Assembly (NCBI RefSeq): GCF_003918875.1
Contig: NW_025766981.1
Coordinates: 496,001-560,000, forward strand
Direction of reading: 5' to 3'
Length of the DNA stretch: 64,000 nt
Source: Haliotis rubra
Taxonomy: Eukaryota
Shown: piece by piece, positions 1 through 64,000 of the stretch
How the letters are laid out: every line of letters begins with the position of its first letter
Numbering within the stretch: the first letter of the stretch is position 1
Position numbers and translations under genes: made by a program
The notes under the pieces: model-generated
What the model saw: only the letters and a program-made list of their open reading frames with translations
Databases searched by the model: none
What the model was told of the DNA's origin: nothing

Positions 1-582
1 AATGTCTGCCGTGAACGCGTACCCCGCTAGGTAGAAGGTGAAGCTAGACCCACACAATCCGTCAGCGCCGTACCCGATGAAGAAATAGCGAAGGTCCAGA
101 TTCCATGCGATGGTAGCAACTGTCGTGAGGTCTCTGGTGATTCTCCCCACCAACATGGTCATGAACAAGAACCGGCGTCCGAAATAGTCCGAATAGGCTC
201 CAAGAAATAGGTTGGTGAAGATAGCAGGGATGCTTGTAGCGAGGGTGAGCTGCATGTTGAGGTTGGTCGCATCTCTCTGGACCTCATCCTGGAGGTCGGA
301 GTCCGCTGCGGTGTTGTTGACAACACATTGACCGTGAGACGTCTTCCTTTCCGGATACGTTGAGTTTGGAAAGTACTGTTGGCTGTATCGCAGGTATAGG
401 TACTGGGACATGAGTGGACTGTGGATAGCAGAGGAGCCGCCATGGAGGAACAGGATGAGGCTGACGAGGAGCAGGCGGCCGATTTGGGTGGTCTGGTGGT
501 TTCCAGGAACAATGTTCTGGTCGCCGACATCTTTAATGAGTGGTTCTGTCTCACGTCCTTGGTTGATGTTTTCGTCCTCCAT
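1..582 (-). CDS. SLC46-family (PCFT/HCP1-like) MFS transporter, paralog 1; 5' part only, runs off window start
   Basis: Not in the ORF track (no stop inside window). Manual translation from ATG at 582: MEDENINQGRETEPLIKD...LMSQYLYLR...NLFLGAYSDYFGRRFLF...DGLCGSSFTFYLAGYAFTADI. Contains the SDxxGRR MFS loop and the AxTAD motif shared with the other paralogs. Confidence 0.9.
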   Translation of the reverse strand, partial: MEDENINQGRETEPLIKDVGDQNIVPGNHQTTQIGRLLLVSLILFLHGGSSAIHSPLMSQYLYLRYSQQYFPNSTYPERKTSHGQCVVNNTAADSDLQDEVQRDATNLNMQLTLATSIPAIFTNLFLGAYSDYFGRRFLFMTMLVGRITRDLTTVATIAWNLDLRYFFIGYGADGLCGSSFTFYLAGYAFTADI

Positions 583-1272
583 CCCAGGCTTGTGTTCGTG
601 TTATTGTGAATCGTATTGATACGGGTTATCAACTGACGTCTTTCACTGACAGATAAACTAGTAAACGTACCTGTCAGTTCCAGTACGTATCACATAATAA
701 CCTGGGAACAATCTGGGACACATTGACGAGATTGCACGCCAACATGTACACAGCAGGGTGATGATAACATACTGGGTTTTTTCTAACCGTTTTTTTCACA
801 GAACTAGATAGCATGTAAAGCGATTTGATGTGTATGATTTTAAGACGCTTTTAGCAATATTCCGGCAATAGGACGGCGGGGGACACCAGAAATGGGCTTC
901 ACACATTATTGAACAAACTTGATGGTAAACAGCTTCTTTGTTTCGTGAGTGCGACGTTTGGATACGGATTCTTGTGTAACAGCTCACGCCGAGACAACAC
1001 GACTCGCTGTGGGGTGTGAATCCGTTTATTGTTGAGCAGAAGAAAAATACCCTGTAACATTTCATTATGAATATAAATCACATTGCATTGAATGACAGTG
1101 GTATCACAGATTCATTTGCACATATGTGAGAAAAGAAGGGAGACAACTTAAAAAAGCATTTAACGCATGATCACATTTGAACAATAAACAAATGCATTGA
1201 TAATGAACGGTTTTCCCTTTGAATTATTTCAATTCAATAACGATGCTGGGTTTGTAATAGGAGTTTATTATA

Positions 1273-2151
1273 TACTAGCCACATAAAGAAACTGTGCATT
1301 GTCAAAATATTATCCCAGTCGATAAGTACGATAACAATGTCAAAGGTACATATAAACTTTAATGGAGGGATCATGAGACCATAACAAGTCATCGGGGAGA
1401 ATTGGACTCATCTGTAAAACAACATTTATCCACATAAACAAGGGTCTGCGGACATGATTTCGGCACCACATTCGGCGAGCTTGTCGATGACGTTGTGTCA
1501 GGATAGGCCGTATGGCGGGACGTCGTGGTCTGATCCCGTGATGACGTAAACGTTGTCGAACAGTGTTGGGGTGGATACGGCGAAGTCCTGGGATGGTTCG
1601 GGCAGTCATCACTGCAGTCTGAAACCTGTGGCGCAGATTGGTCACCCTTATCCATCTGTCCTGTCTTGGCGTTGTTACACGTGGACGTCCAGAACGTGTT
1701 CGATCGATGACGTCATTTGTGTTCTGGTAGCGTCTCACCAGTGCAGAAATGGTGTGCCGGTGGCAGTGGAAATGTGCAGCCACTTTTCGTTGAGACATCC
1801 CCCACGGACCATCCCAATGGCCTCATGACGTTGTGCAGACGTGAGCCTTGGCATGCTATGCGTTTCAATAGCCGTTTAATTTTTTGAACGATCGCAAGGG
1901 CAGGGGTTGAGCTTTCCAAAGTGACAGTATTGTGTGGCATTCATTTGCTCTGTTTCTCTTGCCCGGAATGCACGTGCAACAACGTATTGCACGTCTCAAG
2001 GACGAACCCACTGCCGTCACGGAACGTGGCACGTGCATGCATGTTGGATACATGTCACTAATCTCTGAGTTTAAATCCTTATGTGTCTACACAGGTTTGA
2101 TAAATTTAGATTTTAAATTTTTGTATGCACAGTTTCTTTATGTGCCTAGTA
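1273..2151 (-). mobile_element. Internally deleted Tc1/mariner DNA transposon
   Basis: ~27-bp TIRs (TACTAGCCACATAAAGAAACTGTGCAT / ATGCACAGTTTCTTTATGTGCCTAGTA) flanked by TA. Transposase from ATG 1854 (MPRLTSAQRHEAIGM...RSGRPRVTT...paired-like HTH) is frameshifted and ends just after the FTDES first-Asp motif; the rest of the DDE domain is missing. Confidence 0.9.
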
Positions 2152-2629
2152 TAATATGTATGTTCTCCATATGAGAATGAAAGGCACATGTTTAACATGT
2201 CGTATTCAAAATTAGCTCACCCGTCTATAAGACAAAGCAACTCCGTTATCTTCCTGCCCGACGGCAACGTTTGAAACCCTTGGTAACACAAAATTGTCAA
2301 TTGTACATATAAGACACGCATCCACAGCTAATACATGCCATGCAGATCTCACTCCCAGCAGCCATAATAACAGCGCGTACAGTTTACACACTAGAAAACT
2401 TGGAAAGTACTTGAGAGAATTAAATAATAGAATACAACATTAGGTGTGAATATTTTACATCCGGAACCGGTGTAGCTAGCATAACGTTTACATTTTTAAA
2501 ATGCTAATATTGAAGAATGTGTAAATAGACGTTTTTAGCCTAGAACAGTAGGTTAACTACATTACTAATACTTCATAACCTGACAACTTTATAAAGCATT
2601 TGTACAACCAAATATATACTAACTAACCA

Positions 2630-2846
2630 ACCGCCTCCGTGGTGTAGTGGTTAGAGCGTCCGCCTGGAGAGCGGAAGGTCGCGGGTTCGATGGTATCTCA
2701 GTGGGCTAGCACTATAAAACCAGCTAAGCAGCTTAAGTCTGGGCTAGTACAAGCAGCCGCACATACACATACACACGCATGCACGTCGTCATATGAGCGA
2801 AATATTCTCAAGCACGACGTTAAACCCAATTTCACCTCACCTCACT
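2630..2846 (+). mobile_element. tRNA-derived SINE family C (MetaSINE-like), internally deleted copy
   Basis: A box/B box head (GGTGTAGTGGTTAG...GGTTCGA) joined directly to the 3' half seen in the full copy at 46032-46365. Confidence 0.75.
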
Positions 2847-4163
2847 AACTAAGCTGGACTCACATGTTCGGCACTCAGAACGCAATGACAACCACCAGAC
2901 ACAACGAGGCATCATCTTATTGAAACAGATGATCCAATCAGCCAATCAAAATCCTCAACATTATCACAAAGATTCCCACTAACATGAAATGGACGTGATA
3001 TGCATATTCATCAAACTGGCCTAACCAGACAACAGGCAAAGAGAAAACCATGATTACTGTTATCCACAAAACTGTACAACACAAAACAAGGAAATGTTTT
3101 TTATGTATAGAACAAACTACAATGTATAAAATACGTGAAAACGTCACTGCTACACTTGTACCACTGCCAAGCAGGAAACAAGTTTCACACATTGTACTGA
3201 TGTGGGGAATCGAACCACGAGTGAACGCTTTAACCACGAGACTACCCCACCACCCCTAGATGACATGTAAAGGCAAGACTGTATGCATAGTATAGAAGAA
3301 CTCCAAGAACATTCGAATATGTTCCTCTATAATTTTATACACGCCATAATCGCATTAGGGATACTCAATACCCATTCTCTCTCGGTGTCCAGAATATAAA
3401 AAATATTTGATAGTATGGAAACTGTTTAATACAATTGCAGCAAAATTTCAAGGTACATTTAACACCGTTATTATCAAACACTGATAACATCGTTATGTAC
3501 AGGACCCGTGAAGGTTCTGGTTTGAATATTGGCCTTCAGTAACCCATGCTTGTCCAGACCGCCGCCATATAGCTGGAATATTGCTGAGTGCGGCGTAAAA
3601 CTAAACTCACTCACTCACGCTATCTACAAAGTTAACGAGTAGGAGTTATGTAGGTTCTAGATTTAAATGACAATATACATTTTACTTATAAGTTGCCCAT
3701 TCAATGCATTTCGTCGTGTATTTGCTTTTGTATGACGTTTCCAAGTGACACTCACATCTTCATTTAGAATGCCCTGTAGTGTTGTAGCTAGTGGTTAATA
3801 ACACGTTACATTTATTCTGATTTCAAACTTCCATTTGAACAGGGTCCTGACGAAGTTCGTTTTCTGTTTCTAGGTTAAATAGTAAATTCGACACTAAGCT
3901 ATTCAATGTACAGCTCAATCTGATATTAAAGCTACTGCCAATTTACTACTGAAATTGTCAAAACTTTAAAGCTGCACCGTTTGTCAGCTGTATTATTGCA
4001 ATATAACGAGTGTCAGTCTGATCCCATGTATTCGAAAACATTTTTATTCATAATTCACCGTTTAGTACAAGCACGTTTGCTCCTGTTGGTTATGTTAGAC
4101 AGCTGCAAACACCATCCATATGATATACTGCTGACGTCACATGTGAGTTACGTCATGATGACG

Positions 4164-7100
4164 TCATGGTGGTTCGCTGGGTGACTTCATTTCGACTTTG
4201 ACCGGAGGCTCGACAACAGACTGTGATTCTTGGGCGTCTCCCTTCGTTATGTAGAGAAATGCACTGCCAATAAATAGACACGTTACAGAAAGTGCCAAAG
4301 TACCCTGGTGAGGTTTCCCAGCGGTCCTTGATCACGTGAAAGTATAAAAAGACAACACTATTTGTTACCAAGGTCCTTGGCCTAATTTTCTATATATTTA
4401 TTTATTTAGGACGTATATTACGAAGCACCGTGCTACAAAATTCAATGCAATGTACACCGAAACGTCGCACTCTTTGCAAATCAGAAGTTGAATATCCATA
4501 GACCTTGGTTTTCCTTCATCTTTACAACTTGTAAAATGCCTCTCAAAGACGATGTACCTAAATACACGGTATTCATCATATGAAAAGTAGATCCTATCAA
4601 ACAAATGAGGCACACTGAATCGATCAATTACATAGAGAATCTCACCATGAGTTGATAAACTAACAAATATCCGAGGCTTGCCGAGGATATTTTTACTTTT
4701 ATCAACGAGTGTTGATATATTTGATATAAGAGGACACGAGGGTGAGATTCTATTTATCATAAAAATTCACTCTTCATTAGTTTTCAATGAAAAATGTACA
4801 TCTCTGAACACAGTACTGCCATTAGATTTGCAGTGCAGCGATGTCATAACATTGTGACGTCAACAAGTCCATGACGTCATAGCACTGTCAGGGCATTGTA
4901 CAAAATCTACTCTCAAAACGATATCTCCTAGGAGATATCGTCTGATCTCACACAAGCGATATCTACTGTGGAACACAGTTTTGGATGATAAATGTACATG
5001 TGTCCACACCGAGTTAAAACTATTTTCGTAATGTCTGAAAGACTATCGAACATGCAGGCTTCTTTTAAGACAACAGGTCATAGTAGATGCTTTGAGACTG
5101 AACATATGTAATTCAAGGTGACAAATAAATATTTATAATTATTGGTTACATGTATTCATAAAAGTGTTAGAAATATTTTGCGCAACAATCATTTATGACA
5201 GTTAATGAGGTGTAGGTCTTACATAATAAAAACAGCGCAGATTCCTCCCATTCCGGCCATTACGAAGAAGACCGCACCTCTGAATGTGTCAACAGTAGCG
5301 CGATAGACGGTGTTGTACAATGTCTGCGACAGGGTGCCACACACACCCTCCGCGGCCGCAATACTGGAGAACATAGCACCTGCAACACAGAACATAGGAT
5401 AGCACCTGCAATACAGACCATAGTATAGCACCTTCAACAAGGCAACTATTTTGTGAGGCTGTGTCCGGTATTGGACAGGTTCACCCAAACGCAACTTTCC
5501 CAAAGAGTATGGTACAGTGCGCGAGGTCCTCGGGATATTGACGGGATATTGCAGGAAATGCGGCGTAAAACTATTCTCGCTCACCTTGTTCAGTCGATGA
5601 CGTCATCTTCGACATGACAGATCGGGCAACAGGGACGACGGTGAATGATATAAGGCTGACCAGAGGAACTGCAAAAATATCAAATGTGTAGGATATGACG
5701 TAAAGATTTATGTATTTCCAATATATACGAATAATGGTATTGTGAAAACAAAAGGGTATGTATTTTGTTACTCGTGTATTATAAACCTGTATATTTCGAT
5801 ATTGTGGCAGACGAGATTCCAGACAAATAGTGTATTTAAATGTCCACGCTCTCTCGGAGGGTTTGATTCCATGCTATTGGGACCACGTGTAACATCTAAT
5901 TCGACACGTAGGGTACTGAGTGAGTGCGTGAGTGAGTGAATTTAGTTTTACGCCACACTCAGCTATATGGCGGCGGCCTGTAAATAATAGAGTCTGGACC
6001 AGACAATCCAGTGATCAACAGCATGAGCATCGATCTGCGCAATTGGGAACCGTGACATGCGTGAACCAAGTCAGCGAACCTGACCACCCGATCCCGTAAG
6101 TCGCCTCTTACGACAAGCATGGGTTACTGAAGATCAATTCTAACCCGTACCTTCACGGGTCACATAGGGTAGTGGAATAGCCAAGTGGCAAAGTCTCCAT
6201 TTCTGGTCGACCATGCACCATGATATTGTAGAGATATCGCTAAAAGCGATGTAAACATTGTTCACCTAGTACTTTGTTTAGTTTTGTTAAAGCGTTTTTT
6301 AGCTTCAAGTCAGCAAATTGAAGGACAATGAAACCAAGAATGGACTGGAAGCAATACCCATTTAACGAATTCAACCTGAGTAGTTAAGAAAAGCCTAGGA
6401 AACCATGTTTATAAACATAAGAGATCTCGGCTAAAAACAGTCCTTTCTGCGATTCTTGTCATAACTATGTGAATATATGAAATCTTGTGATGATACCATG
6501 TGTTCGCAAAAGGGCCAGTGTATCATGCCCCAATAGAGACACAGCTCACAAACACATGCAAAGGTAAGTCAAGTATGCACAAATAGTTCAGATCAATATA
6601 CGTAATTGCAAGGTAGTTGTTGATCAGTTTCACATCAGTAATACAATTGTCACATGCACCAATGGCCAGAGAAGAACATCCATCCGACTGTTGCTTTGTC
6701 TTCCGAAACATAACCAGCCCTGTGTTATAAATGAACTATTAATGGCACATAATCAATTACAAACATGTACCTGACCTTTGTAAAAAATTCTCATTGACAT
6801 CTACAGTTACCCCACCATAAGTGTTTAAATAATATTTAGTAGAGTGCTCTCAATGTTTCCTGTGAAACAGTGGAGAAACTTCAGAATCTACAATCTTACC
6901 CGAATAAAGCATCCAGTCATTGAAAGCCAGTGCCTCTATCACCAACGAGGCGGTGCCGAAAGCTAATCCAATCAACGCAATTGTCATGTCTCGAAAACAT
7001 GGTTGTAAAAGTTTGAGTCCAAAGAGGCCACACAAAACAGAGAAGGACAGTCTGATAGCACCATAATAGCCGATCTTCAAAGGGCTCCAACAGAACGGCT

Positions 7101-8043
7101 TGTCTAATTGATACAGAATTTCCAGGCTTGACCTTCCCATATTTCGGAACATCCCAAAAAAGAATATAAGCAATGCTAGTATATACATAGCTCGCTGTTT
7201 GCCCGAACCTCGTGCGAAGAAGAAACCCAAAACCTTCTTGATGTGTGGCAGCGGAGACCAATGTTTTTCCACCTTCTCGGTCATAGTTTCAGGTAGGATT
7301 GTAATTATCAGGATCAGTGGCAGAGTAAAGATGGCGGTAATCATTATGGCAGCGTACAAGTAACTGACCTTATCTATGAGGAATCCAACGGCCAACTGGC
7401 CGACAGACCCAGCCACAGCAAAGAAACCCTCCACAATGGCTATCATAATAGTGCGTTTCTTTCCAGGCTCCGTGACATCTGCAGTGTATGCAAACACACC
7501 CAGTAAATACCCGTTATAAGACCCAGAGAGACCCTCCAAAACATAACCCAAAAAGAGCCAGTCAAGGGAAAGCCGAAACGCTATGACAAGACAGAGAACT
7601 GTTGCTTTCAGAGCCGCCCCTAGGTTTGGCATGAAGAATAGGACTCTTCTTCCAAGAAAGTCGGAATAGGATCCTATAACCAGGTTGACGAAGATGGAAA
7701 TAATGGATCCAGAGATTGATAAATACAGCAAGATGTCCGCCGATTGTTGCTGGATCTTTACTCTAATCAGATTGTCATCGTTGCTTTTGTTCCTGCTGCA
7801 GATGTTCCCATTTCCATTGCTAACGTTTGTATTGTTGGTGTAGGACTCGGCTATCCGTTTTCTCACCAACTGGGTGACAACTGGTGACATGGCTAAAACA
7901 CCTGACATATAAACTACCGCGACTATCCCACAAGCCACCATGGCCCTTAGCAAGGGCACCCTCTTGGCATTACCATCACCATCATCATCATCATCATCAT
8001 CTCTGTGGATACTGTAACCGTTAGAGCTACCATCTTTCCCCAT
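4164..8043 (-). CDS. SLC46-family transporter, paralog 2 (494 aa, 4 exons)
   Basis: Exons 8043-6900, 5668-5585 (84 nt), 5379-5223 (157 nt), 4263-4164 (TGA). All GT-AG, phases 1/1/2, 1485 nt in frame. Motifs SDFLGRR, AYTAD, PFCWSP, ARSVMSK, QGAMFS. Confidence 0.92.
5917..6161 (-). mobile_element. SINE family B (no tRNA head visible; V-SINE/RUDI-like core, tentative)
   Basis: ~245-bp repeat containing CTTGTCGTAAGAGGCGAC and ending GCGGCGTAAAACTAAA(CTCA)n. Other copies or fragments at about 3502-3617, 16620-17425 (interrupted), 30168-30382, 31965-32110, 36435-36675, 38388-38592, 39305-39548, 44770-44990, 45184-45428, 46495-46893, 62012-62235 and 63140-63307. Confidence 0.8.
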
Positions 8044-9334
8044 GCTGCTGGTGTTCCTCGTACACTGCTATGATGCCTCAGTCAGCTCATGGAAACAGTC
8101 ACAAGAGCGTACGTTATCACATGAGTGCACAGGTGATAAAAATACTTAAATTAGAACACCACTTATAAGGTCACGAGGCAGGTTGATAGTAGTTTAGTAA
8201 CGTCCACTTGTATGTGTTTAGATACGTATCGTGTCATGACTGTGGTAAACTGTATGATAAATGAGCGTAGCATCCGCGCCAAGTGAGATCAGTATCTTCC
8301 GTTCCGGATAGAGAGTAACACCTGGATTGACTATTTCGAACATTATTACCGGTTTGTTCTTTGGTTGTTGTTTTTTGTGTGTGTCCTGTTGGGAGATAGA
8401 TCTATGAAGTTTATCAGGGGGCTAAGACAAAAAGAAAATGATTCAAGACGAAACTGTTATTCGAACCCCAAATCCATGTTCTTTCTGACGTCGGATGGTA
8501 AAGGATAACGGCCTCATAGTCCCCGAACCTCATTGTTTCCATTTCTCCATACCCTTTCAGGAATATATGAGCCAAACTAAAGCAAGTATAGGTGTATAGT
8601 TTCCGATCTGAATCTCCGGGTTCACAGGGCCTCCTTTATTTATAACAGGTATTTGTTTCTATCAATAAAAATATGTTCAATTAATATATATCAACTAACC
8701 ATTGCTCTAGTAAAGGATGAAACTCACATATCAGTAAAACAACACAAATGCGCATTAAATAAATAGACACAATTACAAAGATACAACTTTGAAGCGTTTC
8801 TCTCTGCATTTAAATACATTTATGCTTTGTTTATTCCACACCGTCTATGAGTGCACTAATAGTAAACATATCAATGAACTGGTCTTCAGTTGAATTTGTC
8901 TTCAGCACCTCATGTTACAAAGGTAAGAGGAAAGTAACGGGATCAGGTGGTAAGGCTCACCGACTTGGCTGATACATGTCAATGTGTCCCATTGGCGAAA
9001 ACCGACGCTCATGATATATAGAATCGATTATTAACAGACCGCCGTCATACAACTGAAATGTTGCCGAGTTCTGTATTTAAAACTAACAAACAAAACTAAC
9101 AATGAACAAACTCAACAAACACATTTTCATCGTGACATGTGTAAACTTACGTTACTAGGATATACCATTGTACCATCATTATTGTAACACCGAATAACCA
9201 TGTTTTTCCTTGTTCATCTCTTTGAGAATCTAGTCAACCATGGGTGTTTACCACTTTTGCAATACAGTTAATTCTGTTTCTGACTGTCGAATCTAACATT
9301 TTGGGACGTCTTTGTCTTGTCACGAGTTATAAGT

Positions 9335-9505
9335 GAGTGAGTGAGTGAGTTTAGTTTTACGCCGCTTTTAGCAATATTCCGGCCAGCAATATCACGGCGG
9401 GGGACACCAGAAATGGGCTTCACACATTGTACCCATGTGGGGAATCGAACCCGGGTCTTCGGCGTGACGAGCGAACGCTTTGACCACTAGGCTACCCCAC
9501 CGCCC
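9335..9505 (-). mobile_element. SINE family A (tRNA-Asp-like head), full-length copy with TSD
   Basis: 15-bp TSD TCACGAGTTATAAGT at 9320-9334 and 9506-9520; A/B boxes; GTC anticodon-like loop; (CTCA)n tail. Confidence 0.88.
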
Positions 9506-9662
9506 TCACGAGTTATAAGTATTACTGAGACACTTATGAACGTAGACATAAAGGTTGCAAAACAATTCCTTCTTTATCTCATGGCTACGCTAACTTTACA
9601 GGTGTTACAGATAGCCTGTTTATGCAAAGTGGGAAATAGAATAACATTTTACATCCCTGTGC

Positions 9663-10155
9663 ATTGAACCCAGGCACAGGCCTAAGAGCATTGAACCCGG
9701 GTACAGTTTCCAAGAGCTTTAACCCAGGTAAGGTGCCCAAGAGCATTACACCCAGACACTGTTCCAAAGAGCGTTGAACCCAGGCACAGTTCCCAAGTGC
9801 GTTGAACCCAGGTACGGTTCCCAAGAGCTTTGAACCCAAGTACGGTTCCCAAGAGCGTTCAACCCAAGTACGGTTCCCAAGATAATTGAACCCAAGTACG
9901 GTTCCCAAGATAATTGAAACCAAGTACGGTTCCCAAGATAATTGAACCCAAGTACGGTTCCCAAGATCAATGAACCCGGGTACGGTTCCCAAGATCATTG
10001 AACCCGGGTACGGTTCCCAAGATCGTTGAACCCAAGTACGGTTCCCAAGAGAATTCAACCCCGGTTCAGTTCCCAAGAGCGTTGAAACCAAGCACAGTTC
10101 CCAAGAGCGTTGAACCCAGGTAAGTTCCCAAGAGCGTTGAACTTTAAGTACGGTT
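9663..10155. repeat. 28-bp minisatellite, ~17 copies
   Basis: Unit approximately TTGAACCCAAGTACGGTTCCCAAGAGCG; explains the repetitive spurious ORFs at 9585-10091 and 9746-9970. Confidence 0.92.
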
Positions 10156-11001
10156 TCTTTGTACAGTAACAGGTTCAGGAGAGGTTATCAGTATGTGTGA
10201 CTGACTGCTGTCTGCCGCTATACCCATTCCTTGGGTTCCTTGTAACTGCGAGGTCATCACAGGTAAAGCTGTTGAAGTCATTGTGAACATGTGAACAACT
10301 GGAGTTATTCTTTATTGCGGAATGCGTGAATATCATACATTATACATGATGATAATTTGGGACAAAAAAACATCTAACATATGCCAACTCAAACAACAAC
10401 ATGCAGAAAATTATGTTGTGAGATTGTTGCAGAAGCACACGTTATATACCACTGTATATAACTTATTAGTTAACTTCACGAAACCAGCATCAAAATATAC
10501 CGTATGTGTCATTTTATTAAATACCAAACTATAATGCATACATGTATGTAAATTACTTCAAAGGACCATGTAATAATACTGAAACCATTCACAAAGAACA
10601 AAGCTGTGGTAAACAGGTACAGTGTTGTCATCCCGATGTGTAGAGTTCGATTCATTTTTGGTTTGTGAAACCTCGGGACAAATTGTTTCTCCGTAGCAAG
10701 CTCAGTAAACAACTGTGCCACACAGTAGCACGACTCTTCTTGAAGCAAATTGGACTCCACAATTCTTCACAAGTCATTGCTTCACAGTCCCTTGAGAAAG
10801 TAGTCAAAGTGTACTGTTACATTTGGGCTTACGCCTTTTTAGTAAAATACAAAATCCTATATATTTTGGAGGTTGAATCCAATCCTGGATTCTGTCCCAC
10901 AACTTCGGGATTAGCACAATGCTAACACACTGTCATTGGCCGAACCCACTTAGGGAAGCCTCTGTTGGTAAGAGACTCAGCGACGTAACCCAGAGAAAAT
11001 G

Positions 11002-11032
<31 letters not shown>

Positions 11033-11821
11033 CGTGCACACACACACACGCACAGATCACTGAGAGCTAATATATTTAAGAAAAGAAATGAAGAAATTAT
11101 ATCTGTACAAAGGATCTTCAGACTTTTGTCTTTTGTGTGTGTGTATATATATATACTGAGAGCTAGGGCTCGTGTTCAAATTATAAAAAAAACAGCTGAA
11201 GCGGTCCGGCGGTCAAGCTCAATAATTGGTTGATTGCAAGTAATCGGACCCCGACATGATAGATTACTGCACTGGATTGTGCTGCCCAAACTCGGTTATT
11301 TACAGCCAACGGTTATATAGCTGGAATACTGCTGCGTGGCATCGGTAACAAAACCAAACAACAACAAAACACAAAGAAACCCATCGATGCCTAATGGAAA
11401 GCTTTGCTAGCTGTTTTTTGTTGGCTTTTTCTTTTTTTTTTTAAGGGTGGGGATAGGGTGTGGTGGGTTGGGGGTTTGTTGTTGTAATTCTTGTGTTGTT
11501 GTTTTTGTACACTACAACATCAACAGTATTGGCTTGTGTCTTTACCGGTAAGGTCGGTTAGTGGTTGAAGTGTTCTCTTGTCTCACTGAAGCCACGCGCT
11601 CGAATCGCGTTACGTGAGTGTGAGTGTGTAGGGAATACACCCTGGGTCAAGGCACATAGGCCTCCATACTGGTAGTTCATTTTTACAAATGTCCAAAATG
11701 ATGAAAGAGTTACGTCATTTCAGATCCAGAAATATGACCCAGAAAACAGTTTTATGTTTATGAGATCTTCACTAACTTCTTCGTGCATTGCGAGTGTTGG
11801 GCACGTGCATGTGTCTCAGTT

Positions 11822-14800
11822 TCATCCATTGCTTGTCGTGTCTGTACACGTATGTGGGACCGATGACGTCGCCTCCTTGTTCACAGTCACGCCTTCACTG
11901 GGTGGAGGAACTGTTACCTCGTAGACAAGGTCCCCGCTGTCCCGAGAGATGCAGAGGAAGACCCTACAATATACAAAACCAGACACGTCAGCTGCATGTT
12001 ACGATCTGGCAGGGTTGGTTTCACCACGTAGTGAGGGAGGGAGGTTTTACGCCGCTTTTGGCAATATTCAAACACTATCACGGCGAGGGACTACATAATT
12101 AGGGTTAAACTGCGTTTGGGTTTAGCTGACTACTATTCAAGCTGAATACTTGCGGGTATACATAATTTACGTCCACAAATACAAATAATTACTGTTGGAA
12201 ACGCCAGTATACGCATAAAACATTCCCCAACCCCAGGCACGTGATTACATATAGTTGTGAGCCGTGACCAATCTGAGGCCTTGTAACAGCGTGTGGGAAG
12301 ACTGCAGGGGTTCAGACCAATGAAAACTCCCCTTATATCAGCCCTGTGGGGATACAGTGAAGAGACCCCAGGTACGTTAGGCGAGGAGGTTAGACTCGGT
12401 GACTTGGCTCATTGATTGTATGTCATCCTTTTCTCAAGGCAATAATACCCATCTCTCAAAGTCAAAATGGCTGAGTCCTTGTTCCAGCGATTCGGAATAT
12501 CGAGAGTGTTCAGACCAATGTTGCCCCGAGGGGATACAATGAATAGTTACTTTGTCGGGAGGTCAGGCTCGATGACTTGGTAATTGCGTGCCATCGTATT
12601 CTCGAGGCAATAATAGCTACTCACAATGTTAGTCTTCTGGCGCTGACTGGTTTGCTCAGAGTGTAATAATCATTTAATTTCCATTGTACTCCACAGGTCA
12701 TTACACGTATAACCTGGGACTACATATCCCGGTGCAGATCGTGGATGCACAAAATCCATTGCAGACCTCGTCTTACACAAGCCATTATATAAACCAACGA
12801 TTTTGCCAAAATCTCTTTTTTATTCATTTTGCAACGCCGTAGAAAGGGTTTGTATTGCTGATGGAAGTTAGCGTATCATCGTATGGGTTGCAGTTGCTGA
12901 AGATATATATAACTTGTGATACTTACACGATCAAACCAGCAGTGAGGACACCAAACCCTGCCATCATTATAAACACGGCCCCTCTGAACACTCCTACAGT
13001 ACTCTGATAAACGGCGTTGTAGAGAGTGTTGGACATGGTGTTGCAGATTGTTTCCATGGCAGCAATACTAGAGAATAAGGCACCTTCAGAGAAAGAAAAT
13101 CGGAAACATGAATCAAAGACCGTTTCATATTTATGTTCAGTAAAATGATATAGCATCTTGTGAAATCGAAAACATGAATTGAAGAGCGTTTCATATCTAT
13201 ATTCAGAAAAAAATTGGATATAGCACCTTTTAACAAAGAAAATCGGTATCATGGGAAAGCATTTCATATTTATGATCAGTATAAGAATATATCACGTTAT
13301 GAAATAGGAAACATGAATGGAAGAGCGTTTCATATGTATGCTCAGTAATAGGATGTAGCACATTCAAACGAAGACAATTGGAAACATGAATGGTGAGGGA
13401 GTTAGTATGGTTTTACGCCGTTTTTAGCAATATTCCAGCAATTTCACGGCGTGACATCAGAAATGGGCTTCACCCATTGTACCCATGTGTACCCGCCCCG
13501 AAACATAAATGGGAGAGCGTTTCATATTAATGTTCAATAATAGAATAAGACATGGGCAATCAAAGAGAATTGGAAAGATGAAGGGGAGAGTATTTCATAT
13601 TTATGTTTAAATTTCGTTCGAACAAGTGAACATTGATCAGAATGAATTTTTAAATCTAATCATTGCAACCGGTATACGAACTTACCTTGTTCTAGTGGAG
13701 AGGTCATTTTGGACATCGTTGCCCTGCTGACGGGAACAACATTGAAGGCTATGAATCCGATCACTGGCACTGAAACAAAGAAATGGTTCATATTATCTGG
13801 ATCAGCGTGAAAAATGGAGTTAGAAACTTTGTTGTCTGCATCACATCACATCATAATAACATGGAAATTTATTTGCCATGTCACAGGTTTGGCTGACCCA
13901 TGTTTCACGGTCAAATGTCAGTGTCAATGGTCAATGGGCAATTGGCTATTCCAACATTGGCATCCACTAACTGTTTCAATAGTTTCACAATAAAGGAAAT
14001 TACAGTTTCTATTTAATAATTATACATATTTTACTCCACATTTGTTACACGACTATTAAGGATTAACGGGGATTTGTATTCACACTTCACGTTATGGTGA
14101 TGGAACAGAAACCTTTAGAATATCTACCCGAATAAAGCATCCAATCGTTGACGGCCAGTCCCTCCATCACGAAGGATGCTGCTCCGAATGCTAGTCCTAT
14201 CAAGGCAATTGTCATATCCCGGAAGCAAGGCTGCAGAAGCTTCAGTCCAATGACGCTACATGCGACGGTGAAGGACAGTTTGATAGCACCATAGTAGCCG
14301 ATTTTCAAAGGGCTCCAACAAAACGGCCTGTCTAACTGATACAGAGTTTCTACTGAAGTCCGACCCAGATTGACAATTACTCCAAAATAAAATATAAGCA
14401 AAGCTAGTATATACATAGCTCTCTGTTTGCCTGAGCCACGTGTGAAGAAGAATCCAAAAACCTTCTTAACGTGTGGCAGCGGAGACCACTGTTTCTCCAT
14501 TTTGTTGGTCATAGTTTCAGGCAGCACTGTCACGACCACGAGAAGTGCGATACCAAAGATGGCAGCAACCATTATCGCAGCGAATAGGTAGCTTACATCC
14601 TCAATGATAAAACCAACAGCCAGCTGTCCAACTGCACCGGCAACAGCTAAGATTCCCTCCATGAGAGCTATCATGAAAGTACGCTTCCTTCCAGGGGTTG
14701 TGACGTCGGCAGTGTATGCAAACACGGCTAACAGAAAGGCAGTAAATCCTCCGGTACATCCTTCCAAAAGGTACGCAAGATAGGCCCAATTAAGAGACAT

Positions 14801-15241
14801 ATTGAAGCCAATGATGAAGCACATGAACGTTGCTTTCAGGGTTGCTCCAAAAGTTGGTACAAAAAACAGGAATCTTCTACCCAGAAAATCAGAGTAGGAC
14901 CCCAGAAGGAGGTTGACAAAGATTGAGACAATCGAACCCGGTAGCATAATAAAAAGCATAAGTTCTGACGCCTCTTCTTGGATTTTGATTCCAAGTCTTA
15001 CGTTGTCGTCACTGTTATTTCTTTTGCAGACGTCATCAGCGCCGACGCTACCGTTGGTGTTGTTGGAGTAACTCTCAGCTACTCTGACCCGTATATACTG
15101 GCTGAGGAGCGGAACGAGGGAGATCAAGCCAGACATGTACAGAATCATCATTACCCCACACAGAATCATGGCCTTTACGAACGACTTGGGCTTGGGGTCC
15201 ACCTCCCCAAGGAGCGGCTCCTGTTCCTCCTCCTTCGACAT
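11822..15241 (-). CDS. SLC46-family transporter, paralog 3 (498 aa, 4 exons)
   Basis: ATG 15241 (MSKEEEQEPLL). Exons 15241-14128, 13769-13686 (84), 13083-12927 (157), 11963-11822 (TGA); 1497 nt in frame. Close paralog of gene 2 (identical RGSGKQRAMYILALLIF and PFCWSPLKIGYYGAI). Confidence 0.92.
13084..13610. repeat. Degenerate ~55-70-bp tandem repeat in intron 2 of paralog 3, interrupted by a SINE A remnant
   Basis: Recurring GAAACATGAAT...GAGCGTTTCATATTTATGTTCAG...TAGCAC units; deleted SINE A at about 13400-13500. Confidence 0.75.
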
Positions 15242-15594
15242 TGTGGACAAGACTGGTGTTTTAGTCCTCCTGAAACATAGTCATAGGAACTGTAGATAGC
15301 GCTGGCGCTCTGCGAGAGAACATATGACCACTGCCTGTCAGAAAGTAGTCTTCGCTGTTCTAAAGGTCATTAAATGAACCGATCTGCCTTGTGCGTAGGT
15401 GGGCGTGTTAGGAGTATCGCGTGATGGTGGGTTGAGTTGACAGTGTGATCAGTATCAGTATATAATCTCGTATCAAACTCACACTTCACATGTTCCCCGA
15501 TTAATGCGGTTGTGTGGTCTGTAATTATGTATGCAACGAGGATAAAAGTGACCGGTCATTAACATAGTTTATTAAGTGCGTTGGACTGCCGACT

Positions 15595-15767
15595 GGGGCG
15601 GTGGGGTAGCCTAGTGGTTAAAGCGTTCACTCGTCACGCCGTAGACCCGGGTTCGATTCCCCACATGGGTACAATGTGTGAAGCCCATTTCTGGTGTCCC
15701 CCGCCGTGATGTTGCTGGAATATTGCTAAAAGCGGCGTAAAACCAAACTCAGTCAGTCAGTCAGTCA
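15595..15767 (+). mobile_element. SINE family A, full-length
   Basis: GGGGCGGTGGGGTAGCCTAGTGGTTAAAGCG...GGGTTCGATTCCCC...GCGGCGTAAAA(CAGT)n with TSD GACTGCCGACT. At least 20 further copies or fragments, e.g. 17799-18025, 18118-18287, 32328-32495, 37125-37283, 38649-38795, 42655-42810, 42963-43131, 46553-46713, 51152-51317, 61430-61590. Confidence 0.9.
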
Positions 15768-16826
15768 GACTGCCGACTTATAGCAGGGATATTGCTCAGA
15801 GCAGTGTCGAACAATAAACAAAAAGGACTTATAATTAGTAATGACGTGAAGTCCACATCTGATTTCTCCTTGATCGAGTACATGAGTTGTGTTTAATACG
15901 ACGAAGAAGAATGTATCAGTTATATTGTGTTGGAAAGTCGCTTGTGCCTTACAATTCAGCTTCTCGGCGAAGCTTCTCAGAGAGATCTATGTTGACAGGG
16001 TTCATTATCGGGGCAAATGGATAACACGACCTACGATAAGACGGACCTGACGCGGCTACGGTATATACTTCGATTAGCCAGCTTACGCCATGTGCATTCG
16101 TACATGTAGAGCCGAACACACCGTCACCTTGGTTCCCTGCTATCTATGACCTGTGAGATCAGAGGTCACTTCAGAGCAATCTCACACGTCCGTGTGTACT
16201 TGACATTGAACGGCAACGTTGATGATTATTATTATTCTATGGAGGTGTTGCTCTCTCGATGACGATGGGGTCATTCAGAGTGCAAGGTCAATGAACAGGT
16301 CTATCAGTAGCAGTACTAAACAAAGAGCTAAGTGATTCACTGGGATTTGATCTTTCCTGGACGTTTATATTCATTCTATCGTTCTGTGTGTTACTCTCGG
16401 TAACCACTATTATTTACTCTGCACATCACACCCGTTACACACAGACGTATTTTGAAGCTCACAACACTCTGTGTTTGTACATAGCCTACCTGTATTGATA
16501 ACGTCCGCGCGTCGTTGTACCTGCAGTTGATCTATTGCAGGACTCGTAACACAGCGAGGCTGTACCGACTGCAATACATCAGCCCGAGGCAAGAGACAAT
16601 AAAAGTCAGGTTTCCACCGGTTTGCTCGTTTGTTTAACGCCACACTCAGTAATATTCCGGCTATATGTCGGCGGCCTGTAAATAATCGATTATGGACCAG
16701 GCAATCTGGATCACCATCATGAGCATCGATCTACGCATTTGGGATACGATGACATGTGTCAAAAAGGTAAGCGAGCCTGAACGCCCGATCCCGATAGTCG
16801 CCCCTTACGACAGACAACTATAAAAA

Positions 16827-17369
16827 TAGTCCGTTTGGCTCAAAAGCGGACCGATGAATTGCAATCTAACTCGAAAACTAATAAACATAAAATACTCAAT
16901 GAAACGCTGATCATAATCAAAACATCATACCAACTCTGTGAGTTTTTGGAAGAATTTGTGTCCCAAAAATAAAAAAGTTGTTTAACAAACTATCATTAAA
17001 ATATTGACACAGTTCACTGTTTGTTACGAGGGAGGAGTGCAGAGAAAGGGACAGCCAGGTGTTCGAGAAGCACGTTCACAGACAAAGTTATTTATTCATT
17101 AACCTGTGCTGTGCCGTCTCCATCCGTTCTCGAACATCTGGCTGTCCCTTTCTCTGCACTCCTCCCTCGTTTAAAATAATGAACTGTGTCAATATTTTAA
17201 TGATAGTATGTTAAACAACTTTTTTATTTTTAGGACAAAAATTCTGCAAAAAACTCACAGAGTGGGTATGATGTTTTGATTATGATCAGCGTTTCATTGA
17301 GTATTTTATGTTTATTAGTTTTCGAGTTAGATTGCAATTCATCGGTCCGATTTGGAGCCAAACGGACTA
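16827..17369. mobile_element. Foldback/MITE with ~243-bp terminal inverted repeats (TAG...CTA ends) inserted in a SINE B copy
   Basis: Arms 16827-17069 and 17127-17369 are near-perfect reverse complements around a ~57-bp spacer. SINE B sequence resumes on both sides (CTTACGACA ... GCATGGGTTGCTGAAG). Confidence 0.85.
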
Positions 17370-17798
17370 TATATATTTTTTTTATAGCATGGGTTGCTGA
17401 AGACCACTTCTAACCCGGATCAACACGGATAGGCTGAGAGCGAGCGAACTTGGTAGAAAGTACTCCACGGCTTTGCTGTTATTCGATAGTTCAGTAGTAC
17501 GCCGACCACATTATCATACCATTATAATACTGGTAGTATACTTATCTGACACTGATATTTATGATATTGCGCCCGACCTAGCACAGCATGTTATTAGCCG
17601 TGACAGCTTGACTGACTTGTGATGAAGTCTGTAGTTCTGTTTCATATGAACTGTTTAACCTCCCATTGCCCGGCCAGATGTATACTGCATTGTTACCTGT
17701 ATCATGCCTAATGTATATAAAGACACTTAGACTTGATTATGATTATCAGTGCCAATGTAATCTATACTAACTACGTGGATATTTACAGATAACTGGAA

Positions 17799-17880
17799 GT
17801 GAGTGAGTGAGTGAGTGAGTGAGTGAGTGAGTGAGTGAGTGAGTGAGTGAGTGAGTGAGTGAGTGAGTGAGTGAGTGAGT
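17799..17880. repeat. (GAGT)n microsatellite, expanded tail of a SINE A copy
   Basis: About 20 perfect GAGT units directly abutting the 3' end of a minus-strand SINE A. Confidence 0.9.
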
Positions 17881-18546
17881 GTAGCCTTACGCCGGCAATA
17901 TTCCAGCAATATCACGGCAGGGGACAACAGGAATGAGCTTCACACATTGCACCCATGTGGGGAATCGAACCCGGTTCTTCGGTGTGACAAGCGGACGCTA
18001 TAACCACTAGGCTACCCCACCGCCCAGCTAGAACATAAAGTGCAGATTTAGACAATAAATAAACACAAACGAGATATCATCAGTGTGTATATATATATAC
18101 ATGTTTTGTAAGAAAGACAGACTGACTGACTGAGTTTAGTTTTACGCCGCTTTTAGCAATATTCCAGCAATATCACGGCGGGGGACACCAGAAATGGGCT
18201 TAACACATTGTGCCCATGTGGGGAATCGAACCCGGGTCTTCGGCCTGACGAGCCAACGCTTTAACCACTAGGCTACCCCACCGCCCCTTGTAAGAAAGAG
18301 ACAAGCGTAATTAATCCCGATGCCGCGACAAAAGTCAGTGCGGAAATGTCTCATTGTGCTTGTGTGAGCGTAACCCATGTACCTGGCAATGCGTACGGTG
18401 CGCCTACAATCAAGCGCCTTATTGTGTAAACATTTATCAGTGACCACAGGTCATTTGGGGTTCACTGCTCTGTGTTAGTCAATGATGTATTGGGCAGCTG
18501 GCAAATATCAGCTGTATCATGGCGTCCTGGAGACTAACATCTATTT

Positions 18547-20064
18547 TACAGTCAAAAAGAAACGCAACCCCTGTCCTCAGATATGAAAAATTCGTTTGAA
18601 TGAAGTTATTGCTTCCAAACTAAATTTTATTCGAATGTATTGAAATTATACACGTAATTAATGAAGATTACCATCAAACAACTGCATTTGTACGCATAAG
18701 TGTATTTTATTGCTTATTCCGTCACAACGCATGAAATGACCCTCATGGTGACTTCGCACAAAAAAAACACATGCAAATCATGAAAATGGCAGTTAATGTA
18801 GGGGTGTATAAAAGCCCATGTGCTTTCGTATTATATTCATTCATTTGTCGCCGAAAAGCTGTGTTAAAATGCCACGATTGAGTGCTGCCGACCGAAATAT
18901 CGCCATTGGTCGTGTTCAAGCCGGAGAAAGTTTTGGAACTGTTGCACGGCACCTAAATGTTCACAAAACAACGATATCCCGACTTTGGAGCCGCTACAAC
19001 AACTTCAATTTGACCAACGATCGCCCGAGAAGTGGAAGGCCAAGAATCACGACCCCCTTCAAGATCGGTACATCCGGGTCCATCACCTGCGTAATCGGCA
19101 TGCCCTACCAACCGTGACTGCCACACAAATACCAGGTTTGAGGAGAGTGTCAGCTCAAACGATTAGGAACCGTCTGAAAGAAGCGGGTTTACGTGCCTGT
19201 AGACCAGTTGTTGGACCTGTACTACGCCCCTACATCTCCGCCGACGACTCAGGTGGTGCAACAACGTAAGGATATGGACTTTACAAAACTGGAGGCGCAT
19301 CTGGTTTCTGATGAATCCCGTTTTCTTTTGCAACATCACGACGGAAGAAAAAACGTGTGTATAGGAGACGTCATGAACGTTTTGCGCCCATCTGCGTCCG
19401 ACAGGGGACAGATTTTAGCGGAGAAAGCGTTATGGTTTGGGGATCCATCTCATACAACCAGAAATCAGACTTGGTGATCGTTGAAGGAACCTGACAGCCC
19501 AACGTTACATCAACCACGTATTACAGCCTCACCTTCTCCCGATTATTGACCAACAGACACAGATTTTTCAACCAGACAACGCCCGGCCTCATACTGCACG
19601 TGCAACAATGAACTTTCTGCAGAATTCCAACGTCAATGTCTTGCCATAGCCCTCTAAATCACCAGACCTCAACCCTATTGAACACCTGTGGGATACTCTG
19701 GGTCGACGCGTACGTCAACGTCAGCCGCCGCCACAGACGCTGCAACAGCTCGGCGTTGCACTGCAGGAGGAGTGGAGAGCCATTCCCCAGGAAAGAATCC
19801 GGCATCTTATCCGTTCTTGTCCAAGGAGATGCCGTGCAATGATTGCAGCTCGTGGTGCTCATACGAGATACTGAAAGACGCCCCCTGGTGACAAACTGGT
19901 GTCTGTGAGATGACTTTTGAAATGACAATTTTAAACATGCCCATCTTGGTTATTATTCTGCCAAATTTCAGACTTCTGTCTTAAATAATAAAATGCTGTG
20001 TTGTCTTAAAACTTCAGATCAAAATCTCTAAAATACAGGGGTTGCGTTTCTTTTTTGACAGAGT
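18547..20064 (+). mobile_element. Near full-length Tc1 (DD34E) DNA transposon with disrupted transposase
   Basis: TIRs GTCAAAAAGAAACGCAACCCCTGT / ACAGGGGTTGCGTTTCTTTTTTGAC. Transposase 18869 (MPRLSAADRN) to 19873 (GAHTRY*), with GRPR, SDES, DNARPH and SPDLNPIE, and 34 residues between the second D and E. Several frameshifts and a W-to-TAG stop. Confidence 0.92.
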
Positions 20065-23000
20065 TTATTTTACAGACAAAATTAAAATAAAACACAATAA
20101 AAAGGAGCCCAGGGACTTTCTTCATTTTCAGAAACTGTGGTAATCTAGACTTGCCACACATTCTAGACTTGCGTGGGCTACATTGGGTATATTTGTTTCA
20201 GGGTCTATATGACAGACTAGGTATCCTGTAAAAAGGTGAGTCTGACCAGGCAAATTAGTGGTTGACCGCATGAGCGATCCCTGATATCGGGTTATGATGA
20301 CAAAGAATCACATACCGAGCCCTCTTTCCTTCCTTAACTGAAAAATGTAATATATTAGGGAGCTATCCTGGACTTTTGATAATAGCATGAATCACTTTCG
20401 GGATAAAATCATCGTGTAAGGTTTTGTTAATACTGTTACAGTGCATATATTTCTTCATACAGTTTTATATTTTTTACAAATTATTCTTAAAAAAGGAAAT
20501 CCGTATATGTGCAACTCGCTGTGCATAGTCTGTCTTGTTAATGGCATAACTTGTCAAGCACAGCGGCAGTCATTCAGCAAACCTGTCCACGCCAATCGTA
20601 AACTAATTAATCAAAGATGAGGTTAGTGAGCTGTGTCGGCACCGGCCTTTCTTCTCAGGTACATCCCTTGGCCAAGTGCAGATAAGTATTCCCATCCCAG
20701 CAGGTGAATGTTTTACCAGCAATTAAAAATCAACTTTTGTTGAACAAGACCGAGACTACCATCTTACCATCCTCTTTGTCCTGTCGTAAATGCCATGGTC
20801 AAGCGATGACAGATATTTTGTTAGCAGGTGGCCCAAGTTGACCGTGGCTACGCCATAAAGAAAACCAAACCTTGTTAGGTAATCATCTTCTTACCACCTA
20901 CCTCGTGTAGTAAACTTTGTCAGCATAGGGTAGATAACGCATATGGAATCTCCAACTTTAATTTAGAGAAACTTGATAATGACAAACAAGTAGAGCTGTG
21001 GGTTATAAAATCCTGGGTTCTTCCATCTCAGGCACACATGCTTGAATAAACCCAAGGAACTCACAGCTCTCTCCTTTCTTGTTTCAAGGCTCGCTCCCAA
21101 TAGCTAATTCCCCAAATCTAGGCCTGACAGCACCTTTATCACACCTAACGCTAAAGATCGTCTTAATTGACACAACAGAGCTGTCTTAGTACGCTTGTTT
21201 CAAGCTGCGAGTATACAGGTCCATGTGCCACCACGGATTGGCTTCAAACTGTGTTACCCGATACGCTTTCCCAACGAGCCACCTTATTACTTATCTACAG
21301 TAACACGATAAATACACTCAACTGTTTAACAATAACTCATTGTGAGACGAAATTTGTAAAATCTCACCTGGTGCATTTTGATATCCTATGGTTCCGCGCG
21401 AGTGGATAATCATCCAAAAAGGACTTACTGGTAATGAGGTGAAGTCCACATCAGACTGATTTCTCCTTGATCGAGTACATGAGTTGTGTTTAATGCGGCG
21501 ACGAAGAATGTATAAGTTATATTGCCTTGGAAAGACACTCGTGCCTTACAATTCACCTTCTCGGAGACATAGAGAATACTAAACGATGTCCCGTGTAATA
21601 CCATATTTATGAAACTTGTGAATGGTATTGGTATCTAACTCGCTTTCGCTCGTGGTATTTCACGGGACATCGTTAAGTATTTTATTCATTACTCACCCAA
21701 CATTAGCAAAATAATATCTCAGAATTCAACTTAGTCATTACAGGGTCACGCGTATGAATACATTTCATTTATGATTGTCAGCATTAGTCTATTTGATTTT
21801 ATTTTGTAAAAATAGGTTAGGGTGTATGAAAAAGAGACCAAATGACTTCAACCAACATAATCTCTTTTTATATAAATGGTATAACACGCAACCGAACAGT
21901 TGAAACTTTGTTTTGACCACGTTACTTTGGTCACTTGACCGAGTGCAAATAGTTCCGACAGCACGCGATGTTATTACACAATGTGTAATAACATTGTAGA
22001 TTTGTTAGTGACAGAGTTTATTTTACAGACAAAATTAAAATAAAACACAATAAAAAGGAGCCCAGGACTTTCTTCATTTTCAGAAACTGTGGTAATCTAG
22101 ACTTGCCACACATTCTAGACTTGCGTGGGCTACATTGGGTATATTTGTTTCAGGGTCTATATGACAGACTAGGTATCCTGTAAAAAGGTGAGTCTGACCA
22201 GGCAAATTAGTGGTTGACCGCATGAGCGATCCCTGATATCGGGTTATGATGACAAAGAATCACATACCGAGCCCTCTTTCCCTTCCTTAACTGAAAAATG
22301 TAATATATTAGGGAGCTATCCTGGACTTTTGATAATAGCATGAATCACTTTCGGGATAAAATCATCGTGTAAGGTTTTGTTAATACTGTTACAGTGCATA
22401 TATTTCTTCATACAGTTTTATATTTTTTACAAATTATTCTTAAAAAAGGAAATCCGTATATGTGCAACTCGCTGTGCATAGTCTGTCTTGTTAATGGCAT
22501 AACTTGTCAAGCACAGCGGCAGTCATTCAGCAAACCTGTCCACGCCAATCGTAAACTAATTAATCAAAGATGAGGTTAGTGAGCTGTGTCGGCACCGGCC
22601 TTTCTTCTCAGGTACATCCCTTGGCCAAGTGCAGATAAGTATTCCCATCCCAGCAGGTGAATGTTTTACCAGCAATTAAAAATCAACTTTTGTTGAACAA
22701 GACCGAGACTACCATCTTACCATCCTCTTTGTCCTGTCGTAAATGCCATGGTCAAGCGATGACAGATATTTTGTTAGCAGGTGGCCCAAGTTGACCGTGG
22801 CTACGCCATAAAGAAAACCAAACCTTGTTAGGTAATCATCTTCTTACCACCTACCTCGTGTAGTAAACTTTGTCAGCATAGGGTAGATAACGCATATGGA
22901 ATCTCCAACTTTAATTTAGAGAAACTTGATAATGACAAACAAGTAGAGCTGTGGGTTATAAAATCCTGGGTTCTTCCATCTCAGGCACACATGCTTGAAT

Positions 23001-23970
23001 AAACCCAAGGAACTCACAGCTCTCTCCTTTCTTGTTTCAAGGCTCGCTCCCCAATAGCTAATTCCCCAAATCTAGGCCTGACAGCACCTTTATCACACCT
23101 AACGCTAAAGATCGTCTTAATTGACACAACAGAGCTGTCTTAGTACGCTTGTTTCAAGCTGCGAGTATACAGGTCCATGTGCCACCACGGATTGGCTTCA
23201 AACTGTGTTACCCGATACGCTTTCCCAACGAGCCACCTTATTACTTATCTACAGTAACACGATAAATACACTCAACTGTTTAACAATAACTCATTGTGAG
23301 ACGAAATTTGTAAAATCTCACCTGGTGCATTTTGATATCCTATGGTTCCGCGCGAGTGGATAATCATCCAAAAAGGACTTACTGGTAATGAGGTGAAGTC
23401 CACATCAGACTGATTTCTCCTTGATCGAGTACATGAGTTGTGTTTAATGCGGCGACGAAGAATGTATAAGTTATATTGCCTTGGAAAGACACTCGTGCCT
23501 TACAATTCACCTTCTCGGAGACATAGAGAATACTAAACGATGTCCCGTGTAATACCATATTTATGAAACTTGTGAATGGTATTGATATCTAACTCGCTTT
23601 CGCTCGTGGTATTTCACGGGACATCGTTAAGTATTTTATTCATTACTCACCCAACATTAGCAAAATAATATCTCAGAATTCAACTTACTTTACGGGTGCT
23701 TTACGCCGTCATTACAGGGGTCACGCGTATGAATACATTTCATTTATGATTGTCAGCATTAGTCTATTTGATTTTATTTTGTAAAAATAGGTTAGGGTGT
23801 ATGAAAAAGAGACCAAATGACTTCAACCAACATAATCTCTTTTTATATAAATGGTATAACACGCAACCGAACAGTTGAAACTTTGTTTTGACCACGTTAC
23901 TTTGGTCACGTGACCGAGTGCAAATAGTTCCGACAGCACGCGATGTTATTACACAACATTGTAGATTTGT
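20056..23970. repeat. ~1.95-kb near-identical tandem duplication (about 20056-22005 and 22009-23970)
   Basis: The same sequence, including an identical spurious 80-aa ORF (21167 and 23121), occurs twice, differing only by small indels and a few substitutions. Confidence 0.92.
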
Positions 23971-24456
23971 AATCAACGGGTGAGGCTTAAGTATAATTTA
24001 CCACATTGTACCCATGTTGGGATTCGAACCTGGTCTTCGGCGTGACGAGCCAACGCTTTAACCACTAGGCTACCCCACCGCCCTCAAACCATTTATGCAT
24101 ACCAGTACACATGTAATCATCGTAGAATGGGTTGTTTACACTGCGAAGGACAAGGGCAAGGGATAAAATAACGGTATCTGTCATTTATGGATGTTATTTA
24201 CGAATAAATAGGCAAATATGAACGGTCCGCTGGGTAATTTATATTTTCTGTGTTATTATACAAACATGGCGTCGCGTTTGAGTCAGAATTGATGGCATAG
24301 CAGATCACTATTCGCTTAGAAGTCATATTGTTTTGTTCGTGGTCGATAGGACTGATTACTAAGGTCAACTAAGGTTCGACATGCAGTTAAAAAACACGGA
24401 AAAAACACTGCTGAAAGTTCGTACACTGTGACACTTGTCAATGTTATCTTTCCTGT

Positions 24457-24754
24457 NNNNNNNNNNNNNNNNNNNNNNNNNNNNNNNNNNNNNNNNNNNN
24501 NNNNNNNNNNNNNNNNNNNNNNNNNNNNNNNNNNNNNNNNNNNNNNNNNNNNNNNNNNNNNNNNNNNNNNNNNNNNNNNNNNNNNNNNNNNNNNNNNNNN
24601 NNNNNNNNNNNNNNNNNNNNNNNNNNNNNNNNNNNNNNNNNNNNNNNNNNNNNNNNNNNNNNNNNNNNNNNNNNNNNNNNNNNNNNNNNNNNNNNNNNNN
24701 NNNNNNNNNNNNNNNNNNNNNNNNNNNNNNNNNNNNNNNNNNNNNNNNNNNNNN
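24457..24754. other. Assembly gap (298 N)
   Basis: Run of N. Confidence 1.
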
Positions 24755-27700
24755 AAACGCCCATCGTTGTTTCATGTACACAGTCAAATCATAACTATTG
24801 GCGCTCTCTCCTAGATCAGTTGCTTGGCCGAAGTCCAATGGTCAGAGCTACCATCTCGATGCCAAGTACGAATTGCAATTAATTCGAACCCCCATACACA
24901 ATGAATTAAAATTGGAAACATTGCTACAACATGCATGTTATTTCAAACCAAATTAAGAAGGATCAATAAGTGGTTTTCTTTACAAACCCAATTCGGTAAT
25001 CACAGATTATCAACAACGGAATGTACAGTTTGAAGGAAAGGTCAAACCTTCTTGAATAAGACATAATGAATATAACCCAAAATACCATTTATGAAAACAA
25101 GTTTGAAGAATAAAATTGTTCCTTAAAACTTTCGAAAATAGATTATAAGATCGATTAAAATACATGTATCTCTATTTACAAGGAAATTATATGTTTATCG
25201 ACTCTGCTTACATGTATATTGAACGAGTTAAAACTTGGTAAAAAAATGTAATATGAAGTTTATTTTGTAAGAAACATTGCGATATCTTAGTTTTGTAAAT
25301 AAAGTAAATATTGAGTATTAGGCACATCTAGCCTAAACAGACCAGCATCATTTTACTTCTGGGGGTGGTCTCAAAATAATATTTACCAGGTTCAGTGCAA
25401 AGACTAAACAAAAAATACTGGTTTCTTTTCAATTTGTTAAAACTTAATTGTGTCCAGTATTGTTAAAATCTTATTAAGGTATTATTCATAAAATACTGCT
25501 CTCATCCTCCGACCCTACACCTGCAACACCGCCACCAATCATACCCACGCATGGAAGCTTCCTTACCCAACCGATCTGATCCTTTATCCGATGATGAAGT
25601 GAATATACTTCCGAATATGCACCAGTTGTATGCACAAGTCCCTGTGCAAATATTAACAAAGATTTTATAATCTTCTCGCTTTGGTCTCAAGGTCACGAAC
25701 AAACATAGATCCATGCACTGGGGAGATGCGTTGTTGAGAACACTATTCTGGAGTACCGCACGTTTGACGATAAAAGTAGGAATCCCAATATGGGAAGATG
25801 TAGATGAACCCTAAACGTATGCTGTCATATGCTGTTGTATGCTACGCATGCAGCCAAACGTCCACGTGATCACAATGAGCCCAGTGACCTACTTTACTTC
25901 AAACGTACACTGATACCAAACACGTTCCATGTTCCAACACATTGTTTCGTCGCCAACCGAACTGAAGGCTCCTGGTTTTAGAAAACCCAAGAATGAAACG
26001 GCAGCACGTGGACCATCCGAACCCGGAATCCGTCGGGCCGTTACGTCCCTCCTTATCAAACAATGCGGCAATCGAACACAATGAACAATGACAGTGATCT
26101 AAAATAAACAGCAGAATCGTCACTTATTCCAATTTCTGCCAGCTATAGAAATTAAATCCAGCTATGTTTTTCGCCTTCCTGCACTATTGATCGGCGGGGC
26201 CCTTCGTCCCGGACGTATCGACCTTTCCAACTTTGTCGCAAAACGAAATGACTGTGAATGTGCCAGGCGGTGTCAACACTTTTTTCGCGGGGTCCTGCAA
26301 CCTTCACCTCTGCGACAGAACAGGCGTCTGGCAAGTGCTGACTCCGACGGAATGCAGGAAACTTTTGACTGATGCCGAACTGATGCAGGGGGCGCAAGTG
26401 ATAGGCGTTTGACACTTTGATGAAGCCCAGTACCAAAGTTATGGTGCTGGTAAACCTAGACATTTGATTGGGGCGACCCGGCAGTCGAACACATGATCAT
26501 AGGTTCCGGCGTGTCAAAGGGACACAACTCTGTACAGGGAATTGTGGCTTCTTAACTGGACGCTTGTATAACACCCTTGTATTATTTTTCAAGCGTTTTT
26601 GGCTGAATATTCTTACGCCATGACACGGGCTTAGCGTGCTACAGGCGTTAGGTAATGCCGATCAGAACACGTGTGCTTTAGGCCTTTTTACAAAATTGAG
26701 TTAGGGCGGGGCACATTGGAAACAGGTTTCGGTGAAACGAATCGAGGCTGTGTCCATTACACTATACCTCAAAACAAAATCCACTGAGATGTATACAGTC
26801 AAACCACGTTATGTCGAACTTTCTTTTGTTGTCTCGAAGTAATAGCTGGTCCGCTGTGTATTCGTTCTTTATTTATCATTATTTAACCCCTGATGTGTCG
26901 AACTGGGAGCGGTGGGGTTGCCTAGCGGTTAAAACGTTCGATTCCCCACATGGGTACAATGTGTGAAGCCTATTTCTTGTGTCTCCCGCCTTGGTAGTGC
27001 TGGAATATGCTAAAATATGCGTAAAACAGCACATGAACTCTAACTGATGTGTCGAAGGTATGGTTGTCTCGAAGGTATTTTCCAGTTCCAAACATTTATT
27101 TCCCAGTTTTTGTCCCATAGTTGATGTAAATATAGGTGTTTCTGATATTATCAGTAAATAGGTGGTTAGTGTTTAACGCTGCAGTTGGGTCAGACAAACC
27201 GGTGACTGATAGCATGAGCAACGATACCATTGAGATGTGATTCAATCATCTGGAGAACTTTGTTTCCAGATATTACGACAAGCAGGGTTGGAGACCTATC
27301 CTTACCTATCTGCGCCCTGTCCAGGAATTCACCTACATTATGATACGTGTATACAATGACAATCTAATCCATTGTTCTAGATTGTGACATACAGACATAT
27401 CTAGGACAGATAGCATTACACCACGAGGTACGAACAGTAAACCGTATCTTCTTATAAAGTTCAACTCTCACCGGCGTCCACAACCAGTGAGTGAGTGAGT
27501 TTAATTTTACGCCGCTTTTAGCAATATTCCAGCAATATCACGGCAGGGGAACACCAGAAATGGGCTTTAGACATTGTATCCACGTAGGGAATCGAACCCG
27601 GGTCTTCGGCGTGACGAGCGAACGCTTTGACCACTAGCTATAGGCTACCCCCACCGTGATATTGCTGGAATATTGCTAAAAACGGCGTAAAACTAAACTC

Positions 27701-28556
27701 ACTCACTAATGCTGTTAAAATTGTTTTGGCGCTAGAACATGTATGGACAGTATGGGTGAGTAACCACTTGCGTGTTGTGTCATGTTGCGTTAATGGTTAC
27801 ACAGCTGTCACCATTTGTGAGCATTATGCATTCCAGAACAGCGTAAATAATATGTTTGTATAGATATTCACAATAGTCAAAGAGAGCATCGTTGCATATT
27901 AAATTATAATATACACTATCACAACCTTGTGTAGTTGGAAGGTAAATACGCCTTCTTCACAAAGAAGGAAAAGCATTGTGTTTCTGTTTTATTAGTATTT
28001 ATTTTGTCACGAGGCGTTTTTGCAATAAATAATATAATGTCAAGTTACACAGTCACTCATAAATGGGCGAAAGCATTGTTGGTTTTGTTTTTTTATGTAT
28101 ATAATTTTTTTTTATTAATTCTTATTTTTCGGGGTGGGGTGGGGTGGTGTGGTGTGGTGTGGTGTGGGGTGGGGGTCTTTGGGCAATTAATAATATATAC
28201 CTTCTTATACATTTTGGTCAACCGTACAAGTATTTGTTTCCATTTATCACAGTCACGCAGCCGGGCGCGTTATATCGAGTCACACCACTTGACGCATCGC
28301 GTTTTATAACGGGATCACATGCGATCACGAGGATATGTTTGTTTAGAACACAACACTTAGTGTGACTTGCTACCCGTCATGTGACCGACAATGACTGGCA
28401 GATATATTTCTTTGGTGTAATGGGGCATTGCATTAGGGTCTGATCTCTAACATTGACCGTTCGGGATATTTTATACTTGATTAGATAACACATTTCTACC
28501 ACTGAATAGAAAGGCTTTCACCAGTTCACTGAACGCGTTACTGCGATCAATCTAAG

Positions 28557-31500
28557 ATGGCGTCGGATAGCGAGAAATCACCCCTGCTCTCGAGTCAGCC
28601 CAACGAGATCTCACCTCCAAGGTTGGTAAACAGCATTCTGACAGTCTAACGCCACGGGGCTCTCTCTGCCCGGGCAATCTACATGTTATGTAACTCACAC
28701 TTCCTACCGCCACCAACTGGTAATTGGCCCACGCTCTCCTTAATGAGTTCACATACTTAACGATGTTGCAATGGGGATGGAAAGGTTGATGTTGTGTATG
28801 AAGTAGACATTTAACACTTTTGTTCCACCCACCAGCACTTGTAAGACCAAGGTACCCGTTAAAATCGAAGCGAATCTTTGATTGGAAGAATCGACTGACA
28901 TATGAAAGGGACGTAACTCTCCTCGATACCGAGGAAAATTGAGCCTCTGTGATAATCTTTCACAAAAGACTGACAGACAGTAGGGTATTATAATTATACC
29001 CTTCAAACAAAGCACGGTAACCTGAATAGGAAGTGTAAGCGTTAACAAACTTTTCAAAGACAGATATCTTATGAACACACCACCATTTGCCTTTGTCACC
29101 ATCCCTAACGCATGGAACGCACGTTCACAACACAGTAGCCCCATACACGTGCATGGGGTGTCATTCTTGATTTTGACGGTTTTCAAGAAGGTCGATAAAT
29201 CATTGTAGACCATTAATTTTGACAATCATCTTGCATCACACAGTTGTTAGAGTTTGTTTCTAGTCGGTTTTGTTTTGTTTGAAAATGAAAATCGTGCACA
29301 TGCAAATTTCACGTCATATACCAATCATCCCTCAAGAGCGATTACTGTACAAACAAACTATGGCCATAAGGAAGGGCAAGTGGTTATGCACTCTTAAAAC
29401 ATTCGTTATTATCATATCAACATTGATTGACTCCAACATATATCCCAATGTTTTCAATCGTAAATAAAAATGTAGTTTCCCTACTTTTGTAAGGGTAGAT
29501 ATGTCATCTTCACTTCAGGGAAGGTATCCATAACACTAAAATTTTCAAATGATGGAGGCATATCTGTGGAGCGGTCCTTCATGATGGATCTAAAAATTCA
29601 AATATCTCAGAATTGCAAATATTGACACAATCGTCCAGCTGTTTCTATATAAACAGATGTTCAGGAAGTTTGTTGTTTAACGACGCACTCAGCAACATCC
29701 CAACTATATCGGGAAGTATTTAAAGAGGTCTTACTGCAACATGATACATATTTTAATGCGAATGTTCCTGTAATATAAATCGTTAAATGTATCGAGTGTG
29801 TAAATTGGCTTTTCAAACCGATTTGAACGGTTCTTTTGTACCTTCACGGCGTGAAATGTCTGATATTTAACTCTTTAGTGAAATAGACGACAACGTTTTT
29901 AAAGTGCTGACAGCACGAGGGTCGAAATTATTGCGACTTTTGGGTTCGATTAAACAATCACTGGATCCCGACAACACCAAGATACACCATTCTGGGACAG
30001 TACATGGCCGAGGCCAAAGCGATTGGGCCATGTAAAAAAATCATGATATCTATGTTATATATAATATCAAGTGATGTGCATCTATAACTCATGTTTGTAG
30101 CATACTGGCCAGATAACAGACAAATGACAATGACTTGAAAACGTCTCTCTCCTTTGAAGAATTTGCACCTGTGAAGGTCCAGGTTAGGATTGGTCATCAG
30201 TGACCCACGCTTGTCCTAAAGGTCACCAACGGGTAGGGTGACTTGGTTGACATATGTCATCGTATCCCAATAGTGTAGATCGATGCTCATGATATTGATC
30301 ACTTAATTGTCTGGTCCAGACTCCAGTATTTACAGACCGTCGTCATGTAGCTGGAATATTGCTGAGTGTGGCGTTAAACAAATTACATCTTGGAAGAATT
30401 TGCCATAATAAAATAAGTGACGATTGTGGTTCATTTTTCAGCAGCTGTGGGAAGGTCATTGGACGGCGATCCAGTCTCTTCAACCTGGTCCTTGCAAACG
30501 TTGTGGTCTGCATCCTAACGGTAGCCAGCGCCATCTTTTCCCCTGTCATGTCTCAGTACGTGTACCACAGAATCTCCCTACAGGTGTTCGGCAATGACAC
30601 GAGAGCAAAGAACTTCTCAACTCTTGCCCCATGCTTCCAGAACACATCGGACCAAGGCTACATCCTTCAGGAGAGGGCACAGATTCAGTCCTCAGAGAAG
30701 CTTTCCATGTTTACTGTAGCGTCCAGTGGTATTGCTGTCCTATCTAACGTACTTCTAGGCACCTACTCTGACTTCTTTGGCAGGAAGTTCCTTTATGTTC
30801 TATCTATGACAGGGAATGTGTTACGGACCGTTATTACGGTGGTAATAATACATTGGGACCTAAACCTCGACTACTTCTTCCTTGCGATGGGTCTGTATGG
30901 TCTGTGTGGAGGTTCATGGGCCTTCACACTGGTGTCGTGTGCCTACACGGCTGACAATACACCCCCTCAACAGTCCCGATCTCTCTGGATGGCAGTCATT
31001 GAGTCTGTCACTGGTGTCAGCACTGCTCTGACATCTCTAGCAGTGGGGTACTTCATCGAAGCCACGGGCTACTTCTATCCATCGTTAACCTCAGCTCTGG
31101 TCATCGGCTTAGGAATCTTCGTCGTGGTCCTGTTCATGGAGGAGACTTGTCCAAGGCAACAGCAGTCCTGTATTACCCCCATACAGGGTTTACGGAACAT
31201 TGTAAGCGTGTACGTCTTCCAAGGGACGCGATTAAAGAGAGGTATCATCTGGTTAGGGCTGTTGATATTCCTCTTTTCCATCATCAACAACTCGAGTGGG
31301 TCCAATCTGGACACGCTGTTTGAGATGAACCTGCCGTTCTGCTGGAGCCCGGAAAAGATGGGTCTGTTCGGCACCGTCACCTACTTGGTGAAGAACTTGG
31401 TCGGGGTGTTTATAGTGAAGGGCTTGCAGTGCTGTATGACGGATGAAGTTGTTGCTGTCGTGGCGACGCTGTCAGCTATCGGGGGAGACCTCATGTGGGG

Positions 31501-34500
31501 ATTTGCTAAAAACGACTTCATGCTGTATGCAGGAGGTAAGATTTGTATTCTGATATTAGATGTTCAAACACAGCTGGAGGGGATCGTTTAGAATAATTTA
31601 GAAATTTTCATAAGCTTAACGCTTACCTAACAGACAGTTTGGAGTGTGTAATCCCCAGGGACCAGTTTCGTAGCGATCGTAGCGCTACGACTGTCGTAAG
31701 TGTTAAAGTATGGGAGTTACGATCACTTTAGCTCGTAGATCTTTTAGATCGTAGACCTTAGATCTTTTTGTGAAATGGGGCCCAGGGATAAACAGTCTAC
31801 AGTGATCCACTGAACGGAGAAATAGTCAAAGGTTACACGGATGGACTAAAAACTCATCGCTAATATCCATTATGTTTGTTGATGTTGTTGTTGTTTTTGT
31901 TGTTGATGATGATGATGATGATGTTGTTATGCAACATGTAAGGGAGGGGACCATTATAATTTGGTTTGGTTGGTTTGTTGTGTTACGCTGCACTCAGCAA
32001 TATTCCAGCTGTATAGCGGCGGTCTGTAAATAGGCAAGTCTGGACCAAACAATCCTCTGATCAACAGCATGAACATCGACCTATGAATTTGGATACGATG
32101 ACATGTGTGTCAGGAAAGGATTATGCATTCACTGCCTGACATTTTACCCCGAAGGCGTTGGCCGATGCTTATAATATCACTCACTGCTTTGTCTTTTTTA
32201 GACTCGATAATTTACTGCATACTCTTTGACTGCTATAACTGACTGGAGCATCGCGTGACTTGTTAATTGTTATGCTAAATATGTTATACACTGTCAGATT
32301 ATCTACGCCACATGCATCTAAGGACTAGTGAGTGAGTGAGGTTTTAGTTGTACGCCTCTTTTAGCAATATTCCAGCAATATCACGGCGGGGAACACCAAA
32401 AATGGGCTTCACACATTGTACCCATGTGGGGAATCGACCCCGGGTCTTCGGCGTGACGAGCGAACGCTTTAACCACTAGGCTACCCCACCGCCCCTTTGC
32501 ATTACAACGTTTATGTATTAACATGTATACTCTACAATCACGTTTCGTTTCAGTTCCTGTTGTCGGACTTGTCGGATTTGCCGCTACTCCTATCATCCGG
32601 GGCATCATGTCCAAGATGGCGCCTCAAAGTAAACAGGGTACGCCGATGAAGAATGTACTGATAATGTTATATAATATGACAACATAGATACCTTATCATG
32701 TCAAAGTAAAGAGTCATCACCAGTGTACCTGTATTACTGACTGAAATCCTATCTGATTTGTATCTTGACATGTGTACAGGAAATGTGATTTTGACCTTCT
32801 TCTCTTCATAATACTTGATAAAACTGACTGTCGTGTGTTGATTGTGTAGAAACGTTGTATATTTGGGACATTAGAATTTGTATCCTGTTATTGTGAATTT
32901 CAGTCCCTCAGGGTGCACCATATATTGCAGTGAGTGAATGTTTTTAGTCACGTCGACAGTATTTCAGCCATATCAAGACTAAAAAAGTTATGCATTAATA
33001 AAAAATTTTTAATAATAATGATAATGATAATTGTATAATTAATTTCTATAGCGCCTGTTTTCCAGCGTATCTGCTGCCCAACGGCGCTGTTACAGTCTAG
33101 CAGGCTAGTGAGGGATATGCCTGCCTGAACAATTATGTTTTTAGGTGTTTCCTGAAAGTTTGATAAGTTTCAAAATAAACTCTGTAAAACAAAGAGACTA
33201 TCACAGAAATAGTTACAACTAGCTAGCATATATCTTAAAACGTAGAAAAACATTTTGGACAATTTAACTTTTTTTACAACACGTAGTTTGGATGAAGGAA
33301 GGGAAAGAGGGTTGCGTTTGGGTGTTGTTGCCTCTCCATGCGTGACACTGACTGAGAGTTTGAGAGATTCACTTAGTAGAACTGATTACTCCTGATTACT
33401 GATTATGCAAATACAAGCAGAAACCAGGGGATAATATCAAAAGCCATCTTTGAAGACATGAGTACGACTCTGGAGAAGGATTCCGATCCTCTCACCCTAG
33501 ACTAACGCTTAGTCCCTGAATATATACTCTCCCAAAAAAGAAACGCATATAGGAATTTCAACTGTATTTTTATGTTTATTTTGAAACATCTTGTAGGCTT
33601 TATAAGTCAATGAAATATAGCGAACACCATAGGACTCATAAACAGAGCAAAACCTTTGGTAAAATGAATCACGTTTTAATTCATTGCTATTTTAAATTGC
33701 TAGTATTTTCATGATGCGTTTCTTTTTTGGGAGAGTATATATAATATTGACAGTAACAAATAATCCCATTTAATTTGAAAAGGAGCCCTAGAGAGTTGGG
33801 GGAGATTCTAGACTTGCTTTATTTGGGGCTTTAGCATTGCATGGAGGGCTGGGTGGAAGGGAAAAGATTGTAGTTCAGGGACTGTGAGACAGACTACTGT
33901 CACTCCAAACTACATATTTACAATAAATGTTCAAGGAAAAGACAAACAACATAGCATCACCTTACCTTAAATTAACAGAGCGGAGGTTGTTCAGTTTCCA
34001 AAGTTTGTATCCATTCAAACTGAAAAGTATCTACGACTGAACTGGCCACATGTTTAGAGCCCAAGGCCTTGTGTTGACTGTATGAGTGGCTTGACCCGCT
34101 TGACCTTTGAGCGGGCCTTGCTCCAAGGCTGTAATGAATGCTAAGCCAATGGTTGATCAGTAATTCTATCCTTTAAAGAGGCAAGTCTAGACTAGCGGAC
34201 AGTAGCCTTGGTCCAAGGCGTAAAACTAAACTCAATCACTCACTCACATTACTGAGAAAGAGTAATCCGAAATTAGTTACTTATGACCACTTTCTAAAAG
34301 GCATTCTGTATACATAGCTTTCGGCCTTTGGAGCTGCGCCAAAATTTGTCAGATTGATACAAAGTTCATCTAGAGTCCAGCTGTACTTCCATGTTGTCGC
34401 TGGCTGAGTGGGTTAGATCACTGGCGTTTTGGGACTAGGCGCCTCATGTTGAGTGTGTGGTGTCTAATCTATGGGTGGGAAATCTGTACTTTACTGAGAA

Positions 34501-36369
34501 GGTGTAATCTTAAAACATTACATTTGGAACAGGTATGGTTTATCCCCAACAAGCTCAATGTGAAGTGAGAGAGTGAGCGGGTTGGTTTATCACTATAAGC
34601 AATGTTCCAGCAATATCACAGCGGGGGACAGAAATAGGCTTCACACTTTGCACCCATGTGGGGAAAAGTGAACGCTTTATGCGCTAGGTTGTCCCACCGC
34701 CTCGCCTGCTTGGGGAAGTTTGGCCGATCATACATAGGCAAATAAATCATTCACGATTTTTAGTAAAAACTATACAAGCATGTACTAAGTTCCCCTGAAT
34801 ACACAGTTCATGAAGCAATATGTCTGAGCAATAGTGTGTATGTTTCAGCTTTAACATAAATGTTAATATAGAAAACAGTTATATTGTTTGTAATATGAGG
34901 ACTATAATATTCAAACTTATAGTATTATTAAACTATGACACAAATTTTAATACTGGTTGTATATTTATATTCTGATCATCCGTTGTCCATTACTAGGGGC
35001 ACTGTTTGCAAGTCTGGCTCTCGTGGAGGCTGCGTGCAGTACATTCGGGACTCCGCTCTTCAATAGCATCTACCAAGGGACAGTGACGTACTGGAGGGGT
35101 GCCGTGTTCATTGCCATGGGGGCCATGCATCTGGCAGCCTTGGTGCTGTACCTGTGAGTATAACGTGGTTTATATTAAGATCGGTTTAAAGGTAGCTAAA
35201 ACTAATAGTTTGTCCGTCAATACAGTGTCATGCTTGCTTGGTCAAACAAAGAATTGATACATTGTCGTCTGTATGGTCTCCACTGCCGAAAACACATGGA
35301 GATTTCGGTAAAGTTAGTTGGAATATCGATTCCATGATGTTTTTACGGGGCAGTGGGAGAGCTTATTAATGGGTACAATGTGTGAAACCCATTTCTGTGT
35401 TCCCTGCCGTGAAATCGGCGTAAAACCATAGTTTAGTTCTCACTCATTTGATCACTCGACAGATGCTATTTTAAGGCTCCATTTTTGATGATTGCTGTTT
35501 GTTCCTACTGCATCTTTACACACCTAATAATCACATTGTGACATGTTTGATTATTCTGTGTATAATAATCCCAATCTTGTATGATATATACCCACTGGCT
35601 ACAATAGCAGCGGTTTGAGTCAGAATCGAATTACAGTCAGGCCTCGTTAATACGAACACTTCGGTTTCTGTAAAAAAACGTTCGGATAGTGAAACGTTCG
35701 TACTGCTGAAACATGACTCCAAACATACACTCCCAATGAAATGAAACTGTTTTGCAAAAGAAATTACAAGTTGGCTAATCCGGACTGCTTTATAATCCGG
35801 ACAAATTAAGCGGTCCCAGGCCAGTCCGTAGTAGACAGGTTCCACTGTATGTGCGAAGTCAAAATCAATGATAAGATATAGTGATGTCGCCCTCCAAACA
35901 AAAACAGTGGTAGCGAATGGGTCGAAATTATATGTAGTCATACAATATCAAGATATCTAGCAGACCCAGCTGGAATATTGCTGTGTATGGTAAAAGAGGA
36001 CAACATGACTATTGGCCATGAAAGGATTGTGCTACCGGTTGGACAGGACAGATGGCTATTTTCAATGCCATCACCGAGTTTCAGTGATCCATTTAATTGA
36101 AGTTCTCAGCTCTTCTCTGTTTTCATGTCCTTTACACCACATGGATATCGGTTTCTGAGGATGTTCTATTCAACTGACGTTTTATGTTTCTATGAACAAT
36201 GAGCTACAGCGGATAACTGTACATGTAATTGTTTAGTCAATATGTCCATTTAGTATTTCTGTAGCATTTAATTCATATCGCCCTGTCTTCTTTCAGAATA
36301 TTCATTCCGCTATTCAGGAAGGAACAGAGACTTCAAGAATCTCGACACATACAGACGTCAAAGTCATGA
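28557..36369 (+). CDS. SLC46-family transporter, paralog 4 (490 aa, 5 exons)
   Basis: Predicted exon 1 28557-28621 (MASDSEKSPLLSSQPNEISPP, AG|GTTGGT, phase 2), then 30442-31535, 32554-32637 (84), 34997-35153 (157), 36297-36369 (TGA); 1473 nt in frame. Exon 1 is inferred from phase match and the dileucine motif. Confidence 0.85.
31659..31782. mobile_element. Small PIF/Harbinger-like MITE
   Basis: Imperfect TIRs GGACCAGTTTC / GAAATGGGGCC flanked by CAG on both sides; internal palindromic CGTAGCGCTACG. Confidence 0.5.
33525..33737. mobile_element. Tc1-type MITE nested in another repeat
   Basis: TIRs TACTCTCCCAAAAAAGAAACGCAT / ATGCGTTTCTTTTTTGGGAGAGTA with TA TSD; TIR resembles that of the Tc1 at 18547-20064. 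The uninterrupted host repeat is seen at 48181. Confidence 0.85.
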
Positions 36370-39304
36370 CCTCTTCTTGGAGTAATACAACATCACCACT
36401 TTTTCATCTAATTTAACTATGTGCAATATGTTGATCGGTTGGTTTGTTGTTTAACGCCGCACTCAGCAATATCCCAGCTATATGGCGGCGGTCTGTAGAT
36501 AATCGTGTCTGGACCAGACAATACAGTGACCAACAGCATGAGTATCGTTCTACGCAATTGGGATACGATGACATGTGTCAACCAAGTCAGCGAGCCTGAC
36601 CACCCGATCCCGTTAGTCGTCTTTACGACAAGCATGGGTTACTGAAGATCAATTCAAACCCGAATCTTCACGGATGTGCAATATGTATATTTGACAGTGA
36701 ATTTGTTGCACGTGCAATATTTATTGTAATTCAACTTTTCCTTTGAAGAAATAGGAGCACAATTTTCATCTCCATCACTTGTCCACTGACGTGAAGTACA
36801 GCTCAAGTACTGTACAACGACGTAAAACAAATTTCACTTTTATAGTGAGCTGCTGCATCGAACAAGAATTTTTATACCACTATGTCTTTAGTCAAATATA
36901 CAAAATAATTAATGAGGCATAACATTACAGGGCATATTCTGTGATATTGTAATTGTGTTGACCTTTCGTTCATTCGGTTGTGATTTATAACATTTCCAGC
37001 CAGTATTCTACTATTATTTTGTAGTGTATGCTCATACATTGTACGTCATAAAAGACTTTTACTACATTCTGTCGTTTATTTGTTTGTTAAGAACTAGTTT
37101 CAATAAGTTTTTTTGCCGTATAAGACTGACTGACTGAGTTTGATTTTACGCCGCTTTTAGCAATATTCCAGCAACATCACGGCGGGGGACACCAGATATG
37201 GGCTTCACACATTGTACCCATGTGGGAATTGAACCCAGGTCTTCGGCGTGACGAGCCAAAAACCACACTACCCCACCGCCCCTTGCTCTGTATAAGAGGT
37301 GTAACTGGAAACAGATGGTAGAATAAAATTACTGTACACAGAACTTGGTGACACTGAAAGAAAACACAAGCCACGTCTACTCTAATAACCAATCACTTGA
37401 AACGTACCTTTCAGTTATGCCTCGTGGTAAACTTAGAGAAGTTGTTTTTCTGTGTTAATCACCTAATCAGGATTCATTTGCATTCATTCATTCATTCATT
37501 CATGCATTCATTCATTCATTCATTTATTTGAAGTTAGATATCATTTCCTGGTGGAAAAATAATCTTCGAGCGTCTGTGGACTGTACAGACTGGTGGATAT
37601 GTGAGTCTAGTAATTTAATACAGATGTTCTCAAGGAAATATTTTTATACACACTCATGACCACATGGACAAAATGAAATAGGTTTTGTACATGGAATATG
37701 TAAATGACAAATATGTTCCCTTTGCTTCCCATGAAAAGTAACAAATGTTAAAGTACCTAACCGTACTCGCTGCATGACTGAAATATTTGTGAGATAAAGA
37801 ATAGATAGCCCCTACATGTGGTGTGAAGGTTACGATTACATGTACCTGATTCCTGCACGGCTTGGGTGCATGGCCATGAATACCTCGACAACCTGTGGCC
37901 GTTACAAGTACACTGAAGGTTACACAAAACTAAAATGTTTTCCCATAGACTTCCATAACAACGTTATATTGTCTTAAAATAACCTGGTCGTTGACAGCCA
38001 TTAAATGTATATATATGCTCAGTATGGCCTTATAGCCGCAATGAGGTTTGGTTAACCAATTCCTTTTCCGAGCTGAAAACACCAACCCCAGTTCCACACC
38101 AAATGTCACCCACTTGAAAATATCTGTGCACACATTCAACATTGTGCTTAAAAAGACAGCACTATATATTGGAAAATATGGTCAGTTTTCATTCCTGGAT
38201 GGATGTACATTTAACAGAAGAAAATATTTTTTAAACAAAAATCTCACACAAAAATATCCAATCGCAGCTGTCAGATGATTCTGCCTGCTTCTTAAACTAC
38301 GGAAAAGCGCCTCTGAAACTACGGAATCTGATTTGGTGTTGTATAACCCGAATGGTCCGGTTTGGAATTGGTCTTCCGCAACATACACTTGTCGTAAGAG
38401 GCGATGATATGTCTCAACGGGATCGACTTAGTTGACACATATCATCGCATCCCAGTTGCGCAAGTCGATACTCATGTTGTTGATCAATGGGTTGTCTGGT
38501 TCTTAATCGATTATTTACCGGCCGCCGCCATATATAGCTGGTATATTGCTGGTATATTGCTGAGAGCGGCGTTAAACAACAAACAAACAAACAATCTTTA
38601 TATACCTTGTCTTGATGAACATCATTTCATTAACTTATGACATGCACAGGGGCGGTGTGGTAACCTTGTGGTGAAAGCGTTCGCTCGTCACGCTGAAGAC
38701 CCAGGTTCGATTCCCCATATGGGTACAGTGTGTGAAGCCTATTTCTGGTGTGCCCCGCCGTGATATTGCTGGAATGTTGCTAAAGGTGACTCACTATGAC
38801 ATGCACATATTCCTGAAGTTTCCTATACAGAATGTGGCGTCGAATGTCACGATAATCGTTGGCAGTTACATCTCCACATACTGGTCGATGGATAATCTTG
38901 TTTTTTAACAAATCCTGATAAACTTATTTAATGCAACATATGGAGAGAAAAAACTACATTTCTTAGGCTTTGAGAACAATAAGGTAACTTTAGAATCCCC
39001 TGTAAATTCTGTCAAGTTATTCTTCTTTTACCATTCTTGAAATTGCGCTTGTCACAATGAGTTCAAGGCCTTGAGAAGATATTTCCAAACAATGCATTGA
39101 AGGTCGGGTTGTATATACATCACATGAGATCGGTGCACTTTACCGCATGTCACTTGTTGTCATACATTTTCACCTCAATATCTTGAATACAGAGCAGATA
39201 AACTTTGCATGGGACATGAATGTATGCTATTTATGTCATGGACATCACGTTGGCCTTATTACGTAACATTCGTGATAACATCTCACGAGTTTACGGTTTT
39301 TACC

Positions 39305-39548
39305 ACTCGTGAAGATCCGGGTTAGAATTGATCTTCAGTAACCCGTTCTTGTCGTAAGAGGCGACTAACGGGATCGGGTGGTCAGGCTCGCTGACTTGGT
39401 TGACACATGTCATCGGTTACCAATTGCGCAGATCGATGCTCATGCTGTTGATCACTGGATTGTCTGGTCCAGACTCGATTATTTACAGACCGCCGCCATA
39501 TAGCTGGAATATTGCTGAGTGTGGCGTAAAACTAAACTCACTCACACA
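39305..39548 (+). mobile_element. SINE family B, near full-length copy
   Basis: CGTGAAGATCCGGGTTAGAATTGATCTTCAGTAACCC...GGCGTAAAACTAAACTCACTCAC. Confidence 0.85.
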
Positions 39549-40094
39549 CTTGAAGATATTAATATGCTTTAACTAAGCAAAGCATATGTTTGAAAATCAA
39601 AAACTATACCTTTTAAGAAAATGATTTTTGTCTTTTTTGTTTGTTACTCATGTAATGGTGTAAAAGATGAATGTAGTAGTGATGAAAGTATCCAAACGTT
39701 TCTATGGTATTTGTTAATAGTCATACAATCTATAAACGTGTCACGTGAGACCAAAGATGTGTTTGTCCTTCCTTAAACATATTTGCATTTCAACAAAACT
39801 GGTAACTGTATAGTTTAAGGATGATGGCATTGATACTGAATTGTTACCATACATTCGCACAAAATTTGTTTTTGTATGCAAATAATTTCACCCTGATCTC
39901 GTTTTAGCTGCGTTCAAAAATATATCTTAGAATAAACACATGTATGTTTTGTTTGTTTGTTTGTTTGTGATTCTTTGTGTATGTATGTGTGTGTTTATGT
40001 CCGTATCTATACATGTATGTATGAGTATAATGGGTGTAATGTTATATATGGGCCTATGTATGCTCATATGTCGTGTGTGTGCGCGCGCGCTCGC

Positions 40095-40127
<33 letters not shown>

Positions 40128-41164
40128 TGTGTGTCTGTGTGTGTGTGTGAGTGTGATATTACTTATGTAGCTTTACATGTGTATCATGTTTTATGTATTG
40201 GTGCATGTATTTTTATGTTTAATTATAGTGTGTTCAAAATAAATCGTATGTTTATGTTCTTCTGCCATTCATCTATGCGTTTGCACTATATCGTATATGG
40301 TCTGTTTCTTAATTGTTATGCATATCATGGAACCAGGTTTCTCGTTACAGCAACATTTAATACAAAAGTATTGAATTCTCAAATGCTCAACTATTTTGTT
40401 ATCATTACAATGGTTAAGGCTGAAATGAAATCAAGCTGTTATTTCAATAATTTGATGTATCTGGTACATTTTCAGAGGCTCAGAGTTGCAGCTTTGTTGT
40501 CAATATGTAAATGTTGCTGTATGTAGATAAAATGTTTCTCAATCTCAGTCTATCTCGATGTTTATAACTGTTGGCCACATAACGTGAGCGACAGCGCCAA
40601 GTCAATGCATTTTGACATTTCTTCTTGGGTTTATACACTCAGCCAAAGGAAAACGCCACTCTAGTTCACATGGATTTGTACTGTTTTTGATTCCCGTTGT
40701 TTCCGTATGAGGATCGCCATCACTCTGAAACATTACAATAATACACTCTATGATCGTACAAGGTGAGTTAGCGTCTTATCAATATAGACATAAGTAGCGA
40801 GTTGTTCAAAAGTTGGTTGTTTAGTTTCAGTGATATACTGTAAACATTCCTACAGTCAAAGGTGACAGGTTATATTGTTTTGCTGACAACCGAAAATCAA
40901 TCATTCTAATAATGATATGAACTAATTTGCTTCACAGATCAATCAGTTAGTTAACTGTTAGCATGACAAAAGAAACCAAGGTATATTATCTGGGCCACAA
41001 AAATACGTATTTAGCATTCGGAATCCTGGAATTTGGTTTCACAAAACAATTTTATGATATCCACGAATGTACCTTTACTTGGATTAGTAGAACAAACAAA
41101 ACCTATATGTTTAGGGACAGTTCAAAAGTACAATGTAAGTCAAACTTAAGAATTCCTAAAGGTT

Positions 41165-41326
41165 TCAGAAATAGTACCAACCTCTATGCAAAATATTTAT
41201 TCTGAAAATGTTGAATCACACTCTCTCCCCCCCAAAAAAAAATACAACAACAAACAAACAAAAAACAAACAAAAACAAAACAAACAAAACAAATAAAAAA
41301 AGATATATACACATGCACACAGACAC

Positions 41327-41369
<43 letters not shown>

Positions 41370-43222
41370 AAGAGATACAGACAGACAGAAAAGACAGAGA
41401 CAGGCAGAAAGACAGAGAGAGACAGACAGAGGGACAGAGAAAGACAGAGAGAGCAGGTACACAAATTTAAACTTAAGGAATTAAGATTTTATCCGACATC
41501 GTACTTTTGGAACTGATCCCTTACTCACATGAAAATGATCGCTGTGATGCCATTGGTTACAGCATATGACACATACACCGCGCCTCGCCAGTAGATGACA
41601 GTCATCTGGTAGATGTTGTTGTAGACAACAGCTGCTGCCACGGAGCACAACGCCTGCACCACTGCCAGACTCGCGAATATTGCACCTGGCAATTATACAC
41701 TCGTTCAGAATAGTCCAGTGGATATACAGACGGGAATATGTGTCTCGTTATTACATTTTATCCATTACTGGATTGTCGGATGCAAACTTGATTAATTGCA
41801 ATCCTCCGTCATATAGGTGAATAATTGCTCTTGCGAAACATCGGGGAATAGCAGGTCTCGATTATCCGAGTTCATTGGGCGAAAAACTGTACAATTGTAC
41901 TGAAAAGCTGCCTTTTTCACAGTTGATATCACATTTGATCGATGCTACCGAGAGTATAATCAAAATCGGGGAGCTCAGACCACCAACAGAAACATCGTCC
42001 CAGATGAAACAAATATACAAGGAATAACCCACGATCCCTCCCAAAACAAAGCCAAAACAGAATACCTTGTCTTGAAACATACCTTGTCTATTTGATGGAA
42101 CTTGCTTGGACAAAACACTCCTGGCCATTGGTGTTGGAAGAAAACCGATGATAGCAACACCAGGAACTGTAAGGCATGATAGATATGGAATGAAAGCAAA
42201 ACCAAACTTTGAATAGTAGTTTTGCAGTGATAGCAAAACCGAACTGTAACCCATAGTTCTTCAGTGATTGCAAAACCAAACTATGAACACATAATAGTTT
42301 TACTCCTCTAACATAATACAGATTCTTCAGACATACGATATTACGCTGAGCATGTGTGGGTAATCGGTTATTACACCTTCTGTGGCTATCGACACATGAA
42401 TAACCTTATGGGAAAAACAACTACCGATTGGTTTGGCTTTAAGCAATATTCCATCAATATCACGGTGGGGGATACCAGAAATGGGATTCACACATTGTAC
42501 CCACGTGGTGAATCGAACCCAGATTTTCACGAGCGAACGCTTTAACCACTAGGCTACCCGACAGTTAGTTTGAGGTTGAATGGTCTCGCATCTTCTGTAC
42601 GCCTTCACTTGCGAGACAAACTGTTGGCGTTCAAATTATCATTGTGTTATTTATGAGTGAGTGGGTATGGCGTTACGCCGCTTTTAGCAATGTTCCAGCA
42701 ATATCACGGCAGGGTACAACTGAAATGGGCTTCACACATTGTACCCATTTGGTTAAACGAATCCAGGTCTTTGGCGTAACAAGCGAAAGGTTTAACCACT
42801 AGACTACCCCATCAATCTTATGTTATTCATTGCACCATATCGTATATCTTTCTTTTACTAGTCTCCCAATTGGAATGATATAGACAATGTCGAACTTAAG
42901 TTCCACATCACATTATTCTGATTCCTGTTATAAGGTTATGAATATGTCTAAATACTTCTAATAGTGAGTGAGTGAGTGAGTTTAGTTTTACACCGCCTTT
43001 AGCAATATTCCAGGAATATCACGGCGGGGGACACCAGAAATGGGCTTCACACATTGTACCCATATGAGAACCGAACCCTGTCTTCTGCGTGACGAGCGAA
43101 CACTTTAAACACTGGTCTACCCCACCGACCCTAATACTTCTACTACAAAAAGAGCATTTTAGTGTTCGTATATGTGATCAAACAGATTTGTTAATACTTT
43201 TATAGGACTATTCTTATAATAA

Positions 43223-43262
<40 letters not shown>

Positions 43263-44585
43263 TTACTCACTCACTCAAACGCACTCACATGTGCCGCACA
43301 ACCATGTACACGTGTCCACAACAAACTTAACACAACGACACAATAAACGCCTCTTCTCTGTGAACAAGGGGACGTAACTCTTTAACCAGCTGTGGGGAGC
43401 CACACCATGAACAAGGCTGCCTAACATATAATGAAAACCACGACTCTACACATTACTGAGTTACTTACATCCAAGGTAGAGCATCCACTCTGTCGATGCG
43501 AAGGCAAACAACATTTCTCCCCCAGCGTTTGACAAGGAACCTAAGATCCCCATGACAGCGTCAGAGGAACAACATTGTAAGACCCGGACAATCGCCACAC
43601 CAAAAGTCTTCCTTACCACTGTGCTTATCGTGTCGTACACACCCATCTTTTCGGGGCTCCAACAGAAAGGCAAGTTCATGAAGAACAGCGTGTCTATGTT
43701 AGATCCTCCTGAATCACACAGAGACGCGAAGAAGAACGCAAAGAGTCCAAGCCAGAAGATAGCCCGTTTCAAAACAGTCCCACCAAAGTATATGTCAGTA
43801 ATATTACGTAGGCCTTGCAGTAAGGATTTACTGTTCTCCTTGCCATCAGAATCCTCATGTTTAGGACTTTCTAAAAAGAATATCACAAGGACCATATCCA
43901 AAAGCGTCACTGCTGCGGATGTTAGAGATGGATAGAAGAACCCAGTGTTTTGAATGAAGTAGCCTGTGGCTGTAGACGCTAATGATTCTGACAGACCTAT
44001 TACACATTCCAGGATGACGATGTTCAAACTCCTGCTCTGTTCGGGAGGCGTGTGGTCTGCCGTGTAGGCCATGGTAGCTAACATAAAGCCCCAGCCCCCG
44101 CCAAGCAAACCATCCATACCTGTAGCGAGGAAAAAATAATTTAAATCCAGGCGCCAATAAATTATCACTGCAGTCATTGCGTTCCGCAATAAATGACCAG
44201 CCATTGGACAAAGGAATAGAAATTTTCTTCCAATGATGTCGGAGTAAGATCCAATGATGATGTTGCTGAAGACTGCGAAACCAGCGGATGCACTGGAATA
44301 CTGCCATAATTTGGTAGAGGCGAGCTTCTGAGCCTTCTCCTGAAGATGGTATCCCTCATCTGAAGTGTTCTGGAAGCAGGGAGCCAGCACGGTGAAGTTC
44401 TTGATGCGAGTGTCATTTCCGAATACGGAGTCTGCAGCACGATGGTAGATGTATTGGCTCATCACGGGCATGTAAATGTGTGTACCCGTTGCCAATAGGC
44501 ACACAATTACGTTGTTAACAAGCAACCTCTTAACATTTACCCTGGAGCCGGGCGCCGCCTTCTCAAGGAGAGGTGTTTTCTCCAT
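41165..44585 (-). CDS. SLC46-family transporter, paralog 5 (~464 aa, 4 exons; last exon tentative)
   Basis: ATG 44585 (MEKTPLL). Exons 44585-43469, 42166-42083 (84), 41685-41529 (157), and tentative 41201-41165 (IINILHRGWYYF*, resembling paralog 6 LAFRILNKGQYST*). The upstream extension in the ORF track to 44900 is SINE B sequence. Confidence 0.85.
41330..41452. repeat. (AG)n / (AGAC)n microsatellite region
   Basis: Directly visible purine-rich simple repeat. Confidence 0.85.
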
Positions 44586-46031
44586 GTTTACAAGCAACGT
44601 ACTAGTAAATGACACTATTATCAGTAGACTGGTGACAGGGATATCAAACCTTGACCCACTGTATGAATGCCAGCTACTGATAACTATATAGATGTTGTTC
44701 ACAATAGTGAAATACTGTAACAATTGGGCCGTATTCGTACCGATAGTGTCGACTACGCCATCTACGACTGAATGAATCTTCAGTAACCCATACTTGTCGT
44801 AAGAGGCGACTAACGGGATCGGGCGGTTAGGCTCGCTGTCTTCGTTGACACATGTCATCGGTTCCCAATTGCGCAGATCGATGCTCACACTGTTGATCAC
44901 TGGATTGTCTGGTCCAGACTCGATTATTTACAGTACGCCGCCATATAGCTGGATTATTGCTGAGTGCGGCGTAAAACTCACTCACTCACTCTATTTTTCT
45001 GGCCTTCACTTTCCATTTTGGATTAAAGGATTTTGGATAAGCTATTAAAACTGTTATAAAGGCAATACTGAACATTGCTCACATCATTTTAAGTAAGTAA
45101 GTTAAGTGGACGCATTTGTATATCTCATCCATAAGTCCGGGCAAAACATGTTCATGTACCTGAAAGTCCTCTTAACTATTTCTGACCCGTGAAGGTCCGG
45201 GTTAGAATATTGATCTTCGGTAACCCATGCTTGTCGTAAGAGGCAACTAACGAGATCAGGCGGTCAGGCTCGCTGACTTAGCTGACACATGTCATCGGTT
45301 CCCAATTGCGCAGATCGATGGTCATGCTGTTGATCACTGGATTGTCTGGTACAGACTCGATTATTTACAGACCGCCGCCATATAGTTGGAATATTGTTGA
45401 GTACGGCTTAAAACTAAACTCACTCACTCTTAGCTATTTCTGCTGAATCCAACTGTCACATGCTTGAGTACAACAGTTTTCCATCTTATTACGATGACTG
45501 ACTGTTCTGTGTGCAAATACTCCTTGGGTATTCCGTGATCCATAGGCCATAGGACTCCATAGACCCACAATTGAAGCGAATGGTTGGGTTTAGTTTTATG
45601 CCGCTTTTAACAATATCCCAGCAATAGGGACACCAGAAATGGGCTTCATACATTGAACCCCTGTGGGGAATCGAACCCGGGTCTTCGGTGTGACGAGCGA
45701 ACACTTCACCCACTAAGCTACCCAACCGAGTGATGCCATAACTCGTTGCGCATGTTATCAACTCCTGGCATAGATAACAGAAGCCGTCTTTATTCAAACA
45801 ACACTCACTCACCAAACTTTGACATGTTTTCGATTCATTCTGTCCGATATTTTCACTGTCGATGCATTTGTATAGTATCAATTTACAGAATCATGTTTTA
45901 CAATACAATAAAACGTTAATTACAAGTCCTCAACAGCTTGTCAGAACAAATGAATATTATATAAGTGAAAATATGCATGATTTACTTTATGTTTAGTATA
46001 TTTAACTTACATGTGTACTTGTACATTTAGG

Positions 46032-46365
46032 ACCGCCTCCGTGGTGTAGTGGTTAGAGCGTCCGCCCGGAGAGCGGAAGGTCGCCGGTTCGATCCCCGAC
46101 CGCGTCATACCAAAAGACGTTAAAATATGGTACTTGTTGGTCCCTCGGCATTAATGGGTACAACAAATAAATAAATGGTCGGCTCGGAGTCAGTATAATA
46201 TGTCTGAGTGGGGTATTCATGCTTCACTGCGGCATGGTATCTCAGTGGGCTAGCACTATAAAAGCAGCTTAAGTCCGGGCTAGTACAAGCAGCCGCACAT
46301 GCACGTCGTCATATGAGCGAAATATTCTCAAGCACGACTTAAAACCCAATTTCACCTCACCTTAA
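46032..46365 (+). mobile_element. tRNA-derived SINE family C (MetaSINE-like), full-length
   Basis: tRNA head followed by GTCATACCAAAAGACGTTAAAATATGGTACTTG (resembles the Meta domain as I recall it), ending GCACGAC..AAACCCAATTTCACCTCAC. Confidence 0.75.
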
Positions 46366-48180
46366 CTCACTTGCACATTTAGACTTTGTATACATAGGGC
46401 ATATGTATCGGAAGTTAAGATTGCAGACACTTACAATGTATGGTGTGACGAAGCACTAGTTATCATCATAACGCTTCGTCGACTATAGATATCGTTTGCT
46501 TGTTTGTTGTTTAAAGCTGCAATATTCAAACTATATGGCGCGGTCTGTAAATACTGACTGAGTTTGGTTTTACGCCGCTTTTAGCAATTCCAGCAACATC
46601 ACGGCGGGGGACACCAGAAATGGGCTTCACACATTGTACCCATGTGGGGATTCGAACCCGGGTCTTCGGCGTGACGAGCCAACGCTTTAACCACTAGACT
46701 ACCCCACCGCCCCCTGTAAATAACCGAGTCGGGACCAGATAATCCAGTGATCAACATCACGAGCATCGATCTACGCAATTGGGACAGGATGTGTCAACAA
46801 AGTCAACGAGTCTGACCACCCAGTCCCGTTAGTCACCACTTACGATAAGCATGGGTTACTCAAGACCAATTCTTACCCGGATCTTCACAGGTCCAATAGG
46901 TAGTTTTGCAGAATGACGCATCTGCTTTATTAACATAACGAGATTGCGACAGCTATTGTAAGCGTACTGTTGTATTTAGCTAAATCTGGCACATATCTCT
47001 CAAACTAAATTGTATAAGTTTGCATCCCTGTCAATCCAAAACCCGTTGACCCTAACATCAAGAAACCTTTTGCTCGCAATGTACAGCAACTCGAAAATAT
47101 TTTCCACACGGAAATGTGGTTCGAAAGTACAATTTTCCACATTGATCGACCTGTGGGACCTGTAGTAAGTGTGCCCCTAGCACCCCATAGCTTTAGTCGT
47201 TAAAGGGACCCTTTGATTTGATCATTGATTTGTATAGTTGTATATAACATGGCTCAGTCAATTTCCTGGTTTGCAGCTGCAATATATTGTTGAGTGGAAT
47301 GACGTTTATGATTAACTTCATTTTTCTATTCAAAAAATAATTTTAAATGTAAGTTTGTGATTAGACGTTTCAGGTTAATGCAGCTGAGTTATTCGGGTAA
47401 TTATCTCTGATACATCCCAATAAATGTTCACATTTTAGATAACAAAGGACCAGAATATGTGTAACAGCAGGCGATCATTGAATGGATATGCATTATATAT
47501 CTAACAGTATTATATATTGTATGAAGAATGTGTATCTCGCACAGAATAATGCTTCCAATTGGTCTGGGGATTGAGCGAGTGAGTTTGGTTTGACGCCGCT
47601 TTTAGCAATATTCCAGCAATATCAAGGCGGGGGACACCAGAAATGGGCTTCACACAATTTGTCCATCTAGGGAATCGAACCCGGGTCTTTGGCGTGACGA
47701 GAGGACGTTTTAACCATTAGGCTACCCCCACCTTTTGGTATGACGGGGCAGGGGATCGAACCCGCGACCTTCCGCTCTCCGGGCGGACGCTCTAACCAGT
47801 ACACCACGGAGGCGGCTTTTACCTAACAGGTTGTACTAACATGAGATATTACCATACTCGCATTTAAATATGAAATGGGAAATAATTCATTAGGAATTAT
47901 AGTTATGTTGTGTACAAGTAATCTTACGAATACTAAGGTATTGCTAGTGTTACAGGTTATTTAAATACTGGCTCGGGTAGGTACTTTCGCCTAATGGACG
48001 GTCCCATTTGTGGACTACATCTGTATACTGATAAAGTTCTATATGTACAGTTTACAGCGGCAATTAACACTTGACATTTAATATGACAGGTTTTGGACAA
48101 CAAACCACTGAGTGCACGATCCCTACATTATCATGCTATCTGCTTTGAGTGTGAATGGTTAGATTGAGCGTTTTGCAATA

Positions 48181-48590
48181 TAGACTAACGCTTAGTCTCT
48201 GAATATATATAATTTTGGTAGAAACAAATTCCCTTTAAATTGAAAAGGTGCGCCAGCGAGATAGGAGATTCAGAACCTGGATAATCTAGACTTGCTTCAT
48301 TTAGAGCTTTAGCATTGCAGGGAGGGCTGGGTGGAAGGGGAAATAATCCGATTCAGGTACTGAGACAAACTACAGTATTTAGTATGGTTGCCTGCGCTGG
48401 GAGCAAGGCAGAAAGCATGTCCTAGTCTGTCGTACTGAAACAAATATATCCAAGAAAGCCCATGCAAGTCTAGAATATGTGGCAAGCCTAGATTTCCACA
48501 GTTTCTGAGAATGAAGAAAGTTTATGATTATTGCCTGTGAACAGTTTCTTTCTGTGAAATATGTTCATTTCAGAGACTAGATGTTAGCTA
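48181..48590. mobile_element. Non-autonomous DNA transposon with TAG...CTA inverted ends (Academ-like, tentative)
   Basis: TAGACTAACGCTTAGTCTCTGAA vs TTCAGAGACTAGATGTTAGCTA. Related pieces at 33498-33900, 20065-20220, 22018-22170 and 48700-48880. Confidence 0.55.
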
Positions 48591-49898
48591 AGCATGTCCC
48601 AGTACTATATCCGAATATATGAGTACCTATGGCTAGAACAAAGGGTTCAGCTTTACCCTAGATTCCAACGGCACTGGTCAGTCCTCTGAACATTACGTAG
48701 TCCGTAGTCTGTCATACAGACCCTGAAGCAAATATATCCAAGAAAGCCCACGCAAGTCTAGAAAATGTTGCAAATCCAGATTTCCAAAGCTTCAGGTCTC
48801 AGGGCTCCTTTTCATTATATTTCATTATCGTTTTCACTATGAACCTTTTCCCTGTAAAATATGTTCATTTCAGAGGCTAGTAAACGTTGTTTGTCTTCGT
48901 ATTCCGTTACACGCGACAGAATGAAGAACAGAATGAAGCACATACAAGCTACTCTGACACCAGCAGTTATATAACTGACGTCTATCCTGTGCGATATCTA
49001 GGTCAGCTCGTACAAACAATTCTCTCTCTCTCTTCTTCCGCCTTGCTGGGTCAAAAGGGGGCGTTATACGATGGGGTCATTTAGAGTGCATGGTTAATAT
49101 ACAGGTCACTCAGTAGCAGTTCTTAACGAAGAGCCATGTGATTCACAGGGAAGGCGATATTTCCTGGACGTTCATATTCCTGGTTTTGTATCTTGTGTCA
49201 ATGTACATCCGTGAAATATGTATGTGCCCAATGCCGGACAGTACGAATCACGAAGAGCAACTGAGTGAAATAATACTCTGATAGAAAAGAAAAATGTATG
49301 GAATTAACCTTGTTGAGATCAACGTCTTTGTGTGAAATCACATGGTCTGAGAGTTGTTTGTGCTGTTTACGTTTTTTGTCAGCACAACCATTTGGTCTAT
49401 AAACAAAAAAGCGTTTAAAGTCAATGAGGATCAATGTATTTCACCCTGCAAGTATAATCTTACGTCGCTTTCAGCTATATTCAAGCAATGATACGTCGGA
49501 GAGTATCAGCACTGGGTTTCTCACAGTGTACCCATGTTGCCAATATCACCCTGGCCTTCGTTGGAACAATTTCACTCCCTGGCTGCTCCTAGCTTGCACC
49601 AAGGCTGTATTGAAGGCTAAGCCCCTGGACGAAGAGCAATTCTATCCTTGAAAGAGGCAAGTCTAGATTAGTGGACAATATCTAAGGACGCCAGTCTGTT
49701 ACAGGGATGTTATATTTTTAAGAAATCATCATTTGAACTATTAATTATTAGAGACTTGTTCAAGTCTAGGCTGTTCCGTACACTGGAAGTAATCAGGTGA
49801 CATGTATAGAAGTTCGTCATAACCAACACCGACCGTTTAGCCTCTCCATACGCCATCTGAAGTGTTAACGCCTACCACAGCCCTTCTAAGTCAGGATC

Positions 49899-52800
49899 AT
49901 GGATGACGAACCACTGATCGATGTGCTGTCCACCCCGACAGGAACCACAACCAATGTGAGGAACCTCATCGTAGTCAACATCATCGTGGGTGTTCTAACA
50001 TGTTCTACGAAGATATATGAACCTGTGCTGGGTCAGTACGTGTACCACAGAGTTGCTGATGACGTGTTCGGGAACGACAGTCGTATAAAGAACTACAGCG
50101 TTCTGGCTCCGTGTTTCCAGAACACCTCCGACCCTGGGTATGTTATGGTGGAGACTGTCCAGGAACGAACATCAACTGTTTTGTGGCATTTCTCTCTTGT
50201 TGGGGGGATCATCGCCAGTGTTGTTAATATAGGACTCGGAGCTTATTCAGATATCATCGGGAGAAAGTTTCTTTTCATAACATGCATTATAGGCCAACTT
50301 TTGAGAAATGCCATTGCATCTGTGATAATCTGGTTCCATCTCAGCATAGACTACTTTTACATTGTGTCAAGTGTAGACGGGATGTTCGGAGGGCCGTGGG
50401 GTCTGATGCTGTTGGCGTATGCCTACATCGCTGACAACACCCCTCCACAACAGGCTCGATCCTTTGGAATGCTATTCTTGGAGTGCATAAATGCTTTAGC
50501 TGAGGCAGCAGCATCAACTGCAGCTGGGTATTTCATCTTACGTTCAGGATTCTTCTACCCTTCTGTCTTGGCCTGTTGCGTGACGGTCTTAGGGATATGT
50601 ATCGTGGCAGTATGTTTAACAGACACCGTGGTGAATAATAACACCAGTCAGAGCAGGTGTTCGTACATCTTCAACGTGTATCGCCTGTTCGTGAAGGAAG
50701 GAGATCTACGTCAGCGCGTCTTGTTGTGGGTCGGCTTGGGAGCGTTCTTCTTTTCGGTCATCAGCACGTCGTCGGAGATCAACGTGGACCTCCTGTTCGA
50801 GATGAACCAGCCATTCTGTTGGAGCCCCTTCCAGAACGGCATATACGATACAGTGAGCACTGTGGTAAGGCGTACTGTAGGAACAGGCGTGGTCAAAGGG
50901 CTACAGAAGTACATCTCCGATGAAGTTTTGGGAGTGTTGGGATCAGTGTTTGTCATCATCGGAGACGTCCTGTTCGGTTTAGCAACATCAGGCTGGATGT
51001 TGTATCTGGCATGTAAGTTACCTTTCTGTGACTGATTCTGGAAAAAAAGGCAAAATTCAAAGTTTATCACGAATGACGAGGTTGTTTAGCCAAATGTGTT
51101 TTCATTATGTAATAGATTGTGTCACTCAAACACATCCATTTCATCCAGTGTTGGGGCGGTGGGGTAGCCTCATGGTAAAAGTGTCCGTTCGTCACACTGA
51201 AAGTCCGTGTTCGATTCTCCCACATGGGTACAATGTGTAAAGACCATGTCTGGTGTCCCCCGCCATGATATTGCGGGAATATTGCTAAAAACGGCGTAAA
51301 ACCATACTCACTCATTCATCCAGTGTTACAGCATCCACTACACCTAGTCACGATCATGCTCAAACATATGTCACGTGGTGTCATTTGCCACAGATGTGAA
51401 TAAGTGTATATTTTGCTGTGTGAGATAAGCCTGAACATTGATTCATGCACATACTAAGTCCCAAATGACCTGTTTTGTTTCAGTTCCTGGTGTGGGTCTC
51501 ATTGGGTTCCTGGTGTCACCTATGGCTAGAGGCATTATGTCCAAACTAGTTCCACCCCAAAGACATGGTTGGTATCCGTCTGTTTATCTGCCTCAACAGC
51601 ATGTCTGTTTTAAACTTTAATTTCTCTTTATATAACCCCGTACATCCACCAAGCGCACACACTGATGGTTACATTTCCGTATGGGCGTGTGACAAAACAT
51701 TACGGCAATATCACGCGTTGTATACTTTTGATACTAAAACAAATTTATATACCAGGAACGTTTCATACACGGCAATAATCGATATTGTTATGTTTCCTTG
51801 CATAATATCTTTGTTGAAAGGTCATTAAACCATGAGCACAGTAAGAGCACTGTAACAGTGTACAGTTATTATGGTTATGAAACAGTGTTCTTTTAGTGTG
51901 AGTTCCAGAACAAGACCATTGTGAGTATTGCGAGTATTGCGTTGATAGATTAGGAGGAGAAGAATAGAGGTGACAGCAAGGGTGATGACTCCCAGAAGAA
52001 TTGAGACATGGTAGTCTGCAAGATCAGAAACAACGAAGCTGGGACTGGCAGTAGTTTGGGGATTATAATTCAACGATGGGGGTTGTACCGTTGTTACTGG
52101 AGAAACCCGAGTGACCAATAACATTGCTGCAGAGAGTGCACGAATTTTGTAAAACATCCAAATACACAAGATAATCGAAAGAATTGAAGTACCTGAAGCT
52201 GTTATGGCAATTATGGCATTAGTATCTGGCCAGGAACTTGGTAAGGTGATTTGCCCATCAAGCAGAGGCTCCGCAATAGACTGAAATATTGTTTCAGTTT
52301 TCTTAGCGCTTTCTGCCACACGCTTCAGACTTAGATGCGATTTTTGATCATTGGCCAAAACACTAGAAATTTCATGCGAAAAAATGTTAAATTTAGGAAT
52401 TGAGAAATTAACCATTTTTCGAAAGGTGGTATCACCAGCAATGCTAGAGAGGGTAGAGTCATCAAAGAAGTGTTGAAGAAGAGCAAGATTGACAGGATGT
52501 AGATGTGTGATTTGAGTGTGAGATGTACGACAGGAACCGAAGGGTGCAGGATAAAAGAGATCTTCAGTAGAGAGAGAACAGTAGCAAGGAGTCTTAATAA
52601 GACAAAAATTACAGCCAGAAATCACACGATGCATGGTGGGACAGGTAAGTGTAAGAAATGGAATTCTATAAACTAAGACATTAGAGGAATCAACTGAGAT
52701 AAGTTGAGGTGGTTGAGCTTTCGTAACATAGCGGAAATCACAAAGTGACTTGATGAGACTTTTACTGTTTTGGAAAAGTGCAAGGACACATGATGGTTTA

Positions 52801-55800
52801 GGTGAAGACTGAAGCGCTATTCTGAAGGGACAGTGGATAACAAAATCATCACCTGTGCAGGAGGCTAGACTAGAAGGATCAAGGCTAATGTGATGCCGAG
52901 AATCAGATGAAAGGGCAAAATAAGATGGAGCGTCCAACAGTTGGGTGGAGTGGGAGGAAGTATTGTTCACAGGCACTGGGACAGAGATAACTTTATATAT
53001 TTGAAAAGGTGTAGTCAAAGAAGATAAGGGAAATTTAACAGAAACATAGATATGTGACTTCGTGCGAGCGAAGATAAATTTAGCATGAGAATAGTAAAAG
53101 GTTGGACTTGTTTGGAGCAAATGGAAATTTGGGTATTTATTGGATAAAATTAATGCCAGATGATGGATCGTTTGTTCCAAAATATGAGGGGCAATGAGCA
53201 GGGGAGACAACTTATTCTTAGCCAAGTCTAAAATTCCTAATTTCAGTTCCTCAAGCTGATGCTCCACAGTATTTGACTTTTGTATTTGGTCAATTAGAAG
53301 GGAAGTCAGGGATGCAAAGGTGGATTGGATATTTTTAGCATTATTCTGTATTGCAGTGGCTGTGAACGTGACGGCATCATGATTTGCCTTAACGCCTTTT
53401 AGGGCATTTTAAAGCGAGTGTCTACTAATTTCATGAAAGAGGAGAGATGGACTGAGTGCTGCTGTAATACATTTGAAAGGTTGATGTCATGTTTGGTAAG
53501 CGCATTTATATGCTTGGCCAGCAGGTTGACGTCGTCAGTTGTGGCTGTACCAAATAAAGTTTTGAAAGTGAACCTACAAAACTAAGGACGGCTCGTTTTG
53601 AACGACTGGATGATGGGATTTTGGATTCTGGAATTAATTTAAGTATTTGCTGTCTTGTTTCATTCAGTTTGGCGACACATTTAGTTTTAATAACGTTAAG
53701 ATGCATTTGTATTTGATGTAGGAGAGCGCATGTGCCATTGCCTTGATGACATCCGCTCATGGTAGGAATGCTTGGAATATGGGGCATCTTAACTTCATAA
53801 GTGTGTGTCCAATATTCTGTTGAGAAATGGGCTTGGGTGGTAGGCTGAAAAACTATGCCATAGTTGAGTCTTTGTACTGGACTGGTGCCAAGGGTAGGAT
53901 GAGCGAACAGAGCCATAAGCCACAGGATTATCAAGCTCCAGGACGGACCTTTGATGAAATGAGAAAGGAAGCCATTAGAGTTGACCTGGCTGAGAAGAAT
54001 GTTGTGGCCACAAACATCAAAACAACCTAGCACTATAGGACACAGAAACTGGGTAACTGCAAAAGGGGTTGGTCACTCATAACAATGGCAAATTGACTCA
54101 CGTCATAAAGATCACTGTGGTAGCCAAACAACACCTATGCAAATGATCTACTGAAAAAACTTGTGCCCAAGTTTGCGCCGCCTACCAGACATTGTCCGAG
54201 ACCTATGGAAATGCTTGATCAGGGATGGATCAAGATTGGAAGCAGGCTCCCAAGTAGTTTGTGAATAGCCTAACCATTTGATTTGGTACATTTTGGTACC
54301 CTTTGCCCGTTTACATCTAAGTATTTGTTCAACAGGAAATGTTTCATCGTCTTGTGATGTGTCTTCCTGTTGCTGAGAAGTAGATGGTGAAGAGCCTGAA
54401 TCAGAGATGTGTGGCTCTGGAGGTACCATCTGTGTGTTGCATTGAGTGTGATTGTCAGCAGAAGTGCTGGAGTGCGGGGTCTGGTGTGTGTCAGGGCGTG
54501 TGTTGTCTTCAGCAGAAGTGCTGGGATTAGGAGACTGACTTCCAGGGGCAGGAATGTAATCTGGAAGTCTGTCATTGGCTTGGCGAGCAATGTGAGGCTT
54601 GATTCGATTGGCGTGGATAAGGGCCTTGTGTGTTTTGTTTGTTTGGACATGTTGCAGTTTGAAGGTGTGATTTGGACCTAACTCGAGAATTGAGTAAGGC
54701 CCTAACCATTTAACTGACAGCTTTGGGGACCTACCGGGAAGTACATGGGAATTCTTCATCAGGACCAAATCACCTATAGAGAATTGGGGCTCTCTAGCTT
54801 TGAGGTCAGTGCGCTCTTTGTTGATGTCTTGGGACAATTTAATATTGTCTTTGGCAATGGTCTTGGCTACTCTGAGATTGTCCAGAAGGGTCTTAAGATG
54901 ACGCTCTGCAGTTTTGCCTAGAGATGGCTTTGGAAGAAGGGCAACATCAATAGGGAGATGCATCTCTCTGCCAAAGAGCAGATAGAAGGGAGTGTAGCCA
55001 GTGGAGGCACATGGTGCGCTGCGCATTGACATCATTATGCAGGGAATTAGGTCTGCCCAGTTGGATTGGTCAGAGTCACAGTAGGCTCTGAGTGCCTGTT
55101 CAATGGTCCTATTGCGTCTTTCACACATGCCATTGGTTTCAGGATGATATGACGATGTCAGATGATGCTTAATGTCCAACAATTCACAAAGGGCATTGAC
55201 AAGTTTAGAAGTGAACTGCCGACCTCTATCCGACAGGAGAGTTTTGGGAGCACCAAAGCGAGTGATGACCTGATTGAAAAGAATGTTGGCTACCTCAGTG
55301 GCATCTTGAGTTTTCATAGCAAAGCCCTCTGTCCAGCGGGAAAAGGAATCCACTACCAGCAGGACATATTTAAAACCATCTTTGGTTTCAGGGAGGGGAC
55401 CAAGGATATCTATATGAATGCGTGAAAAGGTATCCTCGATGGGCATTGGGACCATAGGAGCATGTCTGCCATGAGTCATGGGTTTAATTTTCTGACATGT
55501 CTCACACGACCTAATGTAGTTGTCTATGTCCTGATACATGCCAGGCCAGTGGTACTTAGACAGGAGTGCTTGAAAAGTAGAATCCCTACCCAGATGACAA
55601 CCTCCTACTTTTGAGTCATGATAGGCAAATAGGAGATCTTTGCGCTTGATAAGTGGGACAACAAGCTGTGTAATTTGAGGAGGTCTATGGGCCTTGGCAC
55701 CTCTATGTTTAGCTTGATAAACATGATAGAGAATACCATCTCTAACAACATATTCCTGTGAGCGACCTACAAGACCTTTGACTTGAACATCTTTGTAAGT

Positions 55801-58800
55801 TGCAGGGATTTCACCTTTGGAGATGTAGTCAATAATGGGTCTAAGGTCAGGGGAATTGTATTGCTGTGTCACCAACTGATCATCGTCTGTGTCAATCGCT
55901 GCAACGATGAGAGATGGACCAGATGAGGGTGGTTTGTTAGCATAATACAAATCAACCGCTAGTGGCTCAGGAGTGTCTGGATCCTGGTGAAGAGATGATA
56001 GGGAGGTTGATGGTGGGTCAGTAAGAGGGACAGAGGTTGATGTGGAAGGAAGGGGTGAGGTTGGGGATGCATCAGGGGTTGAAGAGGGTGCAAAGGGAGA
56101 TGCAGATACGACTAAAACTGCTTTGTCTGTGGTGTTGGATTTGCATGAGACAACATGGGCATACTTTCTCTTGGAGGGCAATGGAGGAGACGGAATGTCA
56201 TCTGTGACAGGTGCAATCTTAGGCTCAGGGTATTTCGTGCGAGACAAAGCATCTGCATTTGTGTTTGATTTGCCTGGCCTGTGGACTATATCAAAATCAT
56301 AGTCTTGTAACATGATTGACCATCGACCAAGGCGACCTGTTTCTTCCTTAATGTTTTTGAGCCAAGTAAGTGCCTTGTGATCAGTGTAAATTTTGAATTT
56401 GTTTCCAGCCAAATAGACTCTAAACGTTTTTATGCCCTCTACGACTGCCAAACATTCTAGCTGTGTCACCCCCCAATTCTTTTCTGACGAATGAAGTGAT
56501 CGTCCCCCATAACAGATGACATGTTCCTTACCATCTGGACCAAGTTGCCCTAAAATATATCCAAGAGATGTGGTGGAAGCATCTGTCGTGAGAATGAAGG
56601 GTTTTGTAGGATCAGGATAGACAAGGATAGGAGATGTTGTCAGTTTTTGCTTTAAGGAGAGAGAAAGCCTGTTGACATTTGTCTGTCCAAGAAAATTTGA
56701 CATCCTTCTTGAGAGTGTCATAGAGAGGTGCTGCTATACCCGAGAAATTGGGAACAAATTTCCTATAGTAACTGCACAGACCGAGAAAATGACGAACATC
56801 ATGAACGTTTTTGGGTGGGGGAATTTGTGTGACTGCTTCTATTTTAGATTGATCAACTTCAATACCATTTTTGGTGAAAATGTGCCCTAGATATTGGACT
56901 TGTTTTGCTGCAAATTTACATTTGCTTGGTTTCAAAGTCAAGCCAGCTTGCTTTATCTTTTGAAAAACACATTTTAGATGATTCAAATGTTCTGAAAATG
57001 TTTTGGAGTAGACAATGATGTCATCCACATAAATAAGAATGTATTTCCAGTTCATGTCTTTTAGCGCTTCTGAAATAGTACTTTGAAATGCCATGGGAGC
57101 ATTTTTAAGGCCAAATGGGAGACGGTTCCATTCAAAAACACCATCAGGAGTAATGAAAGCAGATTTGTGTTTTGTTTCTGGATGAAGAGGAATTTGCCAA
57201 AACCCACTAGCACAATCCAAAACACTGAAAATTTTTGCATGACTTTCTCCAACTGCATCAATGACATCTTCAAACCTAATTAGAGGAAAGAAAATTGGCT
57301 TGGTGAGAGCATTCAGGCGTCTGTAATCCACGGCAAAACGATAAGTGTTGTCACGTTTCTTTACCATAACGACTGGGGAGTGCCACTCTGATGAACTAGG
57401 TTGAATAATTTTGGCATCTAACATTTCTTTAATTTGTCTTGAGCACTCTTTCCTAACTTCAGCACTTTGGCGATAAAAGGGGCGCCTAACGGGTCTAGCA
57501 TCACCTGTCTCTATCCTATGTTTGTGAAGATGTGTTTGACCAAGTTCAGACCAATTGTGTGCAAAAGCAGAGTGTTGAGAGTTGAGGAAAGAAAGAAGTT
57601 CTTGTTTTTGGACAGGAGACAGGTCTGAATCAGAAAGGTCAAAGGATAGTTCTGAAGTAGTAGTGTGTTTGCGATGAGATGGGGACTGGGGTGGAGTTGT
57701 CAAGACATGGGGTGTATAATCTGAATTAGTCTGACCTCGTGTAACTGCTGCAGTACTGGCCTGAGAATGAGGACGACATGTGTCATGGGATGGTTGGGGT
57801 TCAGGTTCAGGTGAATCTGGCAATACTGAGACACTGGATGGGTGCACTTCACATGCTACAGCTAGCACTCTTTTAGTATTTAAGTGAACAGGGGATTTGG
57901 TAGGGTTGAGGAAGCGCATATAAACACCCTTCTTGGACTTAGTCACTAAACATCTGCCGCCCTGCAGTTTAACTCTTGCAAGCTCAGGAACAGGTTCTAA
58001 TAGAAGAGTAGAGCCTAGCCTATGACGAGAGATTTGGACTGGAATGTCTACCTGACAAGAGGGTGGAATTGTGATGGGTTTCTTTGCTCTAGCATAGCCT
58101 GCACTAGATTCAACTAGGGGAACAGTGATCAGACCTTCTTGGATAATCAGGCACCTGTCAGCTAGGGAGATAGCTGCTTTGTATTCAGAAAGGAAGTCCA
58201 TGCCTAATATCAGAGAATGGTGTAGAGATTGAAAAACATAGAAGGATTGGGAGAGGAGGAGATGACCTATGCAGATATCAAGAGAAATGGAACCTAGCAC
58301 CTTATGAACTTCGCCACCTACACCAATGATTTCATGAAGGTCAGAGTCTTGTAAGTGCCGTAAATTGTATCCTACTTTTTGAAGGTAGCTCATGCTGACA
58401 CAGGACACAGAGGCACCTGTATCAACTAGAGCTGTTGTCTTCACTTGCTTCACCTTAACTAGAACAGTGTTCTTAACCAAGGGAGCCACAAGTGAGACCA
58501 TAGGTTTCTCATGCCTGATCCCAGCCATCTGAGAATCAGGCGCGAGTCCCTATTGCCTTGGGTATTCATTCTGAGAATGATATGCCCTTATGCACACGCT
58601 AGAATGGTGACCTACTTTATGGCAAAAGTACACTGGGTATTAAAATGTGGGCAATATAATCTGTCTGAACAGTACATACCACATCCGATACATCTTTGCT
58701 GCAGGAACGGGGGTACTGGGTACTGTGGGCGCCACTGATGACTGCTGGTCTGTCTTTGAGGGCCCTGATTCCTTGGATGTGGTCGACCTTGAGGCAGCGG

Positions 58801-61800
58801 GTACTGTTGAGGAGGTGGTGGTTGTCTCTGGATCTGGGCGCCATGATGCTGCTGCCGTCTGGGTTGGTAGCGTTGGGGACGATGTGGCTGGAACTGTTGC
58901 TGCTGCTGTTGCTGTTGTTGTTGTTCTGAAGACGGTCTGGTGGCTTCTGTAGCAGCAGCCTGAACTGGTGGGGCCTCAGTCTTTGTGATTAGGGTGGCCA
59001 CAAGTTCTGATAGGTGGTCTACCTTCATGGCCATGTTGATGTCCTGAGAACTCACACTAGTCTGGGATCTCTCAGCCAGTTCAGCATGGTGACGGACATC
59101 TTCCAGGGTGGCAGGCTCTTTGTTAATAACCCACTGGCGGATGCTAGGCCTAAGCCCATTGACGGCTACTGCCACAGTCACAGACACTGGCAGTGCTAAA
59201 TTATGTGTAGCTTTCTGTAATCTTGCCAAATAATCTGCACTGGTTTCTCCCGTAGACTGCGACATTTGTAACACATTCACGTCGAAGGTTCTTGGTCTGT
59301 GAAACCTTGACGTGAAGGCTTCCTCCAGATGGGTCATACTTTGTTTGGTATCGTTGGGAAGATCTTGGTGCCATACCTTGGCTGTCCCTCTAAATAGAAT
59401 GGGAACAGCAGGCACTGTCGTTCCTCATTGTAACCAAACAGCTTGACAAAATTTGTGAAATCTTGCCACCAGGATGTAGCTTCCTCCTGTCCGTTGAAGG
59501 GCCTCAGTTTGATGTGGGGAGTCGCCATTGTAAAGGATGGGGATGCAGGTGTTGATGAAGGCGTTGATGATGTTGTAGAGGATGATGTGTGTGTTGTTGA
59601 TGACGAAGCCGCGGTTGATGCTGTTGATGCTGTTCTTGATGTTGTTGATGCTGTTGACGGCGTTGAAGACGTAACTGTGGGAATGGTCTGGGAGTGGGAA
59701 GATGGGAGGGGTGAAACCTGCGTCTTGAGTGAACTGGTTAGCTGTAACCTTGGCTCAGGCCGTCGAAGCTTCTGTTTGTAATTCGTAGGCGTGGCACCGG
59801 TCATCTAGGATTTTCCTCCACCAGTTGAAACAGTTTGCTTGCGCTACTGTTTTAGACCTAGAATTGCTACGGGGAATTAGCTCCGGGATCTCCACGCCTT
59901 CAAATACAAACAGAGAGGATCTCAGGCAAAACAGGAATCTTTATTGGTTAAACACATGAAGGCAAAGGACACATATTCAGTTAACTGGTAATTCCGAATT
60001 ATTGGTCAAGAGAAATAATTATAATATTGTTGCAGAAAACTATTCAATTGAAATAACAAACAATATGACAAGTGACACGACCGAGATAAAAATACAGATG
60101 CTTAGAACATGTTGTAAACGTTATACACGTTTGGCATTTATTGACTTTAAGCATCCACAACTCCAATAACTAAAGCGAACGTTTTATTTTAACGGAAATA
60201 GTTTAGGCGTCTGATATACTAATGGTGACCTGTGAAAGTAATGATTTCTTATCTGGGATTCGCGATTATTCATAAATTCATTATATATATAAACTACAAA
60301 GGAATTAACATATAGCGACTAAACGGAAAATTCGAGCAGCACTTTAGAATAAGTCAGATGATTTCATTGTTCAAGCAGGGTAACACGGTTAGAAGGACTT
60401 TAAGCAAATTTAACCAAATGAAAAAGTAACAAGTAAAAGTGACTTACCTTCAAATACAAACAGAGAGGATCTCAGGCAAAACAGGAATAACTCAGTGGCG
60501 AGCTACACCTGCATTTATACCCGAATCTCCTGGAATTTGAAAGCAAGTCGAAGAGCGCATGTCACACTGGTCATATTACGCAAGTTTGACAAAGCTGGGT
60601 AGCCAAAGCTGGGGCAAAGTTAGCTAATTGGAAACATAATCGCTGCTGGAATGTTACCGTTCGGGTCGGTGGCCTTTGTTAATTGTTTTGGGTTGGCCAG
60701 CCGTGTCTAGTTCGACAATGCACCTACTCTGTTAATCACTGTGTGTCTGAGACACAAAGAGCAGTGGCCTAACACTTACTAATCTCCCAGAGTCGCTAGT
60801 CCGGTTCTGGTAGCTTGAATGGTATAGATTTGAGAATAGTTGTGTAGGTTCTGTTAGCTATATGCCTTAACTGGACTGAGAATGTAAAATTATAAGATTG
60901 TAAAACAAATCAAAAATAGATAAAAACTTGAAGACAAGTAAGGTAAATTTTGGCACTGTTATAGTTATAACTGCATCTACAATGCAGACTTCAATTCGTG
61001 TTGGATGTTAACGTCTTCTATGACGTCGTTTCGACAGGATGTAACTCAAGTATACGACGTCAGTTTTGAACAATATATGTGAATTAATAGTTCATATTGC
61101 CATGCCCGTGTTACATTTAGCTTCCGGTGTATATATCGCTTCGGTTAGATCAAGTTATGCCTCTTAGCAGATGTCACGTAAACGAAATTGCATCGCGATG
61201 CTTTAAGGAACAACATGACGTCATCATAACTATGACGTCACACACAAACAACAATTATCCCTGCCACTGTAGCTGGTTAGTTGTTCTTTACTGTTTGTTG
61301 TTTAACTCATTGCTTTTTTACTGTTAATAAATGGAAGGATGGAATGAAGATGGACGATAAACAGAATATCACCATTCTGTTCCATATTGGTAGTCACACA
61401 TATGTCACACGTTTATACTTCATGATATGGCGGGGAGTGTAGCCTTGTGGTTAAAGCGTTCGCCCCTCGCGCCCAAGACCTTGGTTAGGTTCCCCACATG
61501 GGTTTAATTGGTCAAGCCAATGTTTGGTGTCCCTGTCTGGTTATATTACTGGATTGTTGCTACATGCGGCTTAAAACTATACTCACTCCTTTGTGAATAA
61601 AAATTCACATATCTGTCTCTACAGGTGCTGTGTTTGCTAGTCTGGCCGTGATGGAGTCGCTCAGCAGTGCGTTAGGTGCTGTGACCTTCAACAACATCTA
61701 CAAGGCCTCCGTCGCTGTCTGGGGAGGGGCGGTGTATGCTGCCATGGCAGCATCCCATTTCTTAGCTCTGTGGTTCTTTCTGTAAGTATTGCTGGATTAT

Positions 61801-62343
61801 TGCTAAAAGCGGCGTAAAACTAAACTTACTCTTTCTGTAAGTGTTGTTTTATTTTACAATGACATCCAGATCTAATACGAGTACAAACACATTTAAACGT
61901 TCAAAAGAAACTAATAGTGTACCAGGCTGCAATTTATGATACAAATAATCTGGGCCCCTTTTGTATTACTATTATTAATGAATTTATTTCTGGGACTATG
62001 TTGATCAAATACCTGTGAAGATCTGGGTTAGAATTGTTGTATTCAGCAACTCATATTTGAAAGACTTGACTCACTGACTTGGTCTGACATATCACCATGT
62101 CCCAGTTGCGCAGATATATGTTCATGCTGTTGATCACTGGACTGTCTGGTCCAGGTTCGATTATTTACAGGCCGCCGCCATATGGCAGGCATATTGCTGT
62201 GTGCGGACTTAAACAACAATCAAACAAACAAAAACAAAGCACTATTCCACCTTATTCATTGGAAATCAGTGAACACTTGTGAAATGTTCCTGTTTTCTTG
62301 CAGAGCTTTCAGAATTCTGAACAAAGGACAGTATTCTACTTGA
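49899..62343 (+). CDS. SLC46-family transporter, paralog 6 (464 aa, 4 exons; intron 2 carries a retroelement)
   Basis: Exons 49899-51012 (MDDEPLI), 51484-51567 (84), 61625-61781 (157), 62304-62343 (TGA); 1395 nt in frame, canonical GT-AG. Confidence 0.9.
51825..54033 (-). CDS. env: env-like class I fusion glycoprotein (errantivirus/baculovirus-F-like), two 1-nt frameshifts
   Basis: Signal-like WSLIILWLMALFAHPTLG, RLNYGIVF, furin site RSKR (53593-53604) followed by a hydrophobic fusion peptide AVLSFVGSLSK(T)LFGTA, heptad-like helices, Cys cluster and TM AIIAITASGTSILSIILCIWMFY. Adding one A at 53560-63 and one at 53407-10 joins the two track ORFs. Confidence 0.82.
54148..58549 (-). CDS. pol: pol polyprotein: aspartic protease, reverse transcriptase, RNase H, integrase, C-terminal chromodomain; one frameshift near 56650
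   Basis: ALVDTGAS (PR); LPFGL and YVDD (RT); TDAS and YTDH (RH); H..GCHLG..CETC and DDE core with GPY module (IN); FPVEQIL...YQIKWLGYSQTTWEPASNL (chromodomain). Confidence 0.95.
58550..59804 (-). CDS. gag: gag (capsid-like domain, Q/P-rich linker, CCHC zinc knuckle); two 1-nt frameshifts
   Basis: LRPFNG...W...F...LLFPFYLEG(T)AKVW typical of retrotransposon gag, and QSTGETSADY..RL MHR-like motif. Restoring one T at 58624-27 gives CTFCHKVGHHSSVC (CX2CX4HX4C), ending at TAG 58552-58550. The start is either 59804 or 59528 (MATPHIK). Confidence 0.85.
59814..59823 (-). promoter_or_regulatory. Primer binding site, tRNA-Ala-like
   Basis: TGGTGGAGGA begins 2 nt after the LTR end (...GTTTCA-AC-TGG) and is complementary to a ...UCCUCCACCA tRNA 3' end. 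Confidence 0.75.
59940..59945 (-). terminator. LTR polyadenylation signal AATAAA
   Basis: AATAAA on the minus strand followed by T/GT-rich sequence, about 115 nt before the LTR end. Confidence 0.65.
60484..60519 (-). promoter_or_regulatory. LTR core promoter: TATA box plus initiator
   Basis: TATAAAT at 60519-60513; TTATTCC (YYANWYY) with its A at 60488, 31 nt downstream of the first T. Confidence 0.7.
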
Positions 62344-63571
62344 AACAACATAAACAGCCAACCACCACAGGCGTCGTCATTTGCTGCAGACGTGTCACGT
62401 GATGCACTCCGTCATCCATCGAACTCGGGAAGGAAGTTCGTGCACGCGACGTTCGCACACTCGACAGTGCACAATATTTTGATAAGAATAGATCCAATGT
62501 GTTTTCAGTGTTGAGCTAGGTTTCGCATAGGCTTAAACTATGGCGCTGTGGTGAATTTTGAACAAAAAGCTGATATATATGTATAGTCTGCAGGTAGCCA
62601 TGTTCGGCAATAGAAACACAGTTTATCTCGTATTTATTTCACCATGACTATATTGATTGCAAACGTTTTGTAACAAAATGTCTTGGGTGGAGTCCCATGT
62701 TTTGAGCGAACTACAAAAATGAATTAAAAACCCATATCTAGACATTTAACAAAGGTCGGTGTTGTATCAGCCCAGACACGGTTTTTAATGCATTCATACT
62801 ATACTTGGGTCGAAAGCAACTTCGTAAGGTTACGTGAAGTGGCCACCCTTGAAAGAAACCGCACGTCAACATTATGACGTCATACAGTTCACTGAAATCA
62901 GTCGGCTGCAGAAAAGCGCGATATTCCAAGTTCGTATATACACTCTCTTAGTGTTTCTCCATAGTGTTTTCTGTCCAACATGCATTGTCACACATATGTT
63001 GTATCAGCTGTATTTGTTTGTTTGTTTTTTTATAGTACTTGTACATTATATTTCTCTCAAGAGTGCCTATTGGCAATGGCCAAAAAAGGATTACGTTTGT
63101 ATAAATAAATTACTTCTGTGATCATTGCCTCAGATAAATCGATGGTATTTTGTAAATAATCGAATCTGGACCAGACAATCCAGTGATCAACGTCATGAGC
63201 ATCGATCTATGCAATTGAGATATGATGACGTGTCAACTAAATCAGTGAGCTTGATCACCTCATCTCGTTAGTTGCCTCTGACAACTTGCATTTGTTCTCC
63301 ACGGGTCTAAATCGATGGTTAAATGAACTATGTATCTATGATATCGAATATATATTCACGGTGTATTATTAGAGTGTTTATGTTATCATTTAATTGAGAC
63401 AACATGTCAATTTCGTGGACATGTATCACCAAACATTACATGGGTTTACATTTTTTCGATTGTGTAACTAAGGCCATCTGTTCTTATGTGTTTCTTATCA
63501 CAAACCCCAAACAGCAAGAGTAGACTGGTGAATTTTTTTTAAAGAATAGTTACTATAAATCTTTTTTTCTG

Positions 63572-63860
63572 TCATTGTGTAACTTATTTTATGAAATTTA
63601 CAATTGAAAACACTTAGTAATGGTCTTCAAATTTATTTATGATGGGAAAGAAATTAAAAGAATAATTATTATATATGTTTTTAAATGTTATTGTGTAACT
63701 TTTTATGATATTATATAATTAAGATGACTTAGTAACAGCCTTTTAAATATATTTATGATGGGGAAAAAATTAAAAGAATAATTATTATATATGTTTATAC
63801 ATGTCATTGTGTAACTTTTTATGAAATTTTAGAATTGAGATCACTTAGTAATAGTCTTTA
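63572..63860. repeat. ~117-bp AT-rich tandem repeat, ~2.5 copies
   Basis: ATTGTGTAACTT...ACTTAGTAA...TTTATGATGGG...ATTAAAAGAATAATTATTATATATG recurs at about 63572, 63689 and 63805. Confidence 0.8.
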
Positions 63861-64000
63861 GGAGGTAGATCGATTCGCTTTGCTTTGGAAACAATTTGTC
63901 AATAAACGTACAGGAAGAAAGGTCACTAGACCTATTTTAGTATGAGCGTGCAAAGAAAAGTCTAAATGACTGTGTTTGGTTTTACGCCGCTTTTAGCAAT

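Follow-up and report, generated by a model that had tools for sequence, protein, structure and literature searches.

A 64,000-nt stretch of Haliotis rubra DNA (NCBI RefSeq assembly GCF_003918875.1, contig NW_025766981.1, positions 496,001 to 560,000; hereafter the window) contains, on its minus strand, a broken copy of an env-carrying, chromodomain-bearing Ty3/gypsy (Metaviridae) element. Pfam searches recovered aspartyl protease families, RVT_1 (1e-37), RT_RNaseH (1e-35), Integrase_H2C2 (7e-19), and rve (4e-17), in that order, followed by Chromo (1e-9) at the integrase C-terminus and Baculo_F (8e-7) after pol. The coding part therefore fits the "errantivirus-like" chromodomain clade with an F-type env reported from Cnidaria, Mollusca, and Annelida (PMC13524379). 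The presence of a DDE integrase and a retroviral-type protease, with no GIY-YIG or recombinase hit, separates the element from Penelope-like and DIRS/Ngaro elements, and the repeats described below lie inside one LTR rather than being split between the element's ends. The best matches in the protein collection searched share 51–55% (gag), 53–58% (pol), and 81% (env) identity, and env is 81–83% identical to an H. asinina protein carrying PF12259. No near-identical family copies were found in that collection, and the comparisons below thus rest on related families. From tblastn, only counts and outer bounds were taken for gag and only counts for pol.

Features of the element (window positions, minus strand).
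Feature	Position	Description	Basis
5′ LTR	59826..60963	1138 bp; U3, copy A, intervening segment, copy B, U5	Start motif TATAACAG at 60963, the same as at the LTR starts of L003, L004, and L005; end ...CTGTTTCA at 59826, corresponding to LTR ends fixed in L004 and L005
U3	60489..60963	Contains TATAAAT at 60519-60513, 31 nt before copy A	Sequence motif; comparison with relatives
Copy A	60447..60488	42-nt repeat; predicted first exon 60488-60448 (41 nt) plus the G of the donor GT at 60447 (AAG|GTAAGT); starts at an initiator-like TTATTCC	Sequence identity and motifs
Intervening segment	59939..60446	508 nt, 32% G+C; AATAAA at 59945-59940, one G at 59939; further AATAAA at 60188 and 60142	Sequence; first ~110 nt conserved in the Haliotis relatives, the rest not
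Predicted intron	60447-59898	550 nt, GT...AG; intervening segment together with copy B	Sequence motifs
Copy B	59897..59938	42-nt repeat; predicted cleavage region, G/U-rich downstream element, and pyrimidine tract (15/20) ending in AG at 59899-59898; ends ...TTTGAAG|G and continues CGTGGAGATCC; predicted exon 2 starts at 59897	Sequence identity and motifs
U5 remainder	59826..59896	GCGTGGAGATCC...TAATTCCCC...CTGTTTCA, counted from 59897; terminal hairpin-forming inverted repeat	Homologous to the sequence after copy B in the 3′ LTRs of L003, L004, and L005; fold prediction
Primer-binding-site-like sequence	59808..59823	TGGTGGAGGAAAATCC, two bases after the LTR end	Same position and similar sequence in L005, L006, L011, and L015
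gag	58553..59804	Broken (2 frame changes, 1 stop)	tblastn with the intact relative P0001
pol	54148..58528	Protease, reverse transcriptase, RNase H, integrase, chromodomain; broken (1 frame change)	Pfam; tblastn with P0003 and P0004
env	51882..53907	Baculovirus-F-type; broken (2 frame changes, 1 stop), lacking about its last 100 codons; the element ends here, with no polypurine tract and no 3′ LTR	Pfam Baculo_F; tblastn with P0123 and P0124 covers reference residues 1-625 of 727

The 5′ LTR contains a repeat in which copies A and B are identical over 42/42 bases with a start-to-start spacing of 550. A perfect 42-mer pair is not expected by chance in 64 kb (about 2e9 position pairs against 4^42 possible sequences), and the 40-nt flanks of the two copies are unrelated (10/40 upstream, 8/40 downstream). 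All coordinates given in the original prediction, which had placed copy A between a TATA box and a splice donor and copy B one G after a poly(A) signal, are correct. A blastn search (word size 7) with 59800-61600 against the whole window returned only SINE matches and the A/B pair, so the identification of this region as an LTR rests on comparison with relatives. An Rfam scan of 51000-62000 gave no hits, the fold of the repeat-U5-leader region is unremarkable (z = 0.49), and ARAGORN found no tRNA genes in the window or in six loci that could be used to type the primer-binding-site-like sequence.

In order to evaluate whether this layout is more than a peculiarity of one dead copy, related elements were collected from molluscs by protein similarity (loci with L numbers). 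The layout is present in the L003 3′ LTR, both L004 LTRs, the L005 3′ LTR, L008, and both L010 LTRs of Gigantopelta, so that, with the window, it is shared by five diverged gastropod families (Haliotis, Gigantopelta), and a variant occurs in the bivalve Pinctada (L015). LTR ends were fixed independently by an uninterrupted paralogous site in L004 and by a 4-bp target duplication in L005. LTR pairs of relatives are 94–99.9% identical, 4-bp duplications were seen in L004 and L005, and purine-rich runs ending in GGGG precede the 3′ LTRs of relatives. A one-off duplication or insertion without biological meaning, which the single copy in the window and the dead state of the element might suggest, is refuted by the recurrence of the layout, with different repeat sequences and lengths, in other species and families. 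The LTR pieces of L009 (H. cracherodii) lack the TATA and donor region and are therefore uninformative, L007 ends inside U3, and L011 holds only the internal region.

In all five gastropod families, the repeat begins 29–31 nt after the first T of the TATA box, and in the window, L003, and L004 it begins at the A of a YYANWYY motif, where an RNA 5′ end, and so the end of strong-stop DNA, is expected. The first copy ends exactly at the AG|GT of a consensus-like donor (AAG|GTAAGT, GTAAGC, GTAAGA, TAG|GTAAGT). The identity therefore runs past the expected cleavage site up to the exon end, as a splice model predicts and a plain long-R model does not. The second copy ends in 13–18 pyrimidines out of 20 followed by AG, and carries the poly(A) signal just before or inside it. 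Donors and acceptors were tabulated for seven LTRs from six families; the acceptor is AAG|G in four families, which is uncommon, and TAG|G and CAG|G in L010 and L015. Between the copies lies a variable A+T-rich segment of 390–1750 nt with 25–36% G+C, of which only the first ~110 nt are conserved within Haliotis. These LTRs thus depart from the conventional form with a single R, since two copies of the start-site-proximal sequence lie 458–1802 nt apart in one LTR. The more distant relative L001 has an ordinary LTR with the same motifs in single copy, which shows what the split layout derives from.

The two copies change in concert. Within elements, A against B is 42/42, 42/42, 34/34, 33/34, 55/56, and 64/67 (96–100%), while A against A between families is 45–91%, and flanks match at 5–17/40. 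The few differences between A and B occur in the older insertions with LTR pairs of 94–95% identity, as expected if A equals B at insertion and both then decay. Eight of nine informative LTRs keep the segment. The exception is the 5′ LTR of L005, which lacks the segment exactly at the repeat while the 3′ LTR of the same insertion, inside one target duplication, keeps it; a switch from A to B during plus-strand strong-stop synthesis would give this product. Although the sample is small, with nine gastropod LTRs and none from the window's own family at near-identity, these results support the original prediction, which had proposed testing whether A and B co-vary while the intervening segment diverges: the repeat was not absent elsewhere, the copies did not diverge independently, and LTRs without the segment did not dominate.

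Together these comparisons are best explained by a 5′ LTR whose R region is split into two identical copies flanking a spliceosomal intron, a reading to which we assign a probability of roughly 0.6, as the start site, splice junction, and cleavage site are all predicted from sequence motifs without RNA evidence. In the inferred mechanism, transcription starts at the first base of A, and in the 5′ LTR the donor after A is joined to the AG at the end of B. This removes the segment, copy B, and the active poly(A) signal, and leaves an RNA that begins A-U5-primer site-gag. In the 3′ LTR, the transcript is cleaved and polyadenylated inside B, upstream of that AG, so this intron copy cannot be spliced and stays in the RNA. 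Reverse transcription then makes strong-stop DNA complementary to A-U5, whose end pairs with the piece of B at the RNA's 3′ end and is extended through the segment, A, and U3. Both new LTRs therefore again read U3-A-segment-B-U5, with B rewritten from A, and the element would get the benefits of a spliced 5′ leader and of clearing a premature poly(A) site without losing the intron from its progeny. Because the same donor and acceptor are also present in the 3′ LTR part of the transcript, the model needs cleavage to win there and splicing to win at the 5′ end, which is plausible but untested. In addition, the homology available for the jump, from the start of B to the cleavage site, may be only about 12–20 nt in the window's family. 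A 1823-nt ENA contig (L006) begins one base before the repeat and reads repeat-U5-gag, but genomic copy B-U5 reads the same and assembly graphs break at boundaries between conserved and variable sequence, so this contig is ambiguous as RNA-level evidence.

Two details of the original prediction require revision. The suggestion that the lone G before copy B is a copied cap is not needed, since AATAAAG is a conserved motif that also occurs where there is no repeat boundary (in L001, and inside the repeat in L010 and L015). The statement that splicing removes the premature poly(A) signal needs rewording, since in three families AATAAA lies inside the repeat and copy A carries one too; what is always inside the predicted intron is the poly(A) signal that has no donor next to it.

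An alternative is an ordinary long-R LTR, in which the genomic RNA is unspliced, R runs from A through the segment into B, and the donor after A serves only the env messenger and/or binds U1 snRNP to silence the nearby poly(A) signal, with A and B kept alike by selection on each or by occasional gene conversion. A donor in R upstream of the poly(A) signal with U1-mediated suppression is documented for foamy viruses (PMC3694450), an unspliced RNA with this LTR could replicate by the standard scheme, and the repeat is more conserved between the window, L003, and L006 than U5 or gag are, so selection on its sequence exists. Splicing is accordingly not strictly required for inheritance, but only to explain why A and B stay identical. 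However, standard replication copies A and B independently, so nothing would keep them identical while they diverge to 45–67% between families. Nor does this scheme explain why the identity stops exactly at the predicted start site and at the donor in five families, or why copy B ends in a pyrimidine tract plus AG, and gene conversion over 34–67 nt in every lineage is unlikely. We therefore regard this alternative as possible but unlikely.

Transcription could instead start at copy B, driven by sequences in the intervening segment, with copy A an inert part of U3 left over from a fusion of two LTR-like units. A fusion of [U3-R] with [old U3-R-U5] is a conceivable origin of the layout, and in the bivalve L015 the first copy lies at the first base of the LTR with no upstream promoter, while a TATATG lies 34 nt before the second copy, an arrangement that the splice model does not explain. 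In all five gastropod families, however, a TATA box lies about 31 nt before A and none lies before B, and in the window, L003, and L004/L005 the sequence just before B is AATAAA. Furthermore, an inert copy A would diverge from B, which is not seen, and the donor after A would have no role, making this reading very doubtful. Other origins were rejected. A head-to-tail cDNA junction or a 2-LTR-circle junction is contradicted by the lack of a poly(A) stretch and of LTR sequence after env, and insertion of a foreign element with a long target duplication by a repeat length that differs by family and always matches the stretch from start site to donor. For Tf1-like self-priming, there is only a 7-nt complementarity, which is not conserved.

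We found no prior description of this layout, although several known systems share parts of it. Foamy virus LTRs likewise carry a cap-proximal donor upstream of the poly(A) signal (here, by sequence motif only, 41 nt after the predicted start and about 500 nt before AATAAA) and face the same problem of silencing the 5′ copy of the poly(A) site while using the 3′ copy; U1 snRNP binding at the donor probably contributes here too. They have a single R, no repeated first exon, and unspliced genomic RNA, and suppression was shown to be independent of splicing (PMC3694450), whereas here the LTR holds a complete predicted donor-acceptor pair and two R copies, and the coding organisation is not that of a spumaretrovirus. 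Engineered split-intron retroviral vectors (Ismail et al. 2000, as described in PMC3182074) also exploit the copying of 3′ LTR sequence into the 5′ LTR to create an intron in the next generation's transcript, but their donor sits in the 3′ LTR and the acceptor downstream of the packaging signal, so the intron appears once in the target cell and is not restored by a repeated exon in every cycle. Penelope-like elements (Arkhipova et al. 2003, cited in PMC2377424) retain a functional spliceosomal intron of 75 nt, 46 nt after the start site and inside a terminal-repeat region. Retention there is ascribed to use of unspliced RNA and to the selective value of the intron, and no repeated first exon is described. 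Spliced LTR-contained transcripts of maize LTR retrotransposons (bioRxiv 10.64898/2026.05.08.723830) were presented as, to those authors' knowledge, the first evidence that LTRs themselves contain introns; these are non-coding RNAs contained within the LTR of plant elements, with no duplicated exon, link to strand transfer, or inheritance mechanism described. In the main text of the report on the chromodomain-env clade (PMC13524379), the terms splice donor, spliced, and polyadenylation do not occur, and intron appears only in a reference title.

Retroelements pass through RNA, so a spliced intron should be lost, which is why retroviruses and LTR retrotransposons are taken to be intron-poor, and why being intronless can mark them for host surveillance. 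The broader reading, that a whole clade of mollusc retrovirus-like elements has solved this paradox by splitting R around an intron that is rebuilt at first-strand transfer, appears only slightly more likely than not. If correct, it would add a fourth way of dealing with the duplicated poly(A) site to the known three (placing the signal in U3, closeness to the promoter, and U1 suppression by a nearby splice donor), would provide a natural counterpart to split-intron vectors, and would explain a striking case of concerted evolution of a 34–77 nt repeat. The layout also bears on annotation, as LTR finders and R-region mapping assume one R, while these LTRs are 1.1–2.4 kb, mostly because of the predicted intron.

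Analysis of the minus strand of the window confirmed the original prediction of a perfect 42-bp repeat in every detail. A TATAAAT box is followed after 24 nt by copy A and then by TAAGT..., and about 500 nt further on the sequence reads AATAAA, a single G, copy B, and CGTGGAGATCC. The two copies are identical over 42/42 bases at a spacing of 550, while their 40-nt flanks are unrelated (10/40 upstream and 8/40 downstream). The repeat consists of a 41-nt exon-like part plus a G, which in A is the first base of the donor AAG|GTAAGT and in B is the first base after ...TTTGAAG|. The predicted intron is therefore GT...AG and 550 nt long. Copy A starts at the A of TTATTCC, which fits the initiator pattern YYANWYY, 31 nt after the first T of the TATA box.

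Downstream on the same strand lie gag, pol, and an envelope gene of the baculovirus-F type, with pol carrying protease, reverse transcriptase, RNase H, integrase, and a C-terminal chromodomain. The element is an env-carrying Ty3/gypsy element of the chromodomain clade recently described from Cnidaria, Mollusca and Annelida (PMC13524379). The closest proteins are annotated as uncharacterised host proteins of abalones, with env 81–83% identical to an H. asinina protein, pol 53–58%, and gag 51–55%. The copy is dead: gag has two frame changes and one stop, pol has one frame change, and env has two frame changes and one stop and lacks about its last 100 codons. The element ends at this point, without a polypurine tract or a 3′ LTR, and no second copy of the region 59800-61600 exists anywhere in the window. 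From the window alone, then, the description of this region as an LTR in the original prediction was an assumption.

We looked up chromosomal loci of mollusc genome assemblies that encode relatives of the window's gag, pol, and env, along with a few short contigs. All of the loci are annotated as host proteins, and none is a virus record. In the closest relative, from H. asinina (L003), the 3′ LTR reads purine-rich tract, TAATATAACAG..., U3, TATATAAG, 23 nt, ATTCCTGC...TTTTTGAAG, GTAAGTCAC..., about 1175 nt, AATAAAAC, the same 42 nt again, then GCGTGGAGATCC...TTAATTCCCC...CTGTTTTA and flanking DNA. An H. asinina element of another family (L004) sits in a duplicated 2.7-kb host segment whose other copy is uninterrupted, an exact empty-site comparison that fixes the LTR ends (TATAACAG...GACTTCA) and a 4-bp target duplication. 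Its 3′ LTR has TATATAAG, a 34-nt repeat, GTAAGCC, about 1730 nt, AATAAAG, the repeat again, and U5, and its 5′ LTR is 99.5% identical as far as it goes, before an internal deletion. A further insertion of the same family (L005; 95% LTR pair, target duplication CTAT) has the full layout in its 3′ LTR, while its 5′ LTR lacks the segment and one repeat copy precisely. An H. rubra element (L008) has a 51–56 nt repeat, GTAAGA, and a spacing of 1802, and an element of Gigantopelta aegis (L010), a different gastropod order, has a repeat of about 65 nt, GTAAGT, and a spacing of 458 in both LTRs. In contrast, a more distant H. rufescens element in which no env was seen (L001) has a conventional LTR in which the same motifs occur once: TATA, start, AATAAAG, ...CTCTCTGTTTTAAAG|GTGACAG...TTAATTCCCC. 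A distant relative (L011) holds an apparently intact internal region. By homology, the window's LTR runs from TATAACAG... to ...CTGTTTCA, and is followed by two bases, a TGG-starting primer-site-like sequence, and the gag ATG.

Coordinates of features in the window and in related loci.
Sequence	Feature	Coordinates	Strand
window	LTR, by homology	60963 to 59826	-
window	TATAAAT	60519-60513	-
window	Copy A	60488-60447	-
window	Exon-like part of the repeat	60488-60448	-
window	Predicted intron	60447-59898	-
window	First ~110 nt after the donor	60340-60446	
window	AATAAA	59945-59940	-
window	Copy B	59938-59897	-
window	End of U5, hairpin-forming (same position in L003, L004, L006)	59826-59860	
window	Primer-site-like sequence	59823-59808	-
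window	gag ATG	59804	-
window	End of the truncated element	about 51882	-
window	SINE copies bracketing the retroelement	61429-61591 and 51155-51316	
window	Other SINE sites (examples)	9354-9508, 18135-18289, 32343-32497	
window	Open reading frame with MFS_1 match	49899-51035	+
window	Tandem duplication	20079-23956	
window	N run	24457-24754	
window	28-bp minisatellite and 116-bp tandem repeat	9662-10193 and 63538-63857	
L005 (H. asinina)	5′ LTR lacking the segment versus 3′ LTR keeping it	11571-12106 versus 21452-23835	
L004 (H. asinina)	Duplicated host segment, uninterrupted copy versus interrupted copy	98-2808 versus 5047-7048 plus 15004-15753	
L015 (Pinctada imbricata)	LTRs	3025-3975 and 13674-14624	
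L001, L003, L004, L007 (relative ending inside U3), L010	Palindromic motif	L001:13360-13402, L003:12322-12358, L004:12585-12619, L007:3040-3066, L010:11392-11426	
L006 (ENA ERZ27264536, contig k141_578849)	Repeat-U5-primer site-gag	1-150	

These comparisons show that the layout is a family trait rather than an accident of this copy, although the sample is small and was chosen by protein similarity. Eight of nine informative gastropod LTRs carry the segment. In all five gastropod families the repeat starts 29–31 nt after the first T of the TATA box and ends exactly at AG|GTAAG. The second copy always ends in a pyrimidine-rich run (13–18 of 20) followed by AG, although the acceptor is AAG|G in four families, which is uncommon. 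The working poly(A) signal lies 1–2 nt before the second copy (window, L003, L004/L005) or inside it (L008, L010). Within elements, A and B are 42/42, 42/42, 34/34, 33/34, 55/56, and 64/67 identical, while the A copies of different families are only 45–91% identical and differ in length. The window and L003 differ at three positions of the repeat, and each difference is present in both copies. The few A/B mismatches are found in L005 and L010, whose LTR pairs are 94–95% identical, and in L008, which has no LTR pair to date it; the L005 and L010 cases fit a model in which the copies are identical at insertion and then decay. The segment between the copies is 390–1750 nt long with 25–36% G+C. 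Only its first ~110 nt are conserved within Haliotis (window, L003, L004, and L005), including a shared CTTGAAYAATGAA block; this stretch could be a splicing or transcription control element.

Standard reverse transcription copies everything between the polypurine tract and the 3′ R, then adds the R-U5 that was copied from the 5′ end of the RNA. If the RNA starts at A and is spliced from the donor after A to the AG at the end of B, its 5′ end reads A-U5. If the 3′ LTR part of the same RNA is cleaved inside B, upstream of that AG, this intron copy has no acceptor and stays in the RNA. Strong-stop DNA, the complement of A-U5, would then pair with the stub of B at the 3′ end of the RNA and be extended through the poly(A) signal, the segment, A, and U3, so that both new LTRs read U3-A-segment-B-U5 and B is a fresh copy of A. 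The homology for this jump may be only 12–20 nt in the window's family, and unspliced RNA could also replicate as a long-R element. This single scheme explains the TATA box before A, the donor after A, the acceptor-like end of B, the poly(A) signal at B, the identity that begins at the start site and ends at the splice junction, running past the cleavage site, the co-variation of A and B, and the free divergence of the segment. The original prediction of a spliced LTR that restores its own intron passes the comparative tests set for it, and is the only scheme we could construct that accounts for both boundaries and for the concerted identity, although without RNA data it is still a model in which the start site, splice, cleavage site, and strand-transfer target are inferred from sequence only.

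Why splicing should win at the 5′ end and cleavage at the 3′ end is likewise inferred, with likely contributions from cap-proximal enhancement of splicing, from U1 snRNP at the donor suppressing the nearby signal, as in foamy viruses (PMC3694450), and from the lack of a definable downstream exon at the 3′ LTR. Since copy A also contains AATAAA in L008, L010, and the pearl oyster relative L015, the benefit is better stated as the poly(A) site without an adjacent donor always lying inside the intron. The L005 insertion, with a segment-less 5′ LTR and a complete 3′ LTR inside one target duplication, has two possible origins. One is a switch from A to B during plus-strand strong-stop synthesis, since the left LTR follows that strand and the right LTR follows the minus strand, and the other is later recombination between A and B. 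In L015, each 951-bp LTR holds a 74-nt repeat with CAG|GTAACC after the first copy and ...TTCCAG|G at the end of the second. However, the first copy begins at the very first base of the LTR, with no U3, TATA, or other promoter upstream, an arrangement we cannot explain, while a TATATG lies 34 nt before the second copy; no clear target duplication was found.

While the coding part places the element in a known clade, we found no description of the LTR layout among open-access papers and preprints, although an older description in a subscription journal cannot be excluded. A 2026 maize preprint reports spliced non-coding transcripts contained in LTRs and calls this the first evidence of introns in LTRs. 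In the main text of the survey of env-carrying Ty3/gypsy elements (PMC13524379), the terms splice donor, spliced, and polyadenylation do not occur. Among the closest analogues, the foamy virus LTR has a donor in R before the poly(A) signal but one R and an unspliced genome (PMC3694450). Penelope-like elements retain an intron near the start site but belong to a different class, and split-intron retroviral vectors are an engineered design that uses LTR copying to create an intron.

The end of U5 is a hairpin-forming sequence whose 3′ arm is the LTR terminus (AAACAGT...ACTGTTT), and it is imperfectly inverted relative to the LTR start (TATAACAGT). The primer-site-like sequence after it varies between families (TGGTGGAGG..., TGGCGGATC..., TGGTGCAGAG..., TGATGGAGATC...), and no tRNA could be assigned without a tRNA gene to match. 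A conserved palindromic motif of unknown function (CTTTTGCGGTCAAAAGC or CTTTTGAGGACAAAAGC) lies about 15–20 nt before the purine run that precedes the 3′ LTR in all relatives, from abalone to Gigantopelta, a region that is missing in the window's truncated copy. A short contig of unknown sample type (L006) starts one base before the repeat and reads repeat-U5-primer site-intact gag. Its repeat differs by one base from that of L003, although its gag is only about 50% identical to the window's; the repeat is far more conserved than the gene next to it.

Elsewhere in the window, a tRNA-related SINE family is very abundant. Two copies in the same orientation bracket the retroelement, one of which lies about 560 nt past the point where the element is truncated, and at least 13 other sites were found; a SINE next to the element is 86% identical to one in H. 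rufescens. A long open reading frame with a Major Facilitator Superfamily match (Pfam MFS_1, 2e-8) is probably a host exon, and runs convergently towards the truncated end of the element. A tandem duplication of about 1953 bp has stretches of 100% identity and lies close to an assembly gap, and may be real or an assembly artefact. The window also contains a 28-bp minisatellite of about 19 units and a 116-bp tandem repeat of about 3 units.
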